From Poseidonia sp. (lineage in GTDB: Archaea; Thermoplasmatota; Poseidoniia; Poseidoniales; Poseidoniaceae), in contig JAYPIL010000005.1 in NCBI GenBank assembly GCA_038127845.1, forward strand, positions 1-51,060: a stretch of 51,060 nt of DNA. The letters run 5' to 3'. A program made the translations under genes and the position numbers. Shown here one piece after another: positions 1-51,060 of the stretch. Every line of letters begins with the position of its first letter. Position 1 is the first letter of the stretch. Under the pieces are notes generated by a model. It was not told the DNA's origin and did no database searches. It saw nothing but the letters and a program-made list of their open reading frames with translations.

Positions 1-55
1 AGCCCTGTCACATGACGGGCGAACCAACCACGCGACGGGTCCTTCTTGCCAAATC

Positions 56-343
56 CTATTGAGTGTTCTCGGCGACCACACCTGCACCACAGTTCATGCA
101 GTGTTGGCCTTGTGAAGGTGTCAATTCTCTACACCTCTGGCAGGGAGCATAGGCATGCAGTTCGAGCACGGCCTTCTGTTTGATCATGACCCACGCAACC
201 CAAGCATAGGCCACGGTGAGCAAAATGAAGAGTCCAACGACAGCACCGGTGCCGAGGTTGAGAAATTGAACACCCAAGGCGAAGGCGAGGAAAACACAGG
301 CCGTGAAAACATAGACGGGCCATTCGAGTCGCATGGATTGCAT
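56..343 (-). CDS. Small membrane protein with C-terminal double zinc ribbon
   Basis: Two hydrophobic helices followed by CQRC...CMNC. ATG at 343 lies 7 nt after the srp54 stop, with a GAAGGGGA RBS-like tract. Confidence 0.65.
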   Translation of the reverse strand: MQSMRLEWPVYVFTACVFLAFALGVQFLNLGTGAVVGLFILLTVAYAWVAWVMIKQKAVLELHAYAPCQRCRELTPSQGQHCMNCGAGVVAENTQ

Positions 344-350
344 GTCCCCT

Positions 351-1721
351 TCACATACCGAACGAAGACGGATCAATGTCCATGTCGCCGTCCTTCATCA
401 TCTTCCGCATCTGTTTGTTCAGTTTGCGGTTGCCGCCCATGCCCTTCATCATCTTGCGGGAGCGGTTCCACTGGCCGATAAGCTCACGAACGTCCTTTTC
501 ACGAACGCCAGACCCCCGTGCGATTCGCTTGATGCGGTCAGCCTTGATCTTGGCCGGTTCGTTCTTTTCCCAGGCTGTCATGGAATCCATGATGGTTCGA
601 TAGCGGTCGAGGTTGGCCTGCATGGCCTCTTTTTGGTTCTTCGACATGGCCCCCATGCCGCCGAGCATGCTTCCGGGCAAGAACGACATCAATTTGTCAA
701 TGGTGCCCACTTTGGACATCATTTCCATTTGTTTGTACATGTCGTTGAGCGTAAAACGTCCGCTCATGAGGCGCTGGGTGAGGCGCATGGCTTCTTCTTC
801 ATCCATGTCTTCGGGGGCCAAATCGATGAGGCCCTGAATGTCCCCCATCCCGAGGAGACGAGAAATAAATCGGTCCGATTCGAATTTTTCCAAATCCTGA
901 ATGCGTTCACCAACACCGATGTGGACGATCGGGGCACCGGTGGCGGCCACGGCTGACAACGCACCACCGCCTCGGGCCGTACCGTCGAGTTTGGTGATGA
1001 CAATGCCGGTCACGCCTGCGAGGCTGTGAAATGAAGCTGCAACGGGTCCTGCAGCCTGACCAACTTGTGCGTCAATGACCAACCATCGGTCTGTGGCCCT
1101 TGTAAGGCCGGCAATGTTCTCCAATTCGTCGACGAGCTCTTCATCGAGTTGATGTCGGCCAGCGGTGTCAACGATCACCAAATCAGCCGCAGCGCATGCA
1201 GCAAGCCCGTTTCGAACGATGGTGACGGCATCTTTCGTATCAGGCTCGCCGTACACCTGTATGGTGGTATCCTCCAATAACTGCGAAAGTTGTTCATAGG
1301 CTCCGGGTCGGTGCACGTCGGCCTCGATGACGGCGACTCGCAGACCGTGCTTCTTGCGATACCATTCAGCTAATTTGGCCGTCGTTGTCGTTTTTCCTTG
1401 CCCGTACAGGCCCACGAGGAGGAGGGTGGCCCCTCGGGGCTGGAAATCGGTAGGTGGGCCAAGAATACGAACCAGTTCGGTGTAAAGTATGTTCATGGCG
1501 TGGGTTTGAACGGTGAGTCCTGGCCTTGGCTCTTCTTCCCGCATTCGGGTCTCTAGACGGTCCACGATTTCCTTGGTTTGACGAATGTTGAAATCGGCTT
1601 CTTGAAGCGCACGTCGGAGACTGCGGGTCATTTCTCGCAATTCTTCCTCGTCAAGTTTGCGCTTGTTCTTGAGCAGGCCCAAGGAGCGGAAGATACCCCT
1701 CGACAAGCCTTCAAGAGCCAT
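351..1721 (-). CDS. srp54: Signal recognition particle 54 kDa protein
   Basis: ALQEADF N-domain, [44 protein letters not shown], Met-rich M domain with RIARGSG. Confidence 0.97.
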
Positions 1722-1759
1722 GAGGAGGCGTTAGGCTCTCCCCATTTCAAACCATGCCT

Positions 1760-3022
1760 TCATTGGCCTGTGGAAGACCTCGGTACCAACAATGAGAGCA
1801 CATCTTCCTCAAGCGAGGCTTTGACCAAACTCGATTTCACATGACTTTTCGTCGGAATAGCTTGTTCCCGACCGTTGACGCCCACAAACAGAACGCCATC
1901 TTCACTTCGAAGCGAAAGGTCCGCACGCTCCAGACCGGGGAAGTGGAGTTGAATGCGTTCGAATTCTTCATCCAAGTGGACGACCATCCCTCTGTGTACT
2001 TCGTGATGCAGCAATGCACCAACGGTGTGGGGGCCGATGCTTTGCTCAATAGCGGATACCTCTCCATAGAGGATTTGCCCGATGCTACGCAGGGATTCAA
2101 CACCCACGATTTCGGTATCTGCTAATTCCAAGCGTGCAACATTCACGCCCTTGAGTGCATCCTCGAGTTCCCCGATTCGGCTCAACTCTTGTTCTCGGCG
2201 CTGTTTGAGGAAGGGATGGTCAAACGCAGGCGTGATCCTGTTGACGAGACAACCACCGATGGGGAGGTTGTATTCGACCAGCGAATCGTGAGCACGGAGG
2301 GTTTCGTTGACACCCATGCGTTCGGGGATGGTCACGAGGGTGAACGAGGAGGTAAGTGGGTCGCTCAGGACCCGTCGAACATGAAGCACCCGGCGACGAA
2401 AGCGTTCAAGTTCTTCCTTCATGGCATCGCTTTCCTTTCTTCCGAACAACATGGAGCGCAGACCCCCGGAAACCCGCATCAGTTTGAGCAAACGGCCAGA
2501 CCATGCCTCAATCAACTCGGGAAGAGAGAGAAACCGTAGCGTGTGACCCGTCGGGGCCGTGTCAAACACCACCACGTCCCACGTGGGGTTTTCCATGTGT
2601 TTGAGCAATTCGTCAAAGGCCAAGGCTTCATCCAGGCCCGGCAAAATCATCTCGGCGGTTTGGATTTCAGACTTCATTCCGCTGAGTTCTTCTTTTGCAG
2701 ACGGGTCGAGCATCATCCCGAGGCCTCCAAGGCCACCCATGCCACCAGAGCCCATGTTGTTCATGGCCTCGCCGACTTTGGGTAGGAGATTGGAAAGTTT
2801 GGCCTCAGGGTCCATTTCCAAGCCGTACAGTCCCGGAACACCCTCCACTTCGGTCGGAGTTGTCCCAAGTTGAACGTTCAATGAATCCGAAGTGGAGTGT
2901 GCTGGGTCACTTGAGACGAGGAGCACTTTGAGACCTGCATCAGCGAGCCAAACCGCTGTGGCGCAGGACGTTGTGGTCTTTCCAACACCGCCCTTTCCAC
3001 CAAACAGCAGGAGACGAGCCAT
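1760..3022 (-). CDS. ArsA/Get3-family ATPase with C-terminal HSP20/alpha-crystallin-like domain
   Basis: FGGKGGVGKTTTS, SSDPAHS, PGLDE, FDTAPTGHTLRFL, LVNRI; beta-rich C-terminal ~75 aa. Start moved to MARLLLFGG (3022). Confidence 0.9.
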   Translation of the reverse strand: MARLLLFGGKGGVGKTTTSCATAVWLADAGLKVLLVSSDPAHSTSDSLNVQLGTTPTEVEGVPGLYGLEMDPEAKLSNLLPKVGEAMNNMGSGGMGGLGGLGMMLDPSAKEELSGMKSEIQTAEMILPGLDEALAFDELLKHMENPTWDVVVFDTAPTGHTLRFLSLPELIEAWSGRLLKLMRVSGGLRSMLFGRKESDAMKEELERFRRRVLHVRRVLSDPLTSSFTLVTIPERMGVNETLRAHDSLVEYNLPIGGCLVNRITPAFDHPFLKQRREQELSRIGELEDALKGVNVARLELADTEIVGVESLRSIGQILYGEVSAIEQSIGPHTVGALLHHEVHRGMVVHLDEEFERIQLHFPGLERADLSLRSEDGVLFVGVNGREQAIPTKSHVKSSLVKASLEEDVLSLLVPRSSTGQ

Positions 3023-3111
3023 GGCACGGGGAGATGTTGGAGGTGTTTGAATGACACCCTTCGGCTCGTTGAGGCCAAGGGTTTGATGAAGGGAAGCGAA
3101 CAGGCCCGGCC

Positions 3112-3903
3112 ATGGTTTCGGAACTCGTGCTCTTTCAGCTCTCGAGTTTCTGCGCTCTCGTGGGCATGACGCTCGGTTGGCGTGGGGTGATGACCAAGTT
3201 TGCTGGGTTCTACGACCTTCCAACAGCCTGGAATCAGGTGTTTTGGGGGATTGTGTTGGGTGGGGTGTACGCCGTGATGGCCGATGGTCTTCTCTTCCGA
3301 CCGTATTACACGACGGTGTTGAGCAGCGACAGCGTCTACACGGGGCTCAACATTATCTCGTTGATGATCGTGACCTTGTTTGCCTCGGTCTTCTCCCATC
3401 TCTTGTTGCGAAGAAAGCGTGTCCGAAAAGGTGGTTCACAACCGTCCAGTGGCTGGGCCCTCGGCCTCGCCATCGGCGGAATGGTGGCCATGGTGACCAT
3501 GTTTCGCATGTTTGAGTTTGAGGACATTTATTCGGTTCAAGGACTCGCCAACATCGCTCTCGTTTCCATCATCACACCTCGAGCGGAAGCCCTCATCACC
3601 GCTCGTCACGGCTACATGATGCTTCAAGGAAGGCGATGGGGAGCTGTCCTGCGCTCAGCATTTTGGCGGGCCTCCCTTCTCGTAGCACTGTATTTTGTCG
3701 TGTTTCAGCCACTCGGCTGGGTCTTCGTTTTGCCGTTTATCGTGCTCGCAGCACCGTCGGCAGAGACGTGGATTTGGGAATCTGTTCCGAAAGAAGGTCG
3801 CCGCCGTTTGCGCCGTTTATGGGCCGAGCAGGCGCGTGAAGCGAACACTTCGGCACCCTCTGCTGACTCGGGTTCGAGAAATGCTGCAATGGAAGAGGAG
3901 TAA
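3112..3903 (+). CDS. Polytopic membrane protein of unknown function
   Basis: 263-aa ORF with about 6-7 hydrophobic segments and basic loops; divergent from the ArsA-like gene. Confidence 0.75.
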   Translation: MVSELVLFQLSSFCALVGMTLGWRGVMTKFAGFYDLPTAWNQVFWGIVLGGVYAVMADGLLFRPYYTTVLSSDSVYTGLNIISLMIVTLFASVFSHLLLRRKRVRKGGSQPSSGWALGLAIGGMVAMVTMFRMFEFEDIYSVQGLANIALVSIITPRAEALITARHGYMMLQGRRWGAVLRSAFWRASLLVALYFVVFQPLGWVFVLPFIVLAAPSAETWIWESVPKEGRRRLRRLWAEQAREANTSAPSADSGSRNAAMEEE

Positions 3904-4023
3904 TTACCTTCTCACTTGAGTGCAAGAGCCCAATTTCCCGTGAATTTGGAGGCGGTGGGGTGGGCGAAAAAACTGCGGGCCATCTTGAGGAATTGTTATA
4001 CGACGCCAGCCGAGCCCAAAGGC

Positions 4024-5616
4024 ATGGGTGCTTGCCCGTATTGCCGCAGCACGGCGTTGCCCAGCGATACGATTTGTTACTCCTGCGGACGCGTTCTTCC
4101 TCAAGGCGATCGTTCGAGTTATCGGATGGAACAGCAGTTTTCCCAGAAAGGTACCCGTGCCACATCCTACAAAATGGCGAAAAAACCCTCGCAACGGGGT
4201 GTGGTGCAAACGCACACGGGTCGTCAGAAGAACATCATGAAACGCCGGAAAAATCGTTTTCGAAGTGTCGTCATGCTCGGTTTGGTGGCGTTCATCATGC
4301 TTTCACCACAAGCGCAAGAAGCACTGCTTGGTGATTTTGGCGGCGTGGAAGAATTCCTCCAGTCGCAACTCGCCCCGTATCACCTCTATCCCAACGAAGC
4401 CACCTACACCCTCGCAAAGATCGCTGATGTGTCCATGACGGGCGCCCAAGGCAACGGAATGGTGACGGAGAACATTCTCATTCCTCCCGTTCTCAAATCA
4501 GCGTTATCTGGCTCCGCGCAATTTTCGTACACCAACGGAGACCAAGGGGAGCCAGCCCTAACGCTCCAAGAAACGCTTGAACTTACGCTCGTGGTGGCCG
4601 GTCAAAGCATCAACGTTCCCATCGACGGCATGCCTGACAAGCCCTACGCTGAACGAATCACCACCTCTGCAGGACACGAAGTATGGTGGCCTCCGGTAGG
4701 CACCGACGCGGAAGAATGCCCAGTCGCCAAATGCGTGAAGGTCCGAGTGTTCATGAACACCGGCGAGAGCGTGCGATACTCGTTTGAGATTCGAGTGAAA
4801 TCCGTATCGTATTCGTGGTGGGACGACAGCCGTGTTGAGGGAATCGTCGCCGGGAAAAATCTCGGCATCAGCATGGACACCTCTGGCACCTTTGCTGACA
4901 TTGCACAGCGTGGAAACGGTGTGCGTCAATCTGATTTCGGAGGCAACGAATGGTACTACAGAGACAACGTGCAAAACTATGCCATCAACGGTGCAGATGC
5001 GCTGGTGATGAGCACGGCTGATGCCATCGCTGCGAGCCTTCCAGAAGGTGAATCCAGCAACGCATACGGTTTTGCACGTGCGACCTTTGACTACCTCCAC
5101 GCCTACGTATCCTACGACCGACTCGCCCCGGGAACGGCTCGCTCTGGACCTGAATGCCTGGCGGCCAAAACCGGGGATTGCGATGAACAAACGAATGCGT
5201 TCTTCAGCATCATGAGAACCCGTGGTGTTCCAGGCTGGTACACGTTTGGTGTGCTCGGCGACCCCTTCCTCTCAAGCGACGGGTGGGAAGCGCACGCTTG
5301 GGGCTACATCTTGCTGCCGATGAAGGAAAGCTGGTGCGACGAACGTGGTATTGTTCTGCAGAGTTGTTTCGTTGAAGCACAAGTCGATGTTGTCAACAAC
5401 AAATGGCTTCTCTCCACGCCAACGGCGTACGTTGACTGGGTTGAGCAAGCAGACAGTTCGGGCACGCTGGTGTACGAGTACTACCACCCCGTGAGCAGCA
5501 TCGTGTACAGTCCGGGGGCAGAAATTGAACGCTCTCGGTCGTTTGAGACCGTTGGCAACGTTGAATTTACTGGCGGTTCCTACAAGGTGAAGAAATACGC
5601 CGAATCACTCGGCTGA
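4024..5616 (+). CDS. Membrane-anchored transglutaminase-like protein with N-terminal zinc ribbon
   Basis: CPYC...CYSC, basic linker, one TM helix, then GDCDE / EAHAW / QVDV, matching a Cys-His-Asp transglutaminase-like triad. Start set at MGACPYC. Confidence 0.8.
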   Translation: MGACPYCRSTALPSDTICYSCGRVLPQGDRSSYRMEQQFSQKGTRATSYKMAKKPSQRGVVQTHTGRQKNIMKRRKNRFRSVVMLGLVAFIMLSPQAQEALLGDFGGVEEFLQSQLAPYHLYPNEATYTLAKIADVSMTGAQGNGMVTENILIPPVLKSALSGSAQFSYTNGDQGEPALTLQETLELTLVVAGQSINVPIDGMPDKPYAERITTSAGHEVWWPPVGTDAEECPVAKCVKVRVFMNTGESVRYSFEIRVKSVSYSWWDDSRVEGIVAGKNLGISMDTSGTFADIAQRGNGVRQSDFGGNEWYYRDNVQNYAINGADALVMSTADAIAASLPEGESSNAYGFARATFDYLHAYVSYDRLAPGTARSGPECLAAKTGDCDEQTNAFFSIMRTRGVPGWYTFGVLGDPFLSSDGWEAHAWGYILLPMKESWCDERGIVLQSCFVEAQVDVVNNKWLLSTPTAYVDWVEQADSSGTLVYEYYHPVSSIVYSPGAEIERSRSFETVGNVEFTGGSYKVKKYAESLG

Positions 5617-5626
5617 GGTGAACGAA

Positions 5627-7039
5627 ATGAGGATCATCGTTGGAGGTGCAGGGCGTGTTGGTTTGGCACTGACGCGAGCACTCTCGAGTGAAAAGTACGA
5701 ACTGGTCGTTGTCGACAGCGATTCTCGTGCGGTTGCAACCGCACAGTCGCTTGATTGCTTGGCCATCCATGGAGACATCACCTCTCGCGAGGTGCTGCTT
5801 GAAGCAGGTATCTTGAATGCCGAGATTTTCGTTGCAGCAACACCCTCTGACGAGTCCAATCTCATTGCGTGTGCGATTGCGGAGCACGCCCACCGCGCCA
5901 AGGCAGGCAAAGACAAGTTAACCAGTATCTGTCGTCTTCGCGATTCCAAATTCATTGAAGAGTTCCGTGGAGGCCATTTGCGAGAATGGGCAAACGTGAA
6001 CCATGTCGTCAACCCTCTCCGAGGGGCGATACGTCGTTTGAACGCAGGCTTGCGCTCCACGGATTTGGAGGAAGTTGTGGCCTTTGAGCATGACGCCTAC
6101 GTCCTTGAATTTGACATTGGGGAAACGGCCCACAGCATTGTCAACAGGCCGCTAAGAGAAGTGAAAGCGGATTTTGTTCACGGACTTCCAAACATTGTTG
6201 GTGTCAAACGAGATGGCGAGAAAAGCTTCGTTCCAAACGACGACAGTGTCTTGATGATGGGCGACCGTATTGCTGTTGCAGTGGTCGGTTTGGACAAATT
6301 CAACCCTGCTTTGATCACGTTTGGACACGAAGTTTCGTACTTTCCTGAACACCCGAAGGTGGTCATTGTTGGAGCCTCGAGAAACGGAACAAAAATGGCG
6401 ACAGATTGGCTCCAACACGGTGCCTCTGTGACCGTTCTTGAGCGGGACCTCAACCTTGCCAACGAACTCGCAGGGTCAAAAATTGGGGCCCACTCAAACA
6501 TGGAGGTCGTTCACGGTGACCACCTTGACAAGAGCATTCTTGAGGAAATATCCATTGAACAATACGACGTGGCTTTGAGCGCTTTAGGCGACGACCATGC
6601 CAACATCGCCGCCGTCCTCATGATGTCCGATTTGGGCGTTCCGCACACGGGTTTGCTCCTGAACGATGCTGATTTGGTCAAAGTGACGCAACGAATGGGT
6701 ATTTCCTTCGCTGTCGACCGTCATCGAGTTGCGGTAAGTAACATGCTCACGCACATTCATCAGAGCCTTTCCGGACATTACGCCTTGCTTGCAGAAATTC
6801 CAAACGTGGTTGGTATCACACTTGAAGTGACAGAGCGGGCGAAGTTTGCCGGCAAATCGGTGGGGGAAGCCAACTTCCCAGAATGGCTACGGCCAGCATT
6901 CATCAAGCGGATGGGCCTTTCAGGTGCTTGGGAATCGATTGAACCGAAACCGGACGAGTTGTTGCTCGAAAACGACAGAGTGGTGTTGTTCTGTCTCAAG
7001 GAGCGCGTGTCTGAGGCACAAAAGCGATTCAAGGTGTAG
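5627..7039 (+). CDS. trkA: Trk potassium uptake regulatory subunit TrkA
   Basis: MRIIVGGAGRVG Rossmann motif, tandem RCK_N/RCK_C domains, GAGGTG RBS before ATG 5627, adjacent to trkH. Confidence 0.92.
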   Translation: MRIIVGGAGRVGLALTRALSSEKYELVVVDSDSRAVATAQSLDCLAIHGDITSREVLLEAGILNAEIFVAATPSDESNLIACAIAEHAHRAKAGKDKLTSICRLRDSKFIEEFRGGHLREWANVNHVVNPLRGAIRRLNAGLRSTDLEEVVAFEHDAYVLEFDIGETAHSIVNRPLREVKADFVHGLPNIVGVKRDGEKSFVPNDDSVLMMGDRIAVAVVGLDKFNPALITFGHEVSYFPEHPKVVIVGASRNGTKMATDWLQHGASVTVLERDLNLANELAGSKIGAHSNMEVVHGDHLDKSILEEISIEQYDVALSALGDDHANIAAVLMMSDLGVPHTGLLLNDADLVKVTQRMGISFAVDRHRVAVSNMLTHIHQSLSGHYALLAEIPNVVGITLEVTERAKFAGKSVGEANFPEWLRPAFIKRMGLSGAWESIEPKPDELLLENDRVVLFCLKERVSEAQKRFKV

Positions 7040-7041
7040 GC

Positions 7042-8676
7042 ATGCGCTACGATGTTCTGAACCTCATTCTGGGCTGGACACTTCTGGCCTTGACAGCACC
7101 GCTGTTGCTTTGCGCATTGCTCACGTGGTGGCTCGACGGATGGATCCTTGCAGCGCAAGCCTTCGTTCCCGCAATTTTGGTGAGCGGGGGGTTGGGCCTT
7201 GCGATGTTGGGGTTGTTTACCAGGACGGATTCGGCAGAACGGTTACGAGACCTCGAAGCCTTTGTGGGCGTCGGGTTGGTATGGCCTGTGACGGTCCTGA
7301 TCGGTTCGCTACCGTATTGGTTTGGCGGGATGTTCAACGGACCCTTTGTCGACGATGCAGCCTTGATTGACATCGCCCGTGGTTTCGTGAATTCGTGGTT
7401 TGAATCCATGTCAGGCTTCACGACGACAGGTGCCACCGTCATTTCGCACAACATGAGCCCGAACTGTATTCCAGGAACCACCCTTGATTGCATCAACGCC
7501 CAACCTCGCGGCTTGTTGCTCTGGCGGTCGCTAACGCAGTGGCTCGGGGGGATGGGGGTGGTCATGCTCGGAATGCTTGTGCTCTCCCGAATCATCGGCG
7601 GAGGTATGGCCTTGGCTCGTGCAGAACTGACAGGGCCATCGCTTTCGCGACTTCGGCCAAAGCTCCGGCAAACGGCCATAGCGCTTTGGAGCCTCTACTT
7701 GTTGTTGACCGTCGTCGAGATGCTGGCGCTGAAATTTATCGGAGGAATGTCGCTGTTTGACTCCATCAATCACGCCTTGACCACCATGCCGAGCGGTGGA
7801 TTTTCAACCCGAGACGCCAGCATCGCCCATTATGATTCCACCACTGTGGAACTCATCATCATTGTATTCATGTTCTTGGCGGGTGTCAATTTTACCCTGA
7901 TGTGGTTGATGGGTGCAGGCGACATGAAGGCCGCTTGGGCCGACGAAGAATTTCGGACGTATGTTTTCTATATACTCGCAGCCGTCACCGTCATTACACT
8001 CTCACTCGTGCTGGTCGGCCAGGCGCTTGATGAGGCTGTTCTTGACACGCTCTTCCACGTGTTATCCATTGGTACCTCCACAGGGTACGCATCCGCTGAC
8101 TACGGCTCATGGCCGGTTGTTGCTCGCATCATCATTTTCCTGCTCATGATCGTCGGCGCCTGTGCAGGGTCAACCAGCGGCGGCCTGAAACTCATGCGTA
8201 TCCGCATTGGCCTCAAAGTGGCATTTCGAGAACTGGCGAGGATTTCACAGCCGAGAAAAATACACATCATTCGAATGAACAAGCAGGTTGTTGAGCAAAA
8301 ACAGGTCAGCCTTGTGGTGGGGATGTTGTTTATCTGGGTGATTTTGTTTGGTTTCTCATGCATCATTCTCGCCATGATGATGCCTGATGCGACATTTGAG
8401 ACCATCCTCTCCGTCGCCGCTTCCGGTTTGGGGAATACCGGTCCTGCTCTCGGGGCTTACGGGCCCACTCAAACCTGGGCGGGGATGAATTCTTGGTCCC
8501 TCCTCTTCAGTTCGCTGTTGATGTGGTTTGGTCGTCTCGAACTGCTTACCGCCATTATTGTCCTCCATCCACGCAGTTGGCGACGTGAAGAGAAATCCGA
8601 TGCCGAACGTCAAGGTATGGCGATGGTAAAGCGCATCCTTGAGCGAGATGAAGACGATCAAAACAACGTCGTTTGA
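7042..8676 (+). CDS. trkH: Trk potassium uptake membrane subunit TrkH
   Basis: FESMSGFTTTG, LWRSLTQWLGGMG, SGGFS, STGY, GACAGSTSGGLK, GNTGPA, MWFGRLE pore-loop motifs. Confidence 0.95.
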   Translation: MRYDVLNLILGWTLLALTAPLLLCALLTWWLDGWILAAQAFVPAILVSGGLGLAMLGLFTRTDSAERLRDLEAFVGVGLVWPVTVLIGSLPYWFGGMFNGPFVDDAALIDIARGFVNSWFESMSGFTTTGATVISHNMSPNCIPGTTLDCINAQPRGLLLWRSLTQWLGGMGVVMLGMLVLSRIIGGGMALARAELTGPSLSRLRPKLRQTAIALWSLYLLLTVVEMLALKFIGGMSLFDSINHALTTMPSGGFSTRDASIAHYDSTTVELIIIVFMFLAGVNFTLMWLMGAGDMKAAWADEEFRTYVFYILAAVTVITLSLVLVGQALDEAVLDTLFHVLSIGTSTGYASADYGSWPVVARIIIFLLMIVGACAGSTSGGLKLMRIRIGLKVAFRELARISQPRKIHIIRMNKQVVEQKQVSLVVGMLFIWVILFGFSCIILAMMMPDATFETILSVAASGLGNTGPALGAYGPTQTWAGMNSWSLLFSSLLMWFGRLELLTAIIVLHPRSWRREEKSDAERQGMAMVKRILERDEDDQNNVV

Positions 8677-10214
8677 CCGGGTGCTGCCCCGGTTTCTTCC
8701 GGCTCATCGGCCTTTTCTTCCACGGATGTTGGCTTCACCACTTCTTCTTTGACGGTTTGGGGGTCCTCTTTCGCAGTGACCTCTTGGATGGATTGTTCGT
8801 ATTGAAGCATCGCTGCCTCATAGGCTGCAATCAGTTCTTTTGACGAACGGCGGGACTTCGCCATACCGGTGAGCGAAAGGTGCTCGTCGGCGTTGAGTCC
8901 AAGCATCAACGAGGTCTCGAAGGCATTGGGGTCGCCAAGCGGTGATTCGGCTTGGAGCAAGGTCATCAGCGGTTGAAGCAAATCCTCACGCGTGGCGACC
9001 TTGTTGGTGGTACCAAACTCAGCGAGTTTGGTCAAGATGCTCGTTCTACCGATGCTGCCTGAGCGTCGCAGGAAGTGTGGATAATTTGGGTAAAGTTTCC
9101 CTTCGAGCGGTGATGCGTTGGCAACCGATGCAGCAAGGGAACAAAGATGCTGTGTCCAATATGTGGAACGATGAGCCTGATTGATGAAGCGCCCCATAAA
9201 ATTACGATCGGCTTGGACCAATGTTCGGCTCCCTCTGCGCACGCTGTTGCCGTTGGTAAACAGGTTGGCGTTGTTCCAGTGCACCCAATTTAGAAACTCG
9301 CTGGGTTCTTTGTCTATTGATCGGATGAGTTGTGATGCTTCAATGCTCTTCCGTTGCTTGTAGAGGCGTTCAAGTCCTGGAAAAATTTCAACCGAGACAT
9401 CTCGCTGGGTTGTCTCTGAATGTTCGAGCACCTTGGCCTTCGTCAATGCGGCCCCGTTCAAATCTGCTGCCATCACCTGCAAATCTCTGACCAAGGCTCT
9501 CAAATCACCGTGGTTGGTCTTGACCAAGGCATCCACTGCAGCAGGTTCGAAGGTGATGTCCTCTTCTCGTAGGACTCGACGTGCGATACGACGCAACGCA
9601 TCGTCACTTGCACGAACGAAGTTGACCTTGATGATGTGTTTCGAGAAACGGTCCCGGGTCGACCTCCACGATGACGTCCGTCCCCAAAGCCCCATCTCAT
9701 CGTTGCAGGCAAGGACGATTGGTTGGTGCGTTTTCTCGAGCAATCTCAGTAACTCTGCCTTTCCTCCGGAATCGCCGGAAAGGGCTGTGTCGGGTCGCTC
9801 GTCACCCGCCATAGCTCGCTGAATTCGGTCTTGGCTGATCTCCCTCAACCCTCCCGACAAATGGTCCACTTCGTCAAGAAGGATGAGGGTCCGTGACGGA
9901 GGTGCGGTTGGGTCGTGAAACAATGAGCGATGGATTGCCCCGCTGGTTGCTGCTTTCCGAATCGCAACGGCATTCCGAGCATCGCTTGCGTTCAACTCAA
10001 TGACGTTCCACCCCATGTCTTCAGCAACAGCCCGAGCAACCGTGGTTTTTCCTACCCCGGGAGGTCCGATCAAAAGAATCGCCTTTTTCTTCGGAACGCC
10101 CTCTTTCCATTCGTCAAGCCATGCGCGAATTTTTCTTCGTTGAACTTCGTTCCCTTCCAGCAACTGTTCCGAACGAGGGCGATGGCGTTCGGTCCAATCG
10201 CTCGGAAGACCCAT
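8658..10214 (-). CDS. rfcL: Replication factor C large subunit
   Basis: WTERHRP, GPPGVGKTT, IELNASDAR, LLDEVD, GDLRA, acidic tail ending in PIP-like QTTLF. Start set at MGLPSDW. Confidence 0.92.
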   Translation of the reverse strand: MGLPSDWTERHRPRSEQLLEGNEVQRRKIRAWLDEWKEGVPKKKAILLIGPPGVGKTTVARAVAEDMGWNVIELNASDARNAVAIRKAATSGAIHRSLFHDPTAPPSRTLILLDEVDHLSGGLREISQDRIQRAMAGDERPDTALSGDSGGKAELLRLLEKTHQPIVLACNDEMGLWGRTSSWRSTRDRFSKHIIKVNFVRASDDALRRIARRVLREEDITFEPAAVDALVKTNHGDLRALVRDLQVMAADLNGAALTKAKVLEHSETTQRDVSVEIFPGLERLYKQRKSIEASQLIRSIDKEPSEFLNWVHWNNANLFTNGNSVRRGSRTLVQADRNFMGRFINQAHRSTYWTQHLCSLAASVANASPLEGKLYPNYPHFLRRSGSIGRTSILTKLAEFGTTNKVATREDLLQPLMTLLQAESPLGDPNAFETSLMLGLNADEHLSLTGMAKSRRSSKELIAAYEAAMLQYEQSIQEVTAKEDPQTVKEEVVKPTSVEEKADEPEETGAAPGQTTLF

Positions 10215-10284
10215 GGTAAACCTATCAGCGGGAGGGTTCTTCAACCTTGATGCCGGGAGGCTTGGTTTTTGGCAAAGGTGTTGC

Positions 10285-11952
10285 TCATTCGAGTGTGTCC
10301 ATCGCAACACGCTGTTGTTCACCGGTGTCTCGGTCCCTCAGGGTGACGGTGCCGTCCTCGAGCGACTGGTGGTCGACGGTGATGCAGGTTGGAACACCGA
10401 TTTCATCTGCCCTGGCATAACGTCGTCCGATGGACCCGCTTCCATCGTACATGGAGACAACACCCGGTTTTGCGCACAGGCGTTCGTGAAGTTCCTTCGC
10501 CAGGGTCTCCATACCGTCTTTTTCAAACAACGGGAAGATGGCCATGTCGACGGGGACAATGGATGACGAGAGTTTCATGAGCGTGTATGCCTCATCGTTT
10601 TTCTCAATTTCGTGATAGGCGTGGTCGATGATGTGCCAGAGGATTCTGTCGATGCCGAAAGCGGGCTCGACCACATGAGGGATGTACCATTCTCCGGATT
10701 CTTTCACCGTGTGCTTGTTTGGTTTGACATGCGCCTGTTCAACCACGACCGTATCGCCCGAATCCATTGTCAGGGTTACCGGAAACACCGTTTCTTTCGG
10801 GAGGTCTTCAACCGCTGATTTTACTTGACCCGCCAGCGCCTTGAATGCAGGCCCTGCGGTAGCACCATTGATGGTCCATGCATCGATTTCAACGGTCCTT
10901 GGCTCGTCAAATTCCCGCCTGGCTCGAAGGGATTTCCCCGTGGCTTGTTCGTGCTTTTCAAGATCGTAACACCCGCGATGGGCAATTCCGACGCATTCGA
11001 CCCAGCCGTAACTTCCGTGGATTTCTGCGTCCCAGCAATCCTCTGCATAATGTGCCATTTCGTCTTGTTCATGCTGACGGAAACGGATGCGCTGGGGATC
11101 AATGCCAACTTGCTCTAGAAAATCCACGGTACGGCCCATGAACGAAGCGACCGTAGCATGGCGGATGGTTCCGCTTTCGTAGGCTTCCCGAAGGGTGGAG
11201 GTCGTCTCAACAAGTGTATCTGGCAACAGCGTTAACGGCTTGCCGTCCCATGGAGTGAGGTCTTCGTTGCTTGGTGCTTCAGGGTCGATGAAGTACTCAA
11301 GTTCAGCCATGTTGAATTCTCGAAGGCGAATCATGCCCTGTCGAGGAGCGATTTCATTGCGGTAGCCTTTGCCCACTTGCATCGCTCCGAATGGAAGACG
11401 TTCTCTGAAGTGCCGGTAAAGCGAGTTGAATGAAGTGAACATGCCTTGGGCTGTTTCGGGACGAAGGAATCCCGCTCGACCTGATGTGCCCGCTCCGATG
11501 GTGGTGTTGAACATCAAGTTCTGAGCACTGACTTCACTCCAATCTGCTTTTCCACAAGCAGGACAGGGTGGATTTGCTTGATGGAGCAGGTTTTCCAACT
11601 CATCACGCTTCAGCGCATCGGGGTTTGAATGATGTTGTTCGAGGAGGGTGTCAGCTCGACTTGCTTCTTCACAAGCAAGGCACTGGGTCATGAAATCAGA
11701 GAACTCGCCGACATGGCCGCTCGCTTCCAACACAGCGTAGGGCGTGACGGTGGGGCAGGAAATCTCAACGATGTTGCCCATTTTGAGCCAGTGATTCAGC
11801 CACAACTGGTTGACTCTAGATCGCATCCGACCTCCGACCGGGCCGAAATCATAGAGTCCCTTTGCACCGCCGTGAATTTCAAACGCAGGCAGGAGAAAAC
11901 CCCGTCGTTTCAGCATGCCGCTGAGTCGGTCGAGGCGTTTCTCATCGCTCAT
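10285..11952 (-). CDS. glyS: Glycine--tRNA ligase (alpha2 type)
   Basis: YDFGPVG, LRPETAQG, YRNEIAPRQGMIRLREF, EPAFGIDR, GSIGRRYARADEIG anticodon-binding domain. Confidence 0.97.
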   Translation of the reverse strand: MSDEKRLDRLSGMLKRRGFLLPAFEIHGGAKGLYDFGPVGGRMRSRVNQLWLNHWLKMGNIVEISCPTVTPYAVLEASGHVGEFSDFMTQCLACEEASRADTLLEQHHSNPDALKRDELENLLHQANPPCPACGKADWSEVSAQNLMFNTTIGAGTSGRAGFLRPETAQGMFTSFNSLYRHFRERLPFGAMQVGKGYRNEIAPRQGMIRLREFNMAELEYFIDPEAPSNEDLTPWDGKPLTLLPDTLVETTSTLREAYESGTIRHATVASFMGRTVDFLEQVGIDPQRIRFRQHEQDEMAHYAEDCWDAEIHGSYGWVECVGIAHRGCYDLEKHEQATGKSLRARREFDEPRTVEIDAWTINGATAGPAFKALAGQVKSAVEDLPKETVFPVTLTMDSGDTVVVEQAHVKPNKHTVKESGEWYIPHVVEPAFGIDRILWHIIDHAYHEIEKNDEAYTLMKLSSSIVPVDMAIFPLFEKDGMETLAKELHERLCAKPGVVSMYDGSGSIGRRYARADEIGVPTCITVDHQSLEDGTVTLRDRDTGEQQRVAMDTLE

Positions 11953-12052
11953 GTTCTCCGCCCTGTGTGTCCGGCTGAGGCGAGGGCCCTATGAACTTCA
12001 CCGAATTTATCAAGACGAGGTGTTGGTTCTCAACACACAGGATTATAGCCGA

Positions 12053-12385
12053 ATGAATTCAGCGGATTCCATGGGACAAGCCATGGTCGCTATTGTCCAA
12101 AAGGACTGTACAGGATGTGACCTATGCATCTATCATTGTCCCTTTGAAGCGCTTCTTCCACTCGAGGAGAACCCCGCAGGTCGGACCCATCCGAAACGTC
12201 CTGTCGTGGTCGTAGAAAACCGCTGTGTTGGCTGTCTCTCCTGCATTGGCTCCTGTCCAACCGATGCATTGTATGAGGTCCAAATACCGCCCAACGCACC
12301 GCTCTCGCCGCTCCTTCAGTCTGGAGAATCGCCAAAAACAGAAACGATCATTCGTTGGAAAAAACGCTCAACACGATGGGCTTGA
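12053..12385 (+). CDS. 2x[4Fe-4S] ferredoxin-like protein
   Basis: CTGCDLCIYHCP and CVGCLSCIGSCP. Start uncertain (12053, 12071 or 12083). Confidence 0.85.
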   Translation: MNSADSMGQAMVAIVQKDCTGCDLCIYHCPFEALLPLEENPAGRTHPKRPVVVVENRCVGCLSCIGSCPTDALYEVQIPPNAPLSPLLQSGESPKTETIIRWKKRSTRWA

Positions 12386-12400
12386 TGTATCTCCATAAAG

Positions 12401-12418
12401 CCAAAACCCTTTTTAATT
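12401..12418 (+). promoter_or_regulatory. Putative BRE/TATA promoter of lhr
   Basis: CCAAAACCC then TTTTTAATT, about 40 nt upstream of ATG 12458 in a GC-rich background. Confidence 0.45.
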
Positions 12419-12457
12419 GAAAGGCGACGCTCCACACCCATAGGGTGTGAAAAAGAA

Positions 12458-15400
12458 ATGGCTGATATCGTATACTTGGATTCCCCATTGGAATCCGATG
12501 TGTTGTACGAGCGTCTCTGCCCTCCTGTCCGCCAGTGGTTCAAGGACAAGTTTCCTGATTTCACACGTCCACAGAAATTAGCCATCCCCGCCATCATGGA
12601 CAACAAGCATTTGCTTCTCTGTTCACCCACAGGGTCGGGAAAAACCCTCACGGCTTTCTTGAGTGTCATCGACCAACTTGTCCGTCTTGCCTTGGACAAA
12701 AAACTCGAGAAAAAAGTGTATGCTGTTTACATTTCGCCGATTAAGGCATTGGCAAACGACATCCAACGCAACCTGATCGGTCCGCTCAACGAAATCAAGG
12801 AGCATTATCTTCCAGACCGTGCTCAAGAGATTCGGGTGGGTTTGCGAACCGGAGACACGTCCCAATCCGATCGCCAAAAAATGCTGAGGAACCCGCCTCA
12901 TATTCTCATCACAACGCCGGAAAGTCTTGCCATCGCCATCACGTCACCTCGGTTCCAGCCCATCGTGAGTGAAGTGGAGTACATGATCATCGACGAACTG
13001 CACTCCATGGTGCCCACCAAGCGAGGCGTTCATCTTTCGTTGACGCTTTCTCTTCTGGACTCTTTGCTGAAAAACCCTGTTCAACGGATTGGAATTTCCG
13101 CTACCATGGAGCCGTTGGAAACGGTCGCTGAATATCTTGTGAGCAGCGATGACCGAGAAGCACGTGGGCAAGTTACCGAGGTTTCGATTGCAAAGATTTC
13201 AGGTTCGCGAGAACTGGATTTGGATATCCTGATCACCCACCCGAAATTTAGTGATCTTCCGGTGATGAAGGTGCTCGAATACAACATCGAGGCCGTTGCC
13301 GACCTCATCAGCGCTCACACCACAACGCTGGTCTTTGCCAACACTCGAAAGATGACGGAAACCATTGTGCAAAAACTGCGCCCGTTCCTTGGCGATTTGG
13401 TCGCAGGTCATCACGGTTCTATGGATAAAAACATCCGTCTTGATGTTGAAAAGCGACTGAAGTACGGTCATTTGCGAGCGGTCGTCACGTCCTCATCGCT
13501 TGAAATGGGAATTGACATTGGTTCAGTCGACCTTGTTGTTCAAGTGGGCAGCCCGGGTGACATCGCTACGGCACTGCAGCGCATCGGTCGAGCGGGTCAC
13601 CACGTGGGGGGCATTCCAAGAGCTCGGTTCTTACCTCAAAGCGTTGATGATTTGCTCGAATTGGCCGCCTTGCAAGCGGCTATCCAAACGGGGGATATGG
13701 ACCGTCTTGATTTCCCACAAAACTGTCTCGACGTGGTGGCTCAATTTATGATTGGGCTGGTCATCATCAATGACTTGGACATTGACGAGGCCTACGAAAT
13801 CATCGTCAACTCATGGTCCTATCGAAATTTTGAGTATGACGATTTCATTGAAGTGCTCGATATGCTTGAGGACGAGCGCCGAGTTTGGGTTGATTGGGAA
13901 GAGAACGTATACGGGAAACGAGGTTATTCTCGTATGATTTACTACACCAACATCGGCACCATTGCCCCTGACAATTCCTATCTCGTGTTCAATGCTGAGG
14001 GATCTATCCTCGGGAAACTTTCAGGCTCCTTCGTTTCCAACCTTCGAAACGGAGACGTCATTCTTCTCGGAGGTTCAACCTACAGAGTGACCAACATCCA
14101 GGGAACTCGCGTCAACGTGACCAGTGTGACGGGACATCGGCCGACGATTCCGTCTTGGTCGGGTGAAGCACGAAGCAGAAGTCGCGAACTCTCGCAAGCA
14201 CTCTTGGACCTCATCGGCCACTGCATGGTCTCGCTTCGAAGGGAACAGGACCCTCGCTTGTTGCTAAGGGACGTGTACGGACTTTCAAACGAAGTCGCCA
14301 ATGCAATTGCACGGCACCTCGAAGAACATTCGTTGGACTCGTTCCAAGTCCCCGATTCAAAGCGCATCTTGGTCGAACAAGTGGTGACGGGCGCCTTCCC
14401 CACTTACATGATCACGACCTGTCGTGGTCGAGGATTCAACACAGCCCTCGGGTACTTCATGGCCGGCATGGCTGAAGCCAACGGTATCAATGTCATCGAA
14501 ATGTCGTTTGACGAAAACGGGTTGTTGCTCAAGACCTCGCAAGAGGTTGACCCGGGTTCGTTGTACACGGCATTCCAGGAAAACAACCACATGGATGTGA
14601 TTGAGCGCTACATCATCAACACGCAAATTTTTGCCAAGCGGTTCCGAGAGGTTTCAGGTCGCTCGCTGATTATTCCAAAACGAATGGGTGCAGAAGAAAT
14701 CAGTCCGCAGCAATTCCAGCAGCGAGCTGAAGCCCTTCTCCAAAAACACCGCACGTTGGACGGCAGTTTGTTGATGCGTGAAGCAAAAAACGAAATTCTG
14801 TTCGGCGACATCGATCTGACCGGTCTCGAGAGTTTCCTACGTTCGTGCAGTACGGGTGACGCCCGGATTGTTCACACCAAAGTGGTGGTGCCTTCCCGTT
14901 TGGGGATGTCCCTCTTCATGTCCGCCTTCGAGGACTTGATGTCCATGAAAACAAGGGCATTTTTGGTCAAGGATATCGACCCGTCCATCCTTCAGCGTTT
15001 GCTCGGAACTCGCTCGCTCGCCACCGAACTATCGAGCGAACAATTGACCACTTACTACTCCGATAAAGCACCCGTCCCAACCAACGCCAAGGAATTGTTC
15101 AGGCTCATGAGCCACGGTGGGGGATTGGACCGTCAATTCAACAATCCGTTGTACCGAGAAAAACTCAACGACATCCCTCACGAGACCATCCGTGGATGGG
15201 TGGAGGAACTCTGTCAGACAGGTCAAATTACGAAACTTGACGGCACGGGTCAGGAAGAACTCGATGGCAAATGGTTCACAACCTACATGGGCGAAATTCA
15301 CGGAACGCTCGGATGCCTTGCGGTTGCGGGTGGAAAAGATGTGGAAAATCTTCTCGAGTTGCACACGCGTGGGCTCACCTACAACATGGCGACCGCTTTT

Positions 15401-17740
15401 GACGGGACCAAACCAACGCAGTGGGAAGAGCGAGAACTTGGTGATCCTCAAGAAGCCCTGCGAGTGAAAATTATTGAGATGCTTGGGTCGGAAGGGCCCA
15501 AGACCTCTGAAGAGATGGTGGAAAGGCTTCCTTTCCCACAGACGCTCATTGAACGCGCCTTGCATGAACTCGAAGGTCGCAACGTGGTTTCTGTCGGGTT
15601 CTACATACAAACCAACGATGCAGAATACATCTTGAAAATCGACGAACACCGTCTCACAGGTGGCGAAGAAGAAGTTGTTGAATACCGTTGGATTCAAAAC
15701 ATGGTTCTCGACAAATCGTTCCACAATTACGAAGACAGTTTCACAGCATTTAACGAGCACGTCCTCTTCCAAAAACAGCAGGAATTGCTCTACCGTGTGA
15801 ACGAGTTTACCTTCCGGGATTGGACGGACGTCCAACTTGATTCAGATGTCATCATGGGCCGTTTGCTCCACAATCGAATTGGTTACACCACACGACGAAA
15901 CATTTCCATGTTGTTGGGATTGAAGCCTGAGCCTTGGATTGGACCCATGGAAGAGGAGATATTGACCAAGATTCCGCCGGGTGAAAACGTCACGCGTCAA
16001 GAGATCATGGAGGGATATCCGAAAGGTGACGAACACCGTGCTCTCCAACGCGACTTGAAGAATGCCCTCAGCAACCTCGAACGCCAAATGTTGGTGGTGA
16101 AACAGTTTGAGGAAGTTCCCGGTCGCCGGCGCCGTCTTTCTCTGTTCCATCGGGTGATGGATGTCTACGAACCCATGAGTTTCGAGGATGCACTTGAAGA
16201 AGTTGTGCGCCGGATGGGCCCCGTCAAAGCGAGCACGCTTCGGTTTTACGTTTCGAGGAGCTTTGAAGAACTCACCATCGCTTTGATGAATCTCGAAAAG
16301 GCGGGCAAGATTGCCAAAGTGATGGCCCTTGTTCCGGAGCCAGAAGCGTTCTTTTGTGCTCCTGATGAGGTTGAGGAACTCCAACGCCCTCGGCGTGAGG
16401 ACCGCACCGTGCGCATCCTCACGCAATCCGACCCGTATGTATCTCGGTTTATTTGGGAAGTGCGGAGTGTGTTGGACCGTGGTTGGTACCTTCCCATCTT
16501 CAAGGGCGTTGACCCCATCGGCAAGGTGTTGATGTTCAAGGTCAACGACTATCTTGAAATCAAGGATTTACACGTTCCAACGGCCTACCTCGATGAGTTC
16601 TGTGAAGCCTTTGAATTGCTCTTGGAAAACCACGCTGCACAATTGGTGGATGTGTCCGTGCTGTCAAATTTCAACAGCGAACCGATCACCGCCCTTGACG
16701 ACACCACTCGACAGGCCCTGGAGGGCATTGGATTCCGCGTCACAGGGGAGCGAATGATTCGGGGCGCTGTGGTCGACCCACAACCTCGTGAAATTGCCGA
16801 GCGTGCGCTTTTCCATCAGCATCACTTGCACCAGCACACGCGAATGGAGAATGAAATCTTAGCTCTCAAACAGGTGGACGAAATACGCGATGACTTTGCC
16901 TTGAGAGGGCGATGTGAACTGTACCGTGCCGATTTGAAAAGCATGGCCAGCGCTCACCGTCTTCATCAGGGCATCAACTTGCGTGGGCATCAAGTCTGGG
17001 CAAGTTACGAGCATTTCCAAAACATCCTTGCGATTCGCAACCAACCTGCCGATGAGGAATTGCTTGACATCGTGGAATTTTTCAGCGGCCACTCCGATCC
17101 AAATCTCTTCAAGGAGCGCCACGCTCTCTCCCAATCCGAATTCCGTAAATTGATTCAACCGTTGATGAAGACCGGTCACATCGTGCAGGACTTCCGCGGG
17201 GGCTTCCGGAGTGTCTTTGTTCCGGAAGGCGTTGACCGGGCAGAGTTGAGAAAGGAGTACATTCGAACGTTGGTTGAGAAATACCCCGTCATCACCTTGC
17301 GGCAATTAACGCAACTCGCCGGGCCATCCTTCAAACCCGAGGAATTGAAAGCGGTGCTCAACGCCTTTGAGGAGGACGAAACCCTCATCAAGGGCTTCCT
17401 GATTGAGGATTTCCATCAAGTGTGCTGGGGACGTAAAGAATTGCTCCAAGAAGCAAAATCCATCCCTTCCATTCGGGATTTTGTCCTTCCGCCCTCTGAC
17501 CCGATTGCCCCTTATTTCACGGACATCATGAAAGAGCGGTTCGGTTTTGGTTCTGCATACCTTGTGTTCCGAAATGCTGAACCCGTCGCTGCGTTCAAAG
17601 CAAACACGCGCAACAAGATCATTGATGTCAAGGACTTTGAGGGCTCCGAAAAGGCTTGGCGAATCGTTAAGGAATTTGCGTGGGAACACCAAATGCCTCT
17701 GCAAACCGAACTGCGAATTGGTGGAAAGAAACTCCGTTAA
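12458..17740 (+). CDS. lhr: Lhr-family SF2 helicase with long C-terminal winged-helix extension
   Basis: SPTGSGKT, YISPIKALAND, RTGDT, TTPESL, IDELH, HHGS, SSLEMGID, LQRIGRAGH, PSWSGE; about 900 extra C-terminal residues. Confidence 0.93.
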   Translation: MADIVYLDSPLESDVLYERLCPPVRQWFKDKFPDFTRPQKLAIPAIMDNKHLLLCSPTGSGKTLTAFLSVIDQLVRLALDKKLEKKVYAVYISPIKALANDIQRNLIGPLNEIKEHYLPDRAQEIRVGLRTGDTSQSDRQKMLRNPPHILITTPESLAIAITSPRFQPIVSEVEYMIIDELHSMVPTKRGVHLSLTLSLLDSLLKNPVQRIGISATMEPLETVAEYLVSSDDREARGQVTEVSIAKISGSRELDLDILITHPKFSDLPVMKVLEYNIEAVADLISAHTTTLVFANTRKMTETIVQKLRPFLGDLVAGHHGSMDKNIRLDVEKRLKYGHLRAVVTSSSLEMGIDIGSVDLVVQVGSPGDIATALQRIGRAGHHVGGIPRARFLPQSVDDLLELAALQAAIQTGDMDRLDFPQNCLDVVAQFMIGLVIINDLDIDEAYEIIVNSWSYRNFEYDDFIEVLDMLEDERRVWVDWEENVYGKRGYSRMIYYTNIGTIAPDNSYLVFNAEGSILGKLSGSFVSNLRNGDVILLGGSTYRVTNIQGTRVNVTSVTGHRPTIPSWSGEARSRSRELSQALLDLIGHCMVSLRREQDPRLLLRDVYGLSNEVANAIARHLEEHSLDSFQVPDSKRILVEQVVTGAFPTYMITTCRGRGFNTALGYFMAGMAEANGINVIEMSFDENGLLLKTSQEVDPGSLYTAFQENNHMDVIERYIINTQIFAKRFREVSGRSLIIPKRMGAEEISPQQFQQRAEALLQKHRTLDGSLLMREAKNEILFGDIDLTGLESFLRSCSTGDARIVHTKVVVPSRLGMSLFMSAFEDLMSMKTRAFLVKDIDPSILQRLLGTRSLATELSSEQLTTYYSDKAPVPTNAKELFRLMSHGGGLDRQFNNPLYREKLNDIPHETIRGWVEELCQTGQITKLDGTGQEELDGKWFTTYMGEIHGTLGCLAVAGGKDVENLLELHTRGLTYNMATAFDGTKPTQWEERELGDPQEALRVKIIEMLGSEGPKTSEEMVERLPFPQTLIERALHELEGRNVVSVGFYIQTNDAEYILKIDEHRLTGGEEEVVEYRWIQNMVLDKSFHNYEDSFTAFNEHVLFQKQQELLYRVNEFTFRDWTDVQLDSDVIMGRLLHNRIGYTTRRNISMLLGLKPEPWIGPMEEEILTKIPPGENVTRQEIMEGYPKGDEHRALQRDLKNALSNLERQMLVVKQFEEVPGRRRRLSLFHRVMDVYEPMSFEDALEEVVRRMGPVKASTLRFYVSRSFEELTIALMNLEKAGKIAKVMALVPEPEAFFCAPDEVEELQRPRREDRTVRILTQSDPYVSRFIWEVRSVLDRGWYLPIFKGVDPIGKVLMFKVNDYLEIKDLHVPTAYLDEFCEAFELLLENHAAQLVDVSVLSNFNSEPITALDDTTRQALEGIGFRVTGERMIRGAVVDPQPREIAERALFHQHHLHQHTRMENEILALKQVDEIRDDFALRGRCELYRADLKSMASAHRLHQGINLRGHQVWASYEHFQNILAIRNQPADEELLDIVEFFSGHSDPNLFKERHALSQSEFRKLIQPLMKTGHIVQDFRGGFRSVFVPEGVDRAELRKEYIRTLVEKYPVITLRQLTQLAGPSFKPEELKAVLNAFEEDETLIKGFLIEDFHQVCWGRKELLQEAKSIPSIRDFVLPPSDPIAPYFTDIMKERFGFGSAYLVFRNAEPVAAFKANTRNKIIDVKDFEGSEKAWRIVKEFAWEHQMPLQTELRIGGKKLR

Positions 17741-17803
17741 GTGCACTGTTGCGAAGAATCGTTTTACCACTTGATTGATAAGTGTCCGTCACAACGGTAA
17801 ATC

Positions 17804-20800
17804 ATGAAGAAAGCCCTTCTTCTCGTCGCTTTATTCCTCTTGAGTCTCTGCTCTCCGCTGCTCTCCACTACCACGGGTGAATCGGTTGAAGAGATGTCGG
17901 TCCTTCACACGGCGGTCAATCCAACCAACAACAACACCTACCATCTTTTGGTTGCCTCGTCATGGGAGGACGCTGCCTCGTACGCTCTTTCCCTCGGTGG
18001 CTTTTTGGTCACCGTTGACGATGCTTCGGAAAATAAATGGATCGTGGACACCTTTTCCACATGGGACAATCAATCACGGCATCTTTGGATTGGTCTGAGC
18101 GACGATGCGCAGGAAGGCCAGTACAGATGGCACGACGGAACGCCCTTTCTCTACCGAAACTGGGGTGATGCTCAACCCTCCGAAGGGGGCGATGAGCATT
18201 ACATTCACATCGCAGGAACCAACATGGGCAACATCGAACCGGGAACATGGAACGATTTGGAGAACGACCCTCAGTATTTCCCCGTCTACGGTGTGGTTGA
18301 AGTAGGCCCAGGGGCAGATTATGCCCTCCGCTTTGATGGCGAATCAGACCATGTTGTCATTGAGCACGACAATGGATTGGATTTCACCAACCACAGCACG
18401 TTGACGCTTTCCGCATGGATTCACCCGTTCGGTCTCTCGGGCAATCAGTTCATCGTCATGAAGGGTGATTATGGCTGGGGCCTTTATCTCAAAGACGACC
18501 GATTGGCATTTTCTTCGGAATACAGCCTTGCAAATCATCCCGTGTCCAATGCAACCATCGCAGAAGACACGTGGTCGCACGTGAAGGTTGTCGTGACTGC
18601 CGGGGAAGGGTATGCCTTCTCTATCGACGGCGTTGATGCAGGCGTGATTGCTGATGAAGACGCGACCATCCCTTTCGGTGATTTTGGGTCGAACGACTGT
18701 TATGAAACGGGTCAAGACTGCGACCAACTCTACATCGCAAGGATGGGTGCTGGCTGTGAATGCGGCTATTTCGAAGGCCTGATCGATAACATCACCGTCT
18801 CCAGTGGCCCAAACGCATCATCCCTTTCGGAGCGTTCCAAGTGGATGTTTGCCGAAGGAGAGGGGTCGATGACCGAAGACGGTGTCAGCAATCGTTCGGG
18901 AACCATCGTCGGAGCCGACTGGGTCATGCCCGACGGGAGCATTGTTGCCCAAGCGGTTGAACTTCAGATCGGGGAGGAATACTTCCTCGAAGGTGGTGCT
19001 CAAGGGGACACGCTCCTCTTCTATGCCGAAGTTGAGGCGTACACTCGGTCGCTCTCTTGGTTCTCCTCCTCGTGGTCGTTTGATGATTGGGAGGAAGATA
19101 CCGAGTCAGCACTCAACGTGTATGTCGGGTTCAACTTCATGCCAGACCGTTGGAATCACAACGCTTCCTTCAGTGATGATTTCGGCTTTGCCTACGAAGA
19201 GTGGTCTTGGCCAGAAGAGGGGACGGTTTGGTTTGTGGTTGTCATGGAACGTGATCTCGGGGAATTGTACCTGTATCTCGATGCAGATGTTGCCGACCCT
19301 CCGCCCACGCTCGATGACATGACTGAATTGAAAGACAGCATCGCCGTGACCGGCCAAGAGGTCGGTTCGAGTTTCGACAACGGAGATGCCGGAACAGCGT
19401 ATTACTATGTCAACGTGACCGAGCCACTCGCTGACCTGCGCGTGCGAACCTATGGAGGCCGTGGCGATGTCAACATTGGGATTTCCTACTACAGCCCACC
19501 CTCTCCGGATGATTTGTGGGAAATCGCCTTTGACGGCGATGATGGCGAAGTGAAGATGGAAGAGCCATCGAAATTGCAGTGGTCAACAGGTCCGGGGAAC
19601 AATGAGGAAGTGCATCTGTTTGATGTCGAACCGGGCCTGTATTACATCACGGCGTTTACCTATAGAAACGCCCGCGGCTTCACCATTGTTGCGGATTTTG
19701 TTTACCCGCCCGTGAACATTGAACCTGAGGATGCCATCACGCTCACACCCGGTGTGGAATACGGTCTTTTGAGCGGATACGAGGGCCTCATGCAATTTTT
19801 CAAAGTTGAAGTTCCCCAAGATACGGAACGTCTCATCGTCGATCTCTCGGATGGCGGTGGCGAAGCTTCCCTTTACCTGCGCCACGAACAGGCTCCGACG
19901 ACGACCACCTTTGACCATCATTCCACCGCCGAAGGCGCAGGGGACCGCATCGCCTTCAACGACCCTACACCCGGTTGGTGGTACATCTTGCTCACCTCAG
20001 AGGCTGCATTTACCGGCGTCAACATCGTTGCTGAATTTGCTGACCGTTATGTTTGGGAATACGATGGCGTCCCGATTGAATTGTTTAATGATGAACCGTT
20101 GGACGGGGTCAGTGTTGGGAAAGGAGGAGAAATTTCCTTCTATGCCATGCTGGATGAACCGGGGAGTTTCTTCCAGATTGAAACCTACGGAGGTTCTGGC
20201 GATGTCCAGTTGCTCGTTGAAGGCCTTCAGTATGAGGTTGAATTTGGCGATTGGGGGCGACCAGAGCCAGGCGATGGCTTGGATGTGGAGACCAGCGAGA
20301 CGACGCTCAAAAGTGGCTCATCAGGAACCAATCATATCGTGACGCTGCAAGCGCCCATGAACGGAAGAATTGAGATTTCCCTCATCGGTATCAGCGATTC
20401 CGAGGAGGTTTCCTTGGTCGCTCGTTGGGACCGCAGTGAGTTGCCGATTGAACCCGTTGAACCAAAGGAGCCATCCTCAGCAACGCCTTGTGATCAATCC
20501 GCAGAGGAGATGTTCAAGAAACTGGACAGAGATTCCAACGGCCTGCTCGAAGGCTCTGAAATAGACAGCATTGATGCTTCCGCCGCAAACCGCAATGGGA
20601 TGGACATCAACGGCGACCAATCAATTGAGTTCCGAGAATATCTGCAATTCAAGTGTTCATGCGAAGTGGAACTTTCTTCGGTGTTTGACGAATTCTCTCA
20701 GGGGAGAGATGAGGTGTCGCTGGACAGTCTCGAAACACATCCATGGTCAAACACCTACGACTTTGAAGCCGTCAACGGCAACGACGACACCGGCATTGAC

Positions 20801-21346
20801 CGCGACGAACTTGAGTTGCTTGTCCTTCTCTGTGAGACCACGTTCAACGCCTTTGATGGTGACGGCGATGGTGTGCCCGACGAAGAGGACGCCTTCCCCG
20901 ATGACCCTACCGAAACAAAGGACACGGACGGTGATGGTGTTGGCGACAACGCCGACATCGTGGCAAGTGTATCCAACGATATCGTTTATGCCTCAGCGGG
21001 TGTTTTGTTCGTCTTGCTGTTGGGTCTCCTCGTAGCGTTTGTGAGAGGGGGGCCAGGCCAGCACCCGGTCGACAAGCATTGGGAAACAGATGAACGGATG
21101 GAAGAACGCCTTCTCTCTGAGGTTGATGCGGAAGAACCGGTTCCAACGCCCATCTTGCCTCTCAACAGCGGATTGGTTGAGCAGTCCACTGCCTTCCCTG
21201 CGACGGATGCCTCCGGTCTCGAAGCACCAAACGAAGCGCTGATGGGCATGATGTTGGATGGTGTTGAGACCATCGAGCACCCAACAGCCAGCGGCCAGTT
21301 GTGGACACGAGCCCAACCCGACCAGCCGTGGCAACCCAAACCTTAG
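17804..21346 (+). CDS. Large membrane-anchored surface protein (C-type lectin, LamG, PPC-like repeats, EF-hands, TSP3-like repeats, TM)
   Basis: Signal peptide; LWIGLSD..EG..RW.DG...WND lectin motifs; ALRFDG/TLSAWI/GLIDNI LamG motifs; repeated GGxG(D/E)-type PPC-like units; DRDSNG and DINGD EF-hands; DGDGDGVPD repeats; C-terminal TM helix. Confidence 0.85.
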   Translation: MKKALLLVALFLLSLCSPLLSTTTGESVEEMSVLHTAVNPTNNNTYHLLVASSWEDAASYALSLGGFLVTVDDASENKWIVDTFSTWDNQSRHLWIGLSDDAQEGQYRWHDGTPFLYRNWGDAQPSEGGDEHYIHIAGTNMGNIEPGTWNDLENDPQYFPVYGVVEVGPGADYALRFDGESDHVVIEHDNGLDFTNHSTLTLSAWIHPFGLSGNQFIVMKGDYGWGLYLKDDRLAFSSEYSLANHPVSNATIAEDTWSHVKVVVTAGEGYAFSIDGVDAGVIADEDATIPFGDFGSNDCYETGQDCDQLYIARMGAGCECGYFEGLIDNITVSSGPNASSLSERSKWMFAEGEGSMTEDGVSNRSGTIVGADWVMPDGSIVAQAVELQIGEEYFLEGGAQGDTLLFYAEVEAYTRSLSWFSSSWSFDDWEEDTESALNVYVGFNFMPDRWNHNASFSDDFGFAYEEWSWPEEGTVWFVVVMERDLGELYLYLDADVADPPPTLDDMTELKDSIAVTGQEVGSSFDNGDAGTAYYYVNVTEPLADLRVRTYGGRGDVNIGISYYSPPSPDDLWEIAFDGDDGEVKMEEPSKLQWSTGPGNNEEVHLFDVEPGLYYITAFTYRNARGFTIVADFVYPPVNIEPEDAITLTPGVEYGLLSGYEGLMQFFKVEVPQDTERLIVDLSDGGGEASLYLRHEQAPTTTTFDHHSTAEGAGDRIAFNDPTPGWWYILLTSEAAFTGVNIVAEFADRYVWEYDGVPIELFNDEPLDGVSVGKGGEISFYAMLDEPGSFFQIETYGGSGDVQLLVEGLQYEVEFGDWGRPEPGDGLDVETSETTLKSGSSGTNHIVTLQAPMNGRIEISLIGISDSEEVSLVARWDRSELPIEPVEPKEPSSATPCDQSAEEMFKKLDRDSNGLLEGSEIDSIDASAANRNGMDINGDQSIEFREYLQFKCSCEVELSSVFDEFSQGRDEVSLDSLETHPWSNTYDFEAVNGNDDTGIDRDELELLVLLCETTFNAFDGDGDGVPDEEDAFPDDPTETKDTDGDGVGDNADIVASVSNDIVYASAGVLFVLLLGLLVAFVRGGPGQHPVDKHWETDERMEERLLSEVDAEEPVPTPILPLNSGLVEQSTAFPATDASGLEAPNEALMGMMLDGVETIEHPTASGQLWTRAQPDQPWQPKP

Positions 21347-21357
21347 GTCTGCAAGGA

Positions 21358-21364
21358 CTATATT
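21358..21364 (+). promoter_or_regulatory. Putative TATA box of tRNA-Arg
   Basis: CTATATT located 22-28 nt upstream of the tRNA 5' end. Confidence 0.4.
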
Positions 21365-21385
21365 CTCCGGTGGCTACCAAGAGAC

Positions 21386-21457
21386 GCCCTTGTAGTGTAG
21401 TGGATATCACCCTCGCCTCCGGAGCGAGGAACCCGAGTTCGAATCTCGGCAGGGGCG
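21386..21457 (+). tRNA. tRNA-Arg(CCG)
   Basis: Acceptor GCCCTTG/CAGGGGC, D-arm TAGTGTAGTGG, anticodon stem CTCGC/GCGAG with loop CT-CCG-GA, T-arm CCGAG-TTCGAAT-CTCGG; no intron and no encoded CCA. Confidence 0.95.
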
Positions 21458-21458
21458 T

Positions 21459-22547
21459 TCAATCTTCAACGAAGCCTTCCCATCGACGCATGTAGGCGAT
21501 GAACCTCGGGCTTAGGGATGCCTTCTCCAACTCCTCAACGGAAAACGGGGGTCGTTTTGGAGCATCTGCGTCGTTTGCCAGCGCCTCTGGCCAGTTTGGA
21601 TGGGCGATGCCTGCACGCGCCACGCCAACGAAATCACCGCCCTGGTCCATAGCGTCCTCTGCGTCGTTGCGATTCCATACTCCCCCGGTGGTGATCAGAG
21701 GAATTTGGCCCTTGAGCTCATGAGCGAACCATTCGGTGAGCGTTCGTTCTTCTTGTCCGATCGTCGCACTTTGATGGATGTCCCAACAAGAAACATGGAT
21801 GAAATCCAGCTTGAGTGTCAAGCACGAATTGAGGGTAAACAACGCGTCATGCATGGTGATGCCTACGCCTTTGTGAACCGGTGATAGGCGGACACCCACC
21901 ACGAAGTTTTCACCGGTTTGTCGTCGAACTTCTTTGACCGTTTCAACGAGAAACGCTTGGCGCTTTTCGGACGAGCCACCCCAGGCATCTTCCCGCCTGT
22001 TGGTTTGCTCTCCGAGGAACTGAGAAATGAGATAACCGTGAGCACCATGAAGTTCAACCCCGTGAAATCCAGCCGCTTCACAACGTTTTGCTGCTAGACC
22101 AAAGGCCCGTATTGTTTCGTGAACCTCTTCATCGGTCATGGCCCGGGAAACATTTCCCTCTTCATCAAGGAGGTTCTCTGAAGCAGATTTTGGTTGCAGT
22201 CCAGTCAAAGATTCGGGAGCCCTCATGCCACCGTGGAACAGTTGGGCGAGGCCGATTGAACCGTGTTTTGTTATGGCTGTTGCCATGTTAGTAAGGCCGG
22301 GGAGAAATTCATCCGACCAAACGCCGAATTCACCCTCCCAGCCTTGCCCGTCTTCTTGCACGTGTGTTGCAGCGGTCGTGACGATGCCAAATCCTCCTCT
22401 GCTTCGGGCTTCAAGCCAAGCAATTTCCTCTTGCGTGACATACCCGTCGTTCTGGCTTTGCTTGTTGGTCATGGCAGCGAGAACGCAGCGATTCTTGACC
22501 CGAAGTCCGCCCCGTCGAAATTGAAACGGGGCAAGGGCAGGGTGCAT
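21459..22547 (-). CDS. NADH:flavin oxidoreductase (Old Yellow Enzyme family)
   Basis: KNRCVLAAMT, AQLFHGG, AGFHGVELHGAHGYLISQFL, NRREDAWGGS, GVRLSP. Start set at MHPAL. Confidence 0.93.
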   Translation of the reverse strand: MHPALAPFQFRRGGLRVKNRCVLAAMTNKQSQNDGYVTQEEIAWLEARSRGGFGIVTTAATHVQEDGQGWEGEFGVWSDEFLPGLTNMATAITKHGSIGLAQLFHGGMRAPESLTGLQPKSASENLLDEEGNVSRAMTDEEVHETIRAFGLAAKRCEAAGFHGVELHGAHGYLISQFLGEQTNRREDAWGGSSEKRQAFLVETVKEVRRQTGENFVVGVRLSPVHKGVGITMHDALFTLNSCLTLKLDFIHVSCWDIHQSATIGQEERTLTEWFAHELKGQIPLITTGGVWNRNDAEDAMDQGGDFVGVARAGIAHPNWPEALANDADAPKRPPFSVEELEKASLSPRFIAYMRRWEGFVED

Positions 22548-22698
22548 GGGATGAGGCTCTGCCCGTCTCACATCATGTTTTCCAACCATAGGTCTCTTGA
22601 ATTATCGAGATTTGGTTTGGTTGAAGCACACGTGATCTAGTGGTTATGATGGGAGGTTCCCAACCTCTCTACCCGAGTTCGAGTCTCGGCGTGTGCAT

Positions 22699-23619
22699 CT
22701 ATCGTCGTGCAGTGTTTGATTTGGGAGACACGAGCGACATGATGTGGCGGTGCATTGTCGGCAGCATTTCAAACATGATGAGCGCCATCAAAAACATGGC
22801 AAACAAACTCACGAATCTGGCAACGTAGGTGTGGCCAAATTCAAACACGCTCATTCCCCACAAGTCCCATTGGGTATAGGTCATGTGCATCCAAATCAAT
22901 CCAGCATTCCGGAAAACGTTGAGCACGTGAATCAAGGGCACCACAAGCAACAGGGCTCGCAGACGCTTTTTCCAAGGTAAATCGAGCACGGAGATGGCGC
23001 CAATAAAGAGGACCATCGATTGAATGGCCGTGCACGCAAGAACAAAATTGATGCCGATCATCGTGCCGTCGGCGAGCAGCAACTCGGATTGAAAGGCATA
23101 CTCTCCGGTGAAATCCGTGGCAAACCAACGGTTTCCTTCCCATTGTTCCCACGATACCCTTCCCGACGGGTCATTGACCCACGTGGTGCCGATTTCGATG
23201 TGTTGGCCTGTAGCAAACCCAAGAAACCAAGCGGATTGGGAAGCGACGAACCAAATCGCAAGGACGCTCAGATACGGCACGTAGGAAATGAGCATGTAGG
23301 GGCCACCTGCAAATGCCACCGTTCCCTGAGCCCACGTGAGTGCCTTGCGTTGGTCGGCGTTGGCTGTTTGTTCCCACCAAGCGGCCAAGCAACCCAAAGG
23401 GAGGGTGAGCGCACACATGACGGTGAGAATTACATCGTCGTGTTCCAAGTACACCCAGGATTGTGTGAAGAAATAGAACCCGACCAAAACCCATCCCAGT
23501 TGGGCGATTCGGAAGTTTTCCGATGCTCTCCGAAGCCAAGCTACGGCAAGCAAGAGCATACCGAGCGCCCCGAGCAGCGTGGCCGATTCGGGATTCACCA
23601 GCACGGTAGGCGCTCGCAT
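22699..23619 (-). CDS. Archaeosortase (exosortase family, ArtA-like)
   Basis: Multi-TM protein with LACTAIQSM (Cys), LNVFRN (Arg) and FGHTYVAR (His/Arg). Start set at MRAPTV. Confidence 0.85.
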   Translation of the reverse strand: MRAPTVLVNPESATLLGALGMLLLAVAWLRRASENFRIAQLGWVLVGFYFFTQSWVYLEHDDVILTVMCALTLPLGCLAAWWEQTANADQRKALTWAQGTVAFAGGPYMLISYVPYLSVLAIWFVASQSAWFLGFATGQHIEIGTTWVNDPSGRVSWEQWEGNRWFATDFTGEYAFQSELLLADGTMIGINFVLACTAIQSMVLFIGAISVLDLPWKKRLRALLLVVPLIHVLNVFRNAGLIWMHMTYTQWDLWGMSVFEFGHTYVARFVSLFAMFLMALIMFEMLPTMHRHIMSLVSPKSNTARR

Positions 23620-23706
23620 AGGTTGCCTTTGAATCCTCCTCGCATCGCAAAAGCACTTGGTGTGGTTTGAAGAGCAGGCGTCATGGAGGGCCCCTTTCTT
23701 CGCGTG

Positions 23707-24342
23707 ATGAATTCCTCTCCTCTGTCGCAACGCAGCCGTGCTCCTCTTGCGTTCCTCGATCGAGACGGGGTGGTCAATGTGGGGCGAGCAGGCTACGTCA
23801 ATCGGACATCTGAAGTGGAATTGTTGGAAGGTTCAGCACGTGCCATTGCCGAACTGAAACGTCTTGGATTTCTTGTTTGCATCGTGACAAACCAATCGGC
23901 TCTCGCACGCGGATTGTGGGGTGGTGACCAACTCGTTGTCATTCACGATGAAATTCAAGCCCAATTGCATGCCACTGATGCCGGGGCAACCATCGATGCA
24001 TTCATCACGTGTCCTCACCGGTTTGAGGACAGATGTTCCTGCCGGAAACCTTCACCGGCTATGCTTTCGCTTGGCCATCGGGTTCTCCGGGAGGATTCGT
24101 CATCCATCAAAGAGAATGAACTTGTGAATGCAGGGGTGCAATCGTACGAAGTGGACTGGTGGGGCGAAAAACCCACTGCGCCCAACCCGCGTGACGTCAT
24201 GGTCGGTGATCGACGCACGGATATGGGTGCTGGATGGGCCTATGGTGCGCGGTTGTTTCGTGTTTCAGGGCAGTTCGGGCTCGTTCAAGCCATTGAACGA
24301 ATCATTGATGAGAATGAAGAAGGTGATGTGTTTCAACCGTGA
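23707..24342 (+). CDS. HAD IIIA phosphatase (GmhB / histidinol-phosphatase-like)
   Basis: FLDRDGVVN, VTNQS, CPH...CSCRKPSP, MVGDR..D. Start 23707 or 23683. Confidence 0.88.
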   Translation: MNSSPLSQRSRAPLAFLDRDGVVNVGRAGYVNRTSEVELLEGSARAIAELKRLGFLVCIVTNQSALARGLWGGDQLVVIHDEIQAQLHATDAGATIDAFITCPHRFEDRCSCRKPSPAMLSLGHRVLREDSSSIKENELVNAGVQSYEVDWWGEKPTAPNPRDVMVGDRRTDMGAGWAYGARLFRVSGQFGLVQAIERIIDENEEGDVFQP

Positions 24343-24351
24343 GGGGAAATC

Positions 24352-25545
24352 ATGGGATGGCTGGGCCTTGACGACACGGATTCCCTCAACGGTGGCTGCA
24401 CCACCGAAGTGTTTCATCGTTTGATTGAAGACCTTCCCAGCCAAACCACCGTGGGTGAACCGTGTTTGGTCCGTCTTTGGCCGTTTGCTCACCGACGAAC
24501 ACGCGGCAATGCTGCGATGGCCGTTGAGCTCAATCACCCAAATGAAGACGACTTAATGGAGCATCTTGATGCTTGGTGGGAGACCCATATTCTACCTTTG
24601 CAGGGCGAGGTTGCTTCTTCTGCCATGTCCTCGAGAGAACAACACCCCACGAGTCCAGGTATGGTCTGGTTCAAAGAAAAACCGTCTGCGACACACTACT
24701 GGACGGCCGTAAGGGGTCATGTCGGCCTTGATTCATTACCCGTTGCGGATCGTTCTTGGGGTGAGTTTGGACGAATTGGGGCATCAGCCGCAGCCGCATG
24801 GGACGAAACGCCAACAACATGGGAGGCCATCGTCTGGCGCCAAGCATCGGCTCAAGGCCCAAGAAGAATCGATGAGGAGACCTTGGCAAAGTTGGATGAA
24901 TGGCCATCCATCGTGTTTTCTCGAGATCCTCGCCGAGGCACGCAACTGATTGCTCCACGTGGCCGTTCCCCGGTGTTGTTTGGCTTGCGGTCAAGGTCCT
25001 CGGCGGATGCAGAAAGGGGGTGCCAAATGTTGCTGAATTCTCCAGGTACGGAACATGCCAGTGGATGGCGAGTGTTTCGAACCAATCAAGCATCGGGTGA
25101 CCATTTGACCAATTCGTATATCCTGACTGTTCGTTCGTCTGAAGTTCATCCCGAACGAAAACACGTCCGACTCGAGACAGAACAGATGCCGGTCTTGATG
25201 TTTGCAGAAGGGGGGCCCGTGAACGCCCTTGGCCGGTGGGTCATGCAGGGAGATAGGATTGAAGTGCGGGGCTTGATCGATCGGGAAGGTTGTCTTCACG
25301 CCGAACAGGCTCGCGTGATTCATGCAGTCGCTCGTCGAAGAATGCGACCGCTCTGCTCAACATGCAGCACCCGATTGAAAAGCATGGGCTCGAACCAAGG
25401 ACTTCGGTGTCCATCATGTAAAGCCAAAACCGAGGATGCTTGGGACGATGTTGACGTGGCCTGTCCGTTTCTCAATTGGGTGGAGCCCCATGTAGGGGGC
25501 CGACGCCATCTCTCGCGCCCGCTGGAATGGTCCTCAACCGCATGA
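24352..25545 (+). CDS. tiaS: tRNA(Ile2) agmatinylcytidine synthetase
   Basis: GLDDTDS..GGCTT, LVRL...TRGNAA, PVLFGLR, FRTNQASGDH, OB fold, C-terminal CSTC...CPSC ribbon, RRHLSRP. Confidence 0.9.
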   Translation: MGWLGLDDTDSLNGGCTTEVFHRLIEDLPSQTTVGEPCLVRLWPFAHRRTRGNAAMAVELNHPNEDDLMEHLDAWWETHILPLQGEVASSAMSSREQHPTSPGMVWFKEKPSATHYWTAVRGHVGLDSLPVADRSWGEFGRIGASAAAAWDETPTTWEAIVWRQASAQGPRRIDEETLAKLDEWPSIVFSRDPRRGTQLIAPRGRSPVLFGLRSRSSADAERGCQMLLNSPGTEHASGWRVFRTNQASGDHLTNSYILTVRSSEVHPERKHVRLETEQMPVLMFAEGGPVNALGRWVMQGDRIEVRGLIDREGCLHAEQARVIHAVARRRMRPLCSTCSTRLKSMGSNQGLRCPSCKAKTEDAWDDVDVACPFLNWVEPHVGGRRHLSRPLEWSSTA

Positions 25546-25599
25546 GTTGCCTAGAACTCGGTCAAAACCATCAAAAGGGTCGCTCCCCTTCTGAGCATC

Positions 25600-25860
25600 A
25601 TGGAGCCTGAGACCACCAAAAACATCGCCTACATCATCATGGGTCTCTCGCTTGCGGTCATGGTCTGGTTCATCAGCCAGCGGGCGATGAAAAACAGGAT
25701 GGAAATGCTCGAATTATCGGGGCCAAAGATAGCAGGAGATGACGCGTTGGAAGGCGGGGCACGGAATCCTCAACAATTCGACGAACCGGATGACGAGGCA
25801 CTCGACGAAATGGCGAAGTTGCTCGGCGAGGATGATGAGGATTCAACCATGGAAGCCTGA
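25600..25860 (+). CDS. Small single-TM protein with acidic tail
   Basis: 86 aa, N-terminal TM helix, D/E-rich C-terminus; fills the gap between tiaS and a convergent gene. Confidence 0.7.
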   Translation: MEPETTKNIAYIIMGLSLAVMVWFISQRAMKNRMEMLELSGPKIAGDDALEGGARNPQQFDEPDDEALDEMAKLLGEDDEDSTMEA

Positions 25861-26433
25861 TTCTTCCAAAGCGACCTTCACTTTCTCTCCTTGGCGGTCA
25901 ATGATACGATTCATGCGAGCTTCGTTTTTCCAAAGCCTCCAGATTTCAAATCCCATGTTCGATATGGATTCGGCGCCCCTTGCCACAATGGGTTCATCGG
26001 TTGCACCGCTGGCATCAACACTCCCCTTGGAAATGAGCATCACGGTGACGTGCTCGGGACAGCCATCAATGAACCGCTTGATCTGGTTCAACATCTCTTG
26101 CTGGATTCGTCCGGAATCGTTGCACCAGTCGTCCATCACCACCAAGCCGACACTGGGCAACGAGTTGGTTGCTTCCAACAAGGCATCCATGGCCCGCTCA
26201 AATTTCCCTCCGAAGTTCATCGCATGGAATCGGGACGATTCCACGAGTGAAAGATGGTGAAACAATTGAGAAAATCTCGCTGAATCGGGCATTTCAACGG
26301 ACGCCCAAAGGACACGCTGCCCCTTGTTAATGGTATCAGCCGCAGCATGGAGGCCAACGGTCGTTCCACCACAACTGCCTTCCACGGCAAGGTGGATGCG
26401 TTGACCATCGAGGCCGAAATCGTATCGCTCCAT
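25843..26433 (-). CDS. Degenerate RecA/RadB-like P-loop protein
   Basis: RIHLAVEGSCGGTTVGLH (Walker A-like, no Lys), RVLWAS.E...RFSQL, GLVVMDD (Walker B-like). Confidence 0.6.
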   Translation of the reverse strand: MERYDFGLDGQRIHLAVEGSCGGTTVGLHAAADTINKGQRVLWASVEMPDSARFSQLFHHLSLVESSRFHAMNFGGKFERAMDALLEATNSLPSVGLVVMDDWCNDSGRIQQEMLNQIKRFIDGCPEHVTVMLISKGSVDASGATDEPIVARGAESISNMGFEIWRLWKNEARMNRIIDRQGEKVKVALEESGFHG

Positions 26434-26521
26434 GACCTGTGAGACTCGTCATCGGTGAATGAGGGTTGCGGCGGGGTTCGATTTCGCAAGGCATATGACC
26501 TGTGCCCCCCTCGTTCGCACC

Positions 26522-26731
26522 ATGAGCGGCGATGTTCGAAAAGGTGAACGCATTCCACGCAGGCCCGCCCCTGAATTTGAGGAAGCGGGGAGTTTTGTTG
26601 AAGCCATCACACGAGACGGCTTCTTCGGGACAGCTCTTGACGACAAAAACCAGTATGGCCCGGTGGCCATGATGGTCCTGCTGCTGATCGTTGCCGCCAT
26701 CACCGGTACGGTCATTCGTCTCCTCGGCTGA
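26522..26731 (+). CDS. Small protein with C-terminal TM helix
   Basis: MSGDVRKG..., 69 aa ending in a single hydrophobic helix (tail-anchored topology). Confidence 0.65.
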   Translation: MSGDVRKGERIPRRPAPEFEEAGSFVEAITRDGFFGTALDDKNQYGPVAMMVLLLIVAAITGTVIRLLG

Positions 26732-26795
26732 ATTCGCCTGTAGGCGCATCCTCGTCAAGGGAAACATCATACCCTTGCTTGCCTCACTGGATTGT

Positions 26796-27230
26796 ATGAG
26801 TGGGGTCAATGTTGAAAGTCGCACGTCCTCACAAGACAAACGATGGACCATCATGGCGGCCTTGTTGGGCACCAATACTGCGCTGATGTTGTTTCAAGGA
26901 ATTGAACAGGCCAAGTTCCCGAACCCCGTGCGTGAAATTGCGCTCTCCATCATTGCGGCGGCGCTTCCTTTCCAGGGCATCTATTTCCTCATCTACACCT
27001 TTCTTCTCGAACACGAAGCCCACCTTCCCGAAGAGCGAATTCACAAATTGGGTCTCGCATCAGCCTTGTGCCAGATGATTTCCTATGCGTCGCTGGTGGG
27101 CGTTGCGATGATGTGGTACGACCTCTCGATGTGGATTGGTGTTGCCTTCATGTTCTCCTCGCTTCTTGCGATTTTCTTGATTCGAATCGTCATGGGCCCG
27201 GTTGACGCCCAAGATGATGTTGCTGCATGA
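26796..27230 (+). CDS. Four-TM membrane protein of unknown function
   Basis: About four hydrophobic helices. Start set at MSGVNVE. Confidence 0.7.
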   Translation: MSGVNVESRTSSQDKRWTIMAALLGTNTALMLFQGIEQAKFPNPVREIALSIIAAALPFQGIYFLIYTFLLEHEAHLPEERIHKLGLASALCQMISYASLVGVAMMWYDLSMWIGVAFMFSSLLAIFLIRIVMGPVDAQDDVAA

Positions 27231-27293
27231 CGGCCTGGTCCTTTCATGGCTGTCCGAGGGAAGGTTGATTTAGCGAGGCGATGGCCTCACAGC

Positions 27294-28643
27294 ATGGCCT
27301 TCTGCCCGTTGGACTATCGCTATGGTTGTCAAGACTTCAAACACATCTGGTCGGAACTCGGGCGACACGAGCGGCAACTTGAGGTTGAGCGTGCGCTCAT
27401 CTGGGCGCATTGGCAACTTGGTCGAGTCAGCGAGGCAGATTACAAGGCCGTAGCGGCCATTGCGAATCCGGAGGCGGTCACCAAAGAACGCGTGAGTGAG
27501 ATTGAGGCAGAAACCCGTCACGACATCATGGCCCTGACCAAAGCGATGGCTGAAGCCGCTGGTGAGGCTGGATGGTGCATTCACCTCGGTGCAACGTCGA
27601 ACGATATCGTGGACACAGCCGTTGCGCTTCAACTCCGGGACAGCATGCTCTTGCTGCGTCAGCAACTTTGTCATCTCATCGGTGTTTGTGCGGATGTCGC
27701 AGAGCGAGAACGTGACACGGTCATGTTGGGGCGAACCCACGGGCAGGCCGCCGTCCCCATCACGTTCGGACTCAAGGCGGCGGTTTGGTTGGACGAATTG
27801 CGCCGCCAATTGATTCGTCTCGACGAGGCCTCACCTCGCGTGGCTGTTGGAAAATTCCTTGGCGCAGTTGGTACGGGGGCGGCTCAAGGCGCCCATGCTC
27901 GTGAGCTCCAAGAACGCATTCTCACCCACCTCGGGTTGGGTGTTCCGCTTGCAACAACACAAGTGGTGGGGCGAGATCGGTATGTCGAATACGTTTCGTG
28001 GTTGGCAAACGTCGCTACTTCGTGCGAAAAAATTCTGCAAGAAATTCGAAACCTCCAGCGGTCTGAACTTGCTGAGGCAGGGGAAGGCTTCGATGTCAAA
28101 AAGCAGGTTGGTTCGTCCACCATGGCCCACAAGAAGAACCCTATCAAATCCGAAAACGCTTCAGGTCTCGCTCGTATCGTTCGTTCCTTCATCATTCCAA
28201 CCTATGAGAATGCCTTGCTTTGGCATGAACGGGACTTGGCCAACTCCAGCAGCGAGCGGTTCACGCTTTCTCACGCATCCGCTCTGTGCGAAGACGTCAT
28301 GGCCAAGACCGCTGATGTTCTCACCAACATGTGGGTCGATGCGGAGCGATGTTTGGAAAACATCCGCTCACAGCGTGGATTGGTAATGGCTGAAAAAGTC
28401 ATGATTGAACTTGTGGATGCCGGCGTTGCTCGAGACGAAGCCCACGAAGTCCTACGCGCTGCTTCGTTTGAGGCTGTAGCGAACAAAGAGGAACTCATCG
28501 ATGTTTGCAGTCGGACCCCCGCCATTGCAGCGGCCTTCACGGCGGAACAACTGGAGCACATGTTCGACCCGATGAACCACGTTGGGGTCGCAGGCGAAAT
28601 CGTCGATGAATGCGTTGCACTCGCAAGAGCAGCGATTCAGTGA
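27294..28643 (+). CDS. purB: Adenylosuccinate lyase
   Basis: PLDYRYG, ETRHD, HLGATSNDI, GRTHGQ, GAVGT, GSSTMAHKKNP, WHERDL. Confidence 0.97.
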   Translation: MAFCPLDYRYGCQDFKHIWSELGRHERQLEVERALIWAHWQLGRVSEADYKAVAAIANPEAVTKERVSEIEAETRHDIMALTKAMAEAAGEAGWCIHLGATSNDIVDTAVALQLRDSMLLLRQQLCHLIGVCADVAERERDTVMLGRTHGQAAVPITFGLKAAVWLDELRRQLIRLDEASPRVAVGKFLGAVGTGAAQGAHARELQERILTHLGLGVPLATTQVVGRDRYVEYVSWLANVATSCEKILQEIRNLQRSELAEAGEGFDVKKQVGSSTMAHKKNPIKSENASGLARIVRSFIIPTYENALLWHERDLANSSSERFTLSHASALCEDVMAKTADVLTNMWVDAERCLENIRSQRGLVMAEKVMIELVDAGVARDEAHEVLRAASFEAVANKEELIDVCSRTPAIAAAFTAEQLEHMFDPMNHVGVAGEIVDECVALARAAIQ

Positions 28644-29284
28644 ATCTCAACGTGGCCGCGCACGCCGTCCCATTGTGTGGTGGTTGACACTTCGAGGCGA
28701 CCGTTAATGTGCGGGCCGGCGAGGACCAGCGTTTCATACTCGCCCCCCTCTCCCTCAACATGAAATCGGAACTTGGTGGCCAGGGCCTCCAGTCGCTCAA
28801 ATGATTCCCGTGTGAGGACATGGCCCAGCCATTCTTGATTGAGCCCTTCTGCTGAAACGCCTGTGATCATGATCTCAAATCCGTGTTCAATCATTTCGCG
28901 CACGTGCTGCTGACCCGATTGGTGCCATAACGGCGTCCAACTGTGTATCCCCAGTCGTTCACACATCCGTTCGAGGCGTGTTTTTTGGTAGTCGGAACGG
29001 AGTGCTCCGGAAACGATGCCGTCCAGGGAACGTCCCCGAAGTGCGTCTTCGAGGGCTTCGATGTCATGTGGTGTTTCCCCGGAAACACTGACCTCAACCC
29101 AAGGAAGGCCCGCAAGGTTGGCTTGACGTTCGACGAGATGGGTACTCGGGAGTTGAAACATCGGAGAATCATCCCCAAGGACCCGCACTGTCACCAAGGA
29201 ATCGATGGTCCATCCTTGACAAAGGGCCCACCACCAAGCCGCTGCGGAATCTTTCCCACCGGAGGAGAGAACAGCAACACGCAT
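28637..29284 (-). CDS. dph6: Diphthine--ammonia ligase (PP-loop ATPase)
   Basis: MRVAVLSSGGKDS, SGALRSDYQKTR, TPLW, GEGGEYETLV. Confidence 0.9.
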   Translation of the reverse strand: MRVAVLSSGGKDSAAAWWWALCQGWTIDSLVTVRVLGDDSPMFQLPSTHLVERQANLAGLPWVEVSVSGETPHDIEALEDALRGRSLDGIVSGALRSDYQKTRLERMCERLGIHSWTPLWHQSGQQHVREMIEHGFEIMITGVSAEGLNQEWLGHVLTRESFERLEALATKFRFHVEGEGGEYETLVLAGPHINGRLEVSTTTQWDGVRGHVEIH

Positions 29285-29399
29285 GGATGCTCGGACAAAT
29301 CGGGCATAGATGAGGCTGTTCATGGCCGTGGGTTCATACGGGTCGGCATGGAGGGGTCGTTGGCGCAGGGAGCGTGTCATGCAACTTGACCCGTATCCT

Positions 29400-29407
29400 C
29401 TTAAAGT
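29400..29407 (+). promoter_or_regulatory. Putative TATA box of the psmA-exosome superoperon
   Basis: CTTAAAGT about 32-39 nt upstream of the psmA ATG, in a divergent intergenic region. Confidence 0.35.
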
Positions 29408-29438
29408 GTCAACCAAGCGAACAAGATGAGGTCAGACC

Positions 29439-30161
29439 ATGCAACCAAGCGGACGAGGATACGATCACGGTATCACCACATTCAGCCCAGACGGACGACT
29501 GTTCCAAGTAGAATATGCACGCGAATCGGTGAAGCGGGGGACCACCACTGCCGGCCTGAAATTCAAGGATGGCGTTGTTCTCGTGTGTGACAAGCGAATC
29601 ATCAGCCGCCTTATCATCCCAGAATCCATTGAAAAGATGTTCAAGATTGACGGCCACATCGGCATTGCCACCTCAGGGCTTGTCGCTGATGCACGGCAAC
29701 TCGTTGCCCGTGCCCGTGTCGAGGCTCAAATCAACCGCATCACCTACGGTGCCACCGTTCCTGTGGATGTCATGGTCAAGAAAATTTGCGACTTCAAGCA
29801 GTCGTTCACCCAATACGGTGGTTCTCGCCCCTTCGGCACCGCTCTGCTTATCGGAGGTGTTGACGACAACGGCATCCATCTCTACGAGACGGACCCGTCT
29901 GGCGCCTACCAGTCCTATCACGCAGGTGCTATCGGAAGTGGCCGAAACACCGTCATTGAATTCTTTGAGGACAACTGGAAAGAAAACATGACGCTCAACG
30001 CCGCCATGAAGCTCGGCCTCGAAGCCCTTCGAACGGCCAACGATGCTGAACTCAATCGAGATGCTGTTGAGGTCACGGTTGTTGACAGCAACGGCTACCG
30101 CGTTCTTGACCGAGCAGAGGTCAACAAGCAAATCGACCGTCTCAAGCCTCTCGAAGACTGA
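29439..30161 (+). CDS. psmA: Proteasome alpha subunit
   Basis: GYDHGITTFSPDGRLFQVEYA, SGLVADAR, TQYGGSRPFG, ETDPSG. Confidence 0.98.
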   Translation: MQPSGRGYDHGITTFSPDGRLFQVEYARESVKRGTTTAGLKFKDGVVLVCDKRIISRLIIPESIEKMFKIDGHIGIATSGLVADARQLVARARVEAQINRITYGATVPVDVMVKKICDFKQSFTQYGGSRPFGTALLIGGVDDNGIHLYETDPSGAYQSYHAGAIGSGRNTVIEFFEDNWKENMTLNAAMKLGLEALRTANDAELNRDAVEVTVVDSNGYRVLDRAEVNKQIDRLKPLED

Positions 30162-30209
30162 GATACGTTGAAACACCTGCCCGCCTCTGGACAACTGTGG
30201 TGAGCGTGA

Positions 30210-30896
30210 ATGGTGAGTCTTGACGATGCTGTGCTCGCCCGACTTGAAAAGGGTGGGAAACGATACGAGGTTCTTGTTGACCCCACGTTGGTTGAGGCCT
30301 TCAAAGAGGACCCCTCAAGCGTTGACATCAACGATTTTCTTGCGATGGACGAAGTCTTTCACGACGCGAGAGGTGGGGAGCGACCAACAGCAGAGGCCAT
30401 TGAAAACACCTTCTCGACGCAAGACATCACGGCCATTACCGTCATGATTCTCGAGAAAGGTTCCATTCAACTTACCACTGCTCAGCGTAAAGCGATGGTG
30501 GAAACCATGCGGCAACAAATCGTCCATCACATCCATTCTCAGGCCGTTGACCCGAAGACCAAATCTCCTCATCCGAAGACGCGATTGGAGTTGGCACTTG
30601 AGGAATCCCGATATTCGGTTGATCCGTTCAAGCGTCTCGAAGACCAAGTCAAGGACGCCATTGCCAAACTGAAACCTTTGATTCCCCTTTCGTTTGAGAC
30701 CGTCCGTTTGGCGTTCAAGGTTCCGGGTTCTGCCTACGGTGCGGTCAGCCAATTCCTTCGTGCCTACCAGCAAAAAGAAGGCTGGCTTGAAGACGGTTCA
30801 TGGGCCGTGGTCATTGAATGTCCTGCGGGTATGAAGGGCGATTTAATCGGCCAAGTGATGCGCCGAAGCTCCGACGCTGAAGTCAAAGAGTTGTGA
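30210..30896 (+). CDS. Ribosome maturation protein SBDS/Sdo1
   Basis: MVSLDDAVLARL...YEVLVDP, KGSIQLT..QRK, DPKT..PHP; canonical position after psmA. Confidence 0.95.
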   Translation: MVSLDDAVLARLEKGGKRYEVLVDPTLVEAFKEDPSSVDINDFLAMDEVFHDARGGERPTAEAIENTFSTQDITAITVMILEKGSIQLTTAQRKAMVETMRQQIVHHIHSQAVDPKTKSPHPKTRLELALEESRYSVDPFKRLEDQVKDAIAKLKPLIPLSFETVRLAFKVPGSAYGAVSQFLRAYQQKEGWLEDGSWAVVIECPAGMKGDLIGQVMRRSSDAEVKEL

Positions 30897-30967
30897 TGGC
30901 AAAAGGGCTTGGCCGAAGGGTGGCCTTTATCATGGGTTGGCGGTTCGCCGCAACTGGAGAGAAAAGA

Positions 30968-31657
30968 ATGTCCCAAGGTCAAATCGGCGCCGAGCAGCGC
31001 CTCGTGACCCCGGGAATGGCCGTTGGGCCATCCGCCGGGAAGCGTGCAGGTAGCGGAATTATCGCTGCAGATGATGCACTTATCGCCACCCAGTTGGGTT
31101 GGCTCAAAGAATTCAACAACACCGTGTCGATTGATCCAATCAATGCGGCGTACATGCCTCGGTCAGGTGACCTCGTGGTCGCCATTGTCGCAGTGGTTCG
31201 AAACAACCTTTGGTTCATGAACATCAACGGGTCATTCCAAGGTTTGCTACCGATGTCACTCGCTCCTTGGAAAGTCGAATTCGGGGCGGCTCGTCAACAC
31301 ATGGACATCGGTGATGTTGTCCTGGCCCGAGTCCAAGAAGTCGACGAATGCCACAATGTCGTCCTCACCATGAAGGGTGTCGGTCTCCGACGTTTGAACC
31401 AAGGTGTTGTTGAACAAGTTCCCGTCCAACACATTGACCGTATTCGTGGAACCAACAACGAGCGCCTTCAGCGTCTCCGTGACCTCTGCGACAGCCGAAT
31501 TATGGTCGGAGAAAACGGTCGAGTTTGGGTCGACGGCTCTTCAAACGGCATTCGATGGGCCCGGGAAGCGATTCAGGCAATCTCACAACGGGGTCACAAC
31601 GGTGACATTGATGAAATTCTCAACGATTTGGAAAACAAAATGAAAGGTGATGCATGA
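30968..31657 (+). CDS. rrp4: Exosome cap subunit Rrp4
   Basis: [15 protein letters not shown]1 domain, [11 protein letters not shown] domain; operon context. Confidence 0.92.
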
Positions 31658-32385
31658 TGGGTGGATACGGAGACGTACAATTGCTACGAGACGACGGCCT
31701 ACGTTTGGATGGTCGGAAAATAGATGAGATGCGCCCGGTGACAATCGAAGCCGGAATTCTGCCTGCCGCAGATGGCTCTGCAAAGGTGACCCACGGTCTG
31801 AACGTTGCTGTTGCAGCCGTGTACGGCCCGATGGAAGCTCACCCGCGCAAAATACAGCGCCAAGACCGAGCGGTGATCGATGTTCGATACAACATGGCGC
31901 CTTTCTCAACCTCAGACCGTATCCGGCCAGGTTTCAACCGACGCTCACGAGAGATTTCCAAAGTGACGGCAGAAGCCCTTGAATCGGTGGTGCTCGTTGA
32001 GCGCTATCCCCGTTCCAAGATCCGTGTCGAAATCGAGATTCTCGCTGCTGAAGCCGGTACCCGTTGTGCAGGAATCACGGCAGCTGCTGTCGCACTCGCC
32101 GATGCAGGCATCCCCATGCGAGACCTCATCGTTGGCGTCGCTTCAGGTAAAGTGGAAGACACTGTTGTCCTCGACCTCGACAAGGCTGAAGACAATTATG
32201 GGCAGGCCGATTTGCCTGTCGGAATTCTTCCCAACACGGGCGAAATTGCTTTCCTTCAAATGGACGGCGACCTCTCTCCGGAAGAGTTCAATCTTGCTAT
32301 GGAATACAACTTCAAGGCGGCGAAGGAAATCCACGAAATCATGGTTGAAGCCCTTCAACAGCGGTATCAAGGAGGTGAGGCCTGA
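31654..32385 (+). CDS. rrp41: Exosome catalytic subunit Rrp41
   Basis: [51 protein letters not shown]. Confidence 0.97.
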
Positions 32386-33170
32386 TGGTTGAACTCGTTC
32401 CTGCCTTGCTTCGTCAAGAACTCGCTCGTCTCGCAGAGGACGGGGCGCGCATGGATGGACGGGGCCAATGGGAGCCACGTGACGTGACTCTTGAGACCGA
32501 TTGCCTCTACAACGCAGAAGGCTCTGCAAAGGTTGTCATCGGTGGAACGGTCGTCTACGCTGGTGTGAAATTTGAACTTCGTACGCCTTGGCCTGACAGA
32601 CCTACACAGGGCTCGCTCATGTGCGGTGCTGAACTACGACCCGTAGCTGGCCGAAAATACGAACCTGGCCCACCATCACCTGAGTCCATTGAACTTGGAC
32701 GCGTGGTTGACCGAGGTATTCGAGAGTCTGGTTGCATTGACATGGAAAGCCTGTGCATCGTTCCCGGCGAGAAAGTCTGGGGCGTGATGATCGACATTCA
32801 CGTGCTTTCCGACCAAGGCAACATCTTCGATGCCTGTGGACTTGCTGCCATCGCTGCTTTGCGAACCGCTGTTGTTCCAGCAGAGCGATTTGACGTGGGT
32901 GAAGACCACCGGTTGCAGGTGAACGGCACCCCCATTATGGCGTCCTTTACACGTGTGGGTGGTCGCTTTGTTCTCGATGCTTCAGAGGAAGAAGAATTGG
33001 GTGGCGACGAACGAATCCACATCACGTTGGGTGACGAAGGACATGTTCACTCGCTACAGAAGGGGCTAAAAGGAGTGTTCACTCCCGCCGAATTTGCCGA
33101 GATCTTTGAAGTGGCACAGCAACGATGTGTTGAACTACGAAAACTCGTCAGCGAACAGGAGGGGAACTGA
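32385..33170 (+). CDS. rrp42: Exosome subunit Rrp42
   Basis: RMDGR, AEGSA.V, EPGPP...IELGRVVDRGIRES, GNIFDAC; GGAGGTGA RBS. Confidence 0.95.
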   Translation: MVELVPALLRQELARLAEDGARMDGRGQWEPRDVTLETDCLYNAEGSAKVVIGGTVVYAGVKFELRTPWPDRPTQGSLMCGAELRPVAGRKYEPGPPSPESIELGRVVDRGIRESGCIDMESLCIVPGEKVWGVMIDIHVLSDQGNIFDACGLAAIAALRTAVVPAERFDVGEDHRLQVNGTPIMASFTRVGGRFVLDASEEEELGGDERIHITLGDEGHVHSLQKGLKGVFTPAEFAEIFEVAQQRCVELRKLVSEQEGN

Positions 33171-33563
33171 TTGGCAAAGCGAACTCAGAAAGCAGGAGCA
33201 ACAGCACGGTTTGGAGCACGGTATGGTGTGTCCGTCCGTCGAAACGCAGGCGCCGCCATGGCCAAGCGTTCACGCAAATACACCTGTCCTGTCTGTCAAT
33301 ACCCGAAGGTTGAGCGCACCTCTGTCGGCATTTGGTCCTGCAAAAAGTGCGATCACACGTTCGCAGGCGGGGCCTGGGAGCCTTTCACCCGTGCATCCGA
33401 TGCCAACAACCGTATTCTCCGCCGCTCTGTAGAAGGAGCCACCACAGCCGACATGGCCTTCATCGCTCAAGAAGCAGCCATGAATTACGAGCGTGAATTG
33501 GCAAACCGCCCCTCCCTTGAGGAGGAAGAAACGGCTGCTGAAGCCGCTGGCGAAGAAGAGTGA
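33171..33563 (+). CDS. rpl37ae: 50S ribosomal protein L37Ae (eL43) with acidic C-terminal extension
   Basis: RFGARYG..VR, CPVC...GIWSCKKC...AGGAW; TTG start directly after the rrp42 stop. Confidence 0.93.
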   Translation: MAKRTQKAGATARFGARYGVSVRRNAGAAMAKRSRKYTCPVCQYPKVERTSVGIWSCKKCDHTFAGGAWEPFTRASDANNRILRRSVEGATTADMAFIAQEAAMNYERELANRPSLEEEETAAEAAGEEE

Positions 33564-33578
33564 CGGCGGGTTGGCCGT

Positions 33579-33803
33579 ATGTGGCATCTCAACCTCCGCA
33601 TTCAATCCATCTCGGATGACGATACCAAAGCGTTAGCAGCATGCTTGGCGACGGATTGCGAAACCACGTGGCATGGACACGCTGCTTTTACGATTCAACT
33701 TGATGAAGCCCATTGCAAAGATTTGCGGGCGATGTGGAACACACGCATGAGGGGGCTTATCGCCACCAACAACGTCTTGGAAATTTTCCGAAAGGATTCT
33801 TGA
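33579..33803 (+). CDS. pcc1: KEOPS subunit Pcc1-like protein
   Basis: 74 aa; DLRAMWNTRMR resembles the Pcc1 LRAxxNSxLR motif; canonical slot before pfdB. Confidence 0.6.
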   Translation: MWHLNLRIQSISDDDTKALAACLATDCETTWHGHAAFTIQLDEAHCKDLRAMWNTRMRGLIATNNVLEIFRKDS

Positions 33804-33835
33804 ACCACCACCTCTCCCTCAAATTCGGTGAGCCC

Positions 33836-34147
33836 ATGGAAAACCTCGACCAACTCCAACTTGTCGTCGCAGAAGTTCAAGCAGCACGTCAACAAGTCAG
33901 CAGCGTTCGGGCACAGGTGCAGGAACTCGAAGGCACCATTGCAGCCGTTCAATCGCAGCCAGAAGGACTGTCCCTCCACCGTCAACTCGGTGGCGTGTTG
34001 ATCGAAGTGGCGGACCGTGAAGCCCTCTTGGCAGAACTGAACGAAACGCTGGTGTCGTTGAAAGGGCATCTCGAACGCTTCACAGAGCGTGAAAAACAGC
34101 TGATTCAAACCTATGATGAATTGAAGCAATCCCTCCAAGGTGCTTGA
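33836..34147 (+). CDS. pfdB: Prefoldin beta subunit
   Basis: Coiled coil, HRQLGGVLIEV hairpin, coiled coil; operon context. Start MENLDQ. Confidence 0.9.
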   Translation: MENLDQLQLVVAEVQAARQQVSSVRAQVQELEGTIAAVQSQPEGLSLHRQLGGVLIEVADREALLAELNETLVSLKGHLERFTEREKQLIQTYDELKQSLQGA

Positions 34148-34149
34148 GG

Positions 34150-35160
34150 ATGGACCAGTCCAGCGCCGTCATGGAAGCGGAACTGACCCAATTCCACGAT
34201 TGGCTTACCGCTGCCGTCTCCAAAGGGCCCGTCGCTGTGGTGACGGGAAAAAACGGAGACATGGACACGGTAGGTTCAGCCGTAGCCCTCGCAGCGGCAC
34301 ACCCCAACATGATGGCTTGTGGGCTCCACCTCGGGCGTTTGGCCCGACGGATGGTTGAACACCACCACGCTCCATTTCGCCAACTGAAGGCCCAGAAAAC
34401 AGCATGGCCGTCCACACTCAGTGCGGTGGTCGTGGTAGATGCTGCGGCGCCAGATCAGGTTGGCATCGATTTGCCTGCAGTACCCCGGTGCGTGATCGAT
34501 CATCACGCCACCGATGCTTGGTCGCTCAACGATGAAGATTTTTCACTCAAATGGGATGTTCGTTCGACCACCGAAGTGGTCGCTCACTACCTTCGAAACC
34601 ACGCAAAACAGTCCATGTCTCCAGCCGTTTGTGAATTTCTTCTTGCAGGTTTGCTGACCGATACGGGTCGATTTCGTCATGCGGATGCTTCCTCCTTTGC
34701 GAGCGCTGCCATGTTGATTGAACAAGGGGGTATTGACTACCAGGCTTTTGTTCAGCGAATCGAAGAGAATGCCCCCTCGCCCAGCGAACGAGGTGCCTTG
34801 TTGAGGGGTCTTCAACGTGCAGAAACCACCGAGGCAGGGCCTTGGACCGTATTGCGTACCTCGGCAGGGACCCTCGAAGGTCGCGTTGCATCGCTTCTTA
34901 ACGGACTTGGTGCCGATGCCGTCATCGTGACCCGTCATCGAAACGGAGAGACACGCCTCACGGTGCGGGCTCCGAGGTCAAGCGTTCTTGGAGGCCTCCA
35001 CATGGGTGAGCTCATGCAGCAACTTTGCGAGACCTTGGGTGGAGAAGGCGGTGGTCATGACGGTGCTGCAGGTTGGACAGGACATGCCGACCCCATCGCT
35101 GCAGAAACAGCGTTTCTTGACGCCGTTGCTCGCACCCCAAAACTGGAGGGTTCCACATGA
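34150..35160 (+). CDS. DHH/DHHA1 phosphoesterase
   Basis: NGDMDTVGSA, VVVD, IDHH, GLLTDTGRF, GGGH..AAG. Confidence 0.92.
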   Translation: MDQSSAVMEAELTQFHDWLTAAVSKGPVAVVTGKNGDMDTVGSAVALAAAHPNMMACGLHLGRLARRMVEHHHAPFRQLKAQKTAWPSTLSAVVVVDAAAPDQVGIDLPAVPRCVIDHHATDAWSLNDEDFSLKWDVRSTTEVVAHYLRNHAKQSMSPAVCEFLLAGLLTDTGRFRHADASSFASAAMLIEQGGIDYQAFVQRIEENAPSPSERGALLRGLQRAETTEAGPWTVLRTSAGTLEGRVASLLNGLGADAVIVTRHRNGETRLTVRAPRSSVLGGLHMGELMQQLCETLGGEGGGHDGAAGWTGHADPIAAETAFLDAVARTPKLEGST

Positions 35161-36227
35161 CGACCATCGAGCCGCCCCAAGGGCCGGGTGTGTTTGTCTC
35201 AAAATGGCGAGAAGAGGGGCCCGTCTCCAGCGATGTTTTGGCCGAATGGAAGGAATCCATGGATTGCCCGTCGTGGCTTCCACTCGCCGAAGCTGCACTG
35301 TTTTTGGATGCGCCCGAATTGCTCGATGCAATGGACATCCATCTGACTGAGGCTGAGCGTGCTGTCCTTGGACTTGTACGGCGACGTTGGCTTGGCGATA
35401 CCCATCTCGGAGAGGCCATTGAACAGGCACTGAATGTGGTACGGGCTCCGGATACCCGAGACCTTGCCTTGGAAGGCCGTTTGCGAATGGAACGCGGTTT
35501 GGCTCGTTTCGAGGCTGGTGATTTGGCAGGAGCCGAAGACGATTTGACGTGGGCAGAGACGCGGTTGAAATCCGTTGCGAAGGCCAGTCGTGACCACGAC
35601 CTCGCACTGCTCAACAAAGCCGCCTATCATCTCGCCCAAGGAGAGGCATTGATGGCACTGCAGGTCTACGGAGATATTTCACGAAAAGGCGGTCATGCCC
35701 ACGAAACCATCGCCATTTCACGGCTTGGTGCCAGTCGAATTCGTCATGCGTTAGGTCACGATTTTGATGCATGCCGCCATGCTTGGAATGCACACAAGCA
35801 TGCGATTTTGGCCGTTCAAATTCAAATGGCGATTGAAGCAGGTTCCCTCTTTCTTGACCTCGCTTGTGATCATCAATCACCTTCTGCCGAGCCGATGCAT
35901 CAACAGGTCGAAACCGCTAAACCACTTGATTTGAATGAGGAGCGACCCGTTCTTGCCGTTCACCCGGATGACATCCAAGGCGTGTTCAACTGGTGCATGG
36001 ACCATCTTGGAAACGGATTTTCGGGACAGGAACGCCCCGATGTACGGGCGATGCTCACGTTGGCACATCGAATGGGGTGCATGGATCGGTTTGAGGCGCT
36101 GATGAACCATCCAGAACAGGTTGACGACCCGATGCTCGCAGCGGTTGCTCAAGCCTGTGCTTCCTCTGAGGAGGATACGGCTGCATGGGGTTTGCGTTTG
36201 GCTGAACTGACCGCTCTTTCCTCATGA
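35157..36227 (+). CDS. Helical (TPR-like) hypothetical protein
   Basis: 356-aa Ala/Leu-rich helical repeats; ATGA overlap with the DHH gene. Confidence 0.7.
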
Positions 36228-36620
36228 TAAGAAAAACAAGGAGAGGTCTTCGAATTCTTCTCTCGTCCACGCAATGACCGGTGGCACCTGATTCCACCAC
36301 CGAACTGATGTGACCTTTTCATCGGCGACATCCCATGTATTGGTCGTTGAGGGCTCAACAACAACATGCCCCACCCATCCCTTCGGATAGTAGGTCGTGT
36401 TCCACCGTAGGAGTTTTCCTTCCAACCCCGTTTCCTCTTTGAGTTCTCGAGCAAGTGCCTCTTCCGGAGTTTCACCTTCCTCCAAATGCCCACCAGGAAT
36501 TTCCCATCCCCGTTCTGGGTGTTCGACGAACAGCACCTGCCCGCCCTCTCCCATGGGCGTCGGGTCATCACCCGTTTGGGTGACCCAAGCAAGCACAAAC
36601 ACCGGAGCAGTCGTGCTCAT
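36222..36620 (-). CDS. NUDIX hydrolase
   Basis: [28 protein letters not shown] Nudix box; ATGA overlap with the upstream gene gives start 36620. Confidence 0.92.
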
Positions 36621-37633
36621 GAGGATGCCTTCCATTCCGTTTGAATCCGGTCAAGCCACTCCTGCGCCCACTCTTCTCCGTTGGCAAGGAGGCGTCTTGC
36701 GAGGAAGAAAGCTGCTTGCAAATCACCTTGCTCAACCATTGAGCGTAACTTTTCCTCATCGGGATGACCCTTCACCACGTCTTGGACTTCTTCGGATGGT
36801 ATGTTCACCTCCACTTCAACGTGGGTTGTGATCCGGTCTGTCAGGGATTGCATGCCCTTGAGGAAGGCCTCTCGATGTTCGATGCTGGGTCCTGACCACG
36901 CCTGTTTCGCCTCTCCGTCCATGTCGCCTTTGAGTCTTGAGAGGAATCGATCACGTTCATCCATGTGGGGACGTAACTGCTGCACTTGGTCATAACACGA
37001 CCAGGCGTGGTCAATTTCTCCTCTTCGTTCGTGAAGACGTCCCAACTCCAGCCAGAGTTCATGGTTCATGGGACGATGGGCGAGCAGGTGCTGAGCCAAC
37101 TCGATGAAGATGTCTTCGTGACCAGCCGAGCGTATTTGTTCAAGGCGTCGCCCAAAAACGATGTTCGCCCGTTGGTCGCGAAAATCCAATCGCCTGCAAC
37201 GTTGAACAAAATCGTTGAGTGAGCCTTGCTCAAGCGATTGCTGAATTTGTTGCCACCACGCCTCAGGCTCAAGAGAATCGTTCGCAAAGGCAGCCTCAAG
37301 CAGCGAGCGACCGTGGCTGATGAAGTCAATTCCCTTGAGTTGGTCAACTTGCTCGGGGTCTCTTCCAAGCACACTGAAAACGTCTTCAAGGACGGCATGC
37401 AGGCCCTCGCCATCGTCGTTGAGGACTTTCAACTCAGCGAGACAGCGCCAGTTGCGTTCGTCGGTGAAATCGTGGAGAAGGGCTTGGCGCGCGTTTTGCT
37501 CAGCCCAAGCAAGGTTCTCCGATGAGCGGGCGGGGTCGTCCTTCGCGAGTTTCGCAAATTTCTGGGCTGTAGAACGGTACCGATTGCCGAGGTTCCTGCG
37601 TGGGTGCTGCAGGAGGTCTTGGCTGTCGGTCAT
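36617..37633 (-). CDS. TPR-containing hypothetical protein
   Basis: [32 protein letters not shown] is a typical TPR repeat; all-helical 338 aa. Confidence 0.75.
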
Positions 37634-37644
37634 GCTCGCCCACC

Positions 37645-38916
37645 TTACTGCACCGACATGAACCCTTCTTTGTCAACGCCAAAGTCAATGGTTGCATCAT
37701 AGCCAATCTTTGATGTGTTTCCATCGGCGTACCGGGATGGGTCCAACGAACTTCCTTTTTGATTGCTGAGAATGAGGGTGTCTTTGTCGGGTTGCCAACG
37801 GGTCATCATCGCCCACTCCACCCGAACGGGATCGGTGATGTCAATGTCTTGGTCAACGACGGTCACCATCTTCATGCTCTTGTGGCCGTCAAAGGCTGCT
37901 TGAATTGCTTTCATCCCGTCGTCTGCATGCTGTTTGTTGATTTTGAGCACAGCACCAAGCCATCCGCATCCGCCCTCGGTCATGTGGACATCGGTGCACT
38001 CAACGACCTCGTTGACGGCCGCTTTGATGGTCGGCGCCCGCGGAAGTCCCATCAGGGTCTTGTGTTCAGCCTCGCCCGGGATGAGGGCGTGGAAGATAGG
38101 GTCTGTTCGGTGGGACAGGCCATCGACCTCAATGACCGGTTCTTGACGTACATCATCCACCGTGCCGGTGATGTCAACATAGGGTCCCTCGTCATCGTTC
38201 TCAAGCGTGATTCTTCCCCACCAAACATACTCGGCATCAGCAGGAACGTGTACGCCGTTGGGAAGTTCAACCAACTCTAATGGGGTCCCGTACAATTTTT
38301 CATGCAGGGAGGCGGCGATGGTCAACTCATCGATGTTCTCGTTAAACGACATCGCAGCGGCGAGCAAGACCACCGGGTCGGGAGCATTGACGATAGCGAC
38401 GGACACTTCACGCCCTTCCTCTCGGGCGTTCATCACCATGGTGCGCAGGTGCCGAGGGACCAAGCGAACGACGAGATGGTTGGCATCACGCAGAAATTGC
38501 CGGTGAAACGAAACGTTTCGGATACCGTTGTCTTGAGCGATGATGATGCTGGCCGACGAATACCTGCCCCTGTCTTGTGGCCAGTGGTGTGGAATGGGGA
38601 TGGTCCGAAGGTCCACATCCTCTGCGATGTTTTCCAAGCAAGAGGCATGCTTCGCGTCAACGATAACCGGGTCGCCGGGGTGATGCATGGCCCATCCAAG
38701 TGTGTCAATGTAGGCCTCGGGTTCGATCCCGATAGCTGCGCACAAGCGGTCCCTGGTGAGCATGTTGACGGCAGCTCGATGACCAGGGCATTCCGTGATG
38801 TTTTCAAAAACGGTCATGGTGTGTTGACTTGCCTGGGAGTGGTGGAGCATCCCGTGGACAAGGCTGACTGCCTCCTTCTCGAGCATTGCAGCGTCAAGAT
38901 GGTCACGAAAGGCCAT
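37645..38916 (-). CDS. UbiD-family prFMN-dependent decarboxylase (possible anhydromevalonate phosphate decarboxylase)
   Basis: NVSFHR, RLVPRHL, VPADAEYV, EGPYVDITGT, EHKTLMG, VVDQDIDI, GSSLDPS, KIGYDAT. Start set at MAFRDHL. Confidence 0.9.
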   Translation of the reverse strand: MAFRDHLDAAMLEKEAVSLVHGMLHHSQASQHTMTVFENITECPGHRAAVNMLTRDRLCAAIGIEPEAYIDTLGWAMHHPGDPVIVDAKHASCLENIAEDVDLRTIPIPHHWPQDRGRYSSASIIIAQDNGIRNVSFHRQFLRDANHLVVRLVPRHLRTMVMNAREEGREVSVAIVNAPDPVVLLAAAMSFNENIDELTIAASLHEKLYGTPLELVELPNGVHVPADAEYVWWGRITLENDDEGPYVDITGTVDDVRQEPVIEVDGLSHRTDPIFHALIPGEAEHKTLMGLPRAPTIKAAVNEVVECTDVHMTEGGCGWLGAVLKINKQHADDGMKAIQAAFDGHKSMKMVTVVDQDIDITDPVRVEWAMMTRWQPDKDTLILSNQKGSSLDPSRYADGNTSKIGYDATIDFGVDKEGFMSVQ

Positions 38917-39013
38917 GCTGCTTCCACATGGAGGCGTCGCTTGAAGTTGTCCATCAAATCCAGACCAAAACATGAAGTCAAAATCAAATGACGGCGGCGT
39001 GAAATCGCCGATG

Positions 39014-39033
39014 CAAAGGGATTTGATTAAATA
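39014..39033 (+). promoter_or_regulatory. Putative BRE/TATA promoter of rps12-rps7-EF2
   Basis: CAAAGGG...ATTAAATA about 40 nt upstream of rps12, followed by a GAGGTGA RBS. Confidence 0.5.
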
Positions 39034-39074
39034 GGGGCGGCAAGTCGGCGAAATGCTTCAATGAGGTGACCATG

Positions 39075-39503
39075 ATGGGCAGAGGACTCTTCGCAGGTGC
39101 AAAGATGGCAAAGGACCGACAAAAATTCCGTTGGTCAGACCGCCGATACAAGAAGCGCATGCTCAAGTCTCGTGCCAAGCACGACCCGCTTGCGGGGTCC
39201 ACCCAAGCCAAGGGCATTGTTGTCGAAAAGGTCGGTATTGAAGCCAAGCAACCCAACTCTGGCATTCGCAAAGCCGTCAAAATTTCCCTCATCAAAAACG
39301 GAAACAAACTCACCGCTTTCGCCCCCGGCGACGGTGCAATCAACTTCATCGACGAGCACGACGAAGTCATGGTGGAAGGTATCGGTGGACGCATGGGTCG
39401 TTCATACGGTGACATCCCCGGTGTTCGTTACAAAGTAATCCAAGTCAACGGCGTGTCCCTTGACGAAATGGTTCGAGGCCGAAAGGAGAAGCCCGTCCGC
39501 TGA
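39075..39503 (+). CDS. rps12: 30S ribosomal protein S12 (uS12)
   Basis: [23 protein letters not shown]...[18 protein letters not shown]. Start 39072 or 39075. Confidence 0.98.
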
Positions 39504-39513
39504 GGTGTTCAAG

Positions 39514-40125
39514 ATGAGCGACGAAGAATCCCCTGTTGTTGAAGTCAAGCCTATCGCTGGTATTGGGACCAAAGTTTTCGGAAAGTGGGATGCTTCCGAA
39601 GTCACGTGCCGAGACCCCGGCCTCGCACCGTACATCAACCTCACAACCGTTGGTGTTCCTCACACCGGCGGCCGACACGCCAACTCCTGGTTCGGAAAGT
39701 CCAAACTTTCCGTCGTTGAACGCTACATCAACAAACTCATGCGAACCGGTTCGTATACCGGTAAGAAAATGGGAGCCATGAAAGCCTTTGAAGGCGCTCT
39801 TGACAAGATTGCTGACCGAACCGGCAACAACCCACTCCAGGTGTTCGTCGACGCCATTTGTTCAGCTGCTCCTATGGAAGAAATCACCCGAATCAAGTTC
39901 GGTGCAGTCTCCCAACCAAAGGCAGTCGATTCATCGCCATCTCGCCGACTGGATGTCGCACTCGCCAACCTCGCACGCGGCGCCCAGCAAGGCACACACA
40001 AGTCGAAGCGCACGCTCGAGAACTGCATCATCAACGAATTAACCAAGGCCAGTGAAGGTGACGTCACCTCCTACGCCGTGAGCAAGAAAGAAGAGCTTGA
40101 GCGCATCGCTGCCTCTGCTCGCTGA
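39514..40125 (+). CDS. rps7: 30S ribosomal protein S7 (uS7)
   Basis: KVFGKW, PHTGGRH, NPLQV, AVDSSPSRRLD, KKEELERIAASAR; GAGGTG RBS. Confidence 0.97.
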   Translation: MSDEESPVVEVKPIAGIGTKVFGKWDASEVTCRDPGLAPYINLTTVGVPHTGGRHANSWFGKSKLSVVERYINKLMRTGSYTGKKMGAMKAFEGALDKIADRTGNNPLQVFVDAICSAAPMEEITRIKFGAVSQPKAVDSSPSRRLDVALANLARGAQQGTHKSKRTLENCIINELTKASEGDVTSYAVSKKEELERIAASAR

Positions 40126-40238
40126 GCCAGCCGAACCTGCTGGTTCGTCGCTCTGCTGACGCTTTTGCGCATGCTTGTTGCGAGTCACTTAATTACCCCT
40201 TTTCAGTGGGCCGAATCAACGAGAACACGGTGGTAACC

Positions 40239-42494
40239 ATGGGACGCAAAGAAGACAACATCAAGAAGGCAACAGAAGTCATGCACATTCTTCCACAAAT
40301 CAGGAACTTGTGCATTGCAGCGCACATTGACCACGGGAAGACCACGCTCTCGGACAACCTGATCGCAGGTGCGGGCATGATGTCCAACGAACTCGCTGGT
40401 GCAGCCCGTGTGCTGGACTTTGACGAGCAAGAATCCGCTCGTGGAATCACCATCAACGCGGCTTCCGCTTCGATGGTCCACGCTGTGCAAGATGAAGATG
40501 AGGATGGGAAGCCGGTGGAGGCGGATGGCAAGCCGAAAATGACGGACTATCTCATCAATCTCATCGATACTCCCGGGCACGTTGACTTCGGTGGTGACGT
40601 CACCCGTGCCATGCGTGCTGTTGACGGATGTTTCATCCTCGCTTGTGCGGTTGAAGGCCCCATGCCCCAAACAGAAACCGTTGTCCGCCAAGCCCTCAAG
40701 GAGAAGGTCAAGCCAGTTCTCTTCATCAACAAGGTCGACCGACTCATCAACGAGTTGCAAGTCACGCCCGAAGACATGATGGCCCGCTTTACCGAGACCA
40801 TCAAGAAAGTCAACAAGCTCATCAAGCAATTCGCTCCTGAAGAGAAGAAGAAGGACTGGCAAGTTTCTGTTCAAGACGGTACGGTCGCCTTTGGTTCGGC
40901 TTACCACAACTGGGGAATCACCGTTCCCTACATGGCCAAGTCCGGTATCTCGTTCAAGGAAATTTTCGAGTACTGTAACAACGAGGACCAAAAGACCCTC
41001 GCTCAAAAGGCGCCCGTTCACGAAGTGCTGTTGGACATGGCTGTGACCAAACTTCCTGGTCCAATTGAAGCCCAAAAATACCGTATCCCCAACATTTGGA
41101 CCGGTGACTTGGAGTCCGAAATCGGACAAGCCATGATGAACTGCAATCCAGATGCAGAATTGGCCATGATGGTCACCAAGATCTGGATGGACCCCCACGC
41201 TGGTGAAGTGGCCGTCGGTCGTGTGTACTCAGGAGCCATCAACCAAGGCGAATCCGTCTACGCTATCGGTGCTGCAAAGTCCGAGCGCGTGCAACAGGTC
41301 GCCATGATGGTCGGTGGTGACCGAATTACCGTGCCCAAGGTCGTTGCTGGAAACATCGCTGCCGTGACGGGTATTCGTTCCGCTGCTGCTGGTGTGACCC
41401 TTTCCCGGGACAAGGACTTCACGCCCTTTGAAGCAATCCGTCACTACTCCGACCCTGTCGTCACCGTTGCCGTTGAGCCAAAGAGCATGAAGGACCTCCC
41501 CAAGTTCATTGATGCACTCCGTTCTCTTGCTAAGGCCGACGCCTCGTTGCAAGTGACGACCAATCAAGAAACGGGTGAAGCATTGCTCGCTGGTATGGGT
41601 GAACTCCACTTGGAAATTACCGTGTACCGAATTGAAGAAGAGCAGAACATCAAGGTCAAGGTCAGTCCTCCCATTGTCGTTTATCGCGAAGGTATCCAAG
41701 GCAACAACCGTGGAAATGCATTTGAAGGAAAGTCACCGAACCGTCACAACCGGTTCTTCTTCGAAATCGAAGCCCTCCCTGAGGATGTCGTCGGCGCTCT
41801 CCGCTCTGGCGAGCTCGGTGACGGACCGGTTCGCAACAGCGACGCCAAGGAAGTTGGAAACAAATTTGGCGAATTGGGCATGGACAAGGATGTCATGCGA
41901 AAGATCTACGCCATCAACGGAACCAACGTTCTCGTCAACGACACCAAGGGTATCCAAAACCTGCACGAAACCCGTGAACTCATCATCGAGGCTTTCAACG
42001 AAGTGTGCGTGAAGGGACCCATTGCTGACGAACCCGTACAGGGCATGTTCGTTCGTCTGGTTGACGCCAAGTTGCACGAAGACGCCATCCACCGTGGGCC
42101 TGCTCAAACCATTCCGGCAGTCCGAAACGGCATCAAGGGCGCCATGATGCGTGCTCGTACCGTTCTTCTTGAGCCCATGCAAAAGGCGTTCATCTCGGTG
42201 CCAAACGACTGGCTGGGTCAAGTTACCCGTGAAGTGACCACACGGCGTGGTATCATCGAAGACATGCCTTCAGAAGGCAACGTGACCACCGTGGTTGGTG
42301 TCATCCCCATCGCTGAAACCTTCGGTTTCTCCAACGATATTCGTGCTGCCTCCCAAGGCCGTGCTGTTTGGAACACGGAAAACCTCGGCTTCGAGATGTT
42401 GCCACCTCAGTTGTTTGACAAGGTTGTCGGAGAAATCCGCCAGCGCAAGGGCCTCAAGCCCGAGCCAAACCCCGAATCTTACTACGCTGATTGA
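40239..42494 (+). CDS. fusA: Elongation factor 2 (aEF-2)
   Basis: AHIDHGKTT, RGITI, DTPGHVDF, NKVD, GMGELHLE, SPNRHN, HEDAIHRGPAQ diphthamide loop. Confidence 0.98.
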   Translation: MGRKEDNIKKATEVMHILPQIRNLCIAAHIDHGKTTLSDNLIAGAGMMSNELAGAARVLDFDEQESARGITINAASASMVHAVQDEDEDGKPVEADGKPKMTDYLINLIDTPGHVDFGGDVTRAMRAVDGCFILACAVEGPMPQTETVVRQALKEKVKPVLFINKVDRLINELQVTPEDMMARFTETIKKVNKLIKQFAPEEKKKDWQVSVQDGTVAFGSAYHNWGITVPYMAKSGISFKEIFEYCNNEDQKTLAQKAPVHEVLLDMAVTKLPGPIEAQKYRIPNIWTGDLESEIGQAMMNCNPDAELAMMVTKIWMDPHAGEVAVGRVYSGAINQGESVYAIGAAKSERVQQVAMMVGGDRITVPKVVAGNIAAVTGIRSAAAGVTLSRDKDFTPFEAIRHYSDPVVTVAVEPKSMKDLPKFIDALRSLAKADASLQVTTNQETGEALLAGMGELHLEITVYRIEEEQNIKVKVSPPIVVYREGIQGNNRGNAFEGKSPNRHNRFFFEIEALPEDVVGALRSGELGDGPVRNSDAKEVGNKFGELGMDKDVMRKIYAINGTNVLVNDTKGIQNLHETRELIIEAFNEVCVKGPIADEPVQGMFVRLVDAKLHEDAIHRGPAQTIPAVRNGIKGAMMRARTVLLEPMQKAFISVPNDWLGQVTREVTTRRGIIEDMPSEGNVTTVVGVIPIAETFGFSNDIRAASQGRAVWNTENLGFEMLPPQLFDKVVGEIRQRKGLKPEPNPESYYAD

Positions 42495-42505
42495 GGCGGA
42501 CTGCC

Positions 42506-42994
42506 ATGGCCGGCGTCGTCGTTGGCTTGCACGTCAATCCTGATGGGGGCGTTCCGAAATGGCCCCAATCCTCGCTCGACATCACCGTTTCAGGGTGCGT
42601 CGGTGACCGTCAAAACGACACGCGCCATCACGGAGGACCAAACCGTGCGGTGTGCTTGATGAAAGAATCGGTCCTGCAAGCCTTGCAAGAAGAAGGCCAT
42701 CCAATTGGCCCCGGAACCACCGGTGAAAACATCTTGATCGGAGGAATTGACGATGTGGTGTTGGGTGCAGAAACGGTCCTTTCCATCGGTTCGGTGCGCT
42801 TGCAATTGACAGGTGATGCACCTCCGTGCAAAACCATCCGTGCCTCGTTTTCAGAGGGTGCATTCACGGCTTTAAGTCACAAACGAAACCAAGAGCGGAC
42901 GCGCTGGTATGCGAGGGTGTTGACACCGGGGACGGTAGAAATTGGTGATGACGTAGCAGTCGTCAGTGAAGACGGGCCAGTTGGAAATCCGTGA
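42506..42994 (+). CDS. MOSC domain protein
   Basis: GGVPK, GDRQ...HHGG..RAV, GENI, PPCK, WYARVL.PG.V..GD. Confidence 0.88.
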   Translation: MAGVVVGLHVNPDGGVPKWPQSSLDITVSGCVGDRQNDTRHHGGPNRAVCLMKESVLQALQEEGHPIGPGTTGENILIGGIDDVVLGAETVLSIGSVRLQLTGDAPPCKTIRASFSEGAFTALSHKRNQERTRWYARVLTPGTVEIGDDVAVVSEDGPVGNP

Positions 42995-44714
42995 GCTCAC
43001 GCAACGCCACCATCGCAGGATTGTTTTCCAATCGGTCCAAACAAGCATGGGCTTGCGCATGGTAAGCTTCTGCCATTTCCTTCGCATAGGCCACAGAGCC
43101 GAGTTCAGCAAGGGCCGCAAGTCCGTCTTCAAGGGCAGATGCGTCAACTTCGTCGCCTTTTCCGAGGACGGCCAACAAGCGTTGCTTGACCGGGCTATCT
43201 GGTTGGCGAAGCGCGTGAATCACCATCAACGTGCGCTTTCCTTGAGCGATATCGGAACCTGCCGGCTTGCCGAGGGTGGCTGAGTCTGAGAGGACATCGA
43301 TCACATCGTCCATCAACTGGAAGCAAAGCCCTACTGCTTTGCCCCAATCGGCCATGAGTTGGATGATTTCTTCATCGGCTCCGGAAATTCGAGCGCCGAT
43401 TTCAGCACAAATCCAGAACATCACGGCCGTCTTTCCTTCGATCATTTCGAGGTAATCGTCTTCGGAAACGTCCAATCGGTCTTCGAACTCAATATCGAGT
43501 TGTTGGCCTTCACTGACTCGTCGTACCATCCATGCAATTCGATTGACCAAGGGTGCCACGTCCTCGGGCTCCAGGTTCTCTGCCTGAACAAGTCGCTCAA
43601 AGGCAATCGCCAACATGGCATCGCCAGCATTAATGGCGGTTGGCATACCGTATTCAACATGGACCGCGTTTCGTCCCCTTCGGATTTCATCGTCATCCAT
43701 GATGTCATCGTGGACCAGAGTAAAGTTGTGGACCGTTTCAATGGCTGCGCCAATGTCCAAGAGGCCTGCATGAGTGTCGCCGACGGCTTTTGCAATGAGC
43801 CACGGGAGCGTGGCACGCATACGTTTTCCTCCTCCTTCGACCAGGTGCATCATGGCGTTTCCAAGTCGTTCATGACGGGATGCTCGTAGACTGCTTTCTA
43901 TTCGGAGTTCGATGAGCGGCTTGACTTCCATGATGGAGGTCAGCAGGTCGGCACCTTCGGCATTGGGAAGCATGTGGCTGACGTCGCCCATGTCGTGAAT
44001 CGTCTCGTCAGCAAGCGTTGTCAAGGCTGCTGGATTGTTGTAATTGGTCCACCAATCCTCGGACATGACCCTGCTTGCAATGCATCGGAACCATGGCGCT
44101 ATGGCCTCCTCCGCTGGGCGTTCTTCGACCAACATGGCTTCCAATTCCTTCTGTGACACCCACATGATGTTGGCCACTTCGTTGGGGTTCGGATTCACAT
44201 CAACATCAGCGCACATGACGAGGATGTGGTCAATTTCTCGTTCAATCCACTCGGTATTCATTCGTGCCGCGTAGCGCATTTTCGTCATGAACGTCATGTC
44301 GTCGGTTGATACGGTGAAAGGGTCGATGCCCAATTCCTGTTCCAGTTTTCGAACGGCCGCACGTTTGACCCCCATGGCGTTGACTTCATCCATCTCTTCG
44401 GGTGCATGCAAGGGGTGTGAGCAACATGCGTTCGCCCAAACATGAGGGAACGTCACCTTGTCAGCCGATCGCTGTTGGAGCAACATCTCTCCTTTGGAGT
44501 TGAACAGCAAGAGACTGAATGCTCGATGAAATGAACCTGGTCCTCTGTGCGATTCGAGTTTCGACATAGGGCCTAGAACTTCGTCGTGTTCACTGACACG
44601 GATAACCGCTTCAGCCATCAAGGTGGCTTGGACCGGGTTCGCTTCAGCCAAAGCAGCCCGTTGGTCATCACCCAAGTCCACGCTCGGGACATCACCGATA
44701 CCGTACCCTGTCAT
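42963..44714 (-). CDS. Fused type 1 isopentenyl-diphosphate isomerase / geranylgeranyl diphosphate synthase
   Basis: N-half HRAFS, LQQRS..KVTFP, NACCSHP, EREID, PWF; C-half GGKRMR, HNFTLVHDDIMD..RRG, GQQLD, KTA, FQLMDDVID. Confidence 0.93.
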   Translation of the reverse strand: MTGYGIGDVPSVDLGDDQRAALAEANPVQATLMAEAVIRVSEHDEVLGPMSKLESHRGPGSFHRAFSLLLFNSKGEMLLQQRSADKVTFPHVWANACCSHPLHAPEEMDEVNAMGVKRAAVRKLEQELGIDPFTVSTDDMTFMTKMRYAARMNTEWIEREIDHILVMCADVDVNPNPNEVANIMWVSQKELEAMLVEERPAEEAIAPWFRCIASRVMSEDWWTNYNNPAALTTLADETIHDMGDVSHMLPNAEGADLLTSIMEVKPLIELRIESSLRASRHERLGNAMMHLVEGGGKRMRATLPWLIAKAVGDTHAGLLDIGAAIETVHNFTLVHDDIMDDDEIRRGRNAVHVEYGMPTAINAGDAMLAIAFERLVQAENLEPEDVAPLVNRIAWMVRRVSEGQQLDIEFEDRLDVSEDDYLEMIEGKTAVMFWICAEIGARISGADEEIIQLMADWGKAVGLCFQLMDDVIDVLSDSATLGKPAGSDIAQGKRTLMVIHALRQPDSPVKQRLLAVLGKGDEVDASALEDGLAALAELGSVAYAKEMAEAYHAQAHACLDRLENNPAMVALRELTDFQLARLH

Positions 44715-44768
44715 CGGTTCACCGTTCCTTTGGACTCGCGGAGGCTACATGAAGAGTTCTCTGCATGG

Positions 44769-45575
44769 TCATGCAACGAGTCTTGTCCCGACGACAGGAC
44801 GGCCAAGGCAAGCATCTTCCACACGTTGATCGTGTTCACCACTGACCAGCAACACCTCAATTTCGTTCTCAGCAACGAGGAATCCACGTTGAACCTTGAG
44901 GCCAATACCGCCGGTAACATCCATCTCCGTAGCGTGTTCGCCCTCAAACAGTTGCTCAGTGCCGAGCGTTTCAATCAAAACATCCGCTACGCCTTCCTTG
45001 GGTGGTTGGGCCAACACGCCGTCGACACCACCCATTGCAAACACGAGGCGTTTCACACCATCGATTTCGTTGGCGAGGCGGACAACCAAATCATCGCCCG
45101 ACAGTATGCCGAACATCTGTTCATCGCAGTCCACCACATCGCCATAGGTGACGACAACGATGCCGCGTGGCGCTTCTTCGAACAGGGCGAGGTCGCCTTC
45201 AAAGGTGGGTCCTGTGTTTCGGGCCCAGGTATGGGGGGGAAGCGAAACAGCCGAGATGTCAAGTTTGGTCAGTGCCCCCATAACGTGCGCATTGAGCTCC
45301 ATCATGTCCTCTCGCACGGCCTCAACCGCTTGTTCTTGTGTCAGTTCTCCTTCGAAGACTGCGCCATCCAATTTCCCATCTGCCAAACGATATTGCTTTG
45401 CTTTCAGGTGGCCGAATGAGCCGGCTCCGTGGACCAAAATCACGTCCATGCCGGCTGACAAACATGCATCGATTTGGTCTGCAAGCGAGTCGAGGATGTC
45501 GGAGCGTACGGTTTTCATGGCGTGCTTTTCGGTGATGAGACCTCCCCCCCATTTCACCACCACGCGTTCACGCAT
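44769..45575 (-). CDS. ipk: Isopentenyl phosphate kinase
   Basis: VKWGGGLIT.K, LVHGAGSFGH (IPK His), GDVV, ILSGDD, DVTGGI..K; directly upstream of IDI-GGPPS. Confidence 0.92.
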   Translation of the reverse strand: MRERVVVKWGGGLITEKHAMKTVRSDILDSLADQIDACLSAGMDVILVHGAGSFGHLKAKQYRLADGKLDGAVFEGELTQEQAVEAVREDMMELNAHVMGALTKLDISAVSLPPHTWARNTGPTFEGDLALFEEAPRGIVVVTYGDVVDCDEQMFGILSGDDLVVRLANEIDGVKRLVFAMGGVDGVLAQPPKEGVADVLIETLGTEQLFEGEHATEMDVTGGIGLKVQRGFLVAENEIEVLLVSGEHDQRVEDACLGRPVVGTRLVA

Positions 45576-45661
45576 GCTGGTGCGACGGAGCGAAACAACA
45601 TGAGGATACCGTTGCGAAGCCGTGGCAAGGATTGATGAGGCATCGCAATGGTGGCCGATTC

Positions 45662-45997
45662 ATGTCCGAAGGGCCAACGGTTGATGCCTTCATGCGTCAT
45701 TTGCAAGTCTGCCTTGATGAGGCCCGAACCATCGGGGACGCCAAAGAGCGGCAACAACGCTGTTGGCAACTGGAATCCGCCCTTCAAGAAGCCATCATCT
45801 ACAAAAATCGCGTCGAGGAGTTGGAGCGCCACGGCATTGACCCCGTGCGCCTGGTTGATGCCGAGAGCAACCAAACACCTGCCCCTGCGCCAAAGAAGGT
45901 CGAGGCTTTGATGACGGGACACGCTCACTGTTCAATGTGCCGTGCCGTGCTCGAACCGGACCTTGCGTTCTGTCCAGCGTGCGGTTCGGAAAAGTGA
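45662..45997 (+). CDS. Small helical protein with C-terminal double zinc ribbon
   Basis: Helical N-terminus then CSMC...FCPACG. Confidence 0.7.
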   Translation: MSEGPTVDAFMRHLQVCLDEARTIGDAKERQQRCWQLESALQEAIIYKNRVEELERHGIDPVRLVDAESNQTPAPAPKKVEALMTGHAHCSMCRAVLEPDLAFCPACGSEK

Positions 45998-46004
45998 ACT
46001 CAGT

Positions 46005-46703
46005 TCACTCTTCTTCTTCTCGTTCCCACTCTTCAATGATTTCGAGGATCAGCGGGTCGTCGTCATCGACCTTGTACAGGTAGGCTCCTGGAACTTCATC
46101 GGTCAAAAACACGGTTGTTCCTGCGCGGAAGATGGTGTGGCCGTCGGCAATGGCACGGACCGTATCCACTTCTAAAATGGCGGGACGATCAATTCGGACG
46201 TGTCCCGCTTCCATGGCGTTAGCAATTGAGCGAGAGAGGTGGACATTTTTCCTGTCGCCCGATGTGAGGCCAAACTCAAGCAGGGTCTCAACTTCATCGG
46301 GTTCACAGGGATAGTAGAGTCCTTCTGGGATGTCGTCGGTGGGCAGGTCCAAATCCAATTCAATCGAGTGGCCGTAGGTGGCTCGAATCATGCCGTTTTC
46401 AACCTGGTAGCGACCCTTTTCGTCGGCGTTAGCAATGGCCTCGAAATGCCATCCACGCAGCCAGTGGTAGTGGCGTCGTTGGTTTCCGATGGCTTCTGAG
46501 AGTTCTCGGGTATTCACCCATCCGTTGATGTCCATATCCACGTTGAACTTCTCTGGGGCGTGGCGCAAGACGAGCGCCAAGATGCGCCCGAGAGAGTTGG
46601 CCTCTCGGTCGCTCATGATGAATTTCCCTTCGTCATTGCAAACCGCACAGTTTGTTCCCGTGAAGTGTCCGTGATTTCGGCATTGGCGTAGCATAGTGTC
46701 CAT
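46005..46703 (-). CDS. kptA: RNA 2'-phosphotransferase (Tpt1/KptA)
   Basis: N-terminal C..HG....C..C, LRHAP, GWV, KGRY, IRATYGHS, R..VHLS. Confidence 0.9.
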   Translation of the reverse strand: MDTMLRQCRNHGHFTGTNCAVCNDEGKFIMSDREANSLGRILALVLRHAPEKFNVDMDINGWVNTRELSEAIGNQRRHYHWLRGWHFEAIANADEKGRYQVENGMIRATYGHSIELDLDLPTDDIPEGLYYPCEPDEVETLLEFGLTSGDRKNVHLSRSIANAMEAGHVRIDRPAILEVDTVRAIADGHTIFRAGTTVFLTDEVPGAYLYKVDDDDPLILEIIEEWEREEEE

Positions 46704-46811
46704 GCGGGTGGGGCCTGTTCAAGAACCCTGCGGGTTGACTGTTCGCCAAAACATCTTCCTTGAGCCTCGCACATCCGTCGGTATGAAATGCTGCGTAGTG
46801 ATGCCCTTGTC

Positions 46812-47984
46812 ATGGTGGATGTAGCAGTGGTCGGTGCCGGCCAAACAAAGTATGGAAATCATCCTTCAGGGCTCAAAGGCATGTGGGCGGAATCGGCATC
46901 CAAGGCCTTCTCGAGCATTGACGGGGATTTCCTCCCTTCCATGGTTGACGAGGCCTTCATTGGAAGCATCGCCTTTGGCGGCTCACAACTCGGGAACACT
47001 GCTGCGTTGCTCACAGAACATTCCGATCTCGATGGTATCTCGGTGAGGCGTGTTGAAAACGCCTGTGCTTCCTCCGGTTTTGCCTTCCGAGATGCTTGGA
47101 TGGCCATCAAAAGCGGTCAAGCCGATGTGGTCGTGGCTGGCGGGATCGAGAAAATGAACGACTTGACCCCCGAACGGCGCCGTTATTGGCTCGGCGTATC
47201 GGGAGACACGGAATGGGAGCGCCTTGCTGGATTGACGTTTCCTGGCACCTACGCATTGATGGCACGACGCTATTTCCATGAATTTGAGGCTACCCACGAC
47301 GATTTGGTCCACGTGAGCGTGAAAAATCATCTTCACGGCTCCACAAACCCGTTGGCTCACATTCAGAAAGAGGTCAGTTTCGAAAAAGCCGCAAGTGGCT
47401 TCATGGTCGCAGACCCGTTAACGCTCTACGATTGCTGCCCAACCTCCGATGGTGCCTCTTGTGTTGTTCTGGCCGCCGACCACGTTGCCAAATCCCTCAC
47501 GGACACACCCGTTTGGGTTCGTGGTTCGGGGGCTGCATCGGACCACCTTGCCCTTCATGACCGACCCTCCATCACGCAATTGAAGGCCACACAACAAGCA
47601 GCAGAACGTGCCTACGGTATGGCGGGTCTGTCAGCCAACCAAATCGACGTGGCAGAGGTACACGATTGCTTTACCATCGCTGAGGTGCTCGCCACGGAGG
47701 ACCTTGGTTTCGCCAACCGTGGGGAAGGTGGTCAGTTTGCTCGGGAGGGGAGAGGCATTCTCAACCAAGGCCAAACAAGTGTCAACGTGAGTGGTGGACT
47801 GAAATCCAAGGGTCACCCCCTCGGCGCCACGGGGACAGGTCAAGTGGTTGAGGTGTTCAAACAGCTCCGTGGCGAAGTGGAATCATCTCGTCAGGTCCGA
47901 GATGCTGAACATGGTTTGACACACAACGTCGGCGGTTCCGGAGCCACCTGTGCAGTCCACGTCTTTGGGAGGGACCGAGCATGA
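46812..47984 (+). CDS. Archaeal-type thiolase (acetyl-CoA C-acetyltransferase)
   Basis: VENACASS, GIEKM, KNH...NP.AH, DGA, EVHDCFT, NVSGGLKSKGHPLGATG, HNVGG. Confidence 0.95.
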   Translation: MVDVAVVGAGQTKYGNHPSGLKGMWAESASKAFSSIDGDFLPSMVDEAFIGSIAFGGSQLGNTAALLTEHSDLDGISVRRVENACASSGFAFRDAWMAIKSGQADVVVAGGIEKMNDLTPERRRYWLGVSGDTEWERLAGLTFPGTYALMARRYFHEFEATHDDLVHVSVKNHLHGSTNPLAHIQKEVSFEKAASGFMVADPLTLYDCCPTSDGASCVVLAADHVAKSLTDTPVWVRGSGAASDHLALHDRPSITQLKATQQAAERAYGMAGLSANQIDVAEVHDCFTIAEVLATEDLGFANRGEGGQFAREGRGILNQGQTSVNVSGGLKSKGHPLGATGTGQVVEVFKQLRGEVESSRQVRDAEHGLTHNVGGSGATCAVHVFGRDRA

Positions 47985-48811
47985 CCTCCGAAGTCTGGAT
48001 GGGCTACCTTGTCGACCACCAACCTGATTTCACGGTGGTTCAATCGCCCTTCGTGTTTGAACAAACCCGCGTTTTCGGGGCTGACAGCGATGCCACGACC
48101 CTCACGGTTGCAGGTATACTTCATCGCCTCAAGCATGAACCCATTTCGACGCTGGGTGTACCTGAAGGGATTGATGCCGATACCGTCATGGCTGCATGCG
48201 ATCTTCATGTTCACGGGGATGAGGATCAGGGTGAACCGGAATGGGACGTGTTGCTCAGTGATGAAGCCACGATTGTCATCGCTCGCCAAGGGGCGGAGGT
48301 CGAACTGTCGGCGTTCGATGTCGAGGTGGCGGTCGACGGAGAGTTTCATACCGCCATGGATGCGGCATGGGAACGTGAACTGAACGCCTTCCACGTCAGC
48401 CAGGGTGCCTATGTTTCAAAATCCCAATACGAAGAGGCTGTAAAATCAAGATTAACACTTGAAGGCCAACGCAACTCAGACGGTCTTGTTTGGCCTCCTC
48501 GTTTCTCAACACAATTCGGGCCATCTGATGTTCCACGATACACGCTTGCACCGACGGGGACCGTGCAGTCTTGGACCACGCTGTCTGCTGCTGGGGCGCC
48601 ATCCGAGTTCGCCTTGAGGGCACCGCTCTTGGGTGGTATCAGCACCGTCATGCTCGAGCTTCACGATGGACCAAAGGGCGTTTTTCTTACGGTTGACGAT
48701 GAAGAGCCAACCCTCGACTTCGGCCTTTCAATGGAACTTGTGCTCCGAAGAATCTACGCGCAAGAGGGCTTTGTGCGATACGGTTTGAAAGCACGCGCCA
48801 TTCAGGATTGA
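47981..48811 (+). CDS. Thiolase-associated DUF35-type OB-fold protein with vestigial HMG-CoA-synthase-like N-terminus
   Basis: DSDATTL, GAYVS, L.G.R....WPPR, GTVQSWT, APSEF, MELVLRRIY...RYG.K; ATGA overlap with the thiolase. Confidence 0.75.
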   Translation: MTSEVWMGYLVDHQPDFTVVQSPFVFEQTRVFGADSDATTLTVAGILHRLKHEPISTLGVPEGIDADTVMAACDLHVHGDEDQGEPEWDVLLSDEATIVIARQGAEVELSAFDVEVAVDGEFHTAMDAAWERELNAFHVSQGAYVSKSQYEEAVKSRLTLEGQRNSDGLVWPPRFSTQFGPSDVPRYTLAPTGTVQSWTTLSAAGAPSEFALRAPLLGGISTVMLELHDGPKGVFLTVDDEEPTLDFGLSMELVLRRIYAQEGFVRYGLKARAIQD

Positions 48812-48848
48812 CAAAGGATTCATAGAAAGTCAAGTTCACCCAGCCAGC

Positions 48849-49865
48849 ATGGCGGGCTTTGGTGGAATGCGAAAAGGCAGAGAGGAAGCCAAAGACAACC
48901 TTAGTTACACCGAAGGGGGCGATTGTCCACGGTGCGGTGGGAACGCCCAAGACTCGACCATGGCGGGGTACCTGCAATGCGGTTCTTGCGGTCACGAGTG
49001 GGCGGATCCAAATTATGTGGAGGTAAGGAAGCGGCCTGAACCCCCTACCCACCGAAGAGATGCTGAGTTGATTGAACAGTTCAAGCAAGAAATGCAGTCT
49101 GGTGAGCTTGCCAATGTTCTTGGTGTCAAGAAGGACTTGACGGGCGAACAAGAACAATCGCTCAAACGTCTTGAAGACAAGTGGATGAGCGGTATGCAGG
49201 GGCATTACAATGCTGCTGCTGAAGAGCGTAAACCCCTCATGATCAGTTTTGACGATGACGACAACATTCTCTCGACCGAAGTGGCTGCCATCACCATCGT
49301 CTCCAATGGCTTTGACGGTGGTGAAGAAATTCGTCTTGAATACCCCGGGAGGGGTACTGAATTTTACGCCTACAACGAACGAAGCCCGACCGGTTGGAAA
49401 CGTGGGCCGAATGCCGAAACGACGGCTCGCTCCATCGCCAACGTCATCAACCGGTCATCCAAACTGGTCTACGCCAACCTTGAGGGTGTCCGAATTTCAT
49501 TTGAATTGAAAGACGAAAGCCTCAACGCTGCTTCCTTTGTCATCTTTGTTGACGATCCGGGCGGTACCGATATCGTTGCTGAGAAAGGAGGCGTGGTTTT
49601 GGACCATCGTGACTTTTCAACCATCCAGGACTATCGCAACGTCGTTGAGATGGTTCTTGAGGACGGTATCATTTCGCCGAGCGAAGACCAACTCCTCTGG
49701 GCGATGCGTGAACAATTGGGTATTGACGATGCCTACCACATCCAAATGGTCATGGACATCTGTGGAGAAAACACCCTGAAGGAATGCACGGGTTGTGGTG
49801 GAATGGCTGAATTGTATCCCGAGTATGCCGCATGGTATTGCCACCCTTGTGAATCATGGTGTTGA
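48849..49865 (+). CDS. Hypothetical protein with terminal zinc ribbons and TerB-like segment
   Basis: CPRC...CGSC at the N-terminus, VLEDGIISPSE..LL..MREQLGI, C-terminal CTGC...WYCHPC. Confidence 0.75.
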   Translation: MAGFGGMRKGREEAKDNLSYTEGGDCPRCGGNAQDSTMAGYLQCGSCGHEWADPNYVEVRKRPEPPTHRRDAELIEQFKQEMQSGELANVLGVKKDLTGEQEQSLKRLEDKWMSGMQGHYNAAAEERKPLMISFDDDDNILSTEVAAITIVSNGFDGGEEIRLEYPGRGTEFYAYNERSPTGWKRGPNAETTARSIANVINRSSKLVYANLEGVRISFELKDESLNAASFVIFVDDPGGTDIVAEKGGVVLDHRDFSTIQDYRNVVEMVLEDGIISPSEDQLLWAMREQLGIDDAYHIQMVMDICGENTLKECTGCGGMAELYPEYAAWYCHPCESWC

Positions 49866-49890
49866 GCAAGTTTTGCCGCAACAAACACCG

Positions 49891-49917
49891 TTCTATAGAA
49901 TAAAGGAGGCCTCCTTT
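49891..49917. repeat. Two abutting perfect palindromes
   Basis: TTCTATAGAA (49891-49900) and AAAGGAGGCCTCCTTT (49902-49917) are each self-complementary. Confidence 0.85.
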
Positions 49918-49961
49918 CACAGTGGTCTCAAGTGGGTGGCCGTAATTTCATATGGGGACTC

Positions 49962-49969
49962 TTCATAAA
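49962..49969 (+). promoter_or_regulatory. Putative TATA box of the MamK-like gene
   Basis: TTCATAAA 31-38 nt upstream of ATG 50000; a similar TTCATAGA precedes the upstream gene. Confidence 0.35.
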
Positions 49970-49999
49970 CTCAAGCGGTATCCGAAAGCCAGTGAGCCT

Positions 50000-51025
50000 A
50001 TGGCAAAAGATGTGTTGTATATTGGAATTGACTTGGGAACATTCCGCTCGGTGATGGTTTCCTCTGACAGCCACGAAGTCGAAGAATTGACGGTCATTGG
50101 AACCCCCAAGGACCCCATCGCTCGGAACTTCCTGAAGCGAGATGTTCTTTTTGGACACGAGGCCCTCAAGAACCGCTTGGCGCTTAATTTGTTCCGACCA
50201 CTCGAGCTCGGTGTGATCAAGGACACCCCCGAAGATCGGGAATACATTGCTCACTTCATCACCCACCTCATCGGTCTATCCGACCCTGAGGACTACGACC
50301 GCGTGGTCGCTGTCATCGGTGCCCCAGCCGAGGCCAGCCACGTCGATAAGACGGCTATTTTTGACGCAGCCGCAGGTTCCGTCAACTCGGCCATGATCAT
50401 CTCCGAGCCGTTCGCTGTTGCTTACGCTCTTGACATGATCAACCACACCTTGGTCATCGACATCGGTGCCGGTACGACCGACCTTTGCCGTGTCTACGGT
50501 ACCATCCCGGGACCCGGCGACCAAATGCACACCGGCTACGCTGGCGATTATGTTGACAACGCCCTCATCAAGGAGATCCAGTCCAAGTACAACGGTGCTC
50601 AAATCACCAAGGACATGGCTCGACGCTGGAAGGAAGAGTACTCCTTTGTCTCAACCGCTACGCCCGACGAGCCAATTCTCGTTGACTTCTCCATTGAAGG
50701 GAAGGCCATGACCCTTGACATCACCGACTGCATGCAGCGTGCTTGCGAAGCCATCGTTGACCCCATCGTTGAGAACGTCAAGAAGCTCATTGCAGGTTCC
50801 AACCCTGAATACCACGACGAGTTCCGCAAGAACATGGTCCTCGCCGGCGGCGGTTCGTCCATCAAGGGCCTTGGTGCCATGATCGAGCGTCGCTTGTCCG
50901 ATATGGGCGATGTCAACGTTCACGTTGTCGATGACCCTGTCCGATTGGGTGCTATGGGTGGTCTTCGACTGGCCATGGAAGTCCCCGAGGACATGTGGAA
51001 GAACCTCACGCTCGCTTCCCGCTAA
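50000..51025 (+). CDS. MamK-like actin/MreB-family ATPase
   Basis: IGIDLGT (phosphate 1), SEPFAV, IDIGAGTTD (phosphate 2), AGDYVD, KEEYSFV, LAGGGS (adenosine). Start set at MAKDVL. Confidence 0.9.
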   Translation: MAKDVLYIGIDLGTFRSVMVSSDSHEVEELTVIGTPKDPIARNFLKRDVLFGHEALKNRLALNLFRPLELGVIKDTPEDREYIAHFITHLIGLSDPEDYDRVVAVIGAPAEASHVDKTAIFDAAAGSVNSAMIISEPFAVAYALDMINHTLVIDIGAGTTDLCRVYGTIPGPGDQMHTGYAGDYVDNALIKEIQSKYNGAQITKDMARRWKEEYSFVSTATPDEPILVDFSIEGKAMTLDITDCMQRACEAIVDPIVENVKKLIAGSNPEYHDEFRKNMVLAGGGSSIKGLGAMIERRLSDMGDVNVHVVDDPVRLGAMGGLRLAMEVPEDMWKNLTLASR

Positions 51026-51060
51026 GACGGACTTCCCGTACACGCTTCGCTGTTTTGGAC

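Follow-up and report, generated by a model that had tools for sequence, protein, structure and literature searches.

A wider-MamK-family actin-like protein in a Poseidoniales archaeon and its lineage-specific neighbours

What does a protein that resembles the magnetosome actin MamK do in an archaeon whose genome gave no match to magnetosome markers, and how specific is this resemblance? The question is raised by a gene, called here paralogue A, that lies at the end of the window (the whole stretch of DNA analysed, 51,060 nt from a Poseidoniales genome). Among the planktonic archaea of the surface ocean, Marine Group II has been described as the most abundant group and as uncultured; its cell biology is barely known, and a conserved pair of actin-like proteins would offer a concrete starting point for tests in heterologous hosts. 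Our literature search found nothing on point for an actin or a cytoskeleton of Poseidoniales, and no paper linking MamK with Marine Group II or Poseidoniales, although supplementary tables of the Marine Group II genome and transcript papers may list the gene as MreB. Among the matches listed, no paper on these groups contained MreB and, judged by title and start of abstract, none took an archaeal MamK-like protein as its topic.

The gene, its start codon and its host

The longest open reading frame at the actin locus (49952..51025, + strand) encodes 357 aa. The ATG at 50000 ('MAKDVLYIGIDLGT', giving 341 aa) is nevertheless the likelier true start of paralogue A, since most relatives are 341 aa long, with matches to the 357-aa query starting at about residue 14–17, and since a conserved A/T octamer falls inside the longer reading (Table 1). 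This octamer keeps its position, 37–43 nt upstream of the conserved ATG, across 10 loci (hand count over 12 printed loci, window included, with L030 and L032 left out), and reads TTCATAAA/G, TTGATAAA, TTGAAATA or TTGATATA depending on the locus.

Table 1. Coordinates of the features discussed, in window positions.
Feature	Position	Strand	Remarks
Paralogue A gene, MamK-family actin-like ATPase	50000..51025	+	341 aa plus stop; from ORF, HMM, structure and alignment
Possible 16-codon N-terminal extension	49952..49999	+	likely non-coding: 5' leader and promoter
TTCATAAA, promoter-like (TATA-box-like) A/T octamer	49962..49969	+	38 nt upstream of the ATG (50000); putative function
c9 gene, candidate partner of paralogue A	48849..49865	+	acidic 338-aa protein
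Palindrome TTCTATAGAA	49891..49900		just past the c9 stop codon

The contig ends 35 nt past the actin stop codon, so this assembly holds no sequence beyond position 51060. Upstream of the actin gene, the window contains a thiolase gene and two genes without a family match, and the same contig also carries archaeal EF-2 and S7. Contamination or mis-binning was rejected, since these archaeal markers lie on the contig that carries the gene and since the synteny recurs across Poseidoniales, the order from which, according to source names, the proteins 75–96% identical to paralogue A come. The host is therefore archaeal, as a first-pass annotation of this DNA had assumed.

That annotation had also stated that magnetosome genes were missing, and that no mam, mreC or mreD gene lay upstream. 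Both statements agree with the upstream genes listed above, with the window neighbours of the actin gene, none of which is a mam gene, and with searches of the genome (86% complete), in which MamI, MamP and mreC each gave 0 matches. The MamI search gave no signal in the first control genomes but detected its target in two magnetotactic MAGs added as positive control, and MamP proved a poor magnetosome marker, since it was weakly matched in 10 of 14 control genomes. Paralogue A thus occurs outside the setting typical of MamK, that of a magnetotactic host in which magnetosome genes accompany it.

Relationship to MamK and to other actins

Paralogue A matches the NCBIfam MamK model (NF040964) with 360.9 bits (E 5.7e-108), and with 360.7 bits in a six-frame search of the genome, that is, below the curated subfamily cut-off of 400 bits, which four other Thermoplasmatota genomes exceed (424–435 bits). 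Scores fall to 213.8 bits for BeeR (NF053558, cut-off 530), to 87.6 and 92.9 bits for the MreB models TIGR00904 and PRK13927 (cut-offs 365.75 and 293), to 59.6 bits for salactin (NF053533, cut-off 400), and to 30.3 bits for volactin (cut-off 35). The top Pfam match is MreB_Mbl; the Pfam Salactin family (PF25229) reaches 50.4 bits, above Pfam's 27.1 but far under the MreB_Mbl and MamK scores, and the Pfam search gave no match to ParM-type families.

Comparisons with solved structures single out the same family. Among the MamK structures available (5ljv, 5ljw, 5jyg), paralogue A aligns over its full length with the 5ljw chain (E 3.4e-76; BeeR in the same PDB sequence comparison, E 1.4e-44). Its AlphaFold model (pLDDT 91.9) has the MamK filament protomer 5ljv_A as best Foldseek match (TM 0.92/0.96, rmsd 1.4 Å, 39% identity), followed at a lower level by BeeR (TM 0.88) and MreB (TM 0.82). 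With MamK it shares 39–40% identity, the nucleotide-binding motifs and a C-terminal 'LRLA..P..W..L' block. In an alignment of 27 sequences, the phosphate-1, phosphate-2 and adenosine motifs (DLGT, DIGAGTTD, GGGS) are invariant, as are the nucleotide-binding columns D11, G13, T14, D154, G156, A157, G158 and G283, so that the predicted model and the alignment together indicate a MamK-type fold with intact nucleotide-binding motifs.

The first-pass annotation had based its preference for MamK over MreB on a set of motifs, all of which are present in the translation (VIGTPKDPIARNFL, AVIGAPAEASHVDK, SEPFAVAYALD, IDIGAGTTDLCRVYGTIPGPGDQ, KEEYSFV, PEYHDEFRKNMVLAGGGSSIKGL, DPVRLGAMGGLRLAMEVPEDMWKNL) and match MamK block by block in the residue-by-residue alignment with 5ljw. 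The preference itself holds for the model scores (360.9 versus 92.9 bits), the 5ljw alignment, Foldseek and the tree described below, where MreB is an outgroup rather than the group to which paralogue A belongs. The resemblance to MamK is far beyond chance and is MamK-specific.

Could paralogue A be an ATPase of the ASKHA type, chaperone- or kinase-like, that shares the actin fold and merely resembles MamK, without polymerising? Models of HSP70, HscA, FtsA, EutJ and PilM do give weak matches, but these are sub-threshold (16–36 bits against cut-offs of 130–820), while MamK is matched with 360.9 bits over the full length and the model of paralogue A fits best the filament form of MamK. The characterised members of this branch considered here, MamK and its non-magnetotactic relatives BeeR and saltatorellin, have moreover all been described as polymerising, and we regard a non-polymerising ATPase as very improbable.

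Phylogeny, the second paralogue and distribution

The same genome carries on contig C24 a second copy, paralogue B, 48% identical to paralogue A. An IQ-TREE tree was built from 68 of 199 rows, hand-picked so that each clade was represented, after removal of L080 (truncated) and of representatives whose match to the query fell short of 290 residues, and without a named Magnetospirillum MamK sequence. In this tree, MreB forms a clean outgroup (100/100), BeeR is a clade of its own and the first to split off (99/91), and paralogues A and B are sister clades (100/98) nested in a 58-row MamK-like clade (94/91), apart from BeeR and MreB. A core MamK clade (P0162, P0168, P0153 and P0160, the first three scoring 508, 425 and 415 bits on the MamK model) is separate from the 58-row clade (83/72), and paralogue A branches outside it. 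Paralogue A is therefore a member of the wider MamK family and not a core MamK, and since its score is below the cut-off and its clade outside the core, MamK properties may not transfer to it. The first-pass annotation was silent on this position outside the core and under the NCBI cut-off, as it was on paralogue B and on the zinc-ribbon gene upstream.

In the reading favoured below, the duplication that gave A and B would date to the root of Poseidoniales or earlier. Their sister group consists of long forms, which one locus and two source names indicate to be bacterial, and its position points to a putative transfer between domains, in one direction or the other.

Matches to A or B were found in 129 of 201 Poseidoniales genomes, mostly as two copies; by family of the sampled genomes, A or B is present in 99/99, 2/2 and 27/99. 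Among the 201 genomes, neither was found in small-genome genera, which belong to Thalassarchaeaceae, so the actin system appears dispensable. A link with the archaellum protein archaellin was considered and rejected: a PF01917 search of the same 201 genomes gave 126 matches, and actin and archaellin disagree in 5 of 13 genera of family f3, three having actin without archaellin (g12, g13, g21) and two archaellin without actin (g19, g24).

Outside Poseidoniales, MamK-like actins are carried by other Thermoplasmatota and by ANME-2 archaea, and the best 80 genome matches are all bacterial MAGs (Acidobacteriota, Planctomycetota, Nitrospirota, Rhodothermales and others). Such actins are common in organisms that have no magnetosomes, and since many non-magnetotactic bacteria have the family, the archaeal protein is a variant and not a separate kind of actin. 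BeeR, the three-stranded tubular actin of Verrucomicrobiota (8r2n), is likewise a MamK relative of non-magnetotactic organisms and the second-best family and structure match of paralogue A; its hallmark, described as a disordered N-terminal extension of 30–50 residues, is absent from paralogue A if the start is at 50000. Similarly, saltatorellin of Saltatorellota has been described as a non-magnetotactic MamK-like actin whose filaments formed in both E. coli and M. gryphiswaldense, but, compared by description alone, it is bacterial and occurs alongside MreB and peptidoglycan. To have called paralogue A the best candidate for an undescribed system was thus an overstatement, while four points of the first-pass interpretation (MamK-like family, archaeal host, absence of magnetosome markers, codon bias) were borne out; the abundant filament positioning a cargo that it proposed is putative.

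Gene neighbourhoods in bacteria bear on another possibility, namely that paralogue A determines cell shape or envelope growth in the manner of MreB, as public annotation implies. Source annotations do name close relatives MreB, the best Pfam match is, as given above, MreB_Mbl, and the two proteins share the actin fold and a similar length. The bacterial MamK-like gene follows an Amidase_3 gene in 23 of 47 loci and precedes a SPOR-domain gene in 4, these counts resting on 47 loci because a crude ORF caller missed the gene in 33 of 80; in the sister clade of long forms, an M23 peptidase adjoins the gene in one locus. Together, these neighbours point to a cell-wall role for some of the non-magnetotactic relatives. 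Volactin mutants, also archaeal, reportedly show shape phenotypes. Such phenotypes have been described for salactin mutants. On the other side, the MreB models give only 87–93 bits against cut-offs of 293–366, true MreB is also present in 5 of 5 bacteria that have a MamK-like gene, mreC was not found in the 86%-complete genome, and archaea have no peptidoglycan. Marine Group II cells are described as coccoid and about 0.7 µm across in both families (CARD-FISH). An MreB-like role is, all in all, quite unlikely, and it is misleading that public databases label these archaeal genes 'rod shape-determining protein MreB'.

Gene neighbours and a possible filament system

The gene directly upstream of paralogue A, c9, encodes a protein with zinc ribbons at its N- and C-terminus, a beta-rich middle domain and a helical domain; its homologues share 8 invariant cysteines, i.e., two four-cysteine zinc ribbons. 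No Pfam or NCBIfam family scores above cut-off for it, and homologue searches place its relatives only in Poseidoniales/Thermoplasmatota, an ESM Atlas search returning Thermoplasmatota hypothetical proteins alone. Its AlphaFold model (pLDDT 73.6) has a single Foldseek match at E ≤ 0.001, flagellin FliC (4nx9, E 5e-4), followed by phage tail proteins; as the TM to FliC is only 0.21/0.25, the match provides neither a fold name nor an informative structural relative.

In all 12 Poseidoniales loci compared (L023, where the crude ORF caller gave no actin gene, being excluded from later sets), c9 immediately precedes paralogue A on the same strand, and it precedes A in a further 20 of 20 coordinate pairs compared by hand. 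It was found in 126 of the 201 genomes, with a genus pattern equal to that of paralogue A, in counts drawn from related and hence not independent genomes; three genomes (G144, G141, G135) have a B-type match alone and no c9 match. Synteny across Poseidoniales extends over all of the stretch between EF-2 and the actin gene, so the adjacency could reflect inherited gene order and not function. A complex prediction for A and c9 scored 0.01 and counts neither for nor against a partnership. A simple c9–A operon is argued against by the promoter-like element between the two genes and by their very different codon bias. We infer from this gene context that c9 is a candidate partner of paralogue A.

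Would such a partner couple the filament to DNA? An actin that segregates DNA or chromosomes, of the ParM or salactin type, could be imagined with c9 as coupler. In ParMRC, the actin gene is accompanied by a small adjacent adaptor gene, and an actin next to such a gene has the layout of actin-based partition; zinc ribbons with four cysteines, of which c9 has two, are a module that often serves in nucleic-acid binding. Salactin, whose nearest subfamily has been reported as MamK, is also described as affecting DNA distribution at low ploidy. The idea of c9 as a DNA binder is, however, weakened by its acidity, overall (pI 4.59) and in each of five segments (pI 4.05–4.96), with no basic domain. 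The salactin model gives 59.6 bits against its cut-off of 400; salactin and volactin, although archaeal actin homologues too, belong to other families and come from Methanotecta, not Thermoplasmatota. The actin gene lies in conserved chromosomal synteny (EF-2, S7, isoprenoid genes) and not on a mobile element, the small-genome genera manage without the system, and no repeat array or centromere-like site was seen by eye in the printed intergenic regions, which is a weak point. Compared with the partition actins ParM, Alp7A and AlfA, known by their mobile context, DNA-binding adaptor and centromere repeats, paralogue A thus shows chromosomal synteny, an acidic neighbour and no ParM-type Pfam match, and a role in DNA segregation is unlikely.

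As it is closest to MamK, is encoded in a non-magnetic archaeon and adjoins a lineage-specific zinc-ribbon gene, paralogue A most likely builds a cytoplasmic filament. The reading that we favour, and hold to be reasonably probable, is that of a polymerising, ATP-hydrolysing actin of the wider MamK family, forming an abundant cytoplasmic filament with lineage-specific partners and a cargo other than magnetosomes; we infer its polymerisation, partnership, promoter and cargo, whereas the analysis directly shows membership of the wider family, fold, nucleotide-binding residues, paralogy, conservation of gene order, phyletic pattern and codon bias. Paralogue A would be the abundant building block of this MamK-type filament, transcribed from its own promoter, and c9 would serve as adaptor or assembly regulator through protein–protein contacts rather than as a DNA binder.

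As to abundance, the first-pass annotation had noted a codon skew of the kind seen in highly expressed genes. Over nine two-fold amino acids, the fraction of codons ending in G or C reaches 0.733 in paralogue A (97th percentile of 1342 ORFs of at least 120 aa), above that of EF-2 (0.664, 90th percentile), and c9 is at the 20th percentile for codon bias; judged by its codons, paralogue A matches highly expressed genes. Two metatranscriptome runs from one study gave a small word share (0.07 and 0.05). Metatranscriptome contigs from related strains partly cover the actin gene, c9, EF-2 and S7 at 90–99% identity, in a form that gives no ranking of genes by depth, in which DNA carry-over is possible and gaps in cover are uninformative.

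Paralogue B has its own conserved surroundings: in 13 of 13 loci, the order is a membrane-anchored subtilase, B, and a coiled-coil-like protein, the latter so called from its sequence and without a Pfam match. A long coiled-coil-like gene also follows the MamK-like copy of other Thermoplasmatota, and in deep-branching magnetotactic bacteria MamK has been described as working with coiled-coil proteins. In the favoured filament reading, B and its downstream protein would make up a second module, perhaps held in place by the membrane-bound subtilase encoded upstream, and in the coccoid cells the A and B modules would together position, or serve as a scaffold for, a cargo other than magnetosomes.

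A more elaborate scheme, which we consider a long shot, is that of a two-filament actin cytoskeleton in coccoid cells under 1 µm, descended from the MamK-like family held in common with bacteria. Filament A would be governed by c9 as an order-specific, acidic, double-zinc-ribbon adaptor, filament B would be tied by its coiled-coil protein to the cytoplasmic tail of the membrane-anchored, secreted subtilase, and the two would organise a structure so far unseen, e.g., a local cluster of the surface machinery for protein degradation and adhesion from which these photoheterotrophs live. Genome-streamlined open-ocean genera would have discarded the system.

Taken together, these results make MamK appear as a single specialised branch within a broad family of filament proteins, most of them uncharacterised, which seems to have been recruited to lineage-specific partners: in many bacteria to peptidoglycan amidase/SPOR proteins, in Thermoplasmatota to coiled-coil-like proteins, and in Poseidoniales to a zinc-ribbon orphan. 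Where MamK has its magnetosome gene cluster, the archaeal protein has this orphan and housekeeping genes as neighbours.

Finally, the palindrome TTCTATAGAA behind c9 is present in 4 of the 12 loci (the window, L025, L026 and L027); L022 carries TTCTATATAC and L032 carries TCTATAGATG.

A MamK-type actin at the contig end

The first-pass annotation had read, from motifs alone, an archaeal actin closer to magnetosome MamK than to MreB in the gene called here paralogue A, and this feature of the window is real. All seven motif blocks listed at the time are found in its translation, and each falls opposite its counterpart when the protein is aligned, with few gaps, to the solved MamK chain 5ljw (residues 15-352 against 5-341, E 3.4e-76, 259.8 bits). 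Among the NCBIfam models, paralogue A scores 360.9 bits against MamK (E 5.7e-108; cut-off 400), 213.8 against BeeR (cut-off 530), 92.9 and 87.6 against the MreB models (cut-offs 293 and 365.75), and 59.6 against salactin (cut-off 400), while in Pfam, which holds no MamK model, it matches MreB_Mbl (92.5), Salactin (50.4) and, below its cut-off, Volactin (30.3). An AlphaFold2 model built from a 27-row alignment (mean pLDDT 91.9, pTM 0.88) finds the MamK filament protomer 5ljv_A as its top Foldseek PDB match (TM 0.92/0.96, rmsd 1.4 A, 39% identity), followed by BeeR 8r2n (TM 0.88) and MreB 1jcf (TM 0.82). The same alignment shows no variation at the nucleotide-binding positions of phosphate-1 (D11, G13, T14), phosphate-2 (D154, G156, A157, G158) and adenosine (G283), and almost none at E136 of the 'SEPF' block. 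Given these model, structure and nucleotide-column results, the MamK likeness is genuine and specific, yet the curated MamK threshold is not reached.

The source assembly comprises 1.86 Mb in 104 contigs (86% complete), and the window, which is its entire contig C5, ends 35 nt past the stop of paralogue A. An archaeal host is supported by the EF-2 and ribosomal protein S7 genes, both archaeal, carried on this contig, and by the source names of relatives: a protein search gave 5086 matches at E <= 1e-10 among 8000 candidates scored, and those 75-96% identical among the matches listed have source names such as Candidatus Poseidoniales, Poseidoniaceae, Thalassarchaeaceae and 'Euryarchaeota archaeon', their product being given either as 'rod shape-determining protein MreB' or as 'hypothetical protein'. 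No mam, mreC or mreD gene had been noticed upstream, and MamI, MamP and mreC have no match anywhere in the 86%-complete genome; the MamI search works, since it matched two magnetotactic MAGs (E 1e-21 and 2e-17) and none of three other bacteria.

The ATG at 50000, which the first reading had chosen, is more likely the true start than 49952, because the great majority of close relatives (among the best 120 of 5086) have 341 aa, matches from other genera start around residue 14-17 of the 357-aa query, and an A/T-rich octamer, TTCATAAA in the window, precedes the conserved ATG by 37-43 nt in 10 loci (hand count from 12 printed, window included). This octamer is a putative TATA-like promoter element. 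In a single-contig genome of the same family (G003:C1:1175435-1176441), the match to paralogue A is split into two neighbouring parts (query 1-148 and 169-357), which may represent a frameshift or a broken copy.

Features of the window and of paralogue B, with the fraction of G/C-ending codons at nine two-fold amino acids and its percentile among 1342 ORFs
Feature	Location	Strand	Length	Fraction	Percentile
Paralogue A, longest reading	49952..51025	+	357 aa	0.733	97th
Octamer TTCATAAA	49962..49969				
Palindrome TTCTATAGAA	49891-49900				
c9	48849..49865	+	338 aa	0.497	20th (low)
ORF overlapping thiolase	47981-48811	+	276 aa		
Thiolase				0.515	27th
Amino-acid-kinase-family gene	44769-45575	-			
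NUDIX-polyprenyl synthetase ORF	42963-44714	-	583 aa		
EF-2				0.664	90th
Stretch of the EF-2 gene skipped in RNA contigs	40491-40545				
S7				0.646	86th
Paralogue B	source genome G000, contig C24, ~14153-15178 (module in locus L126, ~5931-11537)		334 aa	0.637	84th

Relatives, trees and phyletic pattern

Among 1.84 billion representatives searched, 1337 proteins pass E <= 0.001, and 149 pass the stricter E <= 1e-30. A one-genome-per-species scan confirmed 385 relatives from 600 candidate stretches, and the 80 best relatives, which were kept, all come from MAGs of bacteria (Thermoanaerobaculia and other Acidobacteriota, Planctomycetota, Nitrospirota, Rhodothermales, Gemmatimonadota and others). 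True MreB is present above its cut-off in all five bacterial genomes with a MamK-like gene that were tested. Actins of the MamK-like type are thus common beyond the magnetotactic bacteria. Relatives also occur in ANME-2 and Methanosarcinales archaea.

Two trees with MreB as the outgroup, by FastTree (199 rows) and IQ-TREE (LG+C20+F+G4 PMSF, 68 hand-picked rows), agree. BeeR-like sequences, defined by NCBIfam scores of 358-510 bits, branch first (99/91), followed by a clade above the MamK cut-off (415-508 bits; 83/72), a 'core MamK' defined by HMM score, named Magnetospirillum MamK being absent from both trees, and then by a 58-row 'MamK-like' clade (94/91). The latter includes a 33-row subclade (87/95) in which Poseidoniales paralogues A and B join sequences from Thermoplasmatota and ANME-2 and a set of long proteins, the second copy, B, being 48% identical to the first in the source genome (E 5e-104). 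Paralogue A lies outside MreB, in line with the first-pass annotation, and also outside the BeeR clade and the HMM-defined core MamK. Both paralogues are monophyletic (100/100) and sisters to each other (100/98), so their duplication is older than the divergence of the three sampled families. The sister group of the pair (99/89) consists of 520-1230-aa proteins (P0125-P0139) in which a lysine-rich, partly coiled-coil-looking N-terminal extension is fused to the actin domain; this group is read as bacterial because two members are labelled 'candidate division KSB1 bacterium' and one locus (L151:10001-12364) has UvrC and M23 peptidase neighbours, which suggests transfer between bacteria and archaea, in either direction.

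Within the order, matches occur in 129 of 201 sampled genomes, usually as two copies, and in 18 of 24 genera. They are found in every genome of families f1 (99/99) and f2 (2/2), and in 27/99 of f3, where the listed genomes of the genera devoid of any match (g14-g17, g19, g24) measure 1.3-1.6 Mb, and those of genera with matches mostly 1.6-2.2 Mb. The sister order within the class has no MamK-model match in eight genomes. Across the phylum, this model matches 57 of 301 genomes at E <= 1e-30, including seven non-Poseidoniales (1.8-5.5 Mb), four of them above the 400-bit cut-off.

Neighbouring genes

In the window and in 11 loci from all three families, a c9 gene of 337-374 aa lies directly upstream of paralogue A on the same strand, at 18-158 nt by crude ORF calls, and in 20/20 further genomes (coordinates compared by hand) the two share a contig, separated by 46-234 nt. 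Matches to c9 occur in 126/201 genomes and follow paralogue A genus by genus, and three genomes that have only a B-type match (G144, G141, G135) have none for c9. As caveats, these counts come from related genomes, the entire EF-2-to-actin stretch is syntenic within the order, paralogue A probably has a promoter of its own, and the codon bias of c9 is low. The protein, acidic overall and in each segment, has a pair of four-cysteine zinc ribbons, contains extended blocks that do not vary (e.g., FDGGEE.R.EYPG.GTEF and PSEDQ..W.MR), and reaches no Pfam or NCBIfam family cut-off. Its 314 homologues at E <= 0.001 all belong to this lineage where named (among 120 listed), and protein atlas matches are only Thermoplasmatota hypothetical proteins. 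In its model (pLDDT 73.6), the first ribbon is followed by a helical stretch of low confidence, a confidently predicted beta-rich domain (~144-250) and a helical domain, and another ribbon ends the chain; the Foldseek PDB search gave no convincing structural relative. The perfect palindrome TTCTATAGAA, 26 nt past the c9 stop, recurs in L025, L026 and L027 among the 12 loci printed, while L022 and L032 carry variants of it. Further upstream, a 276-aa ORF without Pfam/NCBIfam match overlaps the thiolase stop by 4 nt and is missing, along with thiolase, from L029 and L031; elsewhere, one ORF joins NUDIX and polyprenyl synthetase domains, beside an amino-acid-kinase-family gene.

Paralogue B is preceded in 13/13 Poseidoniales loci by a Peptidase_S8 protein (690-1140 aa) that, by eye in two copies printed, ends in a membrane span and a tail on the cytoplasmic side; the copy of the source genome (1017 aa), in which this tail is short, has acidic Asp-rich repeats as well. 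It is followed in 13/13 loci by a 383-436-aa protein (426 aa in the source genome) with heptad-like charged repeats, which by eye appears coiled-coil-like and has no Pfam match. Downstream of the actin gene, other Thermoplasmatota often encode a protein of 430-620 aa whose N-terminal domain is conserved and whose charged repeats extend over a long region. In one family (f19; L141:9264-9779, L143), the gene immediately upstream is the chemotaxis gene CheD, and the downstream 318-341-aa protein seems, by eye, to have an N-terminal domain in common with the long coiled-coil-like proteins of other lineages. In non-magnetotactic bacteria (MAG loci L047-L106), a membrane-anchored Amidase_3 gene lies directly upstream in 23 of the 47 loci where the ORF caller recovered the actin gene (e.g., L048:6923-7987, L048:9061-10410), and a SPOR-domain gene downstream in four Nitrospirota-type loci, a hint that this bacterial branch may act in division or at the cell wall. 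With neighbours differing between Poseidoniales, other Thermoplasmatota and bacteria, the MamK-like family recurs with lineage-specific partners.

Expression and possible roles

The EF-2-like codon skew ascribed to paralogue A is confirmed, its fraction exceeding that of EF-2 itself. Metatranscriptome contigs 90-99% alike (two runs of one study) cover window positions 50007-50530 and 50666-50868 (run X1), and 50126-50605 and part of c9 (run X2), as well as EF-2 and S7; they show that RNA libraries of relatives at strain level contain these sequences, and nothing beyond. Within the EF-2 gene, related strains' RNA contigs skip 50-53 nt with 2-5 other letters between, most likely a small between-strain length difference.

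A rod-shape role is disfavoured, because Marine Group II cells are described as coccoid, ~0.7 um across, in both families, mreC has no match in the genome, and peptidoglycan is lacking. DNA segregation, a role of the kind proposed for salactin, is possible, and weakened by the acidity of c9. A link to the archaellum was tested and rejected, since actin and archaellin disagree in 5 of 13 genera of f3. On the best-supported reading, paralogue A would form a MamK-type filament, abundant and either cytomotive or scaffolding, with lineage-specific proteins as its adaptors and with some cargo, in a system dispensable in streamlined genera. Precedents are described for MamK relatives that polymerise (BeeR and saltatorellin), and for actin and coiled-coil networks (Desulfovibrio magneticus).

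A literature search, with supplements and subscription journals outside its coverage, returned no paper linking MamK, MreB or actin to Marine Group II. The 'undescribed system' proposed at first holds only in part: MamK-like actin outside magnetotaxis is already known as a kind, while the Poseidoniales A/B subfamily pair, its candidate zinc-ribbon partner and its phyletic pattern are new.
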